Part shown: piece after piece, positions 1-64,000 of the stretch
How the letters are laid out: the number at the start of each line of letters is the position of its first letter
Position numbering within the stretch: position 1 is the stretch's first letter
DNA from: Lachnotalea sp.
GTDB lineage: Bacteria > Bacillota > Clostridia > Lachnospirales > Lachnospiraceae
Direction of reading: 5' to 3'
DNA: 64,000 nucleotides
Assembly: GCA_041821265.1 (NCBI GenBank)
Contig: JBGUEQ010000010.1
Coordinates: 4,217-68,216, forward strand
The notes under the pieces: generated by a model
What the model was told of the DNA's origin: nothing
Seen by the model: the letters and a program-made list of their open reading frames with translations, nothing else
Databases searched by the model: none
Translations under genes and position numbers: made by a program

Positions 1-631
1 CATCACCATTAGATATGTCCGCTAAAAAGTCTTTCGCATCCTCATCAATTATTGCATCATAACTACCCATACCCTTTTCAGTATCATAAACGGCTCTCTC
101 TATCAGTTTCTTAATATCATCATTTGCAAGTGGCTTTAATTCAAACATAACGGAACGTGAAATCAACGCGGAATTTACCTCAAAATATGGATTCTCCGTA
201 GTTGCTCCAATTAAAATAAGGGTACCATCCTCAACGAAGGGTAATAAATAGTCTTGCTGGCTCTTATTAAATCTATGAATCTCATCTACAAATAATATGG
301 TCTTCTTTCCATACATTCCAAGGTTATTCTTTGATTGTTCCACTACTTGTTCCATATCTTTCTTGCCCGCTATTGTCGCATTAATCTGTGTAAAATTAGA
401 GCTTGTTGTGTTAGCAATAACTTTAGCAAGTGTAGTTTTTCCGGTTCCTGGTGGACCATAAAATATAATTGAACTTAATTTATCAGCCTTTATTGCTCGA
501 TATAATAATTTGTCTTTTCCAATAATATGCTGTTGCCCTACTACCTCGTCTAATGATATTGGCCTTAGTCTCGCTGCTAATGGCGATTCTTTTTCCAACG
601 TGTTGTTTCTCATATAATCAAATAAATCCAT
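1..631 (-). CDS. rarA: Replication-associated recombination protein A (RarA/MgsA AAA+ ATPase), N-terminal part; the 3' end runs off the window
   Basis: Not in the ORF track because it is open at the window edge. Own translation from the ATG at 631-629: MDLFDYMRNNTLEKESPLAARLRPISLDEVVGQQHIIGKDKLL..FYGPPGTGKTTLAKVIAN (Walker A)..ILFVDEIHRFNKSQQDYLLP (Walker B region)..LIGATTENPYFEVNSALISR. Confidence 0.85.
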   Translation of the reverse strand, partial: MDLFDYMRNNTLEKESPLAARLRPISLDEVVGQQHIIGKDKLLYRAIKADKLSSIIFYGPPGTGKTTLAKVIANTTSSNFTQINATIAGKKDMEQVVEQSKNNLGMYGKKTILFVDEIHRFNKSQQDYLLPFVEDGTLILIGATTENPYFEVNSALISRSVMFELKPLANDDIKKLIERAVYDTEKGMGSYDAIIDEDAKDFLADISNGD

Positions 632-876
632 TTGTATTCTCCTTGTAAAAGTTCTCTATCACAATTCTTAATATGAATCACATAAAATCATACTCATAAT
701 TCCTGTCTCTTTTCATTCTCCCTATTATTTTAGTTTCTTATAACATAACTATTCTGAACCCACTAATGCGAGGTGTTTTGCAAAGCAATATCCCGCGTTT
801 TATAGCGCTAAAATGCAAGTTTCTGCATTTAATATACATCGCATAGTGATTTCTATAAAGGTACTGAATCGTTACC

Positions 877-1563
877 TTATAAAATAATATCATCTACCGT
901 CACAAATTCAAAACCTTCGCTTTGCAGTTGATCAATAATTTGCAATGCTGCTATCACTGATGTTTTATAATAATCATGCATCAAAATAATATCACCATCT
1001 TTTATATTTTTTGTTCCATTCTTAACGATTTCGGCAACATTCGTAGTAGTCCAGTCCAATGTATCTACTGACCATAATACTGGAATCATATCCATATTAC
1101 ATTCTAATTTCTTATCCCATTCTCCAAAAGTAGGACGTATAAACTCTGGATACTTGCCGGTAATATTGTATATTACTTCATTTGCTTTTGTAATCTCTAA
1201 ACATTGCTCCTCAACACTTAATTTGTTTAGCTGCACATGACTATATGTATGATTACCAATAAGATGACCATCTTCCACAATATTTTTAACAACATCGGGC
1301 CATCTTTCAGCATTCTTGCCAACTACAAAAAATGTAACTTTTACATTTCTTTCCTTCAACCCCTCTAAGAGTTGCTGTGTATAGCGCGGATGTGGTCCAT
1401 CATCAAACGTCAATGCCACTTTCTTGGCATCATCATTTGAATCTGAAATATTAATTGAAACTTGCGTTAATCCATTTATTTCAACATTATTTACCTTTAC
1501 AACCATCAATATCATTAGAATTATTATATCAATACACAAAAGAATAAAGCACTTTGTTTTCAT
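877..1563 (-). CDS. Polysaccharide deacetylase (NodB-homology domain) with an N-terminal membrane anchor
   Basis: 228-aa ORF. Hydrophobic N-terminus, then NodB motifs TFDDGP and HTYSH. Confidence 0.85.
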   Translation of the reverse strand: MKTKCFILLCIDIIILMILMVVKVNNVEINGLTQVSINISDSNDDAKKVALTFDDGPHPRYTQQLLEGLKERNVKVTFFVVGKNAERWPDVVKNIVEDGHLIGNHTYSHVQLNKLSVEEQCLEITKANEVIYNITGKYPEFIRPTFGEWDKKLECNMDMIPVLWSVDTLDWTTTNVAEIVKNGTKNIKDGDIILMHDYYKTSVIAALQIIDQLQSEGFEFVTVDDIIL

Positions 1564-1649
1564 ATATAAACCTTTTCACACTTATTATATATTAATATAT
1601 GTAAAACTAATATATTTAATCACATAAGTAACAGTTTAGCCACACACAT

Positions 1650-1679
1650 AAAGCCCTAAACGAACTTGTTTAGGGCTTT
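1650..1679 (-). terminator. 12-bp perfect hairpin (AAAGCCCTAAAC/GTTTAGGGCTTT, 6-nt loop) at the 3' end of the DUF4250 ORF
   Basis: Inverted repeat read directly. The stop codon of the small ORF lies inside the stem. Flanked by A/T runs on both sides, so it could act bidirectionally. Confidence 0.55.
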
Positions 1680-1829
1680 ATCATATTCATAATCTATTGA
1701 TTTAAGACTATGAATGATTTCTGTTTTCATTATATTCATACTACTACACATATCTTCCAGACTTGGATAAAAGTCTCTTAATTGAGTGTTGACATAACTT
1801 AATAAAATTACTGGATCTTTTGGTAACAT
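1656..1829 (-). CDS. Small DUF4250-like protein (57 aa), below the ORF-track cutoff
   Basis: Own translation: MLPKDPVILLSYVNTQLRDFYPSLEDMCSSMNIMKTEIIHSLKSIDYEYDKALNKFV. It starts with the MLPKDP..LLS.VN..LRD motif I associate with DUF4250. AGAGG RBS 8 nt upstream of the ATG. Confidence 0.65.
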   Translation of the reverse strand: MLPKDPVILLSYVNTQLRDFYPSLEDMCSSMNIMKTEIIHSLKSIDYEYDKALNKFV

Positions 1830-1850
1830 ATATTGCCTCTTTCTAAAAAA

Positions 1851-2966
1851 CTACAAAACATCTTCAATTTCTATATTGCGTTCAGCATTTAAATCAATAA
1901 AACCATACTGCGTCTTAATGAGGGGTCTACTCTTTTGTTGACCGTTTAGCAATATTATTTCACCTTCGACACCATTTGTCAAGGTTACTTTATTATGTAG
2001 ATATGTCTCTTCGGTCTTTTCAATAAATGGCAACAAAAATTCACTTTCAAATAAATCGTACCCTTCTTCTTGGAAAAAATCAAATACCTTAAATGGTGAA
2101 ACTGGTAATTTTTGATTTCTAGCCGTCATGTCGTCATAAGTATCCGCAATGGCTACAATCTGTGCAAATTCACACATCTCATTCCCCTTAAGTCCTTTGG
2201 GATACCCACTTCCATTTCTTCTCTCATGATGTTGCAATGCAACAAACTTTACTCTATCATCTATATCTTCATTTTTCAGAATTTCATAACCCTTTATAAC
2301 ATGCTCTTTTAATTTCTCTTCGTAGATTTGATTTAGGTTCAAATTTTCATTTATTGATTCTTCTAATATTACAAACATTCCAATATCATGCATCAAACCA
2401 CACATGGTTAGAACTTCAATTTCTTCTTCGCTTTTTTTAAGCCAAATTCCAAACATCTTACAAATAATGGCTACATTATAAGAATGCATATAAACAGAAT
2501 CATCATATTGTTTCAGATGTCTAAGCATATAAAATAATTGAGCCTTACTCGGACTCTCATCAATAAACTGATTAATATTCTTCAGTAATCTATTCTTATC
2601 TATAGGCTCATTTCCATAAACAATATCATTAATGGTATATTTAAATTCATCCACATTTTTAACATACTTTTGCTTGAACTCCTCAAACTCTAAACTACGT
2701 GCGATCACATTGTTTTGCTTCACACGTCCTTGCTGACTTCTTGTACTGTCTCCACTTTGATAATATACTTTCACTCGCTCTATTGAATATAGTTTCAGAC
2801 GCATTATCATCTTTTCTGATATTGGAAGTTCATGTGAAACAATCAAATGCCCTCTGTTATCATATACATCTTCCGCAATAACCATGCCGGGATTAAGCTG
2901 TTCAACAATAATTAACCTTGTATTGTTCATTTTATCACCCAACTTTCTTCTAAGGAAATACTTCAC
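1851..2966 (-). CDS. HD-GYP domain protein (putative cyclic-di-GMP phosphodiesterase)
   Basis: Motifs HDIGM and HHERRNGSGYPKGL. A more likely start is the ATG at 2930 (MNNTRLI..), preceded by GGGTGA. Confidence 0.85.
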   Translation of the reverse strand: MKYFLRRKLGDKMNNTRLIIVEQLNPGMVIAEDVYDNRGHLIVSHELPISEKMIMRLKLYSIERVKVYYQSGDSTRSQQGRVKQNNVIARSLEFEEFKQKYVKNVDEFKYTINDIVYGNEPIDKNRLLKNINQFIDESPSKAQLFYMLRHLKQYDDSVYMHSYNVAIICKMFGIWLKKSEEEIEVLTMCGLMHDIGMFVILEESINENLNLNQIYEEKLKEHVIKGYEILKNEDIDDRVKFVALQHHERRNGSGYPKGLKGNEMCEFAQIVAIADTYDDMTARNQKLPVSPFKVFDFFQEEGYDLFESEFLLPFIEKTEETYLHNKVTLTNGVEGEIILLNGQQKSRPLIKTQYGFIDLNAERNIEIEDVL

Positions 2967-3067
2967 TACTCTTTGTCTCTTATATTATACTACTTTCTAC
3001 AAATTTTGTCTTGATTTTCCATATAAATTTGGGAGTTTTTTTACAATAATAAAATAATCATTGCATA

Positions 3068-3113
3068 AATAAGTAATAACGATGGAAAATTTTTTCCATC
3101 GTTATTACTTATT
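3068..3113 (-). terminator. 22-bp perfect hairpin immediately after (and overlapping) the clpB stop codon
   Basis: AATAAGTAATAACGATGGAAAA / TTTTCCATCGTTATTACTTATT with a 2-nt centre. T-rich sequence follows on the minus strand. Confidence 0.65.
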
Positions 3114-5697
3114 ACCTTTTTACAGATGCAAATAATTCTTCTTTTTGAACCTCTATTACTATTTTATTACCAGCAACTACTTGATCTGACAATATCAACT
3201 TAGCTGCAAGCGTCTCAACATGTTTTTGTAAATATCTCTTTAATGGTCTTGCTCCATAAACCGGATCATAACCATGTTCAACAATAAAATCTTTTGCTTC
3301 TTGTGTAAGCTCGATTGTCAATTCTTTTTCTTCTAAACGCTCATTAAGATTATCCATAAGTAAATTAACAATAAAACTAATATCTTTTTTCGTTAATGGT
3401 TTAAACATAATTATTTCATCTAGTCTATTTAAAAATTCTGGTTTAAAATGACCTCTCAATTCCTCCATAACCATGTTACTATTTGCTTCTTTAATTTTAC
3501 TGTTTTCATCAATACCATCTAGTAAATAGTTTGAGCCAATATTAGAAGTCATAATTAAAATAGTATTTTTAAAGTTAATACATCGACCTTGCGAATCTGT
3601 TATTCTACCATCATCAAGTACTTGTAACAATACATTAAAAACATCTGGATGTGCTTTTTCAATTTCATCAAACAAGACCACTGAATAAGGTTTTCTCCTT
3701 ACTGCTTCTGTTAACTGCCCACCTTCTTCATAACCTACATATCCTGGAGGTGCCCCAATTAATCTGGATACTGAGTATTTCTCCATGTACTCACTCATAT
3801 CAATTCGAATCATATTCTGTTCATTATCAAATAGAATTTCTGCAAGTGCTTTTGCAAGTTCTGTCTTACCAACACCGGTAGGACCAAGAAATAAAAACGA
3901 CCCAATTGGTTTAGTAGGATCTTTAATCCCAGCTTTAGAACGAATAATAGCTTCTGTTACTTTCGTTACACCTTCATTTTGTCCTATTACTCTTTTATGA
4001 AGTTCTTTGTCAAGATTAAGTGTTTTACTTCGTTCGCTTTCTGTTAATTTAGCTATTGGTATTCCCGTCCATCTTGAAATAATTCTGGCAATTTCTTCAT
4101 CTGTTACACTTTCATGAACTAATGATAGGTCTGTCTTTTTCATTTGTTCTTCTTCAATAGCAAGCTGTTCTTCTAATTTCGGAAGCTTTCCATATTGCAA
4201 TTCTGCCGCCTTATTCAAGTCATAATTACGCTGTGCTAATTGAATCTGTTTGTGCATATCTTCAATTTCTTCTCTTAGTTTACTCAGTTTATCTACAGCA
4301 CTCTTCTCATTATCCCATTGCGCTTTTTTACCTGTAAATTCATCTTTTGACTCTGCAAGCTCCTTTTGTAAACTTTCTAGTCTTTCTTTACTGAGTCTAT
4401 CTGTTTCTTTCTTAAGTGCTGCTTCTTCTATTTCCATCTGCATTACTTTTCTTGATAACTCATCTAACTCAGCTGGCATTGAATCAAGTTCTGTTTTAAT
4501 TAATGCACATGCCTCATCTACCAAATCAATTGCTTTGTCTGGTAAAAATCGATCTGATATATAGCGACTGGATAATATCGCAGCAGATACAAGTGCTGAA
4601 TCTGTAATTTTTACCCCATGAAAGACTTCATATCTATCTTTTAATCCTCTTAAAATAGAAATTGTATCTTCTACAGTGGGTTCGTCAACGGTAACTGGCT
4701 GAAATCTTCTCTCTAATGCAGCATCTTTTTCAATATACATTCTATATTCATCTAGCGTTGTTGCACCAATACAATGAAGTTCTCCTCTTGCTAGCATTGG
4801 TTTTAACATATTCCCAGCATCCATAGCACCATCTGTTTTACCAGCTCCTACTATGGTATGAAGTTCATCAATAAACAATATAATCTGACCTTCACTTTTC
4901 TTAACTTCTTCTAGCACTGCTTTTAATCGTTCCTCAAACTCACCTCTGTATTTTGCTCCGGCAACTAATGACCCCATATCTAATGCAAATAACTTTTTCT
5001 CTTTTAATCCTTCTGGAACATCTCCACGAACGATTCTTTGTGCAAGACCTTCTACAACAGCCGTTTTACCAACACCTGGTTCACCAATTAGTACCGGATT
5101 GTTTTTAGTTTTTCTAGATAAAATTCTTATTACATTTCTAATCTCACCATCTCGTCCGATTACAGGATCAAGCTTTTGTTCTTTTGCACGTTCTACCAAA
5201 TCATAACCATATTTATTTAAGGTATCATAGGTTCCTTCTGGGTTATCACTTGTTATTCTTTGATTTCCCCTAACTGTTGATAACGCTTTTAAAAAACGAT
5301 CTCTGCTAAGCCCATACTCTTTAAAAATTTCTTTCATTGCATTATTGGAATACTTCATTAATGCCAAAAACAAATGTTCAACTGAAATATATTCATCTCC
5401 CATTTGCTTTGCCTCATCTTCAGCATTTATCAATACTTTATTCAGGTTCTGTCCAATGTAAACTTGACCTCCCGATACTTTTACTCTCTTCTTTACGTGT
5501 TCCTCAACATTGTTTAAAAAATGTTCTTTATTAATTTCCATCTTCTCAATCAATTTAAGTATTAGACTATCCTCTTGTGTTAACAAGCTATATAGCAAAT
5601 GTTCCTGCTCTATTTCTTGATTGCCATACTCATAAGCAAGCTTTTCGCAATCATTTACTGCTTGCATTGATTTTTGAGTAAATTTACTTATATTCAT
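3112..5697 (-). CDS. clpB: ATP-dependent chaperone ClpB
   Basis: Two AAA+ modules (GEPGVGKT and GPTGVGKT Walker A) separated by a long coiled-coil M-domain, plus a Clp N-domain. The start is set at ATG 5697 (MNISKF..), 7 nt after AGGAGG. The track's GTG at 5703 is less likely. Confidence 0.95.
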
Positions 5698-5780
5698 AAG
5701 CACACCTCCTATTAATTTATAACAAAGAAAGTTTAAACCTTTACATTGCTATATTGTCACTATCTATATGTTCTATAACT

Positions 5781-5808
5781 ATTATAACACTCTTTGTAAT
5801 ATTGTCAA
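5781..5808 (-). promoter_or_regulatory. Consensus sigma-A-type promoter for clpB (TTGACA-16 nt-TATAAT)
   Basis: On the minus strand: TTGACA (5808-5803), a 16-nt spacer, TATAAT (5786-5781), about 80 nt upstream of the start codon. Confidence 0.55.
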
Positions 5809-5839
5809 TATTTTTTTATTACTGTAAAAAGATTTGTAG

Positions 5840-6189
5840 CTAATCGTTACAAACTTAATATTAGGAGTTGTATCACTTATACTAGCAGTTATTACAATTA
5901 TTGCTTTGTGGAGAATTTATGAAAAGGCAAATGTTGCAGGTTGGAAATCTATTATACCTATTTACAACGCCGTTTGTTTATACACGATCACTTGGGGATC
6001 TGGATGGATTTTTCTAACTTGTTTTATACCATTTGTTAACATAGTAATTTGTATTATTACAACGAACAAACTTACTCAATCATTTGGAAAGGTGCAGGTT
6101 TTACAATTGGTCTTATATTTTTACCACAAATTTTTATGCTTATCCTTGGTTTTGGTAGTGCGGAATACAATGCACTTCCTTCCATTTAA
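5840..6189 (+). pseudogene. DUF5684-like small membrane protein, frameshifted and lacking a canonical start
   Basis: The track ORF 5906-6268 reads ..LWRIYEKANVAGWKSIIPIYN..SFGK and then nonsense. The +1 frame from 6091 gives GAGFTIGLIFLPQIFMLILGFGSAEYNALPSI*, the expected C-terminus. The shift is at the A3 run 6088-6090. The in-frame N-terminal TM helix (from 5840) has no ATG/GTG. Confidence 0.55.
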
Positions 6190-6250
6190 GCAGTATTATT
6201 CTTCAAAAAAGCATGTAGGTCATATCTCCTACATGCTTTTTTATGCTCTA

Positions 6251-8110
6251 TTATTTATTTACTTTTAATGCTCGCATTGCATTTAATATTGCGATCACAG
6301 ATACACCAACATCCGCAAATACCGCGGCCCACATAGTAGCAATTCCAACTGCTGCTAAAATTAGCACTAACACTTTAATTCCAATCGCAAAAACAATGTT
6401 TTCTTTTACAATGCCTAATGTTTTTCTAGAAATTTGTATTGCGGTTGTTATTTTAGATGGTTCATCTGTTAGTATAACAATATCTGCGGCTTCAATTGCA
6501 GCATCTGATCCCAGACCTCCCATTGCAATTCCTATGTCTGCTCTTGCAAGAACAGGTGCATCATTAATTCCATCCCCTACAAAAACTAATTTTCCAGCTT
6601 TGGACTTTTGCTCAAATAACTCTTCTACTCTATCAACTTTATCTCCTGGCAATAATTCTGTGTAAACTTTCTCTATTCCAAGTTCCTTTGCTACCGTTTC
6701 ACCAGAAACTTTACTATCGCCCGTGAGCATAACTATATTATTAATATGATAGCCTTTTAACCCATCGATTGCTAGTTTGGAATCTTCCTTTACCCTATCT
6801 GAAATGATAATACAACCTTCATACCTACCATTCACTGCGATATGGACTACCGTTCCTGCAATTATAATTTCTTCAAATTCCACATGAATTGACTTCATTA
6901 ATCTGGAATTCCCAGCATAAACAACTGCTCCACCCACACTTGCCTTCACTCCATGCCCAGCGATTTCTTCAACATCATTAATAATATTATTATCAATATT
7001 TTGTCCATAGGCACTTTTTAATGCAGATGAAATTGGATGATTGGAATAGCTTTCTGCATATGCTGCAAACTTAATAATTTCGCTTTCGTTGTAATGGCTA
7101 TTATTTCTAATTTCCGTTACCTGGAAAATTCCTTTAGTAAGTGTTCCTGTCTTATCAAAAACTATAATTTCGGTCTTAGCTAACGCTTCTAAATAGTTGC
7201 TGCCTTTAATCAGTATGCCACACCTGGATGCGCCTCCAAGTCCTCCAAAGAAACTTAATGGTATTGAAATAACAAGTGCACAAGGACATGAAATAACTAG
7301 GAATGATAATGCCCTATAAATCCATATATTCCATTCTCCTACAAATAAAGGTGGTATAATGGCTAATGCTAGTGCACAAAACACCACTATTGGAGTATAA
7401 TATCTTGCAAATTTGGTTATAAAATTTTCTGCTTCTGCTTTCTTGCTACTTGCATTTTCAACCAAATCAAGAATTTTAGTAACTGTTGATTCACCAAATT
7501 CTTTCATTACCTCGGCTTCAACTACACCATTAATATTAATGCATCCACTTATTAATGTATCTCCAACCTCAACTTCTCTTGGCATTGATTCACCTGTTAA
7601 TGCCTTCGTATCTAACGTTGTATATCCTTTAACGACTTTGCAATCTAGAGGTATTTTTTCTCCTGGTTTTACTACAATAATATCTCCTATCATAGCTTCA
7701 TCTGGGTCTATTTGTATAATTTTGTCTCCACGCTTTATATTTGCATATTCTGGATAAATATCCATTAGTTCAGTTATGGAATTACGCGATTTATCAACCG
7801 CATAGGATTGGAACAGTTCTCCTATCTGATAGAACAACATTACTGCAACACCTTCAGGATATTCCCCCACAAAAAAAGCACCTATCGTTGCAATCGACAT
7901 CAAAAAATTCTCATCAAACACTTGCCCCGTTAAAATATTTTTCGTAGCACGCTTTACAATATCTATACCAATAATATAATATGCTATTAGAAATATAATA
8001 AGTTCAATATTATTACTTACTGCCAAACATTTCGGCAATATGATACCTATTAGATATACAACAATTGCACCTATAATTCGATATAACCTTTTTTTCATTT
8101 TCTTAGTCAT
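6251..8110 (-). CDS. cadA: Heavy-metal translocating P1B-type ATPase (Zn/Cd/Pb-type signature), without a fused N-terminal metal-binding domain
   Basis: TGES, CPC in SCPCALVIS, DKTGTLT, GDGINDAP, and a DVG (DxG) motif in the last TM helix (FADVGVSVIAILNAMR). The protein starts directly with TM segments. Confidence 0.88.
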   Translation of the reverse strand: MTKKMKKRLYRIIGAIVVYLIGIILPKCLAVSNNIELIIFLIAYYIIGIDIVKRATKNILTGQVFDENFLMSIATIGAFFVGEYPEGVAVMLFYQIGELFQSYAVDKSRNSITELMDIYPEYANIKRGDKIIQIDPDEAMIGDIIVVKPGEKIPLDCKVVKGYTTLDTKALTGESMPREVEVGDTLISGCININGVVEAEVMKEFGESTVTKILDLVENASSKKAEAENFITKFARYYTPIVVFCALALAIIPPLFVGEWNIWIYRALSFLVISCPCALVISIPLSFFGGLGGASRCGILIKGSNYLEALAKTEIIVFDKTGTLTKGIFQVTEIRNNSHYNESEIIKFAAYAESYSNHPISSALKSAYGQNIDNNIINDVEEIAGHGVKASVGGAVVYAGNSRLMKSIHVEFEEIIIAGTVVHIAVNGRYEGCIIISDRVKEDSKLAIDGLKGYHINNIVMLTGDSKVSGETVAKELGIEKVYTELLPGDKVDRVEELFEQKSKAGKLVFVGDGINDAPVLARADIGIAMGGLGSDAAIEAADIVILTDEPSKITTAIQISRKTLGIVKENIVFAIGIKVLVLILAAVGIATMWAAVFADVGVSVIAILNAMRALKVNK

Positions 8111-8190
8111 AACATTAACTCCTATTTACTATTACTATTCACCTCTGGTTTCATAGTAACGATTTATACAAAAGACGAACTAATTAATCA

Positions 8191-8412
8191 TTATTTTTCT
8201 TTCATAACAACATCAGGATCTATTTTTTTAATAATCTGCATTGCATCTTTAATTGCCTGCATCATCTTATCTTCATCTGTATCAATTACAAGCTTCTTTG
8301 TCATAAAAGTGACCGTTGCTTTACTTACATTGTTTAATTCATTAATGGCATTTTCCATTTTTGCTCCACAGTTTGCACAGTCTAATTCCTCTAAGATAAA
8401 TATTTTTTTCAT
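8191..8412 (-). CDS. Stand-alone heavy-metal-associated (HMA) domain protein / metallochaperone
   Basis: 73 aa with a CxxC motif (LDCANCGAKME) in a ferredoxin-like HMA layout. It lies between the regulator and the ATPase. Confidence 0.8.
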   Translation of the reverse strand: MKKIFILEELDCANCGAKMENAINELNNVSKATVTFMTKKLVIDTDEDKMMQAIKDAMQIIKKIDPDVVMKEK

Positions 8413-8450
8413 AGTTTTTCCTTTCTGCTGCCTTCGACAATCTCTACAAT

Positions 8451-8831
8451 TTATTCACTTATATGTTCCATTCCTTGATTTATAATTGTCTTTATATGGC
8501 CGTCAGACAATGAGTAGAATACAGTCTTTCCTTCTCTTCTATATTTGACAAGCTGCATTTGTTTTAATGTTTTCAATTGATGTGAAATTGCTGATTGTGT
8601 CATATTAAGAAGATTTGCTATATCACATACACACATTTCTGATTGAAATAATACATATAATATTCGGATTCTTGTAGTATCTCCAAAGACTTTAAAGAAC
8701 TCTGCTAAATCCATTAATTTTTCTTCTGCTGGCATAAGTTCTTCTACTTTTTCAATAATATCTTTATGTACATGTATATAATCACATTGTTCAATATCAT
8801 TTTTATTTATCAACTTAGTTTCTCCTCTCAT
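8451..8831 (-). CDS. ArsR/SmtB-family metal-sensing repressor (CadC-like)
   Basis: Winged-HTH region TRIRILYVLFQSEMCVCDIANLLNMTQSAISHQLKTLK with a CVC metal site. Alternative start TTG at 8813, 8 nt after GAGGAG. Confidence 0.85.
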   Translation of the reverse strand: MRGETKLINKNDIEQCDYIHVHKDIIEKVEELMPAEEKLMDLAEFFKVFGDTTRIRILYVLFQSEMCVCDIANLLNMTQSAISHQLKTLKQMQLVKYRREGKTVFYSLSDGHIKTIINQGMEHISE

Positions 8832-8850
8832 ATGAATAACTGTTCATATG
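8829..8850 (-). promoter_or_regulatory. Candidate ArsR/SmtB operator: 8-6-8 inverted repeat CATATGAA-N6-TTCATATG
   Basis: Read directly. It overlaps the first ATG of the arsR ORF and lies just upstream of the GAGGAG/TTG alternative start. Confidence 0.5.
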
Positions 8851-8917
8851 TTCATTATAACGATTTTTTTAACTTTGTCAATACATTTTTTAATTTTTTT
8901 TGACTCATATGATTCCA

Positions 8918-9239
8918 TTAGTCTTTCGTGAAGCTCTGTGAAATTTCAAGGATTTGCTTTTCAATTTCTATAAAAGAATTTACTAATTTGGGATCAAAAT
9001 GGGTACCTCTTTCATTCATAATGATCCCTACTTTTCACGATTTAAAATTATATTTCCTTGTTCTTCTATATTTTGAAGATAATCTTCTATCCACATCTGG
9101 TCATCCATAACCTGATGAAGTTCTCTCTCATAATATTCATCTTTTATTTGCTGCCAAAGCGGTACTGGAACATCAACACTTGGTTTTTCAAAACCACTTT
9201 ATCAATTATTTTCTTATTAAACATCGCAAAATAGCGCAT
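8918..9239 (-). pseudogene. Gene debris: C-terminal tail of an HD-GYP-type protein plus a frameshifted upstream ORF fragment
   Basis: Own translation 9019-8918: MNERGTHFDPKLVNSFIEIEKQILEISQSFTKD* (RGTHFDP..V..F resembles HD-GYP protein ends). Upstream, MRYFAMFNKKIIDKVV (from 9239) continues as FEKPSVDVPVPLWQQIKDEYYERELHQ.. only after a 1-nt shift at 9190-9193. Confidence 0.4.
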
Positions 9240-9760
9240 GTTTTCTCCTGTTTGTATCATTTCTCCATATCTAAAATGTATAATTTAAAAATTGCTATGC
9301 TATAAGTTTTTGACTTTTGCACAGCAATATTAGAGATATTTATAGTTTTGTCAGATTCTGAAGCAATTTGTAGAGCAAATCAACTGTCTGTTCTATATAG
9401 ATGTCAGGATTCCTAATTGAATCGTCGTAAAGAATTTCATGGCAAACATCATCGATCAAAAGAAAAGAGTATTCTATCTACACTTCCTCAAGACCAACAG
9501 TCAGCAGTAAAAGAGAATTTCAGCGCACAGGAAGTTGAGTTAGATTCAACACTTGATCATATAGCTATTGTCAAGGAAGATGAAAGTTATAAGGTATACA
9601 ATAAATGCTTTTTTATCACAGCAATTATAGCACTATTTGGAATGATTGACGTTGCTTTCAATTATAAAAGACAGGATACTATGGCTATTATAGAAAAAGA
9701 GGCTGTCAGAGAATAAATATCCTATTTTGATCTATTGGGTTATTGATAGTAATTCTTATT

Positions 9761-9946
9761 TTAAAATATTTTGATAAGTTGTTGGATAAACGCTGTCTTA
9801 TGTCCTAAGTTTTGTAACATCGCCAATACATTACATGGAGCTCCACCTGGATTTACCTCAAATAGACGATTTCCTTGATTACTAGAACCATTTTCTGTAA
9901 AATCAATTAGCAATTTACCTAATGATATAACATCTATACTTTTCAT
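9761..9946 (-). pseudogene. Truncated PfkB-family fructokinase (N-terminal ~53 codons only)
   Basis: MKSIDVISLGKLLIDFTENGSSNQGNRLFEVNPGGAPCNVLAMLQNLGHKTAFI matches a fructokinase N-terminus, then ends after 8 unrelated codons. Full-length enzymes are about 300+ aa. Confidence 0.7.
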
Positions 9947-10008
9947 AAAATTAATATCCTCATTTTTTCATTAAAACACTATAAAATGATTTATGTAATG
10001 ACTCTTTA

Positions 10009-11475
10009 TTATACACAGATTCTATGTTTAACAATATTTGCTACCAGTTCACCCTTTACATGAAACAAAATATCCCGTGCCTCCAGAGGTGTATAAATTA
10101 CATTGCTCATCACTTGCTTTCCATCATTAATAAATATTTCAACAGAATATTTGTCTAATAAAATTCGAATGGTAAGTTTTACAGACTTTTCTGGAATTAT
10201 CATGGTTCTGATACAAGGAACATCTCTATTAAGTCCTGAATATGTTCTGTCAAAAGTAAACAATCCATCTTTCGGAATATAAGTACACTTTGTTGTATAA
10301 GTATCGCTATGAGCAAATTGAATTTCAAATTCTTGATACTCACCTTTTATAATGTCAATCTGAATATCCAGTTCTCTTCCTGAAATTCCTTCTAATTGTG
10401 TCTTATCAGAAAGAACATATTCCTGATATTCAACATTATCACAATAATATTTTTCAATCTCTTTTACCGGCTTTTGTATAATCTCATTTCCTTCTATTTC
10501 CAATTCCCTCGGGAAAGTCATCATACCATTCCATTTCAAATAGTCTGGATTGATTTTCGTATCCCATGACTGCATCCATGCAATCATAATACGTCTTCCG
10601 TCTTCCGTCTCCACTGTCTGAGGTGCATAAAAATCAAGTCCGTAATCAATGCTTTTTACACACTCCTGTGTAAATTCGGCTGTTTTGTAGTCAAAATTCC
10701 CACTGATATATATGGAATTATTTCCATTGTGAAATTCCATTCCTTTCGCAACCATGTCTTGTGGTGATGTTATTAGTACATACTTGTCTTGCAATGCAAA
10801 GAAGTCAGGGCATTCCCACATCTTTCCGTATCGATTATTATTCTTTACAAGGATCTTTACAAACTGCCATTCTCTCAAATCCTCAGACTTATACAAGGCA
10901 ATCTGTCCACTCTTATCTTCATTTCTGCTTGCGACTACTATATAAAAGCATTCCTCATGCTTCCAGATTTTCGGATCTCTAAAATCTTCTTCATAAGCAC
11001 CCTTCGGCAATGATTTTGCTGTAATGATAGGGTTACAATCCCATTTTTTATATTCTATTCCATCGCCTGATGCAATACATTGCACTTGCAGCACCTTTTT
11101 TGTCCCTGTGTCATCTTGTTCTTCTATAACACCAGTATAAACCAGAACATGTTCACCTTTATGTTCCAATGCACTCCCAGAAAAGCACCCCGCAAAATCA
11201 TTATCTGAATCTGGTGCCAATGCTATAGGGAGCTTTTCCCATTTAACAAAATCTTTTGTTTTAAAATGCCCCCAATGCATGGGGCCCCAGTCTGTAGAAT
11301 AAGGATGATATTGATAAAAAAGATGGTACTCTTTATTAAAAACAGAAAATCCATTTGGATCATTCATCCAACCTACCGGGACCGCTGCATGAAATTGCGG
11401 TCTCAATACTTCATCAATCTCCTTCATTTTTTCTTGTTCATATGCTCTCGCTTCTATTAATTTCTTATTGCTCAT
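10009..11475 (-). CDS. GH32 beta-fructofuranosidase / sucrose-6-phosphate hydrolase-type enzyme, cytoplasmic
   Basis: Catalytic motifs WMNDPNG, FRDPK and WECPD. No signal peptide. Confidence 0.9.
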   Translation of the reverse strand: MSNKKLIEARAYEQEKMKEIDEVLRPQFHAAVPVGWMNDPNGFSVFNKEYHLFYQYHPYSTDWGPMHWGHFKTKDFVKWEKLPIALAPDSDNDFAGCFSGSALEHKGEHVLVYTGVIEEQDDTGTKKVLQVQCIASGDGIEYKKWDCNPIITAKSLPKGAYEEDFRDPKIWKHEECFYIVVASRNEDKSGQIALYKSEDLREWQFVKILVKNNNRYGKMWECPDFFALQDKYVLITSPQDMVAKGMEFHNGNNSIYISGNFDYKTAEFTQECVKSIDYGLDFYAPQTVETEDGRRIMIAWMQSWDTKINPDYLKWNGMMTFPRELEIEGNEIIQKPVKEIEKYYCDNVEYQEYVLSDKTQLEGISGRELDIQIDIIKGEYQEFEIQFAHSDTYTTKCTYIPKDGLFTFDRTYSGLNRDVPCIRTMIIPEKSVKLTIRILLDKYSVEIFINDGKQVMSNVIYTPLEARDILFHVKGELVANIVKHRICV

Positions 11476-11495
11476 AAATTACCTTTTCTCTCAAA

Positions 11496-12347
11496 TTAAT
11501 TTTTGGCTCCCGTAGATGCAATTCCCTGTACATAGTATTTTTGCATACATAAAAATATGATCAAAACGGGAATTGTAATAAATGTAAGTCCTGCCATAAC
11601 ATTTCCATAATTTACAGGTTTAATTGCAAACAGACTATTAAGCGCCATTTGGATTGTATATTTCTTAGTGTCTGTAATAACCATAACTGGCCAAAGAAAA
11701 TCATTCCAAAACTTTATAAATGTCAAAATAGTTACTGTGCCGTATATTGGTTTTGCAAGTGGTACAATTAACTGAAAGAAAATACGCACTCTGCTAGCCC
11801 CATCTATTTTGGCTGCCTCTTCAATAGACTCTGGTACTCCAAGAAAGTTCTGTCGGAATAAAAAGATAAATAACGGATCTGCTAACGATGGGGCAATTAG
11901 ACCCAACTTGGAATTTGTCCATCCCAATTTGTAAATAATAGAAAATTGTGACAATATTACAGTTTGTGACGGAATAATCATGAGTGCTAATAAAATACTA
12001 AAAATTAAATCTCTCTTTGGAAATTTAATTCTTGCAAATGCATAGCCTGCCATAGAGTTAATCGTCATTCCTAAAACAATAATAATGGCAATATAAAAAA
12101 ACGAATTAAGTGCTGCTCCAATGAGCGGTATCTTTGCTAATACTTCCTGGTAATTGAAAAAAGGATTTTTATTAAATGATGTAACCGTAAATGCTCTTAA
12201 TCCATTAATATCTTTAAAAATTTGTGCATCGTTTTTAAATGAAGATGCTATCATCCATATTAACGGAAACACAAAGACCAGCGCGAGTACTGTCATAAAT
12301 AAAACAAATATTACTTTTTTAATTATAATGCTATTTTTTTTCTTCAT
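11496..12347 (-). CDS. Carbohydrate ABC transporter permease
   Basis: Six TM segments with the EAA loop EAAKIDGASRVRIFFQLIVP. Confidence 0.88.
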   Translation of the reverse strand: MKKKNSIIIKKVIFVLFMTVLALVFVFPLIWMIASSFKNDAQIFKDINGLRAFTVTSFNKNPFFNYQEVLAKIPLIGAALNSFFYIAIIIVLGMTINSMAGYAFARIKFPKRDLIFSILLALMIIPSQTVILSQFSIIYKLGWTNSKLGLIAPSLADPLFIFLFRQNFLGVPESIEEAAKIDGASRVRIFFQLIVPLAKPIYGTVTILTFIKFWNDFLWPVMVITDTKKYTIQMALNSLFAIKPVNYGNVMAGLTFITIPVLIIFLCMQKYYVQGIASTGAKN

Positions 12348-12356
12348 GATGCCCTC

Positions 12357-13253
12357 CTAGTCTTCATTGTTTTTAGATGTTAACTGTTTCTGTATCATTA
12401 CAATAATCAGTACCATAAATGTGAATACAACTGCCATTGCCGAACCATAACCTACATTTCTAAATTTATATCCGGTTTGATAAAGTTGATAAACAATGGT
12501 TACTGTTGAATTTTGTGGACCGCCTTGTGTCAACATCATTGGTTGAATAATTAATTGAAACGCACTAATTACAATAGATAATGTAATAAATACAGAAATA
12601 TTTTTAAGACCGGGCAGTGTAACACTTCTAAATAGCTGAAGTTTATTGGCTCCATCAACTCGGGCTGCCTCATACAGATGATTCGGAATATCCTGCAAAC
12701 CAGCTAAAAATATCATCATTTGAAATCCACATCCCTGCCAAGCTGACATTATTACAATACATGCCATTGCCTGCTTGGTACTTGTCAGAAATGGCTGTGC
12801 ACTGATTCCAAACATACCTAGCATTGCGTTTAGTAATCCATTATTTGGATTATAGATGTAGTACCATAGGATAGATACCACTACCAATGACAAAACAGTC
12901 GGTGCGAAAAAGGCTAATCTAAAAATAGAAATACCTATCATTTTTCTATTAATTAAAAGTGCTAATCCTAAAGCAGCACACACCTGCAATGGTACAACCG
13001 AAACTACAAATATAAATGTATTTAAAACACTTTTTAAAAATACTTTGTCATGAAACAATTTAATAAAATTTTTAAACCCAATAAATGTTTTTTCATCTGG
13101 TTTCAAAATATTATAATCCATAAAACTATAAGATACCGACAAACCAAACGGTATAATTAAAAATACAAATAAAAGAATGAGGGCAGGTGCCACAAAAGCA
13201 ATCCCTGTGGCACTCTCCTTATTTATTCTTCTTTTTGCTATTTGCTTATTCAT
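12357..13253 (-). CDS. Carbohydrate ABC transporter permease
   Basis: EAA loop EAARVDGANKLQLFRSVTLP. Start placed at ATG 13253 (MNKQIAK..), 7 nt after GGAGGG. The track start is 13268. Confidence 0.88.
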   Translation of the reverse strand: MNKQIAKRRINKESATGIAFVAPALILLFVFLIIPFGLSVSYSFMDYNILKPDEKTFIGFKNFIKLFHDKVFLKSVLNTFIFVVSVVPLQVCAALGLALLINRKMIGISIFRLAFFAPTVLSLVVVSILWYYIYNPNNGLLNAMLGMFGISAQPFLTSTKQAMACIVIMSAWQGCGFQMMIFLAGLQDIPNHLYEAARVDGANKLQLFRSVTLPGLKNISVFITLSIVISAFQLIIQPMMLTQGGPQNSTVTIVYQLYQTGYKFRNVGYGSAMAVVFTFMVLIIVMIQKQLTSKNNED

Positions 13254-13284
13254 AAAATAGCCCTCCATCCATTCAGTCTACAGC

Positions 13285-14583
13285 TTACTTCTCAACTTGG
13301 AAATTATACTGTTCTACTGCATCATCTAATGCTTGTTTTACATCCATTCCACTAGCAACATTTGCAACCGCCTTTGCAAATTTATCTGAAAGGATTGGGT
13401 AGTTAACAGCGATTGGTCTTGCAATTGCTGAATTCGCCATCTGATAACTAAATACATCTAATGGAGCCTCCTGAAATGCATCAATTTTTGCAAAAGAAGA
13501 TTGTCTTGCTGGTGGCATTGAAATTGCATCGTACATTTTTACACAACTTTCTGTAGCGGTGAGCCATTTAACAACTTCTGCTGCTGCTGCTCTACTTTCT
13601 TCTGGGCAATCCTTTGAAACTCCATAGGTCCAAGAACCGCATGGTGATGCTGCTGTTGCTCCATCTGCCTTAATTGGATATGGCATAGTCCCCCATTTAA
13701 TTTCTGGATAGTCATTTAATGTAGCAATTTCCCAAGGACCAGAAAAAGTCATTGCTGATGAACCTTTTTCAAAAGTATAATCTTCCGGTGTTGCACTTAC
13801 CAAACCGCCATCTATTAAATTTTTAATAAATGTTAACGCATCCACTGTTGCCTGACCATTTAAATAACCATCTACAGTTTCTTCTCCATCAGCTGATACA
13901 ATGCTGCCATCTCCTGATTGAATCAATGGAAGATATGCATAGGTAAGCCATTCGCCTATATCATTCAAACCAAGATTTGCACCAAATACACTATCAGTTT
14001 TCAATTTCTTACATGCCTCAGTGAATTCATCCCATGTCCAAGGGTCTTCTACTGTAGCTGGAGTAATGCCTGCTGCTGCAAACATATCTACGTTATAATA
14101 GATACATACCGATGAATCAAAAGTCCCTAATGTATATAGTTCGTCATTATATGTACCCTGCTGAATGATGTCCTTGTTGAAATCTGCCAATTCCGTGTCA
14201 TCCAAATATTCTCCAATTGGAACAATCGTTCCTGCATCAGCATTTGCTGCTACCGTAGGTCCATCAATCGTAAATACATCTGGCATGTCAGCGTTGGTAA
14301 TAGCTGCATTTATTTTGTCATCATAACCACCTGCGTCTCCAGTTCTTGCAATACCAGTTAACTGCACTTCAATTTCACCTTTGTGCTGCTCATTAAATTC
14401 TTTTACCAGTTCATCATAAACTTTTCCTTCTGGTGTATCGTTTGTTTGATGTACCCACAGTTGTATTACAGTTGCCCCATCTTTTGTTGTTGTCACTTCT
14501 TTTTCTTTGGAACCACACCCCGTAAATAATGTTGCTGCCATGATACCCGTCAGCATTGTTGCAATTACTCTTTTCACTCTCAT
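13285..14583 (-). CDS. Sugar ABC transporter substrate-binding lipoprotein
   Basis: Lipobox LFTGCGS. Family-1 solute-binding protein size and composition. First gene of the permease/GH32 operon. Confidence 0.85.
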   Translation of the reverse strand: MRVKRVIATMLTGIMAATLFTGCGSKEKEVTTTKDGATVIQLWVHQTNDTPEGKVYDELVKEFNEQHKGEIEVQLTGIARTGDAGGYDDKINAAITNADMPDVFTIDGPTVAANADAGTIVPIGEYLDDTELADFNKDIIQQGTYNDELYTLGTFDSSVCIYYNVDMFAAAGITPATVEDPWTWDEFTEACKKLKTDSVFGANLGLNDIGEWLTYAYLPLIQSGDGSIVSADGEETVDGYLNGQATVDALTFIKNLIDGGLVSATPEDYTFEKGSSAMTFSGPWEIATLNDYPEIKWGTMPYPIKADGATAASPCGSWTYGVSKDCPEESRAAAAEVVKWLTATESCVKMYDAISMPPARQSSFAKIDAFQEAPLDVFSYQMANSAIARPIAVNYPILSDKFAKAVANVASGMDVKQALDDAVEQYNFQVEK

Positions 14584-14603
14584 AATCCTTCTCCTTTTCC
14601 CTT

Positions 14604-14640
14604 TGTGAATATTGTGTATAATTCTGTATACGTATTCACA
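14604..14640 (-). promoter_or_regulatory. Candidate LacI-family operator region upstream of the sugar ABC/GH32 operon
   Basis: Contains TGTATACGTATTCA (14625-14638), a 14-bp near-palindrome centred on CG, nested in TGTGAATA..TATTCACA arms (14604-14611 / 14633-14640). Confidence 0.5.
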
Positions 14641-14687
14641 TTATTTATAAATGAAGGTACCATTTTAGTGGTGCCTTTATTTCGTTC

Positions 14688-15692
14688 TCAATATGATACT
14701 TTCTTTTTTTTCTTTACCGTGCTTGCCCTAGTAATAAGACGAGTATCTAATTGATATCTTACACATTGTTCCTGATTTTCTTTTCGTATTAATTCAACAA
14801 TACGTTCCATTCCCAGTTTTCCTATTTCTTCAATAGGCTGTGCTACACTAGTAAGTGCTGGTGATGCAATCTTGCATATAAATGTATTATCAAAACCTAC
14901 CAATGCAACATCCTGTGGAATGTTTACGTTTAATTCTTTTAAAACTTCGAGTACCTTGAGTGCTTGAACATCATTATTTGCAAATATACCAATTCCATCC
15001 GATTGTTCTTCTTCCTCTAGACGTTCTAATAAAATATCTTTTAAGTTAATATCTGGCTTATCTATAATTGGGAAATAATGTTCATTTATATTTATGTCCT
15101 TTTTTCGAAGTTCATTTACAAAACCTTTTTCTTTTTCATCTCTATCTCCACCTACGAAGATAAAACTATCAAATCCCATACCAAGTAAATGATTTGCAAC
15201 TTTTGCTCCAGCTTCAAAATGGGATATGTATACAGAATCTATTGTTTTTAGATCCATAGTTACCGAGACCATAGGAATCTCAATTTGTTTCAGTTCTTCT
15301 ATATAAGATTCTTCCTCAGATGCAGGTACTAAAAGAACACCATCTGCACGGTACCTTTTTAGAATATCCAAATATTTTTTTTCTCTCTTGGTATCATAGT
15401 TTGTGTTAAAAAGCATCAAAGTATAGCCTCGTTGTGCTGCCTCTGACTCAATTACTTTAACAAGTTCAGCAAAGAACGGATTACTAATATCTGTCACAAC
15501 CATCCCTAGAAGGAACGTCTGGTTTCCAACGAGGCTCTGCGCCATAATATTTGGTTGATAGTTATGTTCACTTGCACACTCTAACACTCTTCTCTTTACT
15601 TCAGTATTGACTGAAGTATTTCCATTTAAAACTCTTGAAACAGTTGCCTGTGAAACTCCAGTCAATTTTGCAATTTCTGTCATTGTAATCAT
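14688..15692 (-). CDS. LacI-family transcriptional regulator
   Basis: N-terminal HTH MTEIAKLTGVSQATVSRVLNG plus a periplasmic-binding-protein-like sugar-binding core. RBS AAGGAG. Confidence 0.9.
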   Translation of the reverse strand: MITMTEIAKLTGVSQATVSRVLNGNTSVNTEVKRRVLECASEHNYQPNIMAQSLVGNQTFLLGMVVTDISNPFFAELVKVIESEAAQRGYTLMLFNTNYDTKREKKYLDILKRYRADGVLLVPASEEESYIEELKQIEIPMVSVTMDLKTIDSVYISHFEAGAKVANHLLGMGFDSFIFVGGDRDEKEKGFVNELRKKDININEHYFPIIDKPDINLKDILLERLEEEEQSDGIGIFANNDVQALKVLEVLKELNVNIPQDVALVGFDNTFICKIASPALTSVAQPIEEIGKLGMERIVELIRKENQEQCVRYQLDTRLITRASTVKKKKKVSY

Positions 15693-15704
15693 TTGGAATC
15701 TCCT

Positions 15705-15738
15705 TGTGAATTATTAAAAATACGTATTCTTAATTCTG
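15705..15738 (-). promoter_or_regulatory. Second candidate LacI operator region, upstream of the lacI-family gene itself
   Basis: Shares three sequence blocks with 14604-14640: TGTGAAT (15705-15711), ATACGTATTC (15720-15729) and TAATTCTG (15731-15738). Confidence 0.45.
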
Positions 15739-15979
15739 AATATACAATACCATAGAAAGTACGTTTCGTAAATAGTAAATAATTATTTCTCTGATTTTGC
15801 AATCCATTTTATATAAAAGAGGAGTTTCTTATAATACCACCACCTAAATTTAATACTTTTTGAAATTTGCATATGAGAAGGTTTTGAAGCTTATGAGCTT
15901 GCAGGAGCACTTGAGGGTTGGAAAGGAATGAACCTTCCTATTGAAACATTAAAATAGAAATAATATCTGATATATAAAA

Positions 15980-16903
15980 CTATCTACGTACTCTGTCTTT
16001 GTTGTAGTATGGTTCACTCGCATATGGTTTAAGTAAAATATCATATGTGTCTGGTCTCCTATCTTTCAGCGTTGGCCATATCATTCTTGTTTTTTTGCAC
16101 TCGTTTAAATCGATATCTGTAACTAGAACCTCATCTTCCTTATCATTTGCCATATTCACTATGTGGCCCCATGGATCAATTACAAGACTGGATCCCATAT
16201 ACATTTGATCTTCTTCGAGTCCGACTCTATTACATACTGCAACCCATACACCATTCACAATGGCATTAGCTTTCTGCATGGTTGTAACAGCTTCGTATTG
16301 AGTTCCTCCTACAACAAAATCTGAAGGTGGGAGAACGCCATCCTCAACCAAAACTTCAACAGTTGGTACCAGAATAATATCTGCTCCTCTTAGCACCAAT
16401 GCTCGTACGGCTTCTGGGAACCAGCTGTCATAGCATATTGCAATGCCAACGTTTCCAGCATTTGTTTCATAAACTGGATATATAGTATTGCCAGGTCCAT
16501 AATAATATTTTTCATTATAACCTTCATTTTCGTAGGTATGAACCATTCTTGTGACACCTAGAAGAGTACCATCTGAATCTATGCAAACAGCACTGTCATA
16601 ATATTCACAAATATTACCTTCTTCAAACAAGCTTGCTACAATAACAATATTTGTTTCTTTTGCTTTCCTACATAGAAAATCTGTAATTTGACCTGGTATT
16701 TTCTGTGCAGATTCAAATTTTGTAGGGTCATGAGCATATTTAGGGAAAAACTGCTCAAATCCTACTTCTGGAAATAGTATAAGTTCGGCACCTCTAGCGG
16801 CTGCTTCATCTATCTGTTCCGCCGCTTTTTTTAAATTTTCCTCAATTGATGGTGTGGCACTTAATTGTCCCATTGCAATACGAGTTTTCATTTTATGCGT
16901 CAT
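15980..16903 (-). CDS. Carbon-nitrogen hydrolase (nitrilase superfamily) with Met at the expected catalytic Lys position
   Basis: LFPE (Glu) and AICYDSWFPE (Cys) are present. The expected h-R-K-x-H motif reads TRMVHT (M120, codon 16546-16544). Confidence 0.8.
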   Translation of the reverse strand: MTHKMKTRIAMGQLSATPSIEENLKKAAEQIDEAAARGAELILFPEVGFEQFFPKYAHDPTKFESAQKIPGQITDFLCRKAKETNIVIVASLFEEGNICEYYDSAVCIDSDGTLLGVTRMVHTYENEGYNEKYYYGPGNTIYPVYETNAGNVGIAICYDSWFPEAVRALVLRGADIILVPTVEVLVEDGVLPPSDFVVGGTQYEAVTTMQKANAIVNGVWVAVCNRVGLEEDQMYMGSSLVIDPWGHIVNMANDKEDEVLVTDIDLNECKKTRMIWPTLKDRRPDTYDILLKPYASEPYYNKDRVRR

Positions 16904-17068
16904 AATTCTTCCTCCTTAAAAATTATTGATGATTTCTATAAATCTCTTTTCTGCACGTCTCATGTCTACTTGAATATATATTACTCTAAGTATATATTTC
17001 TTTATTGTATCTTCTTAGACATTTTCTACGTTAGAAACATAATACCCTCATACCCAAATGATTTTGTA

Positions 17069-17110
17069 CAAAAATGGTCTCCTTTGTGGTCTAACAAAGG
17101 AGACCATTTT
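17069..17110 (-). terminator. 18-bp perfect hairpin terminator downstream of ybaN-like gene
   Basis: AAAAATGGTCTCCTTTGT / ACAAAGGAGACCATTTTT with a 6-nt loop. A/T runs flank both sides, so it could be bidirectional. Confidence 0.7.
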
Positions 17111-17266
17111 TGAATTTTGAGATTATTTTACATGAAATTATAAATTTCTTCACTAAATGCCAACTTAATCATTCATGATAGATCATACTGTGTAACTTTT
17201 CAAACTAAAAATACTAAATCAAGTGCCTGAACTTTCATCTCTGATTCTTATTTTTGAGCCCCTTAT

Positions 17267-17650
17267 TTAGAATTTTTCTAATTTATTCTCAGTAACCCTT
17301 GTTTTAAAGAGAAGAAGATGTACGGTCACGCCTATACCGACAAATGTCAGAAGAATCTTAAGCCATAATTTTTGTGTTACAAATATTGAAATAAGCAACA
17401 GAACCCACACTATCACTATAGCAATAGCCTTTCTTGCAAGAGTGATGCCCTGCTTTGTCCTCCACCCTTCAATATAAGGTCCGAAAATTCTATTTGACTC
17501 CAAACGTTTATATAGTTTGGGATCTGCGACTGAAAAGCATGACGCTGCTAAAATTACAAGTGGTGTAGTAGGAAGGATAGGCAAAAATATTCCCAGAGTC
17601 GCTATTCCTAGCAGGAGCCATCCAGATAGAAATAATAGCTTTTTTTTCAT
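17267..17650 (-). CDS. YbaN-family (DUF454) inner-membrane protein
   Basis: LPILPTTPLVILAASCFSVADPKLYKRL motif and 3-4 TM helices. Start set at ATG 17650 (MKKKLL..) after GGAGA. The track's TTG is at 17680. Confidence 0.7.
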   Translation of the reverse strand: MKKKLLFLSGWLLLGIATLGIFLPILPTTPLVILAASCFSVADPKLYKRLESNRIFGPYIEGWRTKQGITLARKAIAIVIVWVLLLISIFVTQKLWLKILLTFVGIGVTVHLLLFKTRVTENKLEKF

Positions 17651-17744
17651 TCTTGTCTCCATTCTTTTAACTTCGCTCAAGGTACATACATAGTAGGCGT
17701 TAAAATGGTGTACCCATCATCATTTTTGTTTCACTTCATATAAA

Positions 17745-18827
17745 CTAAATTCGAATTAACTCTCTAGGATATTTGGTTAACAACTCAGGTTTATCATCGG
17801 TAATCAATATTGCATCTTCAAATCTCGGAGCCCCCACCCCTGGCACAAATGGAGGAATTTCAATAAGAGCCCAAACTGTATTTTTTTCCATTTTACGTTC
17901 ATCACCTTTAGCAATAAATGGGCTGTCAAAAGCTTGAGGCCCATTCCCTAAGCCCAAACCATGACCGATTAGTCCACCAAAATGATATTTTTTGTAGTCA
18001 CCAAATCCTTCTAAAGTAGCAATTTGAACATCACTAATACTAACTCCAGACCTCATTACTTCAATAGCCGCGGTTTGTCCATTTAGAACTGCTTGTGTTG
18101 CCATTTCTTCCTCTTTCGTGATTTTTCCAAGTGCTATTGTTCTACATAAATCTGAATGATACCCCTCAATAACCGCACCGAGGTCAATTGTTATCAGTCC
18201 ATTGTTCTCAATCTTATCTTTTGGTGAAAACGGATGGGCGTGATTTAGAAGCTCACCATAGGCAACAAGTGTAGGATGAGCACCGATCCAAGATCCCGCA
18301 CCATGTTTTTTCATAACATATTCTGCCTCAGCTATAATGTCAAAACCTGTAACTCCAGGCTTAATCGCTCTAATAGCAGCTTCCATCGCAAGATCTGTCA
18401 CCTTAGCAGCTTTACGCAGTTTCTCTATCTCGTCAGGTGTTTTAACCATTCGAAGATCGTCAATCCAACTGTAAAGAAAAATCTCTTTTGCTTCTGGAAA
18501 TGTTGAATTTGGTAAGGATTCTTGAAGCATTTCAAATTGCCCTATCGGCATCCAATCTCTTTCAACCCCGAACTTTCCATCCACGATTCCTAATTTATCA
18601 AGAACCTTTGCAACATGATCATGTATTGTTCCTGCAGCCATAGCATATGGAAAAACCTTCATATCAGTTTTCTTTTTTGTATATTGAATATCCGTCCACA
18701 ATGTAATTAATACCGGTTCTCCTTCTTTTGGAATTACTACACAAGCAGCTGCTGTATCCTCATGACCAACCCCGGTGTAATAAATGATATTATTTCGGCT
18801 TGTAAAGCAATAACCCGTCAAGTTCAT
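17745..18827 (-). CDS. M24-family metallopeptidase (Xaa-Pro dipeptidase/creatinase-like); the true N-terminus appears frameshifted (see 18790-18882)
   Basis: Pita-bread-fold metal ligand contexts (DLGAVIEGYHSDLCRT, GHGLGLG, ALIEIPP, FEDAILI). An RBS-preceded ORF MNEVYQKRIDKARMKMKEYELDGLLLYKPK* (18882-18790) is the expected N-terminus in another frame. Confidence 0.8.
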   Translation of the reverse strand: MNLTGYCFTSRNNIIYYTGVGHEDTAAACVVIPKEGEPVLITLWTDIQYTKKKTDMKVFPYAMAAGTIHDHVAKVLDKLGIVDGKFGVERDWMPIGQFEMLQESLPNSTFPEAKEIFLYSWIDDLRMVKTPDEIEKLRKAAKVTDLAMEAAIRAIKPGVTGFDIIAEAEYVMKKHGAGSWIGAHPTLVAYGELLNHAHPFSPKDKIENNGLITIDLGAVIEGYHSDLCRTIALGKITKEEEMATQAVLNGQTAAIEVMRSGVSISDVQIATLEGFGDYKKYHFGGLIGHGLGLGNGPQAFDSPFIAKGDERKMEKNTVWALIEIPPFVPGVGAPRFEDAILITDDKPELLTKYPRELIRI

Positions 18828-18944
18828 ACTCTTTCATTTTCATTCTTGCCTTGTCGATTCTTTTTTGGTATACTTCGTTCATTTCTTTCATTCCTCCTAA
18901 TTTTTTGATTTAATTGTTCCTGGTAACATTTATAATAATATGTA

Positions 18945-19844
18945 TTATAAACTAGAATAAAGTTGTTTATATAAATCCGGTCTAAAATCCGGTGTATCAG
19001 TAATAGCATTCTTTTGAAAAATATCACGTTTACTTAATGAAAGGTCAATTTCTGCAAAAAACAATCCCTCATTAACATTTCTATCGTCTCCGCAATATAC
19101 TTTAAGATTATTTTCTTTAAATTCAGTTTCTTTGGGACCTATTACCATACTTCCTCCACCAAAATAATTGAAATGGTCATAGCCACACAAGTTTGAGCTT
19201 GCTATATATATTGAGTTTGCTAAAACACCATATTCCAACATTGTTGTATAGCTTTTTAGAAAAGCATCCTTGCTGCCTTCAAGATTAATTTCCTCCGCAA
19301 GTGCAGTAAGATTTAAATAAAGACGAGAACCTTTTGCAACATAATAACGCATAAGTTCCGGAAACTGATAAGTATCATAACAAATACCCACGGAGATTAA
19401 TCCCCACTTCGTATCGATCATAAAGGGAGTTGTTCCTTTTAGGCACCAAGTATTTTCTTTATCAAATGGATGAATTTTTCTGTATGCTCCAACCGTTCCA
19501 TTTGGTTCTGTAATAATTGCCGAGTTATATAAATTGCCATTGTCGTCTTTTTCTGACATTCCAAATATAATATATATTTCATAAGATTGTGCTATTTTTT
19601 TAATTCTATTTACAGATTCCCCATCAAGCTTTTCTGAATGTTTTATTTTTTCCTCCATTAAAATATTTTCATTAATAAAATAATCATATCCCATAAGGCA
19701 TGTTTCTGGAAATAGAATCAGATCCACGTTTTTCTTGGCAGCCTCTATTGAAATTTTTTCAATTTTGGTTAAATTATGTTCTTTATCGCCATTTCTTACA
19801 TTAAAATTAACTACTCCAATTGTTATCTTGTCTGGATTACTCAA
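18945..19844 (-). CDS. Carbon-nitrogen hydrolase (nitrilase superfamily), canonical catalytic residues
   Basis: LFPE, YRKIHPF (Lys) and GICYD (Cys). TTG start 6 nt after GGGAGG. Confidence 0.85.
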   Translation of the reverse strand: MSNPDKITIGVVNFNVRNGDKEHNLTKIEKISIEAAKKNVDLILFPETCLMGYDYFINENILMEEKIKHSEKLDGESVNRIKKIAQSYEIYIIFGMSEKDDNGNLYNSAIITEPNGTVGAYRKIHPFDKENTWCLKGTTPFMIDTKWGLISVGICYDTYQFPELMRYYVAKGSRLYLNLTALAEEINLEGSKDAFLKSYTTMLEYGVLANSIYIASSNLCGYDHFNYFGGGSMVIGPKETEFKENNLKVYCGDDRNVNEGLFFAEIDLSLSKRDIFQKNAITDTPDFRPDLYKQLYSSL

Positions 19845-20178
19845 ACTATACCTCCCTAAGTGAATTTAATCTACATTTAAATATACATTCTATGTCATTG
19901 ACAAAAAAACCAAACTCTGTCCTTCATTCTAATTTATAATCCCCTACATTTCGTTGTAAATACACGTGATTAGACTTTTACCTATTAGATTAGAGCAATA
20001 CCTTATATAACAAAAAAAGAGCACGCCAATTATTTTCAGCATACTCCTTTGTATTACTAACTAAAGCACTGCAATATTGTGCTCTTTCTAACTTTTATTA
20101 TAATCATTGACAGATCTCAAAACAATATTCATTCATATCAAAAATAACACATATTTTTGTTCACACTGCACAATTGAT

Positions 20179-21309
20179 TCAGATAAGATCAAATATATAA
20201 AAAGATATTTGATATTCGACTATATCTTTTACCTCCGCAAACTCTGTTCCCAGCATTTCTTTTATCTTCTTCATCCGGTAATTTATAGTATTTCGATGGA
20301 CGTAAAGCTGCTTTGCCGTTTCTGCCGTGTTTCCACCATACTGAACAAACGTACGTAGCGTCTGGAGATATTCAGTCTGATTGTTTTTGTCATATTCTAA
20401 AATAGTTCCCAGTTTTTTCTCCACATACATTTTCATCAAATCAGGGTCACAGGTCATTAACAAGTTCTCAAGGCCCAATTGTTCAAAAATAGTAAGCTGT
20501 TGGCTTTTTTTCTTTCCAAACAGAATACAGTCTTTTGCTTTTTTATAACTAATATGGAGCTGTCCATAATGCTGAACTATACTTCCTACTCCGATCCAGA
20601 GATCATATTTTGAAATAAATTGAGTACTATTCTCCAGGAAATTGAGCAGGTCCTCTTTTATCTCTTCTGAATTACCTCCACAAAATACAATAATAATATC
20701 TGTTTCCCTTGCTATCAAAACCGCCTTGCATGACATTTCCTGTAAGCGTCGGTTCAACATTCTATTCTGAAGATTCATTTCCGAAGAAATTACTGTTACT
20801 GCATATTTATCATATTTATCGTATTCATTCTGCTCAAGGCAGGAAACATATTCTGTCAAGTTTTCCGGAGTAAATATTGCATTTAAAAATGCATTGGTTA
20901 TGTTGCTTTCTCTCTGCACAGATTTAAAAATACGGTTCGTAAAATCCTGCTGTAGATCCTGTAAAAACATTTCCCAAGGGAAAGTTAATAGTGGAAGTTT
21001 AATTTCATCACAATAGGCAATGATCTCTTCTGGAATAACCTCTATATATCCACCCACGTTTATTATGACGCCACTTGGTTCAAATGATTTTATACTTTCA
21101 ATAAACTTGTTCAGCCAATCATTTTCTATCGGGGACATCATAGCTGTGGTTACAATCAACTCACCCTGTCTTGTCCAATTGGATATCATTATATCTTCCA
21201 TGTAGTACATTCGGGTCACTTCATTCATCATACCTTCTTTCCCTGATAAAAGTTTGAGCTGAAATTTTTCTCTGGTATCATCGTACAGTTGCTGCAGCGT
21301 AATTTTCAT
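20179..21309 (-). CDS. PucR/CdaR-family transcriptional regulator
   Basis: C-terminal PucR-type HTH TAKQLYVHRNTINYRMKKIKEMLG. Size and layout fit the PucR family. Confidence 0.8.
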   Translation of the reverse strand: MKITLQQLYDDTREKFQLKLLSGKEGMMNEVTRMYYMEDIMISNWTRQGELIVTTAMMSPIENDWLNKFIESIKSFEPSGVIINVGGYIEVIPEEIIAYCDEIKLPLLTFPWEMFLQDLQQDFTNRIFKSVQRESNITNAFLNAIFTPENLTEYVSCLEQNEYDKYDKYAVTVISSEMNLQNRMLNRRLQEMSCKAVLIARETDIIIVFCGGNSEEIKEDLLNFLENSTQFISKYDLWIGVGSIVQHYGQLHISYKKAKDCILFGKKKSQQLTIFEQLGLENLLMTCDPDLMKMYVEKKLGTILEYDKNNQTEYLQTLRTFVQYGGNTAETAKQLYVHRNTINYRMKKIKEMLGTEFAEVKDIVEYQISFYIFDLI

Positions 21310-21403
21310 TTTGTCACCTTACTAAATATTAATAATATCATTGATTTTCAGTTGCTCACATAATATGTTTCATTCTTCTTCATATCTTCTTATTCATATG
21401 CAT

Positions 21404-21432
21404 AGTATATACTATTTTGCGACTAGTATCAA
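21404..21432 (-). promoter_or_regulatory. Possible sigma-A promoter for the PucR-family gene (TTGATA-17 nt-TATACT)
   Basis: Minus strand: TTGATA (21432-21427), a 17-nt spacer, TATACT (21409-21404), about 95 nt upstream of the ATG. Confidence 0.35.
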
Positions 21433-21606
21433 TCTGGCGTAAATTCTTACCTATGATCAATTACGTCAATCACAGTTAATATGCCGCCACTTAGAATAAC
21501 TGAAACAGAAGAACCAACCTTCTATTTTTGCAACTCAAAGTTCATATCACGAAAAAGTTTTATTTCCTGACATTTTTCAGCATCTTTCTTGTTATTGTCG
21601 AATTTA

Positions 21607-22071
21607 TCAGTACCACTTTTTAATGAGGTTATCAAATTTTCTATTTTTACTTTTATAGTGAAACCATTTTTGCGGGATCAGAAAAATAATCATAATTCCA
21701 AATGCTATTGCCAAAGCTATTCCCATAGATTCTCGTCCATAATCTCCCGCCAGCGACAATTGATCTATAAAAATATAATAGGTAGTAAAGTAAATGCCTG
21801 TTCCCGGTACAAGTGGAAAAATACCAGCAATCAAGAATACAGTCACCGGAACTCTTCTATTCACCGCGAAGAATCGCGAAACAAAAGTAACTACTATAGT
21901 TCCTCCAAAAGTGGCTAGTACAACTGAAGACAGTAACTCATATGTCATAAGATAGCAAAACCAACCTATGCTTCCCGTTAAGCCACAAAATAAATATTCT
22001 TTTCTTGGCGTACTAAATAAAATGGAAAAAGATAATGCTGCTAATCCCGCTGCGATAATTTTCAAAAACAT
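21607..22071 (-). CDS. Threonine/serine exporter family protein, small subunit (ThrE C-terminal-type, YjjB-like)
   Basis: 154-aa polytopic membrane protein directly downstream of the ThrE-type large subunit. Confidence 0.7.
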   Translation of the reverse strand: MFLKIIAAGLAALSFSILFSTPRKEYLFCGLTGSIGWFCYLMTYELLSSVVLATFGGTIVVTFVSRFFAVNRRVPVTVFLIAGIFPLVPGTGIYFTTYYIFIDQLSLAGDYGRESMGIALAIAFGIMIIFLIPQKWFHYKSKNRKFDNLIKKWY

Positions 22072-22083
22072 AACCAGCTCCTC

Positions 22084-22860
22084 CTATCTAAGCATTTGAA
22101 ATATCATCATAACACTACCAACTCCAACAGAAATACTGAGAGAAACTAATAAAGCATTTACCAAACGAACTGTCCCTGATAAATAATCTCCTGCAAAATA
22201 GTTTCTGACAGAAGTAGTGAATGATACGCCGGGCACCAAACATATAATTGATCCTATCATAATATGATCTAAATCTGTTCCCAATCCAATTGAATATAAA
22301 AGGATTGAAATTGTAGTTACCAAAGCAGAACCAAATGCATTTTTAAGAATTTCTGGAATTGCTACCTTTTGCATTCTAATTATGAAAGTATATAAAATAA
22401 TACCAGCAATAAACGAAACCAAGCTGTCGTTTAACGTACCACCAAGCATGTATCCAAAGGCGGCACTCCCCACTCCTGCAAATAAAATGCGAAGTAAATT
22501 GGTTTCATAGGGAATCGCTTCTACTACTTTTAATGCTTCGATAGCCTCTTCTACTGTATATTTCCCATTTATTATCTCTCTTGAAATATTGTTGACTGCT
22601 GTAACTCTTCCCAAATGCACCGGAGAAATTGGAATATGCATACTTCGCCCCGTGCGAATTCCTTCCCCTTCAATCAACATGGATGTAAAAATTCCATTTG
22701 CCATAGCAAAGACATCGAGTTCATTTATATTATAATGTCTGGCTATGATTTTCATTGTCTCTTCCACTCGATAAATCTCAGCACCATTTTCCAAAAGTAT
22801 TTTCCCTGATAATACAACTATATCAAATATCTGATTTTGGTTAGAATCTTTTTCTCTCAT
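22084..22860 (-). CDS. Threonine/serine exporter family protein, large subunit (ThrE/YjjP-like)
   Basis: 258 aa. A soluble N-terminal segment followed by about five TM helices. Paired with the 154-aa partner. Confidence 0.7.
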   Translation of the reverse strand: MREKDSNQNQIFDIVVLSGKILLENGAEIYRVEETMKIIARHYNINELDVFAMANGIFTSMLIEGEGIRTGRSMHIPISPVHLGRVTAVNNISREIINGKYTVEEAIEALKVVEAIPYETNLLRILFAGVGSAAFGYMLGGTLNDSLVSFIAGIILYTFIIRMQKVAIPEILKNAFGSALVTTISILLYSIGLGTDLDHIMIGSIICLVPGVSFTTSVRNYFAGDYLSGTVRLVNALLVSLSISVGVGSVMMIFQMLR

Positions 22861-22994
22861 TATTCTTTCTCCCGATTGAACTTACAATTCATGAAAGCAG
22901 CAATGCAAGTAGTTTCTATCTGCTAATGTTATTATTTCTTATATTATGTCATTTAAGCCTGAATTTTTCAATCAGTGCACACTACCTTTCAAAA

Positions 22995-23897
22995 CTAATC
23001 CAATAACACGTTTTCAACATGTTTCCTTATCCATTCCTTAACAAAAGCAACAAAGCTTTTTACCGTAGGTTGCAATGACCCTCTGGACGATAAACAAAAG
23101 TAGATAATACGATTCACTTCTGGCTCTAAAATCCTTCTTGTGTAACCACTATCATCATACGAATCCAAAACAAGTTTTGGCAAAATGCTTATACCACATC
23201 CACCTCGTACCATCGCTATTGTAGCCTGATCACTCAAAAATCCATTAGGTTCCATTATTTTTCCTTTCGCCTGTCGAAGTATTTTGCCAACCGCATAGCT
23301 CGTACCTTCACTCGGTATTACAAAGGTTTCTCCCTTTAACAATTGAGGTGTAATCTTCTCGTACTGACTTAACGTATGATTAATTGGCACAATTACATAA
23401 TAGGGCTCTCTAATTAGAGGCGTCTCATTTATCTTCTTATTTGATTCTACTGTAATTGCACAATCAATCACATCTTTAGCAAACCAATCCTTCATAATTT
23501 CATAATTAATTGCATCATTCATATAAATCTCTACAAGGGGATATAACTTACCAAATTCCATGATAATTTGTGGCATCCATTGCACTGCTACACTTGTAAT
23601 GACTCCAATTCTTATTTTTCCTCGATGAATATTTTCTTCACCAGCAAGAATTCGTATTTCTTCTTCTTTTAATACCAGCTCTTTCGCCAGAGGATAGATT
23701 CGTTCTCCTTCTTCCGTTAATGATACACCATTTCGTCCCCGATATAAAACTTTAATGCCCAATACTTCTTCCATTGAGGAAATCATATGGCTAGCAGCTG
23801 TCTGTGAATAATTTAACTGTGCTGCTGCCTTTGACAAATTTCCAGTTTCGACTGCACGTACAAATAAAACATATTTATTGACATCCATATTTTTCAT
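22995..23897 (-). CDS. LysR-family transcriptional regulator
   Basis: N-terminal HTH LSKAAAQLNYSQTAASHMISSMEEVLG plus a LysR substrate-binding domain. Divergent from panE. Confidence 0.9.
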   Translation of the reverse strand: MKNMDVNKYVLFVRAVETGNLSKAAAQLNYSQTAASHMISSMEEVLGIKVLYRGRNGVSLTEEGERIYPLAKELVLKEEEIRILAGEENIHRGKIRIGVITSVAVQWMPQIIMEFGKLYPLVEIYMNDAINYEIMKDWFAKDVIDCAITVESNKKINETPLIREPYYVIVPINHTLSQYEKITPQLLKGETFVIPSEGTSYAVGKILRQAKGKIMEPNGFLSDQATIAMVRGGCGISILPKLVLDSYDDSGYTRRILEPEVNRIIYFCLSSRGSLQPTVKSFVAFVKEWIRKHVENVLLD

Positions 23898-23920
23898 CCT
23901 TGTTTTTTCTATTTATTATA

Positions 23921-23937
23921 CATGAAAATCATTCATG
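23921..23937. promoter_or_regulatory. Candidate LysR box (T-N11-A) CATGAA-N5-TTCATG in the divergent intergenic region
   Basis: 6-5-6 inverted repeat containing ATGAAAATCATTCAT, between the LysR gene and panE. Confidence 0.45.
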
Positions 23938-24015
23938 ATACCATTGAATTTTTAGTATTTTATATAGGATTTTATTCATGGTACAATAAAACCAAACAAA
24001 AATAGGAGGACTAGT

Positions 24016-24936
24016 ATGAAAATAGCAATTTTGGGAGCAGGGGCTATGGGAAGCTTATACGCAAGCTATCTCATTGCTGCACATGATGTCAGTTTAATAG
24101 ATAGTTATAAACCACAAGTAGATAAAATAAATATTGATGGGTTAATAAAAATAAATCCTGATAAATCAGAAGAAACCTTTATGGCAAAAGCAGTATTAAG
24201 TGGTACGAATATTGGTATTCAGGATTTAGTTATTGTTTTTGTAAAAGGTTTACATACATATCAAGCAATGAAGGAAAATCTAACACTCATCGGTCCCAAT
24301 ACGATTGTAATGTCACTTCAAAACGGTGCAGGAAATAATAAAGATATTCGAAATTTCGTATCAAAGCGTAAAATAATCGTTGGAACCAGCAGTCATAACA
24401 GTGTTTCTATGGAACTTGGTAAATTCTATCACTCCGGATGTGGTCCAACTAATATTGGACCTGACTATCCTTGCAACGAATCAATAGCGGATGTAAAAAT
24501 AGTAGCACATACTTTAACAGATTGTGGATTGGATGTTAATGTAATTGAAAATATTCAAAAAGTCTTATGGCAAAAGCTCCTTGTTAACTGTGGAATCAAT
24601 GCACTTAGTACAGTAATGCAATGTAAGCTAGGTGAAGTTTATACCAACCCATATCTATGGAGCCTTTGTAAAAAAATTATATATGAATGCACATTGGTAG
24701 CAGAAGCAGATGGAACCTATTTTGATCGAATGGATGCAATTGAAATCGTTAAAGATGTTTGCCAAAATAATGCATCTGGGTATGCCAGTATGTATCAGGA
24801 TCGTATTAATCTACGCTTAACAGAAATCGATCGAATAAATGGTGTTGTTGCCAATCTCGGCAAGGAATATGGCATTTCTACTCCTAATAATACGATACTC
24901 GTAGAACAAATACATGCTATTGAACAAATGTATTAA
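24016..24936 (+). CDS. panE: 2-dehydropantoate 2-reductase (ApbA/PanE family)
   Basis: N-terminal Rossmann motif ILGAGAMGSLYA. 306 aa with the ApbA N- and C-domain layout. RBS AGGAGG. Confidence 0.8.
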   Translation: MKIAILGAGAMGSLYASYLIAAHDVSLIDSYKPQVDKINIDGLIKINPDKSEETFMAKAVLSGTNIGIQDLVIVFVKGLHTYQAMKENLTLIGPNTIVMSLQNGAGNNKDIRNFVSKRKIIVGTSSHNSVSMELGKFYHSGCGPTNIGPDYPCNESIADVKIVAHTLTDCGLDVNVIENIQKVLWQKLLVNCGINALSTVMQCKLGEVYTNPYLWSLCKKIIYECTLVAEADGTYFDRMDAIEIVKDVCQNNASGYASMYQDRINLRLTEIDRINGVVANLGKEYGISTPNNTILVEQIHAIEQMY

Positions 24937-25342
24937 AATATTACTAACTCAACTTGTCATTGAAAAGACCTGTGATGAGTTGGTTTTAATTGATAGAAAT
25001 GAAGATATGGCATGGGCTGAAGTCACAGCTTCAAACCATTTATTATGTTATACCGAATGGAAGATGAGAGTTTCACAAGGGGCAACGAAAGATTGCAGCG
25101 ATGCGGATATCGTCGTTCTCTCTGTTGCAGGAAGAAATGAAGAAGGTATGACAGTACTTGATATGACTGAAAGTGCCGGAGCAATCGTTAAGAATATTGT
25201 TCCTGAAATCATGAAAAGTGGTTTTGATGGCATATTTGTTGTAATAACCAATCCGGTTGATGTGATGACTTATTTAGTGCAAAAACTGTCAGGATTACCT
25301 GCAAATAGAGTGATAGGGAAAAATGTAACTTATTTTAGGTAA
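24937..25342 (+). pseudogene. Remnant of an L-lactate/malate dehydrogenase-family gene (central part of the NAD-binding domain only)
   Basis: ..DELVLIDRNEDMAWAEV..CSDADIVVLSVAG..FDGIFVVITNPVDVMTYLVQKLSGLPANRVIG resembles the LDH core. The GxGxxG start and the whole catalytic C-domain are missing. It ends 7 codons after RVIG and overlaps the gntR stop. Confidence 0.65.
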
Positions 25343-26054
25343 AAAGTACTTTCTCCAGTTCACCTTTTGTAAACACAAATTCAACTGCAACAGGCTTTTC
25401 TTGCAGGTCATGTATTTCAATACAGAATTCCAAAATCGGTGTTCCAGCAAGGACACTTAAGAGCTCACCTACTTTATCATCACATATTATCGGTTTCGAT
25501 GATATATAACTTTTTCCAATTGTAATGCCACATGCATTCATAATTTTTGAAATCGGTTGACTTCCTAAATCTTGCTCAGAATACCTGTCAAGTATAGATG
25601 AACATAGTAATTCTGGAATATAAACTTTTTCAACAGCAAAAGGCTTATCATCAACAAATTTTATGCGTTCATAAGAAATAACCTTCTGTTCCTTATTTAT
25701 ATTTAATAAATTCGCCACTTCCAATGTTGGTTCTTCCACGCTATTGTTAACATATTTATGTTCTCCAGAAATAGACATTGCTTCTATAGACAACGACGTA
25801 TGTGCCAAGTCAACTTTTCCGAATAAGTCAACAACCTTATTGTGCTTGGAAACATAAGTTCCTTTTCCTTGGACACGATATATGAGACCGTCTGTCACCA
25901 GCTCTCGTAAAGCATTCGTGACCGTAATGCGACTACATCCAAATAATTTACTAAACTCCGCCTCAGTCGGAATAGCTGCTCCTTCTTCCCATTCACCTGA
26001 TTCTATTTTTAATTTTATAAAATCTTGTATACGCATATAAATTGGAATGCCCAT
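25335..26054 (-). CDS. GntR-family (HutC/UTRA subfamily) transcriptional regulator
   Basis: Winged HTH FSKLFGCSRITVTNALRELVTDGLIYRVQGKGTYV plus a UTRA-sized C-terminal domain. Confidence 0.88.
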   Translation of the reverse strand: MGIPIYMRIQDFIKLKIESGEWEEGAAIPTEAEFSKLFGCSRITVTNALRELVTDGLIYRVQGKGTYVSKHNKVVDLFGKVDLAHTSLSIEAMSISGEHKYVNNSVEEPTLEVANLLNINKEQKVISYERIKFVDDKPFAVEKVYIPELLCSSILDRYSEQDLGSQPISKIMNACGITIGKSYISSKPIICDDKVGELLSVLAGTPILEFCIEIHDLQEKPVAVEFVFTKGELEKVLFT

Positions 26055-26087
26055 TTTTTCCCCTTTACTAAATCTGATTTATATTAC

Positions 26088-26186
26088 AGTTAACTTTAAC
26101 GTAAGTGCTTCAAACTATGATGATATAACTTAATGCTAATATCTTGATTTATTCATACATTTTTCTTGAAGCACTGATAGTTAACT
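26088..26186. promoter_or_regulatory. Nested inverted repeat upstream of gntR: AGTTAACT..AGTGCTTCAA..(52 nt)..TTGAAGCACT..AGTTAACT
   Basis: Palindromic octamers AGTTAACT at 26088-26095 and 26179-26186. 10-bp arms at 26104-26113 and 26166-26175. Confidence 0.4.
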
Positions 26187-26314
26187 CTTCTATTCCATAT
26201 AATTCATTAATTTCCTTATTAATGATTCTATCAAAATTTACACGTAATGGCAATTGCCAATATACAGTTCTAAGCTTTAATAAAGAATTTAACTTAACTC
26301 CTATTTATGATTAG

Positions 26315-26338
26315 GGTGTCAAAAGGTATTTTGACACC
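26315..26338 (-). terminator. 10-bp hairpin just downstream of the last ABC ATPase gene
   Basis: GGTGTCAAAA-GGTA-TTTTGACACC. There is no clear U-tract on the minus strand, so function is uncertain. Confidence 0.35.
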
Positions 26339-26344
26339 TGATAC

Positions 26345-27307
26345 CTACAAATTGTTGATCTCTTTTGCATAATGACAAGCAATAAAATGATTCTGGGTTA
26401 CTTCGATGAGTGGTGGCTCAGAACTAAAACATAAATTTTTTGCATAATTACATCGCGGCGCAAATCTGCATGTTGCTGGTGGTTCAATTGGTGAAGTAAT
26501 CTCCCCCATCAATTGAATACGTTCTTTGTTGGCACCGATATGAGGCTTAGGAATTGCCGAAAGCAGTGCTTTAGTATATGGATGGAACGGTTTATTGAAT
26601 AATTCTTTAGCTTCGCATTTTTCCATAATTTTCCCTAGATACATTACTGCAATATCATGAGAGATGTGCCTAACCACAGACAGGTCATGAGTAATAAAAA
26701 TATATGACAGATTACGCTCTTTTTGCAAATCCTGAATTAAATTCAGAATCTGAGCCTGAATCGAAACATCCAGAGCGGAAACCGGCTCGTCGCATACCAT
26801 CAACTTTGGATTTAACACCAATGCACGACCTATTCCGACACGCTGCCGACGCCCGCCATCTAACTCATGCGGGTAAGCGTTACCAAGTCGTGATGCTAAG
26901 CCTACCGTATCCATTATTTCATTAACTCGCTTCTGATATTCCTGTTTTGTCTGACAAACCTTATGGATAATCAGTGGCTCTCCAATGATTTTCTCCACGG
27001 TCATGCGAGGATTAATCGAGGAAAATGGATCCTGAAAAATCATCTGCATATCCTTACGTAACTCATGAAATGTTGCCTTAGAAGGCTTGGAAATATCCCT
27101 TCCATCAAAAATAATCTTACCACTGGTGGCTTCGAGAAGATTCAGGATTACACGACCCAAAGTGGATTTACCGCATCCAGATTCGCCAACAATACCCAAA
27201 GTCTTCCCCTTTTCCAAGGTAAAACTCACTCCATCCACCGCATGAAGCATACCGGACTTCGTCGGGAAATGTTTTTTTAGATCATTTACTTCTAGTAATA
27301 TACTCAT
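26345..27307 (-). CDS. Peptide/opine/nickel-type ABC transporter ATP-binding protein (OppF/DppF-like)
   Basis: Walker A GESGCGKST, a Walker B region, and a C-terminal Cys-rich oligopeptide-type extension (CRFAPRCNYAKNLC). Confidence 0.9.
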   Translation of the reverse strand: MSILLEVNDLKKHFPTKSGMLHAVDGVSFTLEKGKTLGIVGESGCGKSTLGRVILNLLEATSGKIIFDGRDISKPSKATFHELRKDMQMIFQDPFSSINPRMTVEKIIGEPLIIHKVCQTKQEYQKRVNEIMDTVGLASRLGNAYPHELDGGRRQRVGIGRALVLNPKLMVCDEPVSALDVSIQAQILNLIQDLQKERNLSYIFITHDLSVVRHISHDIAVMYLGKIMEKCEAKELFNKPFHPYTKALLSAIPKPHIGANKERIQLMGEITSPIEPPATCRFAPRCNYAKNLCFSSEPPLIEVTQNHFIACHYAKEINNL

Positions 27308-27321
27308 CTCTTTTCACTCCT

Positions 27322-28335
27322 TTATTGACCTGAGCATAAGATGCACTTTACCTTATGCCCTTTGGTAACTTCCACTACTTTAATATTAGTAGAATCGCAT
27401 TCTTTTGAGTAATAATTACAACGAGGATGAAATTTACAACCATTCGGTAAATCTGTTGGAGAAGGTCCCATACCTCTAATCGTCTCAAGTCGTTCTAAAT
27501 CTTTTTGTAAATCAGGGATGCAACTGAACAATCCCTTTGTATATGGATGCAGTGGATTATTAAAAATATCCTCAAGAGTTCCGTATTCCACAATTTCTCC
27601 TGCATACATAATAGCGACTTTATCACACACTTCTGCAACTACACCTAAATCATGCGTAATCATTATCATTGCGGTGTTAAATTCCTTCTTGAGGTCATTC
27701 ATCAAATTTAATATCTGTGCCTGAACTGTTACGTCAAGTGCAGTTGTAGACTCATCCGCAATTAGAAGTTTAGGATTACACGCTAACGACATAGCAATCA
27801 TCACCCTTTGCTTCATACCCCCTGAAAATTGATGTGGATATTCATCATAACGATCACCTTTGATTCCGACAATTTCTAGCATCTTTTTTGATTTAAGGAT
27901 AGCATTCATTTTAGATGTTTTTTCATGTAAACGCACTACTTCCATTATTTGATCACCAATGCTGATCAATGGATTCAATGAAGTCATTGGATCTTGGAAA
28001 ATCATCGTGATATCTTGTCCTCGGATTTTTCGCATTTGACGCTCTGACTTGTCCAAGAGGTTTTCTCCTTCATAATAAATTTCCCCTTTAACAATCTTAC
28101 CTGGTGGATCAGATATTAACCTAATAATACTGAGCGCTGTGGTAGTTTTTCCTGCGCCAGTTTCACCAACCAATCCTAATGTCTCTCCATGACAAATATC
28201 AAAACTTACACCATTAACCGCACGAACCACTTCATTATCGACGATGTATTTAACTTCTAGATCTCTGACTTCTAATAACTTTTGCTTTCTTTCCGAAATT
28301 ATATTATTCTTTAATGGTTCATTTTTCTTAATCAT
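27322..28335 (-). CDS. Peptide/opine/nickel-type ABC transporter ATP-binding protein (OppD/DppD-like)
   Basis: Walker A GETGAGKTT, signature FSGGMKQRV, and the C-terminal extension CKFHPRCNYYSKEC. Confidence 0.9.
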   Translation of the reverse strand: MIKKNEPLKNNIISERKQKLLEVRDLEVKYIVDNEVVRAVNGVSFDICHGETLGLVGETGAGKTTTALSIIRLISDPPGKIVKGEIYYEGENLLDKSERQMRKIRGQDITMIFQDPMTSLNPLISIGDQIMEVVRLHEKTSKMNAILKSKKMLEIVGIKGDRYDEYPHQFSGGMKQRVMIAMSLACNPKLLIADESTTALDVTVQAQILNLMNDLKKEFNTAMIMITHDLGVVAEVCDKVAIMYAGEIVEYGTLEDIFNNPLHPYTKGLFSCIPDLQKDLERLETIRGMGPSPTDLPNGCKFHPRCNYYSKECDSTNIKVVEVTKGHKVKCILCSGQ

Positions 28336-28345
28336 TTTTCATCTC

Positions 28346-29206
28346 CTACTTCAACCTTGGATCAATTGCATCACGCAAGCCATCCCCCAGCATATTAAGT
28401 GCATAAGTAGTACATATAATAGCAAGACCAGGAAAAATTGAAATATACCAATAATCTCTCAAATATGTTCTACCTTCTGAAATCATAAGACCCCATTCTG
28501 GAGTCGGTGCCTTTATCCCCAAACCAATGAAGCTCAACGACGCTGCGTATAAGATTACATTTCCAACCCCCAATGTGTATTGAACGATAAGCGGAGAAAT
28601 AGCATTCGGAAGGATATGCCGCACCAAAATACGTAAATCACTTGCTCCTAGCGAACGAGCGGCCTCTATAAACTCCTGTTCCTTTATTGTTAAAACCTGT
28701 GCTCGTGCTACTCTAGCGAAAGCCGGCACCGATGTTATAATCAGAGCAATCATCATATTTTTCATATTATTTCCTAGAGCAACAATTATGCTTATCGCCA
28801 GCATAAAATTGGGAATTCCCATGACAACATCAATAGTTCTCATTATCAAATTATCAACCTTATTAAAATATGCTGCAAAAGATCCAAGCATAATACCAAC
28901 TAGTGATGCAACTGAAATGAATCCTATACCAATGATTAGCGTATATCGACTGCCATAAAGGATACGACTAAAAATATCACGTCCAAAATTATCTGTCCCA
29001 AAAAGATGCTGAGTATTAGGAAATACAAATGTATCTTCATAGTTTTGAGCAGCATAATCATACGGGATAAGAAGTGGTGCAAGAATAGCAATAATAATAA
29101 CCAATAACATTGTGATCAAACCTATCACAGCCATACGATTACGTTTTAATCGTTTCCATATTTCGTATATAAGTGTTTTTTTTCTTTGTTTCTTACTCTT
29201 AAACAT
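28346..29206 (-). CDS. ABC transporter permease (OppC/DppC-like)
   Basis: Polytopic with an EAA-type loop (EAARSLGASDLRILVRHILPN). Start placed at ATG 29206 (MFKSKK..), overlapping the upstream permease stop. Confidence 0.88.
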   Translation of the reverse strand: MFKSKKQRKKTLIYEIWKRLKRNRMAVIGLITMLLVIIIAILAPLLIPYDYAAQNYEDTFVFPNTQHLFGTDNFGRDIFSRILYGSRYTLIIGIGFISVASLVGIMLGSFAAYFNKVDNLIMRTIDVVMGIPNFMLAISIIVALGNNMKNMMIALIITSVPAFARVARAQVLTIKEQEFIEAARSLGASDLRILVRHILPNAISPLIVQYTLGVGNVILYAASLSFIGLGIKAPTPEWGLMISEGRTYLRDYWYISIFPGLAIICTTYALNMLGDGLRDAIDPRLK

Positions 29207-30194
29207 TCTTGGACACCTTCTTTCCACCTATATCTAAAACATAAGACTTAGATCTCTTTTTTCCCTTAGAGATGTGCATAGTTTTGATACGCGGATCAAT
29301 GAAGAAATAAATGAGATCTATAACAAGATTAATAATAACACAATTTAAACCAATCCACAGCACAGCCCCCTGTATCGCCGGGTAATCCTTAAAACCAACG
29401 CTGTCAATAATGAATTTACCCAATCCAGGTAACGCAAAGACTGTTTCAACCAGTACTGAACCTGCAAGAAAAGTGCAGATTTGAATGCCGATGACGGTGA
29501 CTATCGGTACCATAGCATTACGAAATGCATGTCGAAACACAATAACAATCTCCGATTGACCTTTAGCCTTAGCTGTACGAATATAATCCTGTCGAATCAC
29601 CTCCAGCATACTAGAACGTGTCATTCGCATGATTGAAGCACTAGCCTGTAAACCCATCGTAAAGAGTGGCAATATCCAATGTAAAAAACTATAACTTCCA
29701 GTGGCAGGAAGCCATTTTAGTTTAACCGAAAAGAACAACACTAACAACATAGCTATCCAAAATGATGGTGCCGATGCACCAAATAGTGAAAAAGTTGTAG
29801 ATAATTTATCCAAGAACGAATACTGACGCACTGCGGAAATAATACCTGATAGAACACCAATAATAATTCCCAGAAAAACACTACCAAAGGTAAGTTTCAG
29901 TGTAGTAGGGTATCTATCCATAATTTCATCAATTACAGGGCGTTTACTGCGAAAAGAATCTCCCAAATCACCATGTAATAGTCCAGTAATATAATGACCC
30001 AATTGTATAAAATATGGATCATCCAATCCTAATTCATTATTTAATTGCGAAATTGCTTCAGGCGTGGCATTGTCACCTAACATTGAAATCGCCGGATTAC
30101 CTGGAGTGATATACATTAAACTAAATACGATTACAATAATTCCTAGTAATACCAGAATCATATATATTATTCTACTCAAAATATATTTTAACAT
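29199..30194 (-). CDS. ABC transporter permease (OppB/DppB-like)
   Basis: MLKYILSRIIYMILVLLG.. N-terminus and an EAA-type loop (RTAKAKGQSEIVIVFRHAFRNA). Confidence 0.88.
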   Translation of the reverse strand: MLKYILSRIIYMILVLLGIIVIVFSLMYITPGNPAISMLGDNATPEAISQLNNELGLDDPYFIQLGHYITGLLHGDLGDSFRSKRPVIDEIMDRYPTTLKLTFGSVFLGIIIGVLSGIISAVRQYSFLDKLSTTFSLFGASAPSFWIAMLLVLFFSVKLKWLPATGSYSFLHWILPLFTMGLQASASIMRMTRSSMLEVIRQDYIRTAKAKGQSEIVIVFRHAFRNAMVPIVTVIGIQICTFLAGSVLVETVFALPGLGKFIIDSVGFKDYPAIQGAVLWIGLNCVIINLVIDLIYFFIDPRIKTMHISKGKKRSKSYVLDIGGKKVSKNV

Positions 30195-30419
30195 TTGCTT
30201 ACTCCTTATATACTTAGAAATGCAGGTGTTTATAACTTACCATAGCTTACTAATGCACGAAACTATTTTAATCTGAAAATATAACCAATCACCGACTTTT
30301 CTAAAGCTTTTATTACATTCTAGGAGTATATTATTAATATCATGAAAACTTAAACTCCACAAATAATGAAAAAGCTCTATAAAAGTATGCTTGGGTCCTG
30401 TTAGCACTAGACAATTGAT

Positions 30420-31970
30420 TTATTCAAAATAAACAGATTGTAAATAATGGTTTTCATAAGTTGGCATCAAGTTAAATCCTTGAACGTCTTTTTTTATTGC
30501 AGCATTGATTTCTTTGTGCCATATCGGCAATGCTATTTTGTCTTTCATAATCATTACCTGTAACTCTTTGTATAATTCGAGACGCGCTTGCTCATCAATC
30601 GTTCCCAGTGCCTTTTGGCATTGACTCGTATATTCATCAGATTCCCAGTTAAAAATTTTATTTGTTGAGCTATCAGGCAACCAACGCATTAAAACACTTC
30701 CTGCTTCCCCGGTACTAGCAGTAAATCCAAATATAGATAACTCACTCTCACCTGCAAACAGACTGGAAATCCATGTATTCATCTCCATGAAATCAAGTTC
30801 AAGTGTGATACCAACTTCTGCTAACTGGGATTGAAACGATTGTGCAACATCCATGCGTTGCTGATTGGAATTTTCACAGGAAACATGCAAAGTCAAACCA
30901 TCTGTATACCCTGCCTCAGCAAGTAATTCCTTGGCTTTATTAACATCTCTCTTTGGAAAGTATGTACTTAGTTCTTCATTACGACCTTCAACACCAGGTG
31001 AGACAAACCCGTTTGCAATATTTCCATAATCACCATAAGCCACCTCTATTGTATTAGGTACATCAACTGCATACCAAATAGCTTCACGTACCAACGGATT
31101 ATCCAACGGCTCTTTGGCAATATTGAAACAAAGATAACTGGTATTATAGCCCATAGCGGTAACTAAGTTTATATTCGGATTATCTCTTACTCGATCCACG
31201 TCATTTGCATTAATATCATATACAATATCTGCTCCGCCAGATTCGGCTTCAATTGCACGGCTGGAACTGTCGGTAATAATCCGGAATTCTACGTTCTTTA
31301 TTTTCGGTTCATCTTTAATCCAATAGTTTTCATTAGCTGTCAATTCAACTCGGTCACCTGTATTATAACTCACAAATTTATAAGGACCTGTACCGATTGG
31401 AGCTATATTAAAATCACCATTTGATTCGTTATAAGCTTTTTCACTTATTATGCTGATCTTTGGGCTTTCCAGCATTGGCAACTGAAGTGCAGAAGGTTCT
31501 GTAGTTACTATCTGGAGCGTATAGTCGTCGATTACTTTGGAAGCAGTAAGATCTATAAAAGGAATCTGATTTTTACCTGTCATATTGTCATCAAATACTC
31601 TCTTAAATGAAAATAGTACATCGCTAGCTTTTAATTCCTCGCCGTTATGAAATAACACACCTTTTCTAATATGGAAAATAATCGTCTTATCATCTTGGTA
31701 CTCCCAGCTTTCAGCGAGGCATGGACTTAAGTTACCATCAGCATCACGTACCACTAACGTTTCGTAAATCTGACGGGTAACTTGATGATGCGCGAAGTCA
31801 TCAGTATCATTTGGATCCATCGATCCTGGGTCATTGTTAATAACTACTGTTAAAGTATCTTTTTTTTGCTCATTATTTTTTCCTTCAATATCATTTTTAT
31901 TACAACCGGAAATACTCAAAACAAAAACACCCATCATTAAAACAGCGCAAATCCGTAACATTTTTTTCAT
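30420..31970 (-). CDS. Family-5 (peptide/nickel/opine-type) ABC substrate-binding lipoprotein
   Basis: Lipobox LSISGC. About 515-aa SBP_bac_5-like architecture. Start set at ATG 31970 (MKKMLRI..) after AGAGG. Confidence 0.85.
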   Translation of the reverse strand: MKKMLRICAVLMMGVFVLSISGCNKNDIEGKNNEQKKDTLTVVINNDPGSMDPNDTDDFAHHQVTRQIYETLVVRDADGNLSPCLAESWEYQDDKTIIFHIRKGVLFHNGEELKASDVLFSFKRVFDDNMTGKNQIPFIDLTASKVIDDYTLQIVTTEPSALQLPMLESPKISIISEKAYNESNGDFNIAPIGTGPYKFVSYNTGDRVELTANENYWIKDEPKIKNVEFRIITDSSSRAIEAESGGADIVYDINANDVDRVRDNPNINLVTAMGYNTSYLCFNIAKEPLDNPLVREAIWYAVDVPNTIEVAYGDYGNIANGFVSPGVEGRNEELSTYFPKRDVNKAKELLAEAGYTDGLTLHVSCENSNQQRMDVAQSFQSQLAEVGITLELDFMEMNTWISSLFAGESELSIFGFTASTGEAGSVLMRWLPDSSTNKIFNWESDEYTSQCQKALGTIDEQARLELYKELQVMIMKDKIALPIWHKEINAAIKKDVQGFNLMPTYENHYLQSVYFE

Positions 31971-32131
31971 AATTACTACCTCTTCTTTCATTTTTTATTT
32001 TTTTAACTGTTAACATATTTAATATTGCTTAAATATTCTTCATCATTAGTTCAAAATACTTATTCCACCTGATGTGTTTAATTACATATTGCTTGTAATC
32101 TTGTTTAATTCTTAAAACTAACTTACTCAAC

Positions 32132-32587
32132 TCAGACTTCGATGATAGCTTCAATTTCAACAGGAGCGTCCATTGGTAGCTGATTTGTACCTATTGCAGT
32201 ACGGGCATGTCGGCCACTTTGTCCAAAAATATCGATTAATAGCTGAGAAGCTGCGTTGATGACTATGTGTTGCTGCTCAAATCCCACTTCACTACTGACA
32301 AATGCCTGTAACTTAACAATACTCTTCACCTTTGCCAAATCTCCCAAATAAAACTTTAATGCAGCGAGCATATTAATGATGCAAACACGAGCTGCTTCTT
32401 CTGCTTCCTCAAGCGACAAATCTTTCCCAACCTTACCAGTATATAGTAATTTCCCATCCTTAAATGGAATCTGACCTGATACATAAAGTGCATTTCCGAG
32501 CTGCCTTACTGGGATGAATAAGCTTCCTGTTTTAGACGTTTCTGGGAGGACAATTCCCATTTTTTCAATTTTCTTTTCAATATTCAC
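32132..32587 (-). CDS. RidA/YjgF-family (reactive enamine/imine deaminase family) protein, 151 aa
   Basis: YVSGQIP, ARTAIG and LPMDAPVEIEAI motifs typical of the family. Confidence 0.8.
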   Translation of the reverse strand: MNIEKKIEKMGIVLPETSKTGSLFIPVRQLGNALYVSGQIPFKDGKLLYTGKVGKDLSLEEAEEAARVCIINMLAALKFYLGDLAKVKSIVKLQAFVSSEVGFEQQHIVINAASQLLIDIFGQSGRHARTAIGTNQLPMDAPVEIEAIIEV

Positions 32588-32697
32588 ACTAATCTCCTTT
32601 TTTATATATTCATAATTTTAATTAATACCGTATAATCTGCCAGTAAACTCGCCTATTTCTCTAATTGCCACCACGCCTTGAAATACAGACTTGATTT

Positions 32698-33378
32698 TTA
32701 TTTAGTGTTCAACACTTCAATAATCTCTTCTACTCGTTCGTCGCTAATACTAAGTTTTTGAGTGGTGGCCACCCACAAAGAATCATAGTTTACCCTATCA
32801 ATAACAGATTTCAATTCTTTTACTTTTTCGTCAGAATCATTATAGCCTTTGAGAAGGAATATTCGTAGTTTTAACTTCCCCTTATACTGCTTACTGAAAG
32901 TCACAAGACTTTCTATTTGTTTCGCAGCAGTTAAGTCCATTTCTTCTAGCGGACGATGAATCTTTTTGAAATCCGCCTCATTTGTAAGGCCAATTGCCGC
33001 AACTACCTCTTCACACATACTCGCCAATCGCATATGCTCTCCAATCCCAACCAAATAGCTATTTGTAAGTATGCGAACTGGCAGACCATGATTGTGAATG
33101 CAATCGATAACTGCCCCCAAATTTGTGTTGGTTAAAACATCGCCTTGTCCATACACCTCAACCAATTCCGGATTTTCTTGGACAATTTTTTCACCGAGAT
33201 ACTTCAATGAATCCTCAACTGGACCAAAATCATGCCACTCGCCCATATACATAGTTTTTTTGTGATTGCACATTACGCAGTTAAAAATACAAGCTTTCTG
33301 CGGATTTATATCAACCCGTAGTATCTTTCCTTCATCCACTTTAATAAATTCATCCTGTTTGTAATTAAAATAATTCAT
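32698..33378 (-). CDS. Small radical SAM protein (226 aa), function unknown
   Basis: CxxxCxxC cluster motif CIFNCVMC near the N-terminus. No SPASM-type or other auxiliary Cys cluster seen. First gene of the operon. RBS AGGAGG. Confidence 0.75.
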   Translation of the reverse strand: MNYFNYKQDEFIKVDEGKILRVDINPQKACIFNCVMCNHKKTMYMGEWHDFGPVEDSLKYLGEKIVQENPELVEVYGQGDVLTNTNLGAVIDCIHNHGLPVRILTNSYLVGIGEHMRLASMCEEVVAAIGLTNEADFKKIHRPLEEMDLTAAKQIESLVTFSKQYKGKLKLRIFLLKGYNDSDEKVKELKSVIDRVNYDSLWVATTQKLSISDERVEEIIEVLNTK

Positions 33379-33435
33379 TTTTTCCTCCTGGTCTTGTGTA
33401 TTTAGTCATATCATTATCCTAACTTAAAATAAAAA

Positions 33436-33478
33436 AACAAAGGCATCCATTATATTTCTAATGAATAACGCCTTTGTT
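33436..33478 (-). terminator. Intrinsic-terminator-like hairpin in the 5' leader of the radical SAM operon (possible attenuator)
   Basis: Minus strand: AACAAAGGC..(inner CATTA/TAATG stem)..GCCTTTGTT followed by TTTTTTTATTTT (33435-33424). It lies about 40-55 nt upstream of the RBS/ATG at 33378. Confidence 0.55.
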
Positions 33479-33515
33479 ATTTTAAATTGGACCTATTAAT
33501 TTGTAATAATTAAGT

Positions 33516-33550
33516 GATTCAGATTTTGATTTGATAGAAAACTCTGAATC
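33516..33550 (-). other. 12-bp bulged hairpin in the same leader
   Basis: GATTCAGATTTT / AAAA(C)TCTGAATC with a 10-nt loop, between the repeat array and the leader terminator. Confidence 0.4.
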
Positions 33551-33577
33551 GTATCATAATTTACATCAACAAGTAGA

Positions 33578-33625
33578 TTGATATATTGATATATTGATAC
33601 GTTGATATGTTGATATGTTGATATA
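33578..33625. repeat. Tandem array of 6 x 8 bp: invariant TTGATA plus a variable dinucleotide
   Basis: Units are TTGATATA, TTGATATA, TTGATACG, TTGATATG, TTGATATG, TTGATATA. All variation falls in positions 7-8. Confidence 0.9.
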
Positions 33626-33645
33626 TCATTTATTTATTTTTTTTT

Positions 33646-33674
33646 ATAATATCATATTATAATTTGAATATCAA
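33646..33674 (-). promoter_or_regulatory. Possible sigma-A promoter of the radical SAM operon (TTGATA-17 nt-TATTAT)
   Basis: Minus strand: -35 at 33674-33669 and -10 at 33651-33646. This would put the repeat array in the transcribed leader. Confidence 0.35.
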
Positions 33675-33768
33675 GTCATAAACTCATTTTTTTATCCTTA
33701 TTGGTTACAGTTCGTTACTATTCACAGCCCTGATAAGTAATATAACGTTAGGACAAACGCAACAATTT

Positions 33769-33833
33769 AAATAGTAAATAGTAAATCTCTAGTTTTCATT
33801 AGTGTTTCAAACAATTTTGAGAGCTAGAGATTT
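33769..33833. other. 2.5 x AAATAGT tandem heptamer running into a 10-bp stem (AAATCTCTAG/CTAGAGATTT) with a 31-nt loop
   Basis: Read directly. Lies in the non-coding gap between two operons. The loop contains an inner TCAAA/TTTGA stem. Confidence 0.4.
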
Positions 33834-33916
33834 TTTGAAATATTTTAGCGGTCAACGACTAAATGCTATCGTTATTGCCCTTCACCTGAAATAAACTAAT
33901 TAACTTACACCCAAAA

Positions 33917-33947
33917 CAGAGACAGGAAATATGATTTCCTGTCTCTG
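33917..33947 (-). terminator. 14-bp perfect hairpin terminator for the upstream sugar-catabolism operon
   Basis: CAGAGACAGGAAAT-ATG-ATTTCCTGTCTCTG, followed on the minus strand by TTTTGGGTG. About 190 nt downstream of the dehydrogenase stop. Confidence 0.7.
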
Positions 33948-34140
33948 AAAAATATACTTTAACTCTACTCATCTTATCTTATTTATTCGAAAACGAGTTA
34001 TAAATAGTTTCGAACGAGTTCTTTGTATATTGTTAAAACTGATAAAATATCTACTTGATAAAACAAATACTTATAACTTAATAAGCCAGTTACTTGGAGC
34101 TTAATATAAGGTTCTTGGGACAATTCAAATGTTGACAATA

Positions 34141-35262
34141 TTATACTATCATTGCTATTTTGAGTCCATCCATTCGAATATTCGTTTCCATTGCCTCATT
34201 CAGTTCTTCTAATTTAAACTTATGTGTTATCAGCTTTTGAATCGGAAGTCCCCTCAGCTGAGCTTCTTTTAGGAATTCACAAGCCTGCATCCAGTCTTTT
34301 GATTGGTACGTCCATGAACCGGTAACCTTAATTTCTTTATTACAGATATCCAAATGTGGATTGTATGTAGCATCACCATTATTAACAAAGAAACCTAATT
34401 CACACAAAGAACCGCCCCTTCTTACGTATTGCCATAAAGTAGTTGCCGCTTTGGGTGAACCGGTACATTGAAATACCATTTCAGCTCCCAATCCTTCTGT
34501 TACTGCTTTCACTGCTGCAACCGCTTCGTCCTGTGTTTTAAAATCAGTAAAATTAATAATTTCACTTGCTCCCAGATCTTTAGCCATATTTAATCTTTTT
34601 ACGTCGCCGTCAACAGCAATAATATTTCTAACTCCCATCGTACGAACTAGGGTTAACAGTAATAAACCAATAGGCCCGCACCCCTGCACCAATACATAAG
34701 AATCATGTTTAAAGTTGAATATCTCTTTTGCTTTTTCAACTGCATGTACTATAACAGCAGATGGTTCAATTAATAACCTTAAATCAAGATCTTCCATATC
34801 GCTAACATTAAAAATAACACCACCAGCATTTATTTTAATATATTCACCAAACCAACCATTAAAAAAATGTTTTTCTCCAGGTAAGAGACCAAATATTTCT
34901 CCCTCCTCACAGAGATGTATCTTTTCCGGATGCTTTGTACACGTATTACATACACCGCAAGGTTTTAAACCGGTAACTATTTTATCTCCAATTTGAAGGG
35001 ATTTACCTGAATAATCACTTGATATGTTCTTACCAATTTTTACAATTGTCCCTGTGCCTTCATGTCCTAATTGTACAGGAATATAACCAAAAGGATCCCC
35101 TTTATATTCATGAACATCTGTACCACAGATTCCACACCCTTCCACCTTCACTAAGACTTCATCATCATTAATTTCCGGAATAGGTAACTCTTTTACTTCT
35201 AGTTTTTTTTCACTCATTAATATAGATATTTTTGCTGTTTTGGGAATTTCATAATTATTCAT
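34141..35262 (-). CDS. Zinc-dependent medium-chain dehydrogenase (sorbitol / polyol-phosphate dehydrogenase-like)
   Basis: CGICGTDVHEY, GHEGTGTIVKIG, a structural-Zn Cys cluster (CGVCNTCTKHPEKIHLC) and the Rossmann motif GCGPIG. Confidence 0.85.
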   Translation of the reverse strand: MNNYEIPKTAKISILMSEKKLEVKELPIPEINDDEVLVKVEGCGICGTDVHEYKGDPFGYIPVQLGHEGTGTIVKIGKNISSDYSGKSLQIGDKIVTGLKPCGVCNTCTKHPEKIHLCEEGEIFGLLPGEKHFFNGWFGEYIKINAGGVIFNVSDMEDLDLRLLIEPSAVIVHAVEKAKEIFNFKHDSYVLVQGCGPIGLLLLTLVRTMGVRNIIAVDGDVKRLNMAKDLGASEIINFTDFKTQDEAVAAVKAVTEGLGAEMVFQCTGSPKAATTLWQYVRRGGSLCELGFFVNNGDATYNPHLDICNKEIKVTGSWTYQSKDWMQACEFLKEAQLRGLPIQKLITHKFKLEELNEAMETNIRMDGLKIAMIV

Positions 35263-35275
35263 TTTTTATCCTCCT

Positions 35276-36127
35276 TTATGAAAATATTTTCAATGCACTT
35301 TTTACATTTTCTTTCATAGCATTACTTCCCCAAAGTACGATATCATGATAATAAACCACATTATCCGACTTTTCTTTTACTTTTGAAACCACTGCTTCTC
35401 CGCCTGCTTTCGCCATATATGTATAGTAGTTGATTTTTCTAACACCTTTATTAATAGCTATTTTATAATCTTCTTCACTAACACCTGACCCTCCATGCAT
35501 TACAAGAGGAATGTTCACTTTTTCTTTTACTCTATCTAATACACTCATATCTAACTTTGGCTTTTTTAGATATATGCCATGTGCCGTTCCAAAAGAGCAA
35601 GCCAAAGCATCAATCCCGGTTTCCTCCACAAATCGTTTTGCGTCATCCGGGTCCGTATATACTTCCTTTGGTGCCTCTTCATTATCTTCATGTCCGGCTC
35701 CTAATTCACGTTTTCCCAGTACACCAATTTCTGCTTCCACAGATGCTCCAGTTTTTTTAGCTATTTCCACAGCGATACAGGTATTTGCTACATTTTCACC
35801 ATATGAAAGTGTAGAACCATCGTACATAATGGAAGTGAATCCCAAATTCACAGCCGCCTGTAAATAACTTAAGGTTACACCATGGTCCAAGTGTACACAG
35901 ACCGGCACCTTGGCTTTCTTTGCCATTTCTACCATGATTGGTCCAATTACTGATAATGGCATAAGATCTTCGTGCACTTCTGCATGCATAATAATAACTG
36001 GTACGTTCAACTCTTCAGCAGCCCCTATTACTGACATAACCGATTCTAAATTTGGTGTATTAAAGGATCCAACTGCACTTTTTTTTGCTTCCGCAATTTG
36101 TAATATTTCTTTTAATGTAACTAACAT
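35276..36127 (-). CDS. Class II ketose-bisphosphate aldolase (FBA/tagatose-bisphosphate aldolase family)
   Basis: HLDHG and MHGGSG motifs. 283 aa with a TIM-barrel class II aldolase layout. Confidence 0.85.
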   Translation of the reverse strand: MLVTLKEILQIAEAKKSAVGSFNTPNLESVMSVIGAAEELNVPVIIMHAEVHEDLMPLSVIGPIMVEMAKKAKVPVCVHLDHGVTLSYLQAAVNLGFTSIMYDGSTLSYGENVANTCIAVEIAKKTGASVEAEIGVLGKRELGAGHEDNEEAPKEVYTDPDDAKRFVEETGIDALACSFGTAHGIYLKKPKLDMSVLDRVKEKVNIPLVMHGGSGVSEEDYKIAINKGVRKINYYTYMAKAGGEAVVSKVKEKSDNVVYYHDIVLWGSNAMKENVKSALKIFS

Positions 36128-36142
36128 ATTTCTACCTCCATT

Positions 36143-37150
36143 TTATTTATTTTTTATTATATTCCATGCATCCAAACCTTGAAGCATTTCTACGGAAACG
36201 GAATAGCAAACCGTTTCTTCTGGTTTAATAAATTTTAACCTGCCATCTTCACGCATCTTATGTCTTCCGTCGGGATGACAGTTTCCGGGTTCTAGTCCCA
36301 ATACATAATCCCGTTCACCCATCATCTTCCATTCCACAAAATAATCCAAAGAATTCTTATCGAAACGTATTACCAGTCCTTTATCTATTTCCGGATTATA
36401 AATGGCGGCTATACTTTCGTTATCAAACTCATGGAAATAGCACTGTTCTTCAAAGCCTAGAGTTGGCGGACATATTTTGTTCCATTCTTTTATTCCATCC
36501 TGAGCATGCGAATTACGAGCAATTACCCGGTCAGAAGGAATATGGACGATCGATTGTTCCGAAAGAAACGGATATCCAATGTTCATATGGTACAATATCA
36601 TTAAAGGCATAGTTTCATTGCCTTGATTTGTAATGGAGTCCCGAATTACTATTTTATTTTCGCTTTTTGAACACTGGATGTTTCTATTCATTACAAGTTT
36701 TCTTGCGAAAATACCAGAATCATTTATTTTAGCATTTATTTGAATCATATCTTCATCCATATCCCAATAAATATGTTCTGCCGGTGTATTGCCAATTGTT
36801 CCATGAAGAGGAAGTTCTTCGCCCATATCCATGCATGGAGAACCCACAGCCGTCAAACCACAGGTTGTTAAAAACCCGGCTGTAAAAGACTTTAAAAATC
36901 CAACACCTTTTTCTTCATAATAGGACGGTGCTACGTACCCATTGGATGAAAAATAACCGCAATTGTCACCTTTAAAACTTAACCTTGAAATATCTGCGCA
37001 ACGGTCCGCTGATACAGTGAACTCCAATCCCAAACCATTTTTAACTTGTAGAAGGCGCATACCATCGCCTTTTCCTCCGATTAAGCGATGCTCTTCTACA
37101 CCGCAGATTTGTGATTCATGACCAATATATTTATAATGTTTCATTCTCAT
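36143..37150 (-). CDS. Aldose-1-epimerase-like (DUF4432-type, galactose-mutarotase fold) protein
   Basis: 335 aa. Assigned from memory of DUF4432 proteins (..GLEFTVSADRCADISRLSFKG.., ..LPLHGTIGNTPAE..). Motif-level only. Confidence 0.55.
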   Translation of the reverse strand: MRMKHYKYIGHESQICGVEEHRLIGGKGDGMRLLQVKNGLGLEFTVSADRCADISRLSFKGDNCGYFSSNGYVAPSYYEEKGVGFLKSFTAGFLTTCGLTAVGSPCMDMGEELPLHGTIGNTPAEHIYWDMDEDMIQINAKINDSGIFARKLVMNRNIQCSKSENKIVIRDSITNQGNETMPLMILYHMNIGYPFLSEQSIVHIPSDRVIARNSHAQDGIKEWNKICPPTLGFEEQCYFHEFDNESIAAIYNPEIDKGLVIRFDKNSLDYFVEWKMMGERDYVLGLEPGNCHPDGRHKMREDGRLKFIKPEETVCYSVSVEMLQGLDAWNIIKNK

Positions 37151-37162
37151 CCTCCGTTCAGG

Positions 37163-38650
37163 TCATACCAAGGGCCGAACCGCTTTGTACAGCTCTTTAT
37201 ACCGTTTATAGTATTTCATATAGGCTTCATGCTGCTCTTTTCTGGGATAATAGAAATCAAGTTCTTTTACCAAACTGTCAGAAGCCTCTTTGATATTCTT
37301 ATAAACACCTACTGCAATCGCAGTGAGCATTACACATCCTACGGTTCCCGCTTCACTTGAACCAAGTGATGATATTGGTATGTTTAATATATCTGCTTTC
37401 ATTTGCATCCACACTTTGGAGTTGGCACCTCCACCAGTAGCACGCAGAATCTTAAATTCAATACCTGCTTTATTTAATTCCTCCATGTTCAAATGCATCT
37501 CATAGACAACACCCTCCATCATGGCGCGGTACAGGTCTGAAGCAGTATGACCCACAGTTAATCCAACTATTGCCCCTTTAGATCCGGAATCCATATATGG
37601 AGTTGCTGCACCTGCAAAATGTGGCAATACCAAGATGCCGGTTGGCGCATCCTCCATTTTCTGTTCCAATACTTCATAGACGGATTTTTTCTGCTCATCT
37701 GCAAGACTCTTTTCATAGCCGGCTAAATTATCTACAAACCATTTTACAAGTGCGCCTCCAGTATAGGTAAAGGCATAACATACGTATTTTCCAGGTACTA
37801 TATATGGGACTACAGCATAGCCTCCTTTGAATAGAATATTATTATCCGGTAATTTATCAAAGACTGGTGTAATACACTCAACAGTTCCAGCTCCGTCCAC
37901 GGCGATATCCGAATCAAACACTCCTGCACCTATTGCGGCTGCAATCTGATCATGACCAATTGATACGATAATAGCATCTTTTGTAAGTCCAAGTTCCTTC
38001 AATAATATTTCCTTTACACATCCGGCGCTAGTACCAGTTGGTACAGGTCTTGACAATAAATTAATATCGACGCCGGCTGCTTCCAGAATTTCTTTACTCC
38101 AGGACAAAGATCTGATATCAAATGCCATAGTTCTGGTTGCCAGTGAATAGTCAATTTGTGCTGTACCTGTTAACATAAAAACAATATAATCTTCCATTAG
38201 CATTATATGTTTTACTGATGCATATTCCTTCTGCTGATTTTTCTTTATCCACATGATTTTAGGAAGACTGAACATTGAATGCGGATTCAGTCCGGTAATA
38301 TAAGCTATCTTCTCTGCACCAATACTATTTTCAATTTCCTCGCATTCTACATTTCCCCTTGGATCCGTATAAAGCATAGAAGGAAAGATAGGATTATTAT
38401 TGTCATCCAGCATCACGAATGTTTCTCCAAAACTAGTTACACCAATTCCTTTTATATCAGGATTTTTTTCTGACACTTCTTTAATAACTTCTTTTACAGC
38501 TTTCCAGATATATTCTGCTTTTACTTCATGTGTACTGGTACTTCTTGATACTGGATATTCTCTGTACGCTTTATCTAAATATTTACCTTCATCACTATAG
38601 ACTGTTATTTTACATCCGGTTGTGCCAATATCCAAACCTCCAATTGACAT
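37163..38650 (-). CDS. FGGY-family carbohydrate kinase
   Basis: N-terminal GLDIGTTGCK, C-terminal ATGGGANS. 495 aa. Confidence 0.88.
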   Translation of the reverse strand: MSIGGLDIGTTGCKITVYSDEGKYLDKAYREYPVSRSTSTHEVKAEYIWKAVKEVIKEVSEKNPDIKGIGVTSFGETFVMLDDNNNPIFPSMLYTDPRGNVECEEIENSIGAEKIAYITGLNPHSMFSLPKIMWIKKNQQKEYASVKHIMLMEDYIVFMLTGTAQIDYSLATRTMAFDIRSLSWSKEILEAAGVDINLLSRPVPTGTSAGCVKEILLKELGLTKDAIIVSIGHDQIAAAIGAGVFDSDIAVDGAGTVECITPVFDKLPDNNILFKGGYAVVPYIVPGKYVCYAFTYTGGALVKWFVDNLAGYEKSLADEQKKSVYEVLEQKMEDAPTGILVLPHFAGAATPYMDSGSKGAIVGLTVGHTASDLYRAMMEGVVYEMHLNMEELNKAGIEFKILRATGGGANSKVWMQMKADILNIPISSLGSSEAGTVGCVMLTAIAVGVYKNIKEASDSLVKELDFYYPRKEQHEAYMKYYKRYKELYKAVRPLV

Positions 38651-38707
38651 AATATCGCCTCCTGACTTTCTATTCTATTAACATAGGCTATTTATGATAA
38701 ATAAGAG

Positions 38708-40108
38708 TTAATCAATATCAACCACATCATATTTTAAATAAACTCGAAACGCTTCTTCCAACACCTTTTTCATATTACCCATACCAACGGTTGTATGGTG
38801 TTTAAATCCGCCTCTCGCTAATTTGGTTAACTTAGTCTGCAAATCAGGAATTTGGGCAACTCCACCACATCCAAAGAAACCATCTTCAATTTCATCATCA
38901 GTAAAATAGCCTTCACTTGCATAAATAGTCAACTTTCCATTCTCCGTCTTGCAATTTGACATTGTCATTGGAAATGTTGCTATTCTTCCTTCATTGCTTC
39001 CCCATCCACTACCAGGGTCACCTTTAGCAAACATTTTATGTTCTGTTACAGTTCCTTTTTCTTTCATTAAGCTTTGAGCGATTGGTCCACAGTGAAATAA
39101 TATTACTTTATTTTCATCATCGCCGTAATTGTTATTCCAGTCTAAACAAGCTGTTGGTTTCTCAGAAGCAAGTTTCATCGCATGCATGGTTATGGCTGAA
39201 CACATATCAATTTCACAGGAAGCAACAATACCTCTGTCATTTAATTCACTTAGAAGTACACATGGGCATACTCTTAGGATTGTCTCAAATTCATTCCAAC
39301 AACGAAGCGTCAATGCATCCAACTTGTATTCATCAATATATTCATCAATAACAACTCCTACCTTTGCCAGTGTATTCATATTTGGTTCTGGTACATTGCT
39401 ACAATCCGTATAAGATTTTAAACGTTCTTTTTTAGCTATAACATCTTTCGCGTCATCCTTCTTTTGACCTACTTTATAAATCAACTCTGATAAATCAAAG
39501 GATTCTACATTTATGCCATATCTTTGCAGTGTGATTTCGTCAAAACGAACTGTTTTAAAGGCTGTAGTTCTGGCACCAATACATCCAACTGTAAACTTTC
39601 TCATTCCCTTTACAACACGGCATACAGCTGCAAAATCATTTAAATTCTCAGCAAATTTATCAGATAACGGATGTACAACGTGAGGTGTAAATACTGTGTA
39701 GGGAACTTCATATTGTGAAAACACGTCTGTAACACTAAATTTTCCGCAAAATGCATCTCTTCTTTCTTTAAAATTCATTTTACCGATTTCATCGGGATAA
39801 GCTTGCATTAAAATTGGTACGCCTGCCTCTTCCAAAGCTGTAATAGCACCGTTTTCATCTACGAAGATTGGCATGCACAGAATGACACCATCGTATTCGC
39901 CTTCGTGTTCTTTCAACCATCTTGCATAAATTCTGCCTTCTTCTCTAGTCTCTACAGCACCATAGCGGGTAGCAGTCTCATCCATCATAATATAATCATA
40001 TCCTGCACCCGTTACTGACTTCACCATATCTGTTCTTGCTTCTGCTATCAATACTTCCGGCATAAAACCTCTGTTTCCGAAATAAAGTGCAAAGGTTGTT
40101 TTCTTCAT
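38708..40108 (-). CDS. L-fucose/L-arabinose isomerase-family protein (short, 466-aa form)
   Basis: Overall similarity, from memory, to FucI C-terminal-domain-family isomerases. First gene of the operon. Confidence 0.65.
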   Translation of the reverse strand: MKKTTFALYFGNRGFMPEVLIAEARTDMVKSVTGAGYDYIMMDETATRYGAVETREEGRIYARWLKEHEGEYDGVILCMPIFVDENGAITALEEAGVPILMQAYPDEIGKMNFKERRDAFCGKFSVTDVFSQYEVPYTVFTPHVVHPLSDKFAENLNDFAAVCRVVKGMRKFTVGCIGARTTAFKTVRFDEITLQRYGINVESFDLSELIYKVGQKKDDAKDVIAKKERLKSYTDCSNVPEPNMNTLAKVGVVIDEYIDEYKLDALTLRCWNEFETILRVCPCVLLSELNDRGIVASCEIDMCSAITMHAMKLASEKPTACLDWNNNYGDDENKVILFHCGPIAQSLMKEKGTVTEHKMFAKGDPGSGWGSNEGRIATFPMTMSNCKTENGKLTIYASEGYFTDDEIEDGFFGCGGVAQIPDLQTKLTKLARGGFKHHTTVGMGNMKKVLEEAFRVYLKYDVVDID

Positions 40109-40194
40109 ATAATATCCTCCAATTTCAAGTTGTTTTCATAATTCTATTTATGTCTTAATTTTAAAATATTTCTTATGTTTAAAATAGATTTATT

Positions 40195-40222
40195 CGTACA
40201 TAAAATAGTAAAAACGTACATT
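40195..40222. promoter_or_regulatory. Direct repeat CGTACAT(A/T) x2 with 20-bp spacing in the divergent regulator/operon intergenic region
   Basis: CGTACATA at 40195-40202 and CGTACATT at 40215-40222. Two-helical-turn phasing is typical of AraC-type direct-repeat sites. Confidence 0.35.
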
Positions 40223-40343
40223 ATTTTTTATTCTAAATATCTTTTTATTTTTCGCATAATATGCTATAATTTTAACAGATTGTAATTTAACTATATCTAT
40301 TAATAGTAATTATGTTTTTTTATCAGAGAGGAGATGGGCATAT

Positions 40344-41177
40344 TTGATTTCTGTATTTGATATCGTTAATCTAAAAAAGTTACTAAAAGATTTTTATGTA
40401 TTATCTAAAATTAGGATTACCGTCTTTGATGAGGAATTTAAAGAAATTGTATCTTATCCCAACAATATACCAGTTTTTTGTTCCATAATTCGTTCTGATC
40501 CAACAGCTCTCCATAATTGTAAGTTATGTGATGAAAGAGCTTGCCAAAGAGCAAAAACATTGAAGAAAAACTATATTTATTCTTGTCATGCCGGTTTAAC
40601 TGAATCTATAACTCCAATCATAATAGGAAATTTAATTATAGGTTATATGCTTTTTGGACACATTGCGCAATACCCGGATAAAGAGGAAGGTTGGAACCAT
40701 GTACAAAGCAAATGTGAAAATTATAATATCAACATGCTGTCATTAAAGGAATCTTATCATATGTGTAAGTATTTTTCTGTGGAGCACATAAATGCAGCTA
40801 CTCAGATCATGGAAACCGTAGCTTCCTATCTTTGTGTTTCTCATATGGCAAGACTTAAATATGACAGTCTTCCAATTCAAATTGACACTTATATCACTGA
40901 TCATTTTAGTGAAAATATATCCATTGAGAATTTAAGCACCCAATTTGAAATAAGCCGTACAAAACTCTATCAGATTGCAGCTCAAAATTATGGTATCGGT
41001 ATCGCTGAATACATTCGGAATTTAAGAATAGAAAAATCCAAGCAATTGCTCTTGGAAACGACAATGCCAATAAAAGAAATTGCATCCGTTGTTGGTATCG
41101 ATGATTATAACTACTTCTCAAAAGTATTCAAAAATATAAGTGGTAAAACACCTAGAGCCTTTCGATATAACCGCTAA
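40344..41177 (+). CDS. AraC-family regulator with an N-terminal PocR-type sensory domain
   Basis: The N-terminal half carries a Cys-containing PocR-like segment (FCSIIRSDPTALHNCKLCDERACQRA..YSCHAGLTE). The C-terminal part is a double HTH (..YNYFSKVFKNISGKTPRAFR). Confidence 0.8.
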   Translation: MISVFDIVNLKKLLKDFYVLSKIRITVFDEEFKEIVSYPNNIPVFCSIIRSDPTALHNCKLCDERACQRAKTLKKNYIYSCHAGLTESITPIIIGNLIIGYMLFGHIAQYPDKEEGWNHVQSKCENYNINMLSLKESYHMCKYFSVEHINAATQIMETVASYLCVSHMARLKYDSLPIQIDTYITDHFSENISIENLSTQFEISRTKLYQIAAQNYGIGIAEYIRNLRIEKSKQLLLETTMPIKEIASVVGIDDYNYFSKVFKNISGKTPRAFRYNR

Positions 41178-41218
41178 AAGAAGGAGGATGTATAATAACA
41201 TCCTCCTTCTTTTAGCGG
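41171..41218. terminator. 21-bp perfect hairpin overlapping the AraC/PocR stop codon; probable shared convergent terminator
   Basis: CCGCTAAAAGAAGGAGGATGT-ATAATA-ACATCCTCCTTCTTTTAGCGG. Confidence 0.6.
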
Positions 41219-41233
41219 TACAACAATAATTTT

Positions 41234-41454
41234 TTAACCTTTTATACCGCCTGCGGTCAATCCTGCAACGAAATATTTTTGTAATGCTATAAACATAATG
41301 AACAACGGAATAAGAATAATACAGGTTGTTCATTCACCCATAGACGGTATCTGGAGTTAGCAGTAACTGCAATCTGTAAGTTTGCCTTCTCTTAACTCTG
41401 AAAAGCCCGATTTTGCTCATTTTGTATTGTTTCTATTTATTTCTTTTTCTCCAT
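41234..41454 (-). pseudogene. Composite deletion scar: N-terminal fragment of a second GH78-like gene fused to the last 31 codons of a sugar ABC permease
   Basis: Own translation: MEKKK*IETIQNEQNRAFQS*EKANLQIAVTANSRYRLWVNEQPVL (compare LSIDITANSRYRLWINGKPVL in the 58811-61201 protein). A 16-nt identity links 41338-41353 and 61031-61046. In another frame: TTCIILIPLFIMFIALQKYFVAGLTAGGIKG*, a typical permease C-terminus. Confidence 0.65.
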
Positions 41455-41471
41455 CTTTTTTGCATCTAAGC

Positions 41472-43025
41472 TCAAATAATCAGTTCAAATGTCACAAAAT
41501 CTAATGCACCGCATCCAACATAGGTAAAATACAACGCTTGTACTCCATCAGAAATATCGACATTTCCCTGAAATTCTTCCCACATTATTGATGTGGTTTC
41601 TACCGTAATCTCACCGAGAGAAAGACCTCCTGGCTTTGTAGAAACCACAAATTTTCCATCTAATGGTTCTTTCCTCTGCCGCACCTGAACCTTGATACTC
41701 TTAATATTTTCAAAATTAAAGTACTTAAATCCTATTGTAGTACCATCCATTACATTTGCTACATATTGTATTGCTAATACTTCCTCCTGTTTGGCAAGTT
41801 CAGAATCTGGTGAAATATCCGGCAGATCCTGTGTTAAAAATGGGTAATCCATCTTCATTACCAATGGATCTGAAAATACATTTCCATTTTTTCCTGTTAA
41901 GTGACAGCATATCTGTGCCGGATAGATTCCATTCCCTTCCAATGCCCCCTGATTCAGACCACAGGATGTCACTTCTGCCTGAGCAATGGAACCGTCTTCA
42001 TTAAAATAAACTTTTTCTGCACATCCTTGACGGCTGAAATTCGTTCTGTTTGTCTGTCTGTGGTAAAAAATATACCATTGTCCATCGGCACATTCAATTC
42101 CACCATGTGTGTTGCCCAGGCAATTTACTGTATCCTTCTCTGTACGTCCATCTAAAAATACATCACCTATATCAACAAGCGTGCCTCCGTATTGATATCC
42201 TTCATCCGGTCTATTACTGACTGCATAGCACAATTCATGGCTCTGCAAGGAGGAATACACAAAATAATATTTTCCATTAATCTTACGAATTGAACTTGCT
42301 TCAAAGAATTCATGTCCCTCATATTCGGTTCCGGCACTATTTCTCAAATCACACAGCAAAGACTTTGGTTCTTCCTTAATAGTCAGCATATCCTGCTCCA
42401 GTTTCATTACCTGTGAACCATGCTTGCTCATATATTGTATATGTTCCTGCTTCATTGGCGCATTTCCGGAATAGAGATAGATCGTCCCGTCATCATCAAT
42501 AAATATACCCGGGTCAAATTGAACCTTATCTCCTCCTTTCTCTCCTAATACAGTCCCATCGGCATGTTTGACCATTCCCAAATACTCATATTCCCCAGCT
42601 GGTGTATCACAGACCGCCACCGAAATCTGAGGCAAATAATCCAGACAATAATAAAGGTAATATCTTTTGTCAAATCCTTTCACCACATCAGGTGCCCATT
42701 GCGCATGGACTCCCGGAGAATTTAAGTCCTCCGGACCTTGAGGCACAGCCCCAAATAATGGTTTTGCGGGTGGTGCATCCTTTGGAATATTCTGATTTCT
42801 AGGATCTTGATCCTTACGGAGAATAACTCCTTCATATTTCCAATTAGTCAGGTCTTTCACATCTGCTGAATAGCAGATATAATCATTTAAGCAAAACTCT
42901 GCTCCATTAAACCGATCATGGCTTCCATAGAGATAAATCCTATCTCCGAATACATGAGGTTCACCATCCGGCACGTATTCATAAGATGGTAAATAAGGAT
43001 TAAATACCTGTTTTTTCCCGCTCAT
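41472..43025 (-). CDS. GH43-family glycoside hydrolase with a C-terminal beta-sandwich domain, cytoplasmic
   Basis: 517 aa. N-terminus FNPYLPSYEYVPDGEPHVFGDRIYLYGSHD.. and five-bladed-propeller-type repeats typical of GH43. No signal peptide. Confidence 0.8.
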   Translation of the reverse strand: MSGKKQVFNPYLPSYEYVPDGEPHVFGDRIYLYGSHDRFNGAEFCLNDYICYSADVKDLTNWKYEGVILRKDQDPRNQNIPKDAPPAKPLFGAVPQGPEDLNSPGVHAQWAPDVVKGFDKRYYLYYCLDYLPQISVAVCDTPAGEYEYLGMVKHADGTVLGEKGGDKVQFDPGIFIDDDGTIYLYSGNAPMKQEHIQYMSKHGSQVMKLEQDMLTIKEEPKSLLCDLRNSAGTEYEGHEFFEASSIRKINGKYYFVYSSLQSHELCYAVSNRPDEGYQYGGTLVDIGDVFLDGRTEKDTVNCLGNTHGGIECADGQWYIFYHRQTNRTNFSRQGCAEKVYFNEDGSIAQAEVTSCGLNQGALEGNGIYPAQICCHLTGKNGNVFSDPLVMKMDYPFLTQDLPDISPDSELAKQEEVLAIQYVANVMDGTTIGFKYFNFENIKSIKVQVRQRKEPLDGKFVVSTKPGGLSLGEITVETTSIMWEEFQGNVDISDGVQALYFTYVGCGALDFVTFELII

Positions 43026-43068
43026 TATTTTTCCTTTCTAACATACAAATTTCCATTCTTCTATAACA

Positions 43069-44049
43069 CTAATTCACCCAAATTGACTTAAGCCACTGAT
43101 CTGCCAGTATGGGCCATATTGCCACTTCCTCCACTGCCTCCGGCGACATTACTCGCATTTTATTGGATAAATCAGTATCAAGCAGTGAAAGCACAAACTT
43201 CTTGTGATCATCAGCAACTGTTATTCTTCCATCCTTAATTGCCTGTGCCAGCTTCACCAACTGTTCCATTGTATTCAGCTCACCAAAGTTACCGGTTTCC
43301 CAATCTTTATTCGATAACGACAATCCGTGAGGTCCTCTTGAAAACACATGACAGGCATGACGAACACCTTGTTTTTTACATTCTTTCGCATACAAATAGC
43401 TGTTTTCTACCGGTACTAATTCATCCGTTGCTGTATGCCATAGAAAGCAGGGTGGTGTCTCTTCTGTTACTTGCTTTTCCAAGGACATATATTCTAGTTC
43501 TTCCTCCGTAGCTTCATTACCTAAAAGTGTAAGAAACGAATCACGATGGGCATACTTACTCGAGGTTATAACCGGATAAGATAGTATAGATGCATCTGGC
43601 CTGTTGGACACATGAGCATAATTAGGATTCTCATCAATAATATCTGCATAATGGACACAAACACTCCCACAAAGATGGCCGCCTGCGGAAAAACCGCATA
43701 CCACAAGCTGATTGGTATGAATATTGAATTCATCACTATGCACTCTGATATATCGAATTGCTCTTGATAAGTCGCGAAGCGGTTGCATTTTTAATGCCGC
43801 TAATCGTAATAGGTCCGTTGTATAAGTACAGATGAAGGCATTGTATCCCTTTTCGTAAAATTTCTTGGCAACAATTTCACCTTCTGTCGGAGAAACCATA
43901 GAATAGCCGCCCCCCGGTACTACCAGGATACAAGGTCTTTTGCTATCATCTTCATCATGTAAATAGCTGACAAGATAAGGAATAAATCCAAACGCTTTCG
44001 GATAAGTATATTCTTCTGCTTCCCATAGCTTTATATTCTGTGTTCTCAT
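43069..44049 (-). CDS. Alpha/beta-hydrolase esterase (acetyl-esterase/lipase-like)
   Basis: Oxyanion region VVPGGGY and nucleophile elbow GFSAGGH. 326 aa, no signal peptide. Confidence 0.8.
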   Translation of the reverse strand: MRTQNIKLWEAEEYTYPKAFGFIPYLVSYLHDEDDSKRPCILVVPGGGYSMVSPTEGEIVAKKFYEKGYNAFICTYTTDLLRLAALKMQPLRDLSRAIRYIRVHSDEFNIHTNQLVVCGFSAGGHLCGSVCVHYADIIDENPNYAHVSNRPDASILSYPVITSSKYAHRDSFLTLLGNEATEEELEYMSLEKQVTEETPPCFLWHTATDELVPVENSYLYAKECKKQGVRHACHVFSRGPHGLSLSNKDWETGNFGELNTMEQLVKLAQAIKDGRITVADDHKKFVLSLLDTDLSNKMRVMSPEAVEEVAIWPILADQWLKSIWVN

Positions 44050-44080
44050 GATATACCTCCATATTTGATATTTTATTGGT

Positions 44081-46864
44081 TTAATAATATGCCTTTATCA
44101 TCTGGTCCAGCTTATTCATCTCTTCCTCATCAATACTTCCCTTGAATTTCTCAGTGATTTCTCTTATGGAATTGGAAAGGTATTGAGTCGAAAGTGCGTT
44201 AATCTGCATTATTATTCTATAAAGTTTTTCCTTGAGTTCCGGATTTTGTAACAACACTATTAATGGTGTGGTTGTATCGTAAATCGGCTTTATTGATTGG
44301 GTAGTCTCGTAAACTACCTGGTATTCACCCGCAGTCAGATAACATACCCCCTCCTGCACCTGTATAAACATAGGATTTGTGTTATCCCCATATGTCTCAG
44401 GATTTGCCAGCGGAAGCGTCAAGCTTGCCCTACAGCCGAACGGCACAGTAACCATAAGCTCTACATGTGTCGGATCAATCAGCTTCCATGCACTTTTATA
44501 TAAACCTGCAGCAGAATCATAGGATGCTTCCACATGACCTATCTTCCAATTTAGCGTTGGAATAATCGTTGCTTCTCTAAAACCCGGTATATCCACTGTC
44601 GGATTTAACCCTGCAGCATGTCGGAACATCCATTCAACAATCGAGCCGTAGGAATAATGATTCAAACTGTTCATACCAGTACTGGAAATACTTCCATCTT
44701 CCGTCACACTGTTCCAGCGTTCCCATACAGTAGTCGCACCAAGCTTGATTTCATGCAGCCATCCCGGATACTCTTCATTTAACAATAACTGGTAGGACAG
44801 GTCGTCGAACCCATTATCAGACAATATATTACACATCAACGGTGTACCTACAAAGCCGGTCTTTAACTTAAAGTTATTGTCTGTAAACAGCTTGTACAAC
44901 ATTTTTTTTGTCAGTATCTCATTGTCTGACAGGTGATATTTCAAGGTTAATAAAAGTGCTGTTTGTGTCTTGATACAGCAGCGTCCGCTCGGACTATAAT
45001 ACTCTGTTTTTACGATATCAAACTGTTCCTTCGAGAGTTTTGCATATTTCTTTTCTTCTTCAGTAAGTCCAAGTACTCCGGCTGCCTTTGCAACAATTCC
45101 GGCACTGACTGCATAATAGACATTAGCAATGAACTCTTCATCCGTTCCGCCAAGTACCTGATCTACGCCGCCATTTGTATTATCCAGTGCCAGCCAGTCA
45201 CCATAATGGAATTGCTCTCTCCATTTATGGTCCTCACCATCTACGGAGTGAATGTAATCCACCCAACTCTTCATACTTTCAAATTGCTCTTTTAAAATGC
45301 TCTTATCACCGTAAAACTCATACAGACTCCAGGGAATAATACAGGCTGCATCGCCCCAGACAGTAGCACACGTTTCTACACCACAAGAAGGAACAACATC
45401 CGGAACTTTTCCGCCTAAGGCTTTCTGTTCCTTTGCCATATCATACAGATACTTCGCATAGAAAGCATAGGTATCCTCCAAATAAGTAGCTGTTGGTGTA
45501 AATACCTGTGCATCTCCTGTCCAGCCCATACGTTCATCTCTCTGAGGGCAGTCCGTGGGCACATCCACGAAATTACTCTTTAAGCCCCATCTTACATTGG
45601 AAACCAATTGATTCACCAACCCATGCCCGGTGCTTATATTACCTGTCTGAGAAATCTCACTGTAAAGTGCAAGACCTGTAAAATCCACTTTCTTCAAATC
45701 AGAGATACCTTCAATTTTTACAAAGCGGTATCCATAATAGGTAAAATGCGGAATAATTTCTACTTCAGTCCCATCAGAAATATAAATATATTCAGATTTA
45801 GCCGTTCTCAAATTCTCATTATAGAAGTTTCCCCCTTGCAGAACTTCACCGGTCTGGATATGAATTTTCGTTCCGGCAGGCTCTTTCACTCTGAGCTTAA
45901 AGATTCCAGCAAACTCCTGCCCCATATCAAATACCTGTTCCCCAGCCGGTGTATATAAAAGTTCAATCGGTTGGAAGGTCTCATGCACCGTTACCGGTGT
46001 ACTCATTCTTGCTGTCAGTTCTCCCTTGGGCGATTCACAGTAAATGGCATTTACTATCGGAAGTTCAGGCAGTGTATCATCTCTCTGTTCTCCATCATAA
46101 ATATTAGAAAACAGGATATTGCTTCTTCTTACCGTCCAGCTTTCATCCGTACCTATGATCTCCTGCGTGCCGTCCGTATAGAACAGCTTCACTTCTGCAA
46201 TCAACTTCCACTCGCTTCCATAAAAACCAATATCCTCGATAGCTGAAAATCCAAAGCGAGATTTAAACCATCCATTTCCGAGCAGAATGGATAGTGTTCC
46301 TGACTTTTCCAGTTGTTGCGTGATATCGTAGGTTTGATATTGTACCCATTCTTTGTAATCGTTACTATATGGTGTTAGATATTCCGTTCCAATTTTCTCA
46401 CCACCCAGATATGCTTCGTAAAGACCAAGACCACAAATATACAATCTGGCTTGTTTTACTGGTTTCTTCGGAAGGACTTTCTTCTCGAAAAATGGATGTC
46501 TTTTTTTTGCACTGTCACAGGAAATCCATTTTCCTATCCAAGGCTCAGCAAGCTTTGCTGTTTCAAACCACTGTACCTTACTATGCTCCTCTTCCCCCGC
46601 ATCCGTACGTACTATTACCCTCCAGAAATACCTTGTGGACGATGTAAGCTTTAACTCCACCAAATATCCCAAACTATCTGCCTGATCATCCCATCCGGAA
46701 TCAAAGATAGCGTCTGTCATATCTTCCTTTGAAGCAATCTGTATCCTTGCTTCGGTCTGTGTTTTCCCCTTTGCATCCTTTACTTTCCATGAGAATACAG
46801 TATGTTCCATCCGATATCCCAAGGGATTTGAAAGATGATTTACCTTTAAGTCATAAATATTCAT
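44081..46864 (-). CDS. GH78 alpha-L-rhamnosidase
   Basis: 927 aa. N-terminus MNIYDLKVNHLSNPLGY.., the rhamnosidase N-domain (..ARLYICGLGLYEAYLGGEKIG..), and six-hairpin catalytic-domain motifs (DCPQRDERMGWTGD, SLNHYSYGSIVEWM). Confidence 0.9.
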   Translation of the reverse strand: MNIYDLKVNHLSNPLGYRMEHTVFSWKVKDAKGKTQTEARIQIASKEDMTDAIFDSGWDDQADSLGYLVELKLTSSTRYFWRVIVRTDAGEEEHSKVQWFETAKLAEPWIGKWISCDSAKKRHPFFEKKVLPKKPVKQARLYICGLGLYEAYLGGEKIGTEYLTPYSNDYKEWVQYQTYDITQQLEKSGTLSILLGNGWFKSRFGFSAIEDIGFYGSEWKLIAEVKLFYTDGTQEIIGTDESWTVRRSNILFSNIYDGEQRDDTLPELPIVNAIYCESPKGELTARMSTPVTVHETFQPIELLYTPAGEQVFDMGQEFAGIFKLRVKEPAGTKIHIQTGEVLQGGNFYNENLRTAKSEYIYISDGTEVEIIPHFTYYGYRFVKIEGISDLKKVDFTGLALYSEISQTGNISTGHGLVNQLVSNVRWGLKSNFVDVPTDCPQRDERMGWTGDAQVFTPTATYLEDTYAFYAKYLYDMAKEQKALGGKVPDVVPSCGVETCATVWGDAACIIPWSLYEFYGDKSILKEQFESMKSWVDYIHSVDGEDHKWREQFHYGDWLALDNTNGGVDQVLGGTDEEFIANVYYAVSAGIVAKAAGVLGLTEEEKKYAKLSKEQFDIVKTEYYSPSGRCCIKTQTALLLTLKYHLSDNEILTKKMLYKLFTDNNFKLKTGFVGTPLMCNILSDNGFDDLSYQLLLNEEYPGWLHEIKLGATTVWERWNSVTEDGSISSTGMNSLNHYSYGSIVEWMFRHAAGLNPTVDIPGFREATIIPTLNWKIGHVEASYDSAAGLYKSAWKLIDPTHVELMVTVPFGCRASLTLPLANPETYGDNTNPMFIQVQEGVCYLTAGEYQVVYETTQSIKPIYDTTTPLIVLLQNPELKEKLYRIIMQINALSTQYLSNSIREITEKFKGSIDEEEMNKLDQMIKAYY

Positions 46865-46974
46865 CGTTATATCCTTTCCATCCGTTTATATTTGGTTTAT
46901 ATTTGGTTCACATAGGAACCAAGAAATAGTAAGCTCTCCTTCGGCATTCTTTGCATCGTTTTCCGATCCACATC

Positions 46975-49395
46975 TTAAACAGTATAGAATTTTCTGTTCT
47001 TTCCAATAACATATTCGTCGGTTTTAATCCGAAAGCTATCCTGTAACCTGATGTCATTGGAGGAGCTACCAATCATCACATCAAAATCACCAGCTTCGAT
47101 TTTCCATCTCATATCTTGATCAAGAAACGCCATCTGGCTTGGTGATAACTGGAAGTTAACTGTTTGTTTTTCTCCTGGCTGCAAATCAACACGTTTGAAA
47201 CCTGCAAGTTCCATAACCGGTCTCGTCATACTGGCATAACGATCCTTTACATAAAGCTGTACAACCTCTGTACCTTGCATTTCCCCAGTATTTTCAATAT
47301 CTACGCTAATTGTTATCATATCATTTGGTTCAACCTGAGTACCACTTAGTCTCAGATTGGTATACCCAAAACTTGTATAGGAAAGCCCATGACCAAAGTA
47401 ATACCTTGGTGAATGTGACATATCTACATAGTTGGAAAAACCAATGCTTTCTGCCTGATGATAACTGGATCCGTTTGGATGATTATAATAAATTGGAATC
47501 TGCCCAGAACAACGGGCTACCGTCAATGGTAGCTTGCCACTCGGATTACAATTACCAAGAAGTATATCTGTAATGGCTTCTGCTCCTTTTTCAGCTGGAT
47601 TCCATGCTTCCAGAATGGAATTCACATTTTTATCTGCTGCATCGCTGGAAATGGGGCGCCCATTAAAATGTACCGCCACTATAGGCTTCTGTAATCCTGA
47701 TAATTTTTCCAGAAAGCTTTCCTGACAGATTGGCAAATTAATATCCGTTCCATCAATTCCTTCTCCCATAGAAGCAATTGAACTGGTACCATGCTTACCA
47801 CCTAATGTCATTATTACCAGATCAGCCTCTCTTGCAGCGTCCAATGCTTCCATGTGGCCGGACACATCATCACCTGCAATTGGATAACCATAAGAATAAG
47901 TAATCTCCGTCTCCGGTAGACTAATTTTTAACTGCTCTAGTAAACTATTAATTCCAGGCTTTTGTTTTTGTAACAATTTATCAAAAGAAGGATCGTCATC
48001 GACTTGTATTGGTGTACCTGGGATTGTCTTCATAATACTTATATTTTCATCTTTCTTCGTTTCCAAACCTGCCATAGTTGAAATACTAGCTAATAATCCT
48101 TCTGCCATACTGAAATGTGTATAACCTCCAAAGAAAATCCTCGTATTATCAGCATGACATCCAATTACAGCAATCTTTTTGACATTCTTCTTAACCGGTA
48201 AAACTCCATCATTTTTCAAAAGTACTATGGATTCCTTCGCAGAACGAAGAGTAATCTCTTCATCCTTTTCTTTGTAAAATACTTCTTCAAGTTCATTACC
48301 GCAAAGTGCAAATGGATGTTCAAACAATCCCATTCTGAACTTCGCAGTCAGTATTCTTTTCACCGCTTGATCGAGAATTGCAACGTCTGCTTTCCCTGAC
48401 TTAAACCATTCTGCCAGTTCATCATTAAAGCATCTTTTGAAGTGAAGTTCCATATCCATACCGGCCATTAAAGCAAGTAAACCTGCTTCTGTTTCACTTT
48501 CACATACTTTTTGAACATTATGGATATTCATGATGGCACAATAATCAGATACAACAAGGCCATCAAAGCCCATCTCATCTCGTAATAATCCGGTTAGAAT
48601 TTCCTTTGACGCAGATACAGGCTTTCCATCAATAGAAGCATAACATGGCATGATACCCTTTAATCCAGCTTCTGTTACAGCAGCTTGAAAAGGTTTTCCA
48701 TACACTTCTTGCAAAAGTCTGGCTGGGATATCACAATGCGCTCCATGAATACCACTTTCGGCATCATGAAAACCTAAAAAGTGCTTCGCTACACATTCTG
48801 ACTGAAGAGTTCCTGTATTTTCTTCTTGAACTCCTTTTGTAAAGGCAACGCCCATAGCAGAAGCTAAGGAAGGGTCTTCCCCATAAGTCTCTCCCTGTCT
48901 ACCAAAGCGTGAATCTCTGGAAATATCAAGTACCGGTGCAAAGACTTGGGAGACACCAACCGCACGCTCCTGCCTTCCAACAATCTTACCAATCTCCTTC
49001 TCCAACTGTGGATCCCAACTAGATCCACGTCCAATACCAGAGGGAAAACTTGTAGCTCCTTGCACATATGCCCCACAAAGACCTTCCATATGACAAATAG
49101 TAGGAATATGATGCTCACTTAACGCCATAGCCTTTTCTTGTATCTCACGTTGGAACTTTGAAGCCTCTTCCAGAGTATCCAGTGCTCTCATTTCTAGACA
49201 GCTGACCTGTCCAACACCATGTGGATAATTATTATCTAACTCCTCATGTTCCGATAACTTTCTAGGAAAGTAACAGACAAGCTGCCCCATTTTCTCTTCT
49301 ATGCACATCACTTGTAACAAAGCTTTCGCCCTAGTTTCTGGAGATAATGATGTATCTAAATAATTATGTTTTTTATTCATTTTATTTTTCCTCAT
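46975..49395 (-). CDS. GH3 beta-glucosidase-type glycoside hydrolase
   Basis: 806 aa. N-domain with KHF and GFDGLVVSDY (nucleophile Asp context), a C-terminal alpha/beta domain, and an FnIII-like domain ([10 protein letters not shown]). A start at the second ATG (49380) is also possible. Confidence 0.9.
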   Translation of the reverse strand: MRKNKMNKKHNYLDTSLSPETRAKALLQVMCIEEKMGQLVCYFPRKLSEHEELDNNYPHGVGQVSCLEMRALDTLEEASKFQREIQEKAMALSEHHIPTICHMEGLCGAYVQGATSFPSGIGRGSSWDPQLEKEIGKIVGRQERAVGVSQVFAPVLDISRDSRFGRQGETYGEDPSLASAMGVAFTKGVQEENTGTLQSECVAKHFLGFHDAESGIHGAHCDIPARLLQEVYGKPFQAAVTEAGLKGIMPCYASIDGKPVSASKEILTGLLRDEMGFDGLVVSDYCAIMNIHNVQKVCESETEAGLLALMAGMDMELHFKRCFNDELAEWFKSGKADVAILDQAVKRILTAKFRMGLFEHPFALCGNELEEVFYKEKDEEITLRSAKESIVLLKNDGVLPVKKNVKKIAVIGCHADNTRIFFGGYTHFSMAEGLLASISTMAGLETKKDENISIMKTIPGTPIQVDDDPSFDKLLQKQKPGINSLLEQLKISLPETEITYSYGYPIAGDDVSGHMEALDAAREADLVIMTLGGKHGTSSIASMGEGIDGTDINLPICQESFLEKLSGLQKPIVAVHFNGRPISSDAADKNVNSILEAWNPAEKGAEAITDILLGNCNPSGKLPLTVARCSGQIPIYYNHPNGSSYHQAESIGFSNYVDMSHSPRYYFGHGLSYTSFGYTNLRLSGTQVEPNDMITISVDIENTGEMQGTEVVQLYVKDRYASMTRPVMELAGFKRVDLQPGEKQTVNFQLSPSQMAFLDQDMRWKIEAGDFDVMIGSSSNDIRLQDSFRIKTDEYVIGKNRKFYTV

Positions 49396-49525
49396 TTCTA
49401 TATTACGTTTTCCACTATCTGAAGATCTGCTAGCTTTTCATACATCCATTCACCGATCGAGCCATAGGCATAAATGATTAAAGGATTCTCATTTAACCAG
49501 GAGGACTGGAATGTATGGGCTGTGG

Positions 49526-50569
49526 CTATTCATAATCTTCTACTCTCCATTCATCCTTCCAATCAAGGTAAGTCATCACACCATCAAAACGAAATGGCAG
49601 CCATACATAGTCGGCGATCGAGGTATTGCGTGTGGCATCATGTCCAAACTTATCATCCCATTCCACCTTTTTCTCAGGATTGAACATTCGTTCAAACAAT
49701 TTCTTATATTCCTTATAATTATAATCCATGTGATCTGGTACCCAACGATCAGCGCAGGCGATATAGAGATCCTTCTTACCCTCCACCTTGAATACGGAAG
49801 CAATCTGAGAATGATATGAGGTATTACTCACATCCTCGGGATGAGGATTGCCAAGCACCTGGAACGGTCCATGCCACGTATCAGCAATTGCCACCTCAGA
49901 TGGATTAGGTAGATATCCCGTAGTTCCGGAGGTAACAAGATAATGCTTCCCTTTTCGATATAAATGAGCGGTTGCTTCTCTAACATAAGGGGGTGAAATA
50001 TGCGGAAAATGTGTGCTGTAGTAACCTATAACATCGGTATAATCAGCAGTCAAGTCCGCACAGATTGTCTCACTGTGCACTCGCTCGAAGTAATAATATG
50101 CCTTACCATCCGGCGCCACCACAAGATCAAAATCTCCAGCACTCATATTTAATGGCTTCAACCCTTCCCTAACCTTAGTATAAGGTCCTAAGATATGGTC
50201 AGCGGTCATCACCGTCTCTGTCTGGCTGCCATCCTTATTCATAATCTTTAACCAGCAGACATACTTCTTCGTATCTTTATTATATATGATATGGGGTCGA
50301 TCCATATAGGAAGTCGGATGTAGTGAAGAATCTGGATTATCCGTATCTGGTGGTATAATCAGTCCGCAATCCTCCCAATTATATAGATCAGTGGATGAGT
50401 AGCTTCTCACACCCCAGTGCCAGATCCCATTATCCCCTGTTGTCTTTTCCTTATTCTCACCATACCAATAATACACTCCATCAATATACATAACGGAACC
50501 ACCGTGAGCTTGTATACGCTCACCCTTTGTGTCAAGCCAGACTTGACCAGGTCTTATTGCATTGTACAA
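49526..50569 (-). CDS. GH43-family glycoside hydrolase (single-domain, 347 aa)
   Basis: ..ERIQAHGGSVMYIDGVYYWYGENK..WGVRSYSSTDLYNWEDCG.., a typical GH43 beta-propeller N-terminus. No signal peptide. Confidence 0.8.
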   Translation of the reverse strand: MYNAIRPGQVWLDTKGERIQAHGGSVMYIDGVYYWYGENKEKTTGDNGIWHWGVRSYSSTDLYNWEDCGLIIPPDTDNPDSSLHPTSYMDRPHIIYNKDTKKYVCWLKIMNKDGSQTETVMTADHILGPYTKVREGLKPLNMSAGDFDLVVAPDGKAYYYFERVHSETICADLTADYTDVIGYYSTHFPHISPPYVREATAHLYRKGKHYLVTSGTTGYLPNPSEVAIADTWHGPFQVLGNPHPEDVSNTSYHSQIASVFKVEGKKDLYIACADRWVPDHMDYNYKEYKKLFERMFNPEKKVEWDDKFGHDATRNTSIADYVWLPFRFDGVMTYLDWKDEWRVEDYE

Positions 50570-50734
50570 TGTTGTACCTCCTTTATGGGTTGTTTAAAAC
50601 TCCATAATAACATCTATATACTACTTATTTCATGACTAAAGCTATCCCCGTAAAGAAACGCACCAACCGCCTCATTCTTAGCATCCGTATCGATGATTAC
50701 TCTTACTTGTTTCTCTTGTGGTATCGTTATGCCA

Positions 50735-51418
50735 TTATTTGCAAAAAGACACGATGTACTGAACATAATCGTTCGATTTTTCCGATACACACATAGGGGT
50801 ACAATCTTTCATTGGTAACATGACTGCATTTGGTATTTGTTCCGCCATATACTCTGCCGTTGCCGGATAATAGATAACCCCCGGGTCAGCATATACAATT
50901 CCGGCAGGTACATCTATCTTCGTTAAATCAATTCTAAAATCAGCCTCAGACATTGTTTTCCAGTAATCATATCTTATCTTCTTCTGTTCTTCTGTTATAG
51001 CGTTTAAAGCATGTAAATTTTCTGAGACATTCATTTGCCCACCTAACCTATCTTGAATTATCTCTAGAAGGTCTGTCATATCCATTTTAAAATCCCTAAA
51101 ATCTTCTGTTCTATTCTTAGTTATTAGCTGACAACTAAAGAATATGTTGAATTTTTCATAATCCTTCACAATGTTAAAAAGATCTTCCTCTAAATTATTC
51201 TGTTTATACCAGCCTTGATAAAGACCTAATTTCCACTCATCGTCGTTAACAATTTTAGGAGTCATATCTCCAATAATAACTTTTTCCACTCTTGCAGTTT
51301 CGAATTGCCTTAAATAAGAGAACAAAACCATACTCCCCATTGAGAATCCATTTATTATAGCCTTGTCAATATTCAGATAACTTAATAATTCCTCTGCATC
51401 TCTAGACTTTTTTGTTAA
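50735..51418 (-). pseudogene. 5'-truncated alpha/beta hydrolase
   Basis: The open frame begins LTKKSRDAEELLSYLNIDKAIINGFSMGSMV.. The first ~60-70 residues (oxyanion HG region) are absent. The only in-frame Met is the one after the GFS nucleophile Ser. The frame opening overlaps the upstream esterase's 3' end. Confidence 0.7.
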
Positions 51419-52259
51419 CTACTTTTTTTATAAACTGGTTAATAAGATTTTTTACTTCCGGTTGGTAAAATTGATCTTCTCCATGCCCAGCACCTTTTAC
51501 TATATAAAATGAAGCATCAACATTATTTTTCTGCAATTCTTCATAGAGTATTTCACTCTGCTGTAATGGAACGACCGGATCTTCATCTCCGTGAAGGATA
51601 AGAAATGGTGGAACGTCGTGGTTAATATAATTAACAGCACTCGCTTTCTTTGCTATGTCTTGACTATAATTTACTCCTAGGAAAGCTTCCAAGATCCAGT
51701 AAGGTAAAGCCCCATACCGATCAAGACTTATTATCGATAAATCAGTCAATCCATAAAAGTCTATTACTCCGGCCACAGAACTACTTATGGATAAATTATC
51801 TCCCTGTTCAAATTCTTCCACATTCTCTGTCACACCAACTAGGCTTGCCAACGTTCCACCGGCCGATTCTCCCATGACAAAAATATGATCTGGGTCAATG
51901 CAAAACTGCTCTGCATGAGCCTTCAGAAATCTTACTGCAGACTTTGCATCTACCAGCGCTGCCGGAAAATTTGCCTTGTTCGATGTTCTATATTCAATAC
52001 TTGCTATAGTATAACCCTCCCTCGCAAAATCCATCATTTCCGGTAGCCATACATCTTCGTTTACTACGCAAAATGAACCCCCGCAAAGCCAAAGGATTGC
52101 CGGTTGCTTAGCATGGCCTTCACGATGTTTTGGAAAGATCAGGTTCATCTTAAGATTACGAAAAGTGCTTTCATACCAATCCGAAACACAGCTGTAGGAT
52201 ATTCCACTTGCCATAGAAAGTACTTCCTGGACAGGTTTTATAGTTAATTCTTTTTTCAT
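51402..52259 (-). CDS. Alpha/beta-hydrolase esterase (carboxylesterase/lipase-like)
   Basis: LWLCGGSF oxyanion region, GESAGG nucleophile elbow, HGDEDPVVP. Start set at ATG 52259 (MKKELTI..) after AAGGAGG. The track GTG is at 52313. Confidence 0.85.
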   Translation of the reverse strand: MKKELTIKPVQEVLSMASGISYSCVSDWYESTFRNLKMNLIFPKHREGHAKQPAILWLCGGSFCVVNEDVWLPEMMDFAREGYTIASIEYRTSNKANFPAALVDAKSAVRFLKAHAEQFCIDPDHIFVMGESAGGTLASLVGVTENVEEFEQGDNLSISSSVAGVIDFYGLTDLSIISLDRYGALPYWILEAFLGVNYSQDIAKKASAVNYINHDVPPFLILHGDEDPVVPLQQSEILYEELQKNNVDASFYIVKGAGHGEDQFYQPEVKNLINQFIKKVVNKKV

Positions 52260-52502
52260 TGATAATTCCTCCTTAGATACATCTAAATTAAATCTATTAC
52301 GTATTAAATCCACATTAAAAATAAACCAGTGACCATCTAAAACAAACTTACCATTAGGCCAATTTCTTCATCCTATAAAACTTTCATCATTCCTACCCTA
52401 TCAATACAATTTTAATACATATTATAATTGATAAATAGAAGTTTAGCGATCTCTTTTTCAAACAATTTTCTATTGATTACAAATCATTTTCATTAGAGTA
52501 TT

Positions 52503-53930
52503 TTAGGAATTCAACTCTTCTAACATCTGATCTAATTGATCATGGGAGATACGTCCGAAGGTAACTAATCCACATAATGGCATTTCCAACATCTATGAAA
52601 ACCATAGAGATTTCCGATGTACCTTCCACTACCAGCTCCGCGGCTAAGCGAATATCACGGCTGGAAGCCCCAATTTCTACCACATAACTTCCACTTTCCA
52701 CAAACCAATCATAAAGTTTTGGCTCATAATATGCAAAAGATCGTTTATTTAATACGAAGGTTACCGTTTTTTCTTCACCTGGTGCAAGTGCTAATTTTAC
52801 AAAGTCTTTTAATTCACGTATTGGTCGACCAACTGTGCTTTTAATATCTCTGACATAGAGCTGAATAATTTCCTTACCCGCTATATCTCCCTTATTTTTC
52901 ACATCACAGCTTACCAAACGTGTATCTATGTCGAGCATCTTTGTTTTATCCAATTTTATATTACTATATTCAAAGCTTGTATAAGAAAGCCCATGGCCAA
53001 ATGGGAAGAGAACCTCCATCTCTTTTTATCATAATAACGATAACCAACGTAAATTCCTTCCCTGTATTCCACTACACCATTTTCATCTGGGAAGTTCAGA
53101 TAGGATGGATTATCTGAAAGTTTAATTGGAAATGACTCTGCCAGTTTACCGCATGGATTCGCATCGCCATACAAGAGTGCTACAGCAACTGCACCAACTC
53201 CATCACCACCCAGATACATATTCAAAATCGCTGATACCTAGGTGTTTCGGCAAACTTTCCGACAAATGCAACCTTTGCTTTCTTTGCAATCAGTAGTAGT
53301 TTATGCTCATTTTTTAACAATACTTCACATTCTTTTGCAAAATTAGGTGTTCGCATGTGATCCTTTAGGATATCATAATGAAAATCTTGCTTATGATTAT
53401 TTTGATAATTACTGATAAAAGTTAGTATATTTCAAACCGCATTATTTAAGATAGCTTCATCCAAAGTTCCATTCTTAACCGCTTCAACTATTTTGTGATC
53501 CCGTACTCCGGCTCCACCTGGCATTTCCAGATCCAGACCTACTAGCAAGCTCTTTACACGATCCTTTACCGCACCCCAATCTGTTACAACAAACCCTTCG
53601 TATCCCCATTTATCTCTTAGAATATCCGTCAAAAATAATTTATTTTCCGATAAAAATGTACCATTGATTTGATTATAGGAACACATGATACCCTGTGTTT
53701 TTCCTTCTTCCACCACTGCTTCAAATGCTGGTAGATAAATTTCATGTAGATTTCTTTCATCCAACTGAGAAGAACCACTCATACGACGGGTTTCCTGATT
53801 ATTTGCCGTAAAATGTTTCACACATGCTACGATGCCTTTTCCTTGCAAGCCCTTAACATATGCTGTAGTTGCTTACATATTCTACTTCAAGGAAGGGGTA
53901 GTCAAAATAACACGCCCTTCCGCCTAACGT
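52503..53930 (-). pseudogene. Dead GH3 beta-glucosidase: 5'-truncated, with internal deletions and frameshifts
   Basis: Track fragments 53432-53848 (..KHFTANNQE..VVTDWGA..), 52956-53225 (..[11 protein letters not shown]..) and 52540-53019 ([12 protein letters not shown]..) fall in three frames. There is an in-frame TGA at the end of the first fragment. The middle domain is missing between [10 protein letters not shown] and NMYLGGDG. The true C-terminus (MPLCGLVTFGRISHDQLDQMLEELNS*) is in yet another frame and ends at 52503. Confidence 0.85.
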
Positions 53931-53943
53931 ATCCTATGTATTT

Positions 53944-56010
53944 TTATTCGACAATCACTCTTACTCTCGCCAGATTTAGCACCTGTGTGGTTGGGTTGTT
54001 TAAACTTCCCTGACGGTTTGACATAACACGAACCGATGTAAAAAAGGTTCCAGGTTGGCTATATGCATACTTGATTTGAGAAGTAGCTCCATAAGCAGCT
54101 CCATTATAGGTTTCTGTAATGCTGCCTGATACCGGAAATGCATTTTCACAAGGAATCTCCGCGTGATCCTCAAAGGAATAATCTACCGCGGTTACCTTAC
54201 CTGCTCCTTCCGGAACTTCTGCATTAACGGTAAAGGTTATCTCTTCTCCTAATTTTACATGGGCACATTCTCTTGCGTTTGCTAATAATGTTACCTTCGG
54301 TTGAATCCCTTTTCTACTAACGATATCTTCTTCAGGGTAAATCTGCCCTTCCTTCAACTCATAAGCCGTAGAATGCAATGGCTGGATTCCACGCTCTACC
54401 CAATCACTCAAATCCAACAGAACCTGATATAATACACCTAGGTAGTTTACAATGTGATTATTCTGTAAAATTGAGATATCACCATGGAGACAATGCTCCA
54501 TATAATAAATACGAAAATCATCCTCATTTCCTTTGGTTTCTATGACTTTCTTACGGTACCAGTCACCGCACCAAGGACAAGTAGATTCATCCATTAAAGA
54601 CTGCGTTAAAATAACCTTGCCCTGAATATTTCCGTCCTGCACCGTTCCGGTTCCTGTAAAACCATAGCCCATTATATTGGCACGTTGTGGTAGTGACGGG
54701 GTTCCATCCGAATTACGGAACTGATCCCAGGCATGGAAGGATAAATCCGACGGTACCTGATGACGATAGTAGGACTGGATGGCAATATAATCGGAATTAT
54801 CTAAATGAATCTTATCGCCTGGCTGTATAGAAGCAATCACACTATTTAAGTCATCCATACCAAAGCACATTCCAATAGTCAACCGGTTTCCTTCGATTTT
54901 ATCTAATAACAGTGTCTTTCCAACTGTCTCACCTGAAGAGAAGGTAATATTTACACCCTTTAAATATAAGTCATCCCCATGTGGTACCTCTTCTAACTCA
55001 ATCCATGCACCGGCACCATCCGCTAATTGCTTCTGCCAAGCATCATCGACACCATTACGCCCATCAATAGCACTTTCTTCCTTCTTCTGTCCTGGTACAT
55101 GAACACTCTTAACTACACCATCAAATTGCAGACGATCGCGACGCGCATTGCTGTTCAGATCTGCACCCATGTAGCCCGGCACTTCCCAGAACTCCGTAAA
55201 ATAGGTAGGATCAGACATTTTAACACCGGGTGTTAAGACCGGAAGAGAACCATCATCTATCTTGCCTGAAGCCTCAATAAACCATGCCTTTGGAGGGAAT
55301 CCCATCTGAGTAATTTCCTTTAACATAACTGCTTCATCATTTGTCAGCCCTTCGTACATATTACCACTTCCACCTGGTTCTAATGCATCTACGATCTTAC
55401 CAAATACATGGCGTAGGCAGCGCTGACCCTGTGCATGTAAGGTGATTGTATTTGGTAAAGATACCGGTGAACCGATTACGAAGGGTGCAGCACCATCCCA
55501 AGCATTGGTATTCTCAATACATGCCAAGGACTTATATCCGCCACCACTTCCGCCATAGACATAACCATATGGACGACCAGCCTGATACATTTCTTCTGCT
55601 ACATCACGAGAAATCTCTGCTGCAGCTGCGCTTGCCTTCCAAACCAGGGTATTATCACTTTTTGGGCCGAACATCGCTGTAGATCCCATGTTACTTTCCA
55701 CATAATAAGCACCATGCATTAATGCAAAACCAATTCTGTCATCCACACCTGTACGCTCTAAGGATGCCACTTCCTCATCCGGTCCCGGGAAAGGTGATAA
55801 ATAATGGAAGAACCGTCCGGTATACTTCTCCTTCTCAGGCATACAGAACACGAATTTCAACCCTTTCTTCTCAACGCCTCCATGGACGTAACGGAATTTC
55901 GCCTTGCTGCCATCTGGAAGCACACGATCCCTCCATTCATCCATATCAATGTAGGAATTCTGAAACTCAGGATCCTTTTTCACCTCATATATTTCTTTTA
56001 CTACTGCCAT
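53944..56010 (-). CDS. Uncharacterised 688-aa protein; possible alpha/beta-hydrolase-fold esterase distantly resembling tannase/feruloyl esterases
   Basis: Candidate nucleophile elbow YGGSGGGYKS. A late YMEHCLHGD segment recalls the His-Cys motif of tannase-family enzymes. Beta-rich C-terminal ~100 aa. No signal peptide. Assignment is inferential. Confidence 0.4.
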   Translation of the reverse strand: MAVVKEIYEVKKDPEFQNSYIDMDEWRDRVLPDGSKAKFRYVHGGVEKKGLKFVFCMPEKEKYTGRFFHYLSPFPGPDEEVASLERTGVDDRIGFALMHGAYYVESNMGSTAMFGPKSDNTLVWKASAAAAEISRDVAEEMYQAGRPYGYVYGGSGGGYKSLACIENTNAWDGAAPFVIGSPVSLPNTITLHAQGQRCLRHVFGKIVDALEPGGSGNMYEGLTNDEAVMLKEITQMGFPPKAWFIEASGKIDDGSLPVLTPGVKMSDPTYFTEFWEVPGYMGADLNSNARRDRLQFDGVVKSVHVPGQKKEESAIDGRNGVDDAWQKQLADGAGAWIELEEVPHGDDLYLKGVNITFSSGETVGKTLLLDKIEGNRLTIGMCFGMDDLNSVIASIQPGDKIHLDNSDYIAIQSYYRHQVPSDLSFHAWDQFRNSDGTPSLPQRANIMGYGFTGTGTVQDGNIQGKVILTQSLMDESTCPWCGDWYRKKVIETKGNEDDFRIYYMEHCLHGDISILQNNHIVNYLGVLYQVLLDLSDWVERGIQPLHSTAYELKEGQIYPEEDIVSRKGIQPKVTLLANARECAHVKLGEEITFTVNAEVPEGAGKVTAVDYSFEDHAEIPCENAFPVSGSITETYNGAAYGATSQIKYAYSQPGTFFTSVRVMSNRQGSLNNPTTQVLNLARVRVIVE

Positions 56011-56077
56011 TTTGTAGCCTCCTTTTTATCATTATCAAATATCAGTATTTATCTTTATAAATATGATTTCACATTAC

Positions 56078-58270
56078 TTACTGCGGTTTCTTAATTTTTA
56101 TCAGCTTCTTGTTCAAATCTACCACCATCTCCGTCGTAATAGCACCTCCTACCAACTTAACCAGGCCTAACACGGTATTCCGGTAAGTCATCCGTTCCAT
56201 TTCGGGGGTTCTCTTAACACTCTTCGTTACCTCTCCACGGGATGCTCTCGCAAATTCAACTAACTGATCCACAAGCACTTTCCCTTCCGGTACCAGACAG
56301 ATATCCTCAAGTCGATCCTGCACAGAATAATACCCCTGGATAATCTCCATTCCTGGTTCATCAAACCAGTTTCGCACCGCTGAACTCTCCAGATAGTAAT
56401 TAGGGTTTGCTTTGTCGACCTTCTGAATTTCCATAGCGTCTTCGTAAGCTCCACTCCGTGCTTCTACCTTATGCTTTCCATTGATTTCTACCTGGAAGGT
56501 AAACACATGAATACCTGCTTTTTCTTCTACCATTGTGCCATCCAAGAAAAGAGCAACCTTACTTTGATTACTATAAACCTTTACTTCTGTCAGGCTTTCC
56601 ACACGATCCATATAACGCTTACTGCACAAATGCACAAATGGTTCTCCACTCCACCAAGCCTTATAAAGAAAGAAGGAATCTTTTTTAACTTTGCGGTCTA
56701 TACTAACTAATCCTTTATGATTAATACCGTTATCACCAGCTTCTGCTCTTCCGTCTGCCCCGAAGTCGAACATATTCCATACGTAGGTTCCCCAGATATA
56801 AGGCCTTTTTGCAAACATTTCCAGCAAATGCTCATGATACACACATTGATATTGCTCTGAATAGTCACCCTTTTCCGGTTTCGGTGATTGTAACTGATAC
56901 AAGGTATCAGCCCCGTACTCGGTCATACCCACGCAACGATTCGGATGCTTCTTATGAAATTCATCAAAGAAATTGTCATTATCCTCCAACTCTCCCATAT
57001 ACCAGCCAAAATAAAGATTATAGCCTAAAATATCGGGAATATCATTGATCGGACTGTCTGTAGGGAGCATAAAGGCATCTGCCATCGCCGTTAGTCTGGT
57101 AGAATCTAGTTTATGAGCTAAGTCATTCAAAATCTGATGATTTTCTATTAAATCATCCGTTACTCCAGCCACACCGATTTCATTGGAAAGAGCCCAACAA
57201 ACAACGGATGGATGGTTATAATTTTGAATTACAAGCTCCTTCATCTGAGAAATGGTATTTTCCCTTCCCCCTGTCATATGAGCCGTGATATACGGAATTT
57301 CCGCCCAAACAACCATACCTTTCTCGTCGCATAAATCATAGAAATACTGATCATGCTGATAATGGGCCAATCGAATAGAATTTGCTCCGATTTCACATAT
57401 CAGTTCCATATCCAAATCCTGATGTTCCTTCGTAATTGCATTACCTAAGCCCTTAAAATCCTGATGTTTGGAAACTCCACGTATTGGGTAAGACTTTCCG
57501 TTTAAGAAAAATCCCTGCTCCGGATCGAAATGGTAGGAGCGACATCCGAACCTAGTCGTCAACACATCTACCACTTCACCATTGACCAATAGCTCAGCCT
57601 TTGCTTCGTATAGATATGGATCCACTGTTCCATTCCAAAGATGTGCATCCTTAATCAGCAGCTTTCCTTGTGCTTGGTTCCCTCCTGATATCACTACCTG
57701 TCCAACATCTTCTACTATGAAACGAATATCATCATAATTACCAATAACTTCTACTTCCAGTGTTACTTCAGCATCCCCACCATGCATCACAGGTGTTACC
57801 TTGAATCCGGATCCACCATGATTATTCAGGTTAAAGTGGTTCTTCTCCGATAAGGTAATTAAATATACATCTCTGTAAATACCACCATAGAACGTAAAGT
57901 CTGCCTTCTGAGGATATACATAATCATTTGCACAATTATCTACAAACACCTCGATGATATTATTCTCCTTTAAAAGCTCAGTAATCTTTACTCGAAATGT
58001 TGAATAACCGCCTTCATGATGCCCTGCATGCATATTATTAACCTTAACATCCGCTATAGAATTGACACCACGAAACTCCAGGTAGATTTCGCAATCTGTT
58101 TCCATCTCCGATCTAGCAAGCTCTTTCCTATATACACATACCCCACGGTAATAATCATCACCGCCATCTTGTCCATCGATTGCATTCCAGGTATGAGGCA
58201 GGTTCACAGTGCTACACTGGCCTTCCTTTTCAAATATCCAATCCTCATTGATACACTTTATCTTTCTCAT
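56078..58270 (-). CDS. GH2 glycoside hydrolase (beta-galactosidase/beta-glucuronidase family)
   Basis: N-terminal sugar-binding domain (INEDWIF..LPHTWN) and a TIM barrel with WALSNEIG (acid/base) and MTEYGAD (nucleophile). ATG at 58270 preferred over the track's TTG at 58297. Confidence 0.88.
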   Translation of the reverse strand: MRKIKCINEDWIFEKEGQCSTVNLPHTWNAIDGQDGGDDYYRGVCVYRKELARSEMETDCEIYLEFRGVNSIADVKVNNMHAGHHEGGYSTFRVKITELLKENNIIEVFVDNCANDYVYPQKADFTFYGGIYRDVYLITLSEKNHFNLNNHGGSGFKVTPVMHGGDAEVTLEVEVIGNYDDIRFIVEDVGQVVISGGNQAQGKLLIKDAHLWNGTVDPYLYEAKAELLVNGEVVDVLTTRFGCRSYHFDPEQGFFLNGKSYPIRGVSKHQDFKGLGNAITKEHQDLDMELICEIGANSIRLAHYQHDQYFYDLCDEKGMVVWAEIPYITAHMTGGRENTISQMKELVIQNYNHPSVVCWALSNEIGVAGVTDDLIENHQILNDLAHKLDSTRLTAMADAFMLPTDSPINDIPDILGYNLYFGWYMGELEDNDNFFDEFHKKHPNRCVGMTEYGADTLYQLQSPKPEKGDYSEQYQCVYHEHLLEMFAKRPYIWGTYVWNMFDFGADGRAEAGDNGINHKGLVSIDRKVKKDSFFLYKAWWSGEPFVHLCSKRYMDRVESLTEVKVYSNQSKVALFLDGTMVEEKAGIHVFTFQVEINGKHKVEARSGAYEDAMEIQKVDKANPNYYLESSAVRNWFDEPGMEIIQGYYSVQDRLEDICLVPEGKVLVDQLVEFARASRGEVTKSVKRTPEMERMTYRNTVLGLVKLVGGAITTEMVVDLNKKLIKIKKPQ

Positions 58271-58403
58271 ATAATATAAACCAGCCTCTCTTATCAACCT
58301 TCAAATTTATAAACACAGGCATAATATTATTATAGTGAATTGTAATATAATTCACTATAATAAATCTTGATTTATCATTACCTGACCTTACAAAATAATT
58401 ACA

Positions 58404-58802
58404 TTAACATGTATATCCACCATCAACAATAAAGTCCTGCCCGGTGACAAAGGATGATGCCTCAGAAGCTAAGTACAGCACGCAGTCAGCAATGTCCTCT
58501 GACTGACCAACACGCTTTAAAGGGGTATGTTCCAGTGCTCTGTGAGGCATCGCAAGCGGTTCCACATACTGATGAATTTCCAAATCCACGCCCTCGTCTC
58601 CGCGAAACATTAACACATTCATAATCTGATTGTCCACACCGGAAAGTCCTTTTTCCTTTTGAACTGAATTTCTAGCATCGAATACTACATTTAAACCTAA
58701 TGCATCACGAAACAGACGCAGACACTCCTCAACATCCGTTACTAAAATTCCAGCCTGAAATAAACCATGTACTTTAAATTTTCCTATTTTAATATCGCCT
58801 TT
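58404..58802 (-). pseudogene. In-frame chimera of a VOC/glyoxalase-family N-terminal half and an SDR C-terminal tail; no start codon for the VOC part
   Basis: Own translation of the single open frame: [56 protein letters not shown] (VOC-like), then ..[41 protein letters not shown] (classical SDR end). Confidence 0.6.
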
Positions 58803-58810
58803 TTATGTAT

Positions 58811-61201
58811 TTAAACCAAACTTGATTCTTTTATCATATTCTTGCCTTCGTTTAACCTTATTTCCTGTCCATTTCCTAATACAAACATGCCGGTCAGCCC
58901 ATCTGGCATGATCAACTCATACTCCCAAGTACCATTCACCTTCTTATAATCAAAAATAATCATACCTCTTGGGGTAGCTGCTCTTCCCTTTAAATCCGGT
59001 ACATAATCTAGATGAGGCATTACACGCACATGCTCCCATCCGGCATCTTCCCCTGTTATACCCGCCATGCTACGAAGCATTTCAAAAATTGGTAATGCAC
59101 TCCAGGCGTGACATTCACTTCTTGCTAGCTCCGGTACTTCCGGACAACAAGTACAGTCTAAATCAATCAAGTGTGCCCAGTGCATTAAGCTTTCTTCGGT
59201 CTCCTGATACATTCCGGCAATCTCCATCGCACGGAAAAATTCATAAGCAGTAGCGAAAGACACTTGGATTATTGGCTCGCAGCCCGGAAGTGGCGCATCC
59301 TTTGAAATAGTAGCTGTCATAATGCGCTTCATACCACTACGATTTTCTACTTTTCTCCAGCCTTCCTCTTCTCCATTCATCCCATTTAACACAGCCCAGC
59401 TCTGCGCATGCTGTGAAAACTGTAGAAAGTCCGGACCTTCTCGGTACATCCCAGCTGCTTCATCCCAACATAGTTTCTGAATTAGAGTTAATATCTTTTC
59501 ACGACGCTCTAAATACTCTTGTGCTATACCAGCTCTTCCTGTGGCCTTATAAATCTTCGCCCCCTGAAGTAGCGTATACGCATACATCAAATTTATAATC
59601 GTCGACGGACCCGACAGACTTGCCAGTGGCCTTCCCCCAGTTTTTTCCCATTCTTTCTGCCAATCCACAAACTCCCAATAGCCTAAGCTTCCTAACAGCC
59701 CATCTGATCCAATCTTTCGGTCATAATAGCCAAGTATTCGATCCACATCAGGCTGGTATTCCTTTAACAATTCCTCATCTCCGGTTTGCTGATAGTACTC
59801 CTGAAGTATCATAATATAGTGAAGTGAAAAAGTTGAAATCACTTGTAAATAGGAGGTTGGACTTTTACCTGGAAGTAATCCGAAGGGCAAAATCCCATTA
59901 TGAAAATCCTTAATTGCTTTCTTTACGAGCCCGATATCCCGGCTGACCGCGTAATTGAATAAGATCTGTAACCGTGTATCCATGGGATACTGGAGCTGCT
60001 CATAAAATGGGCAGTCCATATATGTTTCCACCATACAGTTCTCCAAGGTACGCACGCAGATCTCATACACCTGATTCACCCATTCTGCGGAAGATTCCAC
60101 ATTTGACTCTATCGGCAGCGGATAACCGGTCTTAAAAAATACCGGTGCCTTCACCGTTACCTCGCTATCCCCAACTTCCACCTGAATCCTCACAAATCGG
60201 AAGGTGCGGTACCAGAAAGGCTCATAACGAAGGCTGCCACCTTCTCCCAGTACAATTTCATCCATCAGGCCAACGACTGTTCCATTTTCCATATCGGAAC
60301 GACGAATATCTTCGCCTTCCTTTACAAACTTTTCAAAATATGTAATAGATACCTTTCTTTCTTTTCCACCTATAAATTCATACTGTGGATAACCATTTTT
60401 AATCACACCAGCATCCAGAATGATTTCTGCACCTTTTCCAGACGGTATGGTTAACTTACCCTGTTGTATAATACCAGTCTTCGTCATTTCTATAGGAAAG
60501 GTATCTAATTTCTCATACAACAAGGGAATATCTCTTTCCTGTAAAGGAAACTTTGGTACTATGCCTACTATCTTCATAAGATCGGACTCTAATACATTTC
60601 CCATCAGAGAAGCTTTTCTCCAATCTAAATTTACTGCTTCCTTCCAATGAGATGGCGATTTGTCAAAGGATATTTTTTCTTTTATGGCACCCAGGTAGAT
60701 CGTAATCTGATCCGATATTAGATAAAAAGTGTGGTCCAGCCAAACTCGCCAGTCTGCTATGCCTGTAGTCACCGTTCCCATTTCTTCTCCGAATGCACTG
60801 AGAACATCTCCTTCCACCGCCAGGCGATGGCCACCTCCCGGTGAATATACGCCAAAGATACTTGCACGTTCATCATACTGGTCCATTGTTGAATCCGGAT
60901 CACAACAGAGCACCTGCGCTGCCAGTATATTCTCTCCGGTTATTAGGTAATTACTAACATCTAATGTTTCATAATAATGACGGTAAATATCTCCTTTGCA
61001 TGGACCGGACAAAACAGGTTTTCCATTTATCCATAGACGGTATCTGCTATTCGCCGTGATATCTATACTAAGTTTTCCACCTTCTGGAACATTGACAGCC
61101 GTAACAAAATATGCAAATCGACCATTCATATCTCCTTCATAAATCTTTTTGTCCGCAATTTCCTCCTTCGCAACACCAATCCATTTTGCTTCTTTCCACA
61201 T
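58811..61201 (-). CDS. GH78-related alpha-L-rhamnosidase-like six-hairpin glycosidase
   Basis: Rhamnosidase N-domain-like segment (LSIDITANSRYRLWINGKPV). Large (alpha/alpha)6-sized C-terminal part with ECHAWSALP. Start set at ATG 61201 (MWKEAKWIG..), 5 nt after AAGGGAG. The track GTG is at 61237. Confidence 0.6.
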   Translation of the reverse strand: MWKEAKWIGVAKEEIADKKIYEGDMNGRFAYFVTAVNVPEGGKLSIDITANSRYRLWINGKPVLSGPCKGDIYRHYYETLDVSNYLITGENILAAQVLCCDPDSTMDQYDERASIFGVYSPGGGHRLAVEGDVLSAFGEEMGTVTTGIADWRVWLDHTFYLISDQITIYLGAIKEKISFDKSPSHWKEAVNLDWRKASLMGNVLESDLMKIVGIVPKFPLQERDIPLLYEKLDTFPIEMTKTGIIQQGKLTIPSGKGAEIILDAGVIKNGYPQYEFIGGKERKVSITYFEKFVKEGEDIRRSDMENGTVVGLMDEIVLGEGGSLRYEPFWYRTFRFVRIQVEVGDSEVTVKAPVFFKTGYPLPIESNVESSAEWVNQVYEICVRTLENCMVETYMDCPFYEQLQYPMDTRLQILFNYAVSRDIGLVKKAIKDFHNGILPFGLLPGKSPTSYLQVISTFSLHYIMILQEYYQQTGDEELLKEYQPDVDRILGYYDRKIGSDGLLGSLGYWEFVDWQKEWEKTGGRPLASLSGPSTIINLMYAYTLLQGAKIYKATGRAGIAQEYLERREKILTLIQKLCWDEAAGMYREGPDFLQFSQHAQSWAVLNGMNGEEEGWRKVENRSGMKRIMTATISKDAPLPGCEPIIQVSFATAYEFFRAMEIAGMYQETEESLMHWAHLIDLDCTCCPEVPELARSECHAWSALPIFEMLRSMAGITGEDAGWEHVRVMPHLDYVPDLKGRAATPRGMIIFDYKKVNGTWEYELIMPDGLTGMFVLGNGQEIRLNEGKNMIKESSLV

Positions 61202-61426
61202 ATGAACTCCCTTCTTATGAATACCCTGTGTTGGCACCAGTTCTATTGTATTCTAATGTAATTCTTTAATAATCAAAGTATGTTACAAATTATTACCAGT
61301 TTGGTGATGGTATATATTTTTATTATCTATAAACATTATAATCACAAACAATTTCACAGTATTTTAATATATATAGATATAGTTTAATAAATCGACTTTT
61401 TTATCAGACAACCAAACCAAGTCTAT

Positions 61427-61503
61427 CAGAATTCCCAGATATTCAAACGGTCCCAGCGGGGATTTGCTTGTAGCATAGCCAAGTGCAGTTGGTTTTTCTC
61501 TTT
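61427..61503 (-). pseudogene. Short GH43-like remnant in the intergenic region
   Basis: Own translation: EREKPTALGYATSKSPLGPFEYLGIL. The (A)LGYA.S.SP.GPF.Y motif is characteristic of GH43 propellers. No start and no continuation. Confidence 0.4.
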
Positions 61504-61566
61504 CCAAATTTCATTTCTAATTGATGATCTATGTAGTCCAATACAATACGGTATGTTATAGAATCC

Positions 61567-61620
61567 ATCTGCTTATAATAATATAATTACATTATCTGCT
61601 TATAATAATTTAATTACATA
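61567..61620. repeat. Tandem 27-bp direct repeat abutting the -35 of the AraC-family gene promoter
   Basis: ATCTGCTTATAATAATATAATTACATT / ATCTGCTTATAATAATTTAATTACATA (25 of 27 identical). Confidence 0.85.
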
Positions 61621-61648
61621 TTGACAACTGATTCATTCATCTTATAAT
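61621..61648 (+). promoter_or_regulatory. Perfect-consensus sigma-A promoter (TTGACA-16 nt-TATAAT) for the AraC-family gene
   Basis: -35 at 61621-61626 and -10 at 61643-61648, about 90 nt upstream of the ATG at 61737. Confidence 0.6.
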
Positions 61649-61736
61649 GATATATATTACTTTGTTTATGATGCGGGGAGGTATTGCCTGCTTTGTATGA
61701 TAATAATGACGATAATAATTAAATGGGAGGTGTATT

Positions 61737-62891
61737 ATGGAACTAAAGATGATACTGCAACACATTCAAGAAGCAACCGGAATACTGATTCAGCTATTTG
61801 AGGGAAATGATATTTCTTATTTTGGCAATCATCCTTTTGAACCTAATCCAGCCAATCAAATTATTCCTTCTGCCCTAGCATCCGATTGCACTCTCGGACT
61901 ATCCATCTCTCCTGATAATATCTTCATTGGCTTTGTCCGCATCCGTGATACTTCTGATTATTTGATTATCGGGCCGATGCTAATTTCAGAATGCACGAAA
62001 AAACAGGCTCAAAGCTTATTGTTTCATCTGCAGCAGTCAGATCGTAAAGTGGAACCTTTACTTGAATGGCTTCGCTCCATACCAATTATTAATAAGCAAC
62101 GATTATATGGTATTCTTTATCTTATAAATTTAACGATAAATGGACAGTCAGATCATAGCGTCATTACTATACCCTATCCAAATGAAGCATTTTATAATTA
62201 TACCATCAGCAGCAATCTAGAATTCATAGAACCTGTCAATATGGATCTTGAAAAGGCGATTTTGTCTAATATTGAATATGGCAATGTAGAGGAACTTGAA
62301 AAAACAATTAGATTCTTTGCCCCCATACAATTTTACAATGATGCAAAAGCTAAAAAGTCTTATCGTGATATAATTGTAGCATCAGTTATGCTATCCTCTA
62401 GAGCTGCAGTTAAGGGAGGTCTTGATTATACTATTGCAACAGCAATGGGAACTAAATATTTAGAAACTATGGAATTCTTAAATAATACAACTGATATTAC
62501 GTTACTTATAAAAAAGATATTTTTGGATTTTGCTAATAAAGTAGCTCAATCCAACAAATTAACATCAAAATCCTTATTGGTAAAACAAATCAGTAGAGAA
62601 ATAACTACTCATATAAATGAGAAAATTACTCCTTCTATAATTGCAAATAATTTAAACATGAGCTGCTCCTACCTTTGTAACCACTTCAAGAAAGAAACCG
62701 GTAAAACAATTACGGATTATACCAACGAATTGAAAATTCATGAAAGCAAATATTTATTAAAAAACACACATTTATCATTAATTGAGATTTCTACACGTTT
62801 GGGTTTTTCAAGTCAAAGCTATTTTCATATTGTATTTAAGAAACATATGGGTATGACGCCCCATGAATTTCGAAATACCTCCGTATTATAG
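61737..62891 (+). CDS. AraC-family transcriptional regulator (384 aa) with an uncharacterised N-terminal domain
   Basis: C-terminal double HTH (..LSLIEISTRLGFSSQSYFHIVFKKHMGMTPHEFR). RBS GGGAGG. Confidence 0.85.
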   Translation: MELKMILQHIQEATGILIQLFEGNDISYFGNHPFEPNPANQIIPSALASDCTLGLSISPDNIFIGFVRIRDTSDYLIIGPMLISECTKKQAQSLLFHLQQSDRKVEPLLEWLRSIPIINKQRLYGILYLINLTINGQSDHSVITIPYPNEAFYNYTISSNLEFIEPVNMDLEKAILSNIEYGNVEELEKTIRFFAPIQFYNDAKAKKSYRDIIVASVMLSSRAAVKGGLDYTIATAMGTKYLETMEFLNNTTDITLLIKKIFLDFANKVAQSNKLTSKSLLVKQISREITTHINEKITPSIIANNLNMSCSYLCNHFKKETGKTITDYTNELKIHESKYLLKNTHLSLIEISTRLGFSSQSYFHIVFKKHMGMTPHEFRNTSVL

Positions 62892-63297
62892 ACACGATAA
62901 AACCTATTGTAATTGGTAATATTAATAATTTTACTTGCTGTATTTTAATAAATTTATTTTATATCCAAAGCATTTTTGATCTGATGAAACGGATGAGTAC
63001 ATCTATTAGTCAAAATGTTGAGTCTTGCACAATAAACTGTACACTCTCTACGTTATAGCTTTGTTGTGATTCATATGAATACTAGTTTCAGATGTAAAAC
63101 ATCGGTTTATTCTTGTTCCTCCTGGTTTAACTAAACTCCTTCAATTATAAATAGTGTCTGCTGATTAATTAAAAAGGTGTTGATTTTGCTGATTTTGAAG
63201 CTGTTTTATAGTATAATAAGTGCAAGGGTTTCGTTAACTTAAACTCATTTTTCTTGCTCTTTTTATGAAATTCACTATAAATTGGAGTCTTAAAATC

Positions 63298-63751
63298 ATG
63301 TACAAACCAATTGATAAGTTACAACATACATTTCTCGATTTTAATCAACCGATGGGCCTTCGAATGAACCCCAATAATCGTTGGATCAAAATGGCTGACA
63401 ACATAGCACCCGTTGAATTTGGAGCTAAGTTTGATTTAAGTATTGATACAGAAGGCTATGGTAGAGTCGAGAAAATATTTTTTGATGTCTACAACGAAAG
63501 TACCTGCCTACTAGATGCAGTTGAACGATTTAAAAACCGAACAGGACATTACCCGAAAAGAGTTCTGGCAGATCAAATTTATCGAACCCGAGATAACCGA
63601 GCATTGCCTTCAGTTTGAGTAAACGTTGTTATGGTATGGGTTTAATCAAGACTAAGCTTGAAGAAACAACGTTGACCGCTATCACGTTATCTGTATTTGT
63701 GGTGAATCTTTTTAAGATTCAGGCACAAATACTTTTTATTGTAACTATATA
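63298..63751 (+). mobile_element. Decayed IS5/IS1182-like transposase (internal deletion plus frameshift)
   Basis: The N-terminus MYKPIDKLQHTFLDFNQPMGLRMNPNNRWIKMADNI jumps directly to a C-terminal-region segment PVEFGAKFDLSIDTEGYGRVEKIFFDVYNES..RTGHYPKRVLADQIYRTRDNRA. After a stop, another frame gives KRCYGMGLIKTKLEETTLTAITLSVFVVNLFK, a typical transposase tail. No terminal inverted repeats identified. Confidence 0.6.
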
Positions 63752-63783
63752 ATTGGTGAAAATTTTCATACAATTGATACAAT

Positions 63784-64000
63784 TTATTCCATCGTCGCTA
63801 ATATAGCGATTCCAGGCTTTCCAGGGAGTATTATTTCTACCTTACCATTCACATTCTCTGCTGCAATTGTTCGCTTCATCTCCCACACATCAACGATTTC
63901 AACCTTATATTTATGATTTTCAGGAAGTTCAATGCTACCGTAGATCGTGCACATATCTCCGAAATATTGTAGATATACCTCATCCCCCACATGAAGCATT
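63784..64000 (-). CDS. C-terminal end of a larger protein (DUF5605-like tail of a putative glycosidase); the 5' part lies beyond the window
   Basis: ..HKYKVEIVDVWEMKRTIAAENVNGKVEIILPGKPGIAILATME*. The frame is open to the window edge. Family call is from memory only. Confidence 0.45.
   Translation of the reverse strand, partial: MLHVGDEVYLQYFGDMCTIYGSIELPENHKYKVEIVDVWEMKRTIAAENVNGKVEIILPGKPGIAILATME

Follow-up and report, generated by a model that had tools for sequence, protein, structure and literature searches.

Several described systems break down amino or imino acids by pairing FAD dehydrogenases with Rid proteins or imine deaminases, among them Pseudomonas aeruginosa DauA with Rid2 and the HypE/D-hydroxyproline dehydrogenase/Pyr4H2C deaminase route. 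The cassette analyzed here lies in a 64,000-nucleotide stretch of Lachnotalea sp. DNA (the window), and by analogy it may follow the logic of the FAD D-amino-acid and D-hydroxyproline dehydrogenase systems, in which an optional epimerase of the proline racemase family precedes an imine-forming enzyme, Rid-type hydrolysis and release of an oxo acid. It differs from them in having no flavoenzyme, and imine formation would fall to a radical SAM enzyme (rSAM) in strict anaerobes. Conversion of an amino acid to an imine (dehydroglycine) by radical SAM chemistry, followed by hydrolysis, is known from ThiH, HydG and NosL; these differ from the window rSAM in their length (370-480 aa), full barrels and C-terminal domains, and no sequence match to them was seen in the model search.

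DesII, viperin and BlsE are, like the window enzyme, single-cluster rSAMs, and they remove or rearrange N or O substituents beside the radical carbon. They are larger than the window enzyme and act on nucleotide-linked substrates, and we know of no Rid partner for any of them. Enzymes of this type were found among the fold matches of the window rSAM and as weak HMM matches with scores far below the cut-offs (18 versus 450 bits for the DesII model), and they offer the mechanistic precedent for the step proposed below. The reading that we develop for the cassette, with the case for and against it evenly balanced, is inducible, repressor-controlled import of a small nitrogen compound, followed by its breakdown by the rSAM and the Rid protein.

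An eight-gene unit and its control region

Eight co-directional ORFs occupy positions 25335-33378 of the minus strand, encoding the rSAM, a Rid protein, a family-5 solute-binding protein (SBP), two permeases, two ATPases and a GntR/HutC regulator (Table 1). This is the gene content and placement given in the earlier note, which was made from the sequence alone; the HutC-type regulator carries GntR and UTRA domains. A split exporter-family pair, ThrE/ThrE_2, is parted from the cassette by a LysR gene, a PanE-like gene and an LDH remnant.

Table 1 Features of the cassette and its surroundings in the window.
Feature	Position	Strand	Basis
Split ThrE (258 aa) and ThrE_2 (154 aa) exporter-family pair	21607..22860	-	Pfam assignment
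GntR/HutC-subfamily regulator, GntR HTH + UTRA	25335..26054	-	Pfam domains; orthologues beside rSAM homologues
ABC ATPase, OppF/DppF-like, ABC_tran + oligo_HPY	26345..27307	-	Domain/model matches
ABC ATPase, OppD-like, ABC_tran + oligo_HPY	27322..28335	-	Domain/model matches
ABC permease, OppC/GsiD-like, BPD_transp_1 + OppC_N	28346..29227	-	Domain/model matches
ABC permease, OppB/DppB/GsiC-like, BPD_transp_1	29199..30194	-	Domain/model matches
Family-5 solute-binding lipoprotein (SBP_bac_5)	30420..31991	-	Lipobox ISGC
Rid protein, 151 aa	32132..32587	-	PF14588 + PF01042
Radical SAM enzyme (rSAM), 226 aa	32698..33378	-	CIFNCVMC motif, PF04055 match
Imperfect leader hairpin CAAAGGC...GCCTTTG, then U-run	33431..33476	-	Sequence reading
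Putative operator array, six tandem 8-bp ATATCAAY units	33578..33624	-	Sequence reading
Promoter-like site TTGATA-17 nt-TATTAT, with TG, before the rSAM operon	33646..33674	-	Match 10/12

The cassette's GntR/HutC repressor presumably binds the ATATCAAY array. In 11 orthologous loci the same ATGTCAAC-ATATCAA double unit likewise lies 3' of the promoter; the TTGACA/TATGATA promoters of orthologous loci have the same placing relative to the operator. Double units with at most one mismatch occurred nowhere else in the 4.7-Mb genome; since the operator was found at the rSAM operon only, no further enzymes are co-regulated through this site. The leader hairpin and its U-run, about 55 nt 5' of the rSAM start, are a possible attenuator, and the length and position of the hairpin vary relative to other loci.

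The radical SAM enzyme and the Rid protein

The window rSAM matched PF04055 with 32 bits, above the cut-off of 29.5. Outside the CX3CX2C motif it contains only two further cysteines, C92 and C121, and an auxiliary-cluster domain is therefore absent, in line with the earlier description of a minimal enzyme. Structure prediction, which had been suggested in the earlier note, gave an AlphaFold2 model (pLDDT 92) in which six strands form a partial barrel and for which the best Foldseek matches were PFL-AE (PDB 3c8f, TM 0.72) and archaeal TYW1 (2yx0, 0.66). Both share with it a small open (β/α)6 partial barrel and an N-terminal CX3CX2C motif, and we are confident in a predicted minimal, PFL-AE-like partial rSAM barrel. 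Sequence identity to the two is only 14-15%, and unlike them the window rSAM lacks a glycyl radical enzyme partner as well as a second cluster and a Lys-pyruvate site. No NCBIfam model came near its cut-off, and a PDB sequence search returned no match. Orthology to an activase, TYW1, QueE or DesII was considered and rejected, as no significant model match was obtained. The gene is single-copy and forms a deep branch within its close subfamily. These searches, together with the linkage kept across related loci, dispose of the concern that the protein might be a housekeeping orthologue with no conserved neighbors.

The nearest folds belong to enzymes with a protein substrate (PFL-AE) and a tRNA substrate (TYW1), and minimal open-barrel rSAMs such as PFL-AE typically act on macromolecules, which counts against the catabolic reading. 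The rSAM could accordingly modify or activate a tRNA or protein, its transporter and Rid neighbors reflecting co-regulation and not a shared small-molecule pathway; JGI tags relatives of the enzyme as "wyosine synthetase" (COG0731), and a tRNA deacylase adjoins the rSAM of a sister subfamily described below. We consider this highly improbable: the protein falls short of the TYW1 and activase models and lacks auxiliary-cluster cysteines, neither a glycyl radical enzyme nor another protein partner is conserved beside it, and in 12 loci, some of them borne by mobile elements, the rSAM gene is tightly coupled in operons to importer, repressor and Rid, as is usual for small-molecule use.

The window Rid protein matched PF14588 with 78 bits and PF01042 with 53 bits. 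It thus belongs to the Rid family, as the earlier note had it, but is of the PF14588 type and not RidA proper. It keeps the catalytic Arg (HARTA), which aligned with that of its PDB matches 3d01 (1.5e-38), PA0814 (9bk9) and ACIAD3089 (9bkb), the latter two being related proteins. On these sequence grounds, we propose that it is an imine/enamine hydrolase.

Conservation of the module and the importer slot

For comparison we used 12 independent loci of other bacteria, taken from gut metagenomes or MAGs, whose rSAM homologues have 53-66% identity. An SSF symporter gene adjoins the rSAM in all 12, an orthologous GntR gene (41-55% identity to the window regulator) is present in 10, a Rid gene in eight and ThrE in seven; most of the loci without a given partner end at a contig edge. 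The linkage of rSAM, Rid, GntR and ThrE is not due to chance. In L006, L014 and L110/L112, ThrE/ThrE_2 orthologues (37-41%) follow the shared operator and immediately precede the rSAM; the window pair is an ancestral member of the module.

The Rid slot is filled by either of two subfamilies, both retaining the catalytic Arg: a RidA-like 119-aa protein (L001, L009) or a PF14588-type protein of about 150 aa (the window and its orthologues of 59-70% identity in L006, L012, L014, L108 and L110). That two Rid subfamilies and two importer families, SSF and ABC, occupy the same slots is an argument for selection acting on uptake and on imine/enamine hydrolysis. Absence of Rid from L019, a reasonably long locus (7.4 kb), and from most sister loci counts against a catabolic role.

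Recurrence of the gene combination bears out the description of the unit as an uncharacterised uptake/catabolic cassette, with regard to both uptake and processing; deamination, epimerisation and C-N cleavage, the reactions suggested in the earlier note, would be candidate chemistries. The proposed pairing of the rSAM with RidA and a dedicated importer held for the linkage of Rid, transporter and regulator but not for the transporter type: Rid recurs, whereas the ABC system is confined to the window locus.

Further genes of the related operons include a proline-racemase-family gene of the Cys/Cys type (480 bits to the proline racemase model) and, in several loci, subunits of a four-subunit 2-oxoacid:ferredoxin oxidoreductase (POR). 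PutP is the best named match of the SSF symporter, with PanF also among the best. These accessory genes would suit a route from an imino acid to an oxo acid. Against that reading, just 4-5 of the 12 loci have the proline-racemase, Gate and POR genes, and the window has none of them. The cassette is mobile and sporadic: in L110-L112 it is cargo of an integrative and conjugative element (ICE), and neither 200 genera of the family nor the same-genus genome carries it.

The window importer shares its five-component architecture (SBP_bac_5, OppC_N, oligo_HPY) with Opp/Dpp/Gsi/Nik (PepT-family) and opine (AgaA, AccA) importers, and a PDB sequence search with its SBP returned GsiB, DppA, AgaA and AccA among the matches. 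Unlike Opp/Dpp/Gsi/Nik systems it reaches no equivalog cut-off, the best named matches (NikA/Opp5A, GsiB and DppA) all scoring far below theirs, and the ligand-clamping residues of DppA are not kept, Asp408 being replaced by Ser and Arg355 absent. The closest SBP homologue with genomic context (64% identity) adjoins PutA and an MR_MLE enzyme, and the genes next to its nearest relatives encode PutA, MR_MLE, glycerate kinase and enolase rather than peptidases. Peptides, one of the substrates suggested earlier, are therefore doubtful.

Restriction of the ABC system to the window and its generic named matches would also suit an ordinary peptide, glutathione or nickel importer lying by chance between rSAM-Rid and GntR, the true unit then being rSAM/Rid/GntR; the Rid-SBP (140 nt) and SBP-first permease (225 nt) gaps could hold promoters. 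We give this very little weight, because the ABC genes stand exactly where the relatives have SSF, flanked by the enzymes and GntR, no SSF gene or remnant was found in the window or the genome, no strong terminator-like site was seen from the rSAM through the last ATPase gene, and the SBP lacks the dipeptide-binding residues.

The opine binders AgaA and AccA are family-5 SBPs, and HutC-type regulators include fructosamine and amino-sugar regulators, to which the window regulator gave weak model matches. Together with the sugar-acid enzymes beside the SBP relatives, this could point to an oxygen-independent C-N lyase, an "anaerobic amadoriase/opine oxidase", in which the rSAM would oxidize the C-N bond of an N-substituted amino acid (opine, Amadori or N-carboxyalkyl compound) to a Schiff base and Rid would hydrolyze it to a carbonyl compound and a free amino acid exportable by ThrE/EamA; the Rid and exporter content fits such amine release. 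Against this, the conserved neighbors of the rSAM include no kinase, deglycase, aldolase or sugar-handling enzyme, the usual partner is an SSF symporter resembling PutP and PanF, and there is no auxiliary cluster to take the second electron, although DesII does without one. This activity is decidedly unlikely.

A guanidine-linked sister subfamily and the proposed pathway

A large sister subfamily of rSAMs (229 aa, 35-40% identity to the window enzyme), of which we found no description in the literature searched, is preceded by a guanidine-I riboswitch in 63 of 74 loci, with no gene between riboswitch and rSAM in at least 11. In 45 of 73 loci the sister rSAM directly follows a B3_4 gene matching CtdA (PDB 9f7e, 1.3e-27), and gdx is present in 27. 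Sister rSAMs belong to the guanidine-I riboswitch/ctdA regulon, that is, to canavanine/guanidine-response operons. Neither this regulon nor the membership of ThrE/ThrE_2 in the module had figured in the earlier note. The sister rSAM also adjoins a tRNA-editing enzyme, an observation that counts against a catabolic reading.

In the gdx-ctdA operons of Clostridia, the rSAM immediately 3' of ctdA shares its length, cluster motif and many invariant residues with the window rSAM. The window and its close subfamily differ in having GntR/HutC control and coupling to an importer and Rid in place of riboswitch, ctdA and gdx: no guanidine-I riboswitch was found in the window, in 13 close-subfamily loci, in the window's genome or in five genomes with the close subfamily, and the window's genome yielded neither Gdx nor a close CtdA. 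The C. perfringens CtdA homologue deacylates canavanyl-tRNA(Arg) (Hauth et al. [quoted passage not shown]

The rSAM family could accordingly cleave γ-heteroatom-substituted 2-aminobutyrates (L-canavanine, canaline, O-ureidohomoserine). Hydrogen abstraction at C-γ and N-O scission would give aspartate semialdehyde or homoserine plus guanidine; alternatively, radical γ-elimination would give 2-aminocrotonate, which Rid would convert to 2-oxobutyrate and ammonia. The window cassette would then be nutritional, through import and Rid, and the gdx-ctdA-rSAM operon detoxifying, with homoserine exported by ThrE/EamA, families that include Thr/Ser/homoserine exporters. Besides the sister operons and a gap in the literature, where the canavanine-cleaving enzyme is missing and our search found no paper tying canavanine to this rSAM, the rabbit and deer gut MAGs among the sources of the close subfamily speak for this proposal. 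Against it stand the absence of riboswitch, Gdx and close CtdA noted above, an identity of 35-40% that leaves room for another substrate, and the alternative that the sister rSAM acts on tRNA(Arg), guanidine or something else. We judge the proposal unlikely.

Two further points weigh against import and breakdown by rSAM and Rid as the main reading. An rSAM consuming one SAM per turnover is a costly catabolic catalyst unless SAM is regenerated, and for hydroxyproline and proline the window's genome is already equipped with a HypD glycyl-radical/Prd route.

According to this main reading, the GntR/HutC repressor would occupy the ATATCAAY array just 3' of the promoter when substrate is absent. 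The Opp/Dpp-family ABC system would bring the compound in, a role that the SSF symporter would fill in all relatives. With its one [4Fe-4S] cluster, the rSAM may take a hydrogen atom beside nitrogen, at C-α or a heteroatom-bearing carbon, forming a 2-imino acid, cyclic imine or enamine. From the family activity and the conserved Arg, Rid would be expected to split this intermediate into a 2-oxo acid and ammonia or an amine. The oxo acid would enter central metabolism; several related loci carry POR. ThrE/ThrE_2, or EamA elsewhere, may export product or surplus substrate. As substrate, a metabolite of the amino- or imino-acid type, or an analogue, from the gut or the plant diet is the most probable, with proline-like imino acids, canavanine-like antimetabolites and N-substituted amino acids as candidates.

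The cassette and its two enzymes

The eight open reading frames described in an earlier note as co-directional were all recovered on the minus strand, with Pfam assignments in agreement (see table). No strong terminator-like site was found inside the unit, and the sugar operon upstream terminates at its own site. A scan of all eight proteins against NCBIfam reached no equivalog cut-off.

Coordinates of the cassette, its control signals and related features (plain numbers, positions in the window; L numbers, comparison loci elsewhere; C8 and C18, contigs of the window's own genome)
Feature	Location	Strand	Description
Radical SAM protein, 226 aa	32698-33378	-	Radical_SAM PF04055, 32 bits (cut-off 29.5); motif C30-x3-C34-x2-C37
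Rid protein, 151 aa	32132-32587	-	PF14588, 78 bits; PF01042, 53 bits
Solute-binding lipoprotein, 523 aa	30420-31991	-	SBP_bac_5; signal peptide and ISGC lipobox; mature residues ~30-523
Two permeases	28346-30194	-	BPD_transp_1; OppC_N in one
Two ATPases	26345-28335	-	ABC_tran and oligo_HPY
Regulator, 239 aa	25335-26054	-	GntR and UTRA (PF00392, 57.5 bits; PF07702, 53.7 bits)
Promoter-like site ahead of radical SAM gene	33674-33646	-	TTGATA-17-TATTAT
Predicted operator array, six tandem ATATCAAY units	33578-33624	-	In leader, just downstream of promoter
Imperfect long hairpin, then U-run	33431-33476	-	In leader, downstream of operator, ~55 nt before radical SAM start
Terminator of upstream sugar operon	33947-33917		
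LDH/MDH-family remnant, 142 aa	24914-25342	+	Overlaps 3' ends of PanE-like gene and convergent gntR
ThrE/ThrE_2 pair	21607-22860		Exporter family
Predicted operator in relatives	L001 9070-9095; L009 8290-8310; L105 596-620		Double unit
Predicted operator in relatives	L019 3030-3050 and 3098-3120; L017 9795-9850; others		Double unit
ABC operons of closest homologues of the solute-binding protein	L122 79-12935; L123 7991-17309; L124 8449-18356		
Module within ICE-like element	L110 1-16898; L111; L112		ThrE-ThrE_2-radical SAM-radical SAM-SSF-GntR-Rid
Sister-branch loci	L005, L020-L092; e.g. L029 9114-10690, L028 9844-10687		229-aa radical SAM protein
Anaerobic hydroxyproline/proline route, complete-looking	C8 ~28600-42300		790-aa glycyl radical enzyme, 304-aa activase, ProC-like and Prd-like genes
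Free-standing ORF, 222-236 aa (L113)	C18 22388-23056		Beside MocR-type regulator

The motif cysteines C30, C34 and C37 of the first protein are invariant across 38 homologues, placing it in the radical SAM superfamily (PF04055). It has five cysteines, three of them within the motif, and therefore no auxiliary-cluster domain, in line with the earlier note. An AlphaFold2 model built from the 38-homologue alignment (pLDDT 92, pTM 0.89) showed six beta-alpha units, and a Foldseek search with this model matched 96 radical SAM chains in the PDB at E ≤ 1e-3, led by PFL-activating enzyme (TM 0.72) and TYW1 (0.66), both at 14-15% identity. A PDB sequence search matched no chain.

Several known functions were examined and rejected. 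The best NCBIfam scores were 23 bits against 380 for a tungsten-cofactor maturase, 18.4 against 450 for DesII and 17.8 against 180 for viperin, all far below their cut-offs, and QueE was absent from the NCBIfam matches. For an activase of glycyl radical enzymes (GREs), no model (PflA/TIGR02493, TIGR02494) matched at E ≤ 0.01 and none of the 13 neighbourhoods contains a GRE; the GRE of this genome has its own 304-aa activase and lies on a different contig from the cassette. A wyosine synthetase (TYW1/COG0731) is likewise not indicated, with no match to TIGR03972, only five cysteines and a resemblance to TYW1 limited to the fold. NCBIfam and Pfam scans and the PDB sequence search thus yielded no assignable family, and, taken with the modelled fold, point to a minimal, open partial-barrel radical SAM enzyme outside the assigned families.

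The adjoining protein belongs to the Rid family of imine/enamine hydrolases, with PF14588 and PF01042 above cut-off and the active-site Arg present in the segment ...GRHARTAIG..., where it aligns with the Arg of 3d01 and PA0814. RidA proper (TIGR00004) was rejected at 29.6 bits against a cut-off of 106, and by its profile scores the protein is a member of a non-RidA Rid subfamily.

Regulator and importer

The regulator has the layout of the GntR/HutC subfamily, an N-terminal GntR winged helix-turn-helix followed by a C-terminal UTRA domain, and scores 101 against 220 bits for the HutC equivalog itself. A double unit, ATGTCAAC-ATATCAA(Y), lies downstream of TTGACA/TATGATA promoters in at least 11 related loci and stands ahead of ThrE where this gene is present. 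The loci that share it span different phyla (Bacillota and Synergistota), and orthologous GntR repressors are predicted to share this one operator. No other operator copies were found in the 4.7-Mb genome, double units at up to one mismatch occurring only in the radical SAM leader. The regulon here appears to be this operon alone, so the radical SAM and Rid proteins are probably the only enzymes needed after uptake. The hairpin and U-run in the same leader, with no conserved counterpart in related loci, may be a candidate conditional terminator that adds attenuation. Riboswitch control of the operon was rejected: Rfam gave no match at E ≤ 0.1 in positions 20000-38000, and the guanidine-I model was empty in the window and in the loci of close homologues.

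The importer is of the PepT (Opp/Dpp) type, comprising an SBP_bac_5 protein, two BPD_transp_1 permeases and two oligo_HPY ATPases. The best PDB matches of the solute-binding protein are an unliganded Bacillus protein (5u4o), GsiB, HbpA, DppA and the opine binders AgaA and AccA. In DppA, Asp408 and Arg355 bind the N-terminus and the C-terminus of the peptide, respectively. A HMMER alignment to 1dpp revealed Ser in place of Asp408, while Arg355 lies in an insertion absent from the window protein, indicating that it is not a canonical dipeptide binder.

The closest homologues of this protein whose gene context could be read are encoded in other ABC operons. The operon of the 64% identical homologue carries enoyl-CoA hydratase, acyl-CoA synthetase, an MR_MLE enzyme and PutA, and those of the 59% and 56% identical homologues carry glycerate kinase (MOFRL) and an enolase paralogue, with enoyl-CoA hydratase additionally in L123 and MR_MLE in L124. 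These contexts favour small organic or imino acids over oligopeptides, and suggest that the clade carries such acids or their derivatives. They are heterogeneous (PutA/MR_MLE versus glycerate kinase/enolase), argue only against oligopeptides and do not name the ligand. With the DppA clamp residues absent and the homologue contexts not peptide-like, the peptide substrate entertained in the earlier note is unlikely. Cleavage of the C-N bond of an N-substituted amino acid (an opine or Amadori compound) would accord with the opine binders among the PDB sequence matches; we regard this reading as distinctly unlikely.

Close and sister branches of the radical SAM family

Radical SAM homologues at 53-66% identity to the window protein form a close branch, whose neighbourhoods were compared using called genes with Pfam hits and by mapping representative proteins onto every locus with tblastn; counts cover 12 independent loci besides the window. 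The uncharacterised uptake or catabolic cassette of the earlier note proved to be a module conserved in these 12 loci. In all 12, the radical SAM gene, single or in a tandem pair of paralogues, is followed by a gene for an SSF symporter; 10 loci encode a GntR/UTRA protein with 41-55% identity to that of the window, and seven carry ThrE/ThrE_2 exporter genes. Five loci (L006, L012, L014, L108 and L110) encode a 150-156-aa Rid protein 59-70% identical to the window's, and three groups (L001, L004 and L009) have in its place a 119-aa RidA-like protein that keeps the active-site Arg; most loci lacking a partner gene are truncated by a contig edge. In L006, L014 and L110, ThrE/ThrE_2 proteins 37-41% identical to the window pair are encoded directly upstream of the radical SAM gene. 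In the window, the LDH/MDH remnant, LysR and PanE stand between this pair and the remaining module, a block that looks like a later insertion or rearrangement. Accessory genes of related operons encode a Cys/Cys proline-racemase-family protein (480 bits against a model cut-off of 556), a CD0519/CD1768-family membrane protein, an SDR, EamA transporters and a four-subunit 2-oxoacid:ferredoxin oxidoreductase.

The window alone among the 13 loci has an Opp/Dpp-type ABC system in the symporter's slot, and no SSF gene of the related type, or remnant of one, was found in the window or its genome. Such a singular occurrence could mean that the ABC system is functionally unrelated to the radical SAM and Rid proteins; for a system occupying that slot, we consider this very improbable.

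A word-indexed search of 5.8 billion proteins returned only 56 relatives, comprising 38 at 54-65% identity, the window's own sequence and 17 at 36-39%. A full profile search gave 37 representatives at E ≤ 1e-30, below which lies a layer of unnamed ~310-aa radical SAM proteins with uninformative gene contexts; at E ≤ 1e-3 the search reached roughly 2,700 relatives. Of 221 relatives detected by scanning GTDB species genomes, all fall in a sister branch hosted by Clostridium and its allies except for six close-branch loci (from Clostridiales MAGs, a rabbit-gut Dysosmobacter, a deer-omasum Pyramidobacter and a Eubacteriaceae MAG). No close homologue was found in 200 genera of the window's family or in a same-genus genome, and the distribution of the cassette is sporadic. 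The same-genus genome matches the window only in ATPase genes, at ~70% nucleotide identity, and is too divergent for an empty-site comparison. In L110-L112 the module is cargo of an integrative conjugative element, with genes for a TraG/T4SS coupling protein, DnaB, ClpP, a sigma factor (sigma-70 r4) and an HTH_17 excisionase. A tRNA 3'-half-like sequence lies near the module in these loci.

In a maximum-likelihood tree, the close branch is split from the sister branch (35-40% identical to the window protein) with 100/100 support. The close branch contains two well-supported paralogue clades, of "upstream" and "downstream" copies, and at its base the single-copy window protein, that of L012 and a further sequence stay unresolved. 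Tandem duplication of the radical SAM gene was seen in most relatives (L001, L006, L009, L014, L015, L105, L108 and L110). Pyramidobacter has one copy per paralogue clade on separate contigs (L017 and L018), each with its own SSF gene, so the paralogues may serve distinct substrates rather than form an obligate heterodimer.

We delimited the sister branch ourselves rather than taking it from a curated family, by an upstream guanidine-I aptamer, a neighbouring ctdA and/or gdx gene and >80% mutual identity. It comprises at least 1,530 sequence clusters, with Clostridioides difficile, C. perfringens, C. botulinum and C. sporogenes among the source species. Conservation is high, the 119 nearest of those listed keeping 82-89% identity between genera; where the source gives names, almost all are "radical SAM protein" or "wyosine synthetase". 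The aptamer was identified by Rfam in all 11 loci tested, and a covariance model derived from these matches placed it on the same strand and upstream of the radical SAM gene in 63 of 74 loci, with no gene intervening in at least 11. Directly upstream of the radical SAM gene, 45 of 73 loci encode a 235-aa B3_4 protein, which matches CtdA, a canavanyl-tRNA(Arg) deacylase (PDB 9f7e, E 1.3e-27); 27 loci have a SugE/Gdx gene. In the window, the 760-bp gap upstream of the radical SAM gene holds no open reading frame and no tblastn trace of a lost B3_4 or second radical SAM gene.

Its genomic context puts the 229-aa protein of the sister branch into the guanidine-I riboswitch regulon of Clostridia, a membership not reported before. 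A C. perfringens CtdA homologue was shown to prevent canavanylation of tRNA(Arg), and ctdA is reported to be under riboswitch control (PMC10018355; PMC11477304); cleavage of canavanine to guanidine was reported in 1955, and its enzyme was never assigned (PMC10018355). The radical SAM gene is not mentioned in four papers on CtdA or guanidine (PMC10018355; PMC11477304; PMC12449066, 2025; PMC12623156, a 2025 review). Literature searches pairing radical SAM with canavanine or the guanidine riboswitch returned nothing relevant, and searches for its pairing with Rid in catabolism or with B3/4 found no paper. Because of the aptamer, ctdA and gdx context and the conservation, we infer that the sister protein is a candidate canavanine-cleaving, guanidine-forming enzyme. 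Enterococci are among the species reported to cleave canavanine.

The window protein itself was rejected as a member of the sister branch on its 35-40% identity, the tree split and the lack of an aptamer, ctdA or gdx. No guanidine-I aptamer was found in the window, the close-branch loci, the window's genome or five genomes with the close branch, and neither Gdx nor a close CtdA in the window's genome; the guanidine link is therefore not directly transferable to the window. A canavanine-type substrate for the window enzyme, which the kinship of the two branches would favour, is in our view unlikely. On contig C18, the free-standing ORF, without link to the cassette, has weak similarity (20% identity, E 3.7e-6) to a Clostridium CtdA-type B3_4 protein. 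The sister branch does contribute a substrate class: a relative of the same size at 35-40% identity is tied to a free, basic amino-acid analogue. The close branch, with its repressor, importer, Rid protein and exporters, is concerned with substrate use rather than stress response.

Proposed pathway and its implications

The cassette can be classed, from its gene content, as a radical SAM small-molecule enzyme within a repressor-controlled catabolic operon, accompanied in this case by a Rid protein. A macromolecular substrate for the enzyme, set against this repressor-controlled setting, is highly improbable. In the proposed pathway, ligand would release GntR and so induce uptake, and the radical SAM enzyme would take a hydrogen atom adjacent to nitrogen or another heteroatom, giving a 2-imino acid, a cyclic imine or an enamine. 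The Rid protein would hydrolyse this intermediate to an oxo acid and ammonia or an amine, and ThrE-type exporters would remove product or overflow. An imine or enamine intermediate is argued for by the two unrelated Rid subfamilies that fill the same slot, by the retained catalytic Arg, and by the racemase and oxoacid:ferredoxin oxidoreductase genes of related operons, which mirror the aerobic route of epimerase, flavin dehydrogenase and imine hydrolysis to an oxo acid. We hold this general model of inducible uptake, radical imine or enamine formation, Rid hydrolysis and export with even confidence. The main weakness of the model is its chemistry, which we infer; a further point against it is that a radical SAM enzyme is expensive for a catabolic step if SAM is not recycled. 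Of the earlier interpretation, the conserved uptake/catabolic cassette stands, the peptide is unlikely, and the chemistry keeps its conjectural status.

Hydroxyproline as the window substrate is weakened by the presence elsewhere in the genome of a HypD-type GRE, activase, ProC, proline racemase and Prd cluster. These lie on contig C8, where the racemase was labelled by tblastn, the activase by blastp, and the GRE, ProC-like and Prd-like genes from ORF sizes and N-termini. The C8 proline racemase is 53% identical to racemases adjoining radical SAM homologues elsewhere.

No function for this radical SAM family is assigned in the profile libraries or the literature searched. A joint reading of both branches, which we offer tentatively and rate as unlikely, is that the 226-229-aa family would be a new oxygen-independent class of enzymes destroying amino-acid analogues. 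The sister branch would be the long-sought anaerobic enzyme turning canavanine, a plant toxin, into guanidine, and the window branch would be a nutritional version combining import, radical cleavage, Rid hydrolysis and product export, spread among gut bacteria by mobile elements. Guanidine formation from canavanine by the sister enzyme, if true, would account for the activation of ctdA and gdx by guanidine riboswitches, and the sister operons provide a testable candidate both for the enzyme making guanidine from canavanine and for the source of the guanidine sensed by riboswitches in gut anaerobes. The ligand of the solute-binding protein or of GntR would directly give the substrate class of the family. 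In the window cassette, a member of this family would be the central enzyme of a mobile, repressor-controlled module for nutrient or toxin use, and its pairing with a Rid deaminase would give strict anaerobes a new way to do the job that flavin oxidases do aerobically.

Follow-up and report, generated by a model that had tools for sequence, protein, structure and literature searches.

A phased array of six TTGATA units as the probable, locally expanded operator of a GntR/HutC-family repressor in a radical SAM gene cluster

The six phased TTGATA units at 33578-33625 probably constitute a DNA operator for a GntR/HutC-family repressor which is encoded at 26054-25335 of the same gene cluster. Most likely, the regulation is of an ordinary kind; what is unusual is the local increase from two to six 8-bp units. 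As far as sequence comparisons reach, comparative genomics supports such a DNA-operator reading well. A preliminary description of this locus had preferred protein-dependent attenuation in RNA and had named phased regulator sites on DNA as the alternative. It is this alternative which appears to be backed by a conserved palindrome, by matrix hits and by a linked GntR gene. A literature search on the motif strings retrieved unrelated primers only, i.e., motif and regulon are without a description there, and the array appears to be an undescribed HutC-type operator together with its regulon. The tempting reading as a new RNA attenuator is replaced by a conventional, testable one. Throughout, "the window" denotes the whole stretch of 64,000 nucleotides which was analyzed.

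On the plus strand TTGATA starts at 33578, 33586, 33594, 33602, 33610 and 33618. These are six units in exact 8-nt phase, with the spacers TA, TA, CG, TG, TG and TA in this order. TRF reports the same array (33577-33626, period 8, 6.2 copies, score 72), and the phased repeat of the preliminary description is confirmed. Across the window TTGATA has 90 matches against 84 expected. The hexamer as such is not enriched; therefore, the signal is the phased cluster. In an independent Logan assembly, which may share the same source sample, the whole intergenic region is 100% identical. The repeats of this region are:

33578..33625, no strand assigned: 8-bp units TTGATA+NN (reframed GATAYRTT/C), six in tandem, interpreted as an expanded operator
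33549..33569 (33549-33572 as the segment paired in the fold), no strand assigned: two degenerate inverted units (CGTATCA..TACATCAA), from sequence reading and inverted-repeat pair I8

Together with array units the degenerate inverted units make up an imperfect inverted repeat, and in the RNA fold the two partners are paired. By self-BLAST, the intergenic region showed no repeated or mobile element. An iteron or replication-origin reading was rejected: replication genes are absent, and in chromosomal MAG contigs the motif goes with the promoters of a metabolic cluster. Two further repeats of the window may be mentioned. Inside the OppC-like coding region, at 28842-28857 (minus strand), two TTGATA stand at 8-nt spacing (ATTATCAA twice); this pair scores below the operator matrix threshold and is probably due to chance. 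The top-scoring tandem repeat of the window is located at 61567-61619 (27-nt unit, 2 copies, 96% matches, TRF score 99).

All substitutions in the array fall into the 2-nt spacers, which the preliminary description had taken as an argument for selection on the hexamer. The pattern is present, yet its statistical weight is low because the series TA to TG to CG plus unit duplication needs just two to three independent substitutions. The chance probability that these are spacer-only is about (2/8)^2 to (2/8)^3, i.e., 0.06 to 0.016. When the unit is reframed as GAYATRTY the supposed spacer becomes unit positions 5-6. Position 6 (R), where most of the array variation resides, is variable among orthologous sites as well (ACATGT versus ACATAT).

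The array sits in a 760-bp gap. The upstream sugar operon ends with a terminator at 33947-33917. The downstream operon and the regulator gene which follows it, as assigned by Pfam scans, are:

26345..33378, minus strand: downstream operon, read as the regulated one
33378-32698, minus strand: radical SAM
32587-32132, minus strand: RidA-like
31991-30420, minus strand: Opp-type substrate-binding protein
30194-28346, minus strand: two permeases
28335-26345, minus strand: two ATPases
26054-25335, minus strand: GntR/HutC-family regulator (winged HTH + UTRA; Pfam GntR and UTRA), separated from the ATPases by a 290-nt gap

The radical SAM protein has 226 aa with CxxxCxxC at residues 30-37. Its family (window and L002, L005, L008, L010, L015) lacks an NCBIfam assignment and, for the most part, precomputed Pfam hits. 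The genes often occur as tandem paralogues, beside SSF or Opp transporters, RidA, ThrE, a Pro_racemase-family enzyme and GntR. The cluster is uncharacterised, conserved in gut anaerobes, and probably amino-acid- or peptide-related. Next to the regulator gene, and convergent with it, is a 142-aa ORF at 24914-25342 (plus strand) which also overlaps the terminal part of a ketopantoate-reductase-like gene. Of lactate/malate dehydrogenase this ORF contains solely the N-terminal NAD-binding domain; it may be a gene fragment.

Close relatives were not found in the collections searched. An exact-protein lookup yielded one identical contig. Protein P0001 and the radical SAM protein of the window, which stems from a Lachnotalea sp. 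MAG, are 100% identical, and the closest further homologues share 52-65% protein identity. The orthologous loci stem from MAGs of Clostridiales, Dysosmobacter, Pyramidobacter, Synergistaceae and Eubacteriaceae, i.e., from several phyla. Their clusters comprise one or two radical SAM paralogues, RidA, ThrE, a transporter (SSF; an Opp-type binding protein in L016), often a Pro_racemase-family gene, and GntR/UTRA.

Promoter regions of these orthologous clusters contain a palindrome of 16-20 bp, TTGACATGT-YR-ACATRTCAA (TTGACATGT-YR-ACATGTCAA). It consists of two 8-bp units GAYATRTC, each of which is itself nearly palindromic. Because of these near-palindromic halves the family site can be read either as an inverted repeat or as two direct units. 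GACATGT-YR-ACATRTC is present in cluster promoter regions of L002-4, L005/6, L008/12, L010, L013, L015 and L017, with three sites in L008/L012 and two in L015. Weaker sites are located upstream of the gene in L014 and L016. Twelve orthologous sites have the consensus TTGACATGTCGACATGTCAA and the core GACATGTC or GATATATC. Examples are:

L002 600-619: motif site TTGACATGTTGACATATCAA
L005 2550-2569: motif site TCGACATGTCAACATGTCGA
L005 3065-3084: motif site TTGACATGTCAACATGTCAA

The motif is present in 8 distinct loci, where it is adjacent to or overlaps promoters that match at 10-11 of 12 positions. Relative to the downstream gene the motif is found in either orientation. The site at L005 3067-3082 lies between -35 and -10 of TTGACA-16-TAAAAT, supplies the -35, and is not transcribed. 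L005 2552-2567 and site a of L015 (3023-3038) contain the -35 of divergent promoters. In the case of L015 this promoter belongs to the GntR gene itself, which implies autoregulation. Just after the -10, as in the window, are the L002 site and site b of L015 (3087-3102); the layout of L002 (promoter 556-585, operator 602-617) is analogous to that of the window.

An operator matrix was built from the 12 orthologous sites with the window excluded and was applied in 20-bp registers. Within the 64-kb window it hits solely 33578-33629, in five overlapping registers which score 21.5, 16.8, 19.4, 25.0 and 25.9 bits. Shuffled windows have 0.15 hits per window at 16.8 bits or more. Further sites in the window, be it upstream of the GntR gene, at the ThrE genes or elsewhere, were not detected. 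The best register is:

33610..33629, no strand assigned: best canonical operator, the near-palindrome nearest to the promoter, TTGATATGTTGATATATCAT, 25.9 bits

This score falls inside the range of the training sites (20.3-31.9 bits). TTGATATGTTGATATATCAT has the architecture of the L002 site with a C changed to T, a variant which also occurs in L010 and L013. Of what is expected of a GntR/HutC-type operator, the following is at hand: a dyad-symmetric site of about 16-20 bp at 33610-33629, its conservation in promoter regions of orthologous target operons, and a co-localised gene for a putative cognate regulator with a conserved DNA-reading head.

The candidate reader is this regulator, an orthologue of which is encoded in almost all of the orthologous clusters. 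GntR/UTRA orthologues exist in nine loci (L005, L006, L008, L010, L011, L012, L014, L015 and L016), and GntR/UTRA is the one regulator which is consistently linked with the motif. The window GntR is 39-52% identical to the cluster-linked GntRs. Across seven loci hardly any change is seen in the winged HTH (FGCSRITVTxALREL...RVQGKGT), which fits a common DNA specificity. The protein belongs to the HutC subfamily. It remains below every NCBIfam equivalog cut-off and, thus, is uncharacterised. The closest solved structure is that of NagR/YvoA, a dimer which binds palindromic operators.

How might such an operator work? The relevant features upstream of the radical SAM gene are:

33674-33646, minus strand: predicted sigma-70-type promoter TTGATA-17-TATTAT with TG-extended -10, match at 10 of 12 positions
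33516-33550, minus strand: bulged leader hairpin, lineage-specific (inverted-repeat pair I1, fold)
~33424-33488, minus strand: terminator-like hairpin with A-tract and U-tract in the leader (pairs I2, I3; fold)

All three had been pointed out in the preliminary description and are borne out by the present analysis as sequence features. The predicted promoter puts the transcription start at about 33639 and the array at about +14 to +61. There, just downstream of the operon promoter, repressor dimers are predicted to sit and to prevent initiation, promoter escape or early elongation. In 16-bp registers there would be room for a maximum of three adjacent dimers, the best site being the promoter-proximal pair, since the non-overlapping registers of units 1-2, 3-4 and 5-6 score 21.5, 19.4 and 25.9 bits. 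A metabolite effector at the UTRA domain would release the dimers. The unit presumably was multiplied in tandem to six copies by replication slippage in the lineage of the window. Occupancy of four units is uncertain because 4 of the 6 lack the terminal C which is needed for a true palindrome. Further, a centre-to-centre spacing of 16 bp places adjacent dimers on opposite helix faces, and simultaneous binding may be barred. Two further points run counter to the operator model. The GntR gene of the window has no upstream site, and a strong terminator-like hairpin between array and gene is left unaccounted for.

Two units prevail in orthologs, three are the maximum (L010, L017), and the window has six plus the two degenerate inverted ones. 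Possibly, and here we are tentative, only the pair at 33610-33629 is functional and the other four units are a neutral, microsatellite-like expansion of half-sites by slippage. This would refine the operator explanation and does not exclude it. Two, at most three, units suffice in the orthologs, and the substitution pattern of the array is explained by two to three events. Moreover, tandem TTGAYANN 8-mers with all possible NN are frequent in metagenomic and viral DNA that is unrelated. A pattern scan for four or more TTGAYANN units in metagenome and viral collections returned at least 188 loci with at least 204 arrays. Among the matches listed these are generic 8-mer repeats, unlinked to radical SAM or GntR homologues, and no relative is among them. 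On the other hand, the array contains three unit types and therefore is not a very recent perfect slippage product; 7 of the 51 background arrays with at least six units among the matches listed are as heterogeneous. Neutrality is further at odds with the variation being placed at operator-tolerated positions and with the distal pairs still scoring 17-25 bits. As a side observation, TTGATAYG is repeated four times on three unrelated metagenomic contigs (L038 1972-2003, L105 1828-1859, L123 6309-6340) with inverted copies (TTATCAAC, GTATCAAC) within about 15-20 nt. Direct units followed by inverted ones are reminiscent of the window, but neither radical SAM nor GntR homologues are encoded nearby.

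More doubtful is that the six units are a selected functional expansion, either for at least three contiguous GntR/HutC dimers or as a slippage-tunable operator. If the former were true, dimers at 16-bp spacing would represent a MetJ-like tandem-box mode for a winged-HTH regulator. If the latter were true, unit number would set repression strength in the lineage of the window. The expanded operator might act together with the lineage-specific leader terminator.

It is improbable that another DNA-binding protein, e.g., a small MetJ-like ribbon-helix-helix repressor, reads the 8-bp units. Such a reader is suggested by analogy, as contiguous, nearly palindromic 8-bp units resemble MetJ boxes. It is also suggested by the core. 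The consensus of the HutC subfamily is reportedly GT-N-TA-N-AC, and neither GACATGTC nor GATATATC matches it. This is weak counter-evidence to the GntR assignment; members of the subfamily are known to deviate from the consensus. Against a ribbon-helix-helix reader stands the consistent linkage of GntR/UTRA with the motif across loci. The ORFs of the intergenic region comprise 22-46 aa only, and no small regulator gene stands out beside the array. A non-exhaustive search of the neighbours examined revealed no ribbon-helix-helix gene. Finally, the LysR and AraC regulators of the window are not conserved in orthologous clusters.

RNA attenuation, as envisaged in the preliminary description, has become very unlikely. 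In that scheme an oligomeric RNA-binding protein of the TRAP/HutP type would recognise 6 x UAUCAA on the emerging leader RNA and govern the terminator. The predicted promoter would indeed transcribe the array. The leader of roughly 260 nt folds better than shuffled sequences (z = -5.9) and contains the terminator-like hairpin. By itself this hairpin has -22 kcal/mol; 7 U come after it, and some 40 nt separate its end from the GGAGG ribosome-binding site. Since it has an A-tract on one flank and a U-tract on the other, it is of the bidirectional type. The orthologs tell against attenuation. Their motif is palindromic, stands in both orientations and is often in untranscribed DNA, between -35 and -10 or upstream of the -35; a sense-strand array in a transcribed leader is plausible in the window and is not shared by relatives. 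Neither the terminator-like hairpin nor the bulged hairpin at 33516-33550 has a counterpart in orthologous leaders. A comparative alignment of leaders, which the preliminary description had proposed as a check, was carried out: RNAalifold predicted zero pairs for the leaders of seven loci, i.e., no shared structure.

The leader of the window does not offer a switch either. Full, truncated and constrained folds were searched for an antiterminator, and none was found. When folds are truncated before the 3' arm of the terminator, the 5' arm is unpaired without an upstream partner; hence an RNA-binding protein would have no antiterminator to act upon. In these truncated folds the array pairs only locally, with 33572-33549, and it is about 100 nt away from the terminator. 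The lone antiterminator candidate is a weak, AU-rich complementarity of 15 nt (33558-33572 versus 33474-33488, pair I5) which reaches only about 5 nt into the base of the terminator stem. An overlap of the array with an antiterminator that competes with the terminator was not found. Among annotated neighbours no gene for an oligomeric RNA-binding regulator was seen. That riboswitch or T-box features had not been recognised agrees with Rfam. An E-value scan of 33000-34500 with E up to 10 gave nothing near a gathering score (the subthreshold noise includes SpF39, E = 0.13, essentially the terminator of the upstream operon), and a scan of seven orthologous loci at gathering threshold gave no match. 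Leader terminator and hairpin are lineage-specific and are left unexplained by the operator model. A weak promoter-like TTGTTT-16-GATAAT, a sequence reading below the promoter-scan threshold, overlaps the U-tract; transcripts which start at the promoter beside the array may or may not pass the leader terminator.

Just as little probability attaches to TTGATA units acting as -35 elements on the plus strand for a short divergent transcript that ends at a hairpin near 33840: a TTGATA-16-TATCAT match at 33602-33629 (plus strand), a 16-bp hairpin followed by UUUUUUG at about 33783-33840 (plus strand) and the TTGACA of the operator which doubles as -35 in orthologs speak for it, whereas a plus-strand ORF in 33630-33800 and an Rfam match are absent and the six copies are left unexplained. 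Such a transcript, with a predicted start at about 33636, could be about 200 nt long. This promoter would be compatible with operator function and is not an alternative to it.

With the array as an operator, a new operator motif and a regulon are defined, and in gut anaerobes an uncharacterised but conserved cluster appears, from the sequence comparisons, to be under the control of a GntR/HutC regulator. The cluster is made up of one or more radical SAM enzymes, RidA, ThrE, a Pro_racemase-family enzyme and a transporter. The motif is a handle on the regulon and, eventually, on the substrate of an unannotated radical SAM family. With its increase from two to six units the array amounts to a natural experiment, on a small scale, in the evolution of operator copy number.

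Several known systems invite comparison. TRAP (GAG/UAG x 11) and HutP (UAG x 6) share with the window short motifs at fixed spacing and a terminator-like hairpin in the leader. The window differs in that array and antiterminator do not overlap, that the orthologous motif is present in untranscribed DNA and in both orientations, and that a gene for an RNA-binding attenuator is not seen among the annotated neighbours. Simple-sequence contingency loci likewise have a tandem repeat of a short unit in a regulatory region, and slippage could alter its copy number. In the window, by contrast, the units are imperfect and the array is downstream of the -10; a change in copy number would consequently alter the number of operator sites and not promoter spacing.

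In its form the array resembles MetJ operators, which consist of two to five tandem 8-bp metboxes (AGACGTCT), and the heptad arrays of the omega repressor. In all of these contiguous, short, nearly palindromic units are aligned such that several dimers could bind next to each other, and copy number differs between operators of the MetJ and omega type. The contiguous tandem 8-bp boxes of the window are like MetJ boxes in form only. The sequence of the array is unrelated to MetJ or omega sites, and those arrays are bound by ribbon-helix-helix proteins whereas no such gene is linked to the array of the window.

In kind, the array resembles the operators of GntR/HutC regulators, e.g., the dre sites of B. 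subtilis NagR/YvoA and the operators of Streptomyces DasR, TreR and PhnF. These, too, are palindromes of 16-20 bp, located in or beside the promoter of a catabolic or transport operon, and the regulator with winged HTH and UTRA domain is encoded in the cluster. The window departs from them in its core GACATGTC, which is not of the GT-N-TA-N-AC type, and in presenting the half-site as six contiguous direct units instead of one palindrome.
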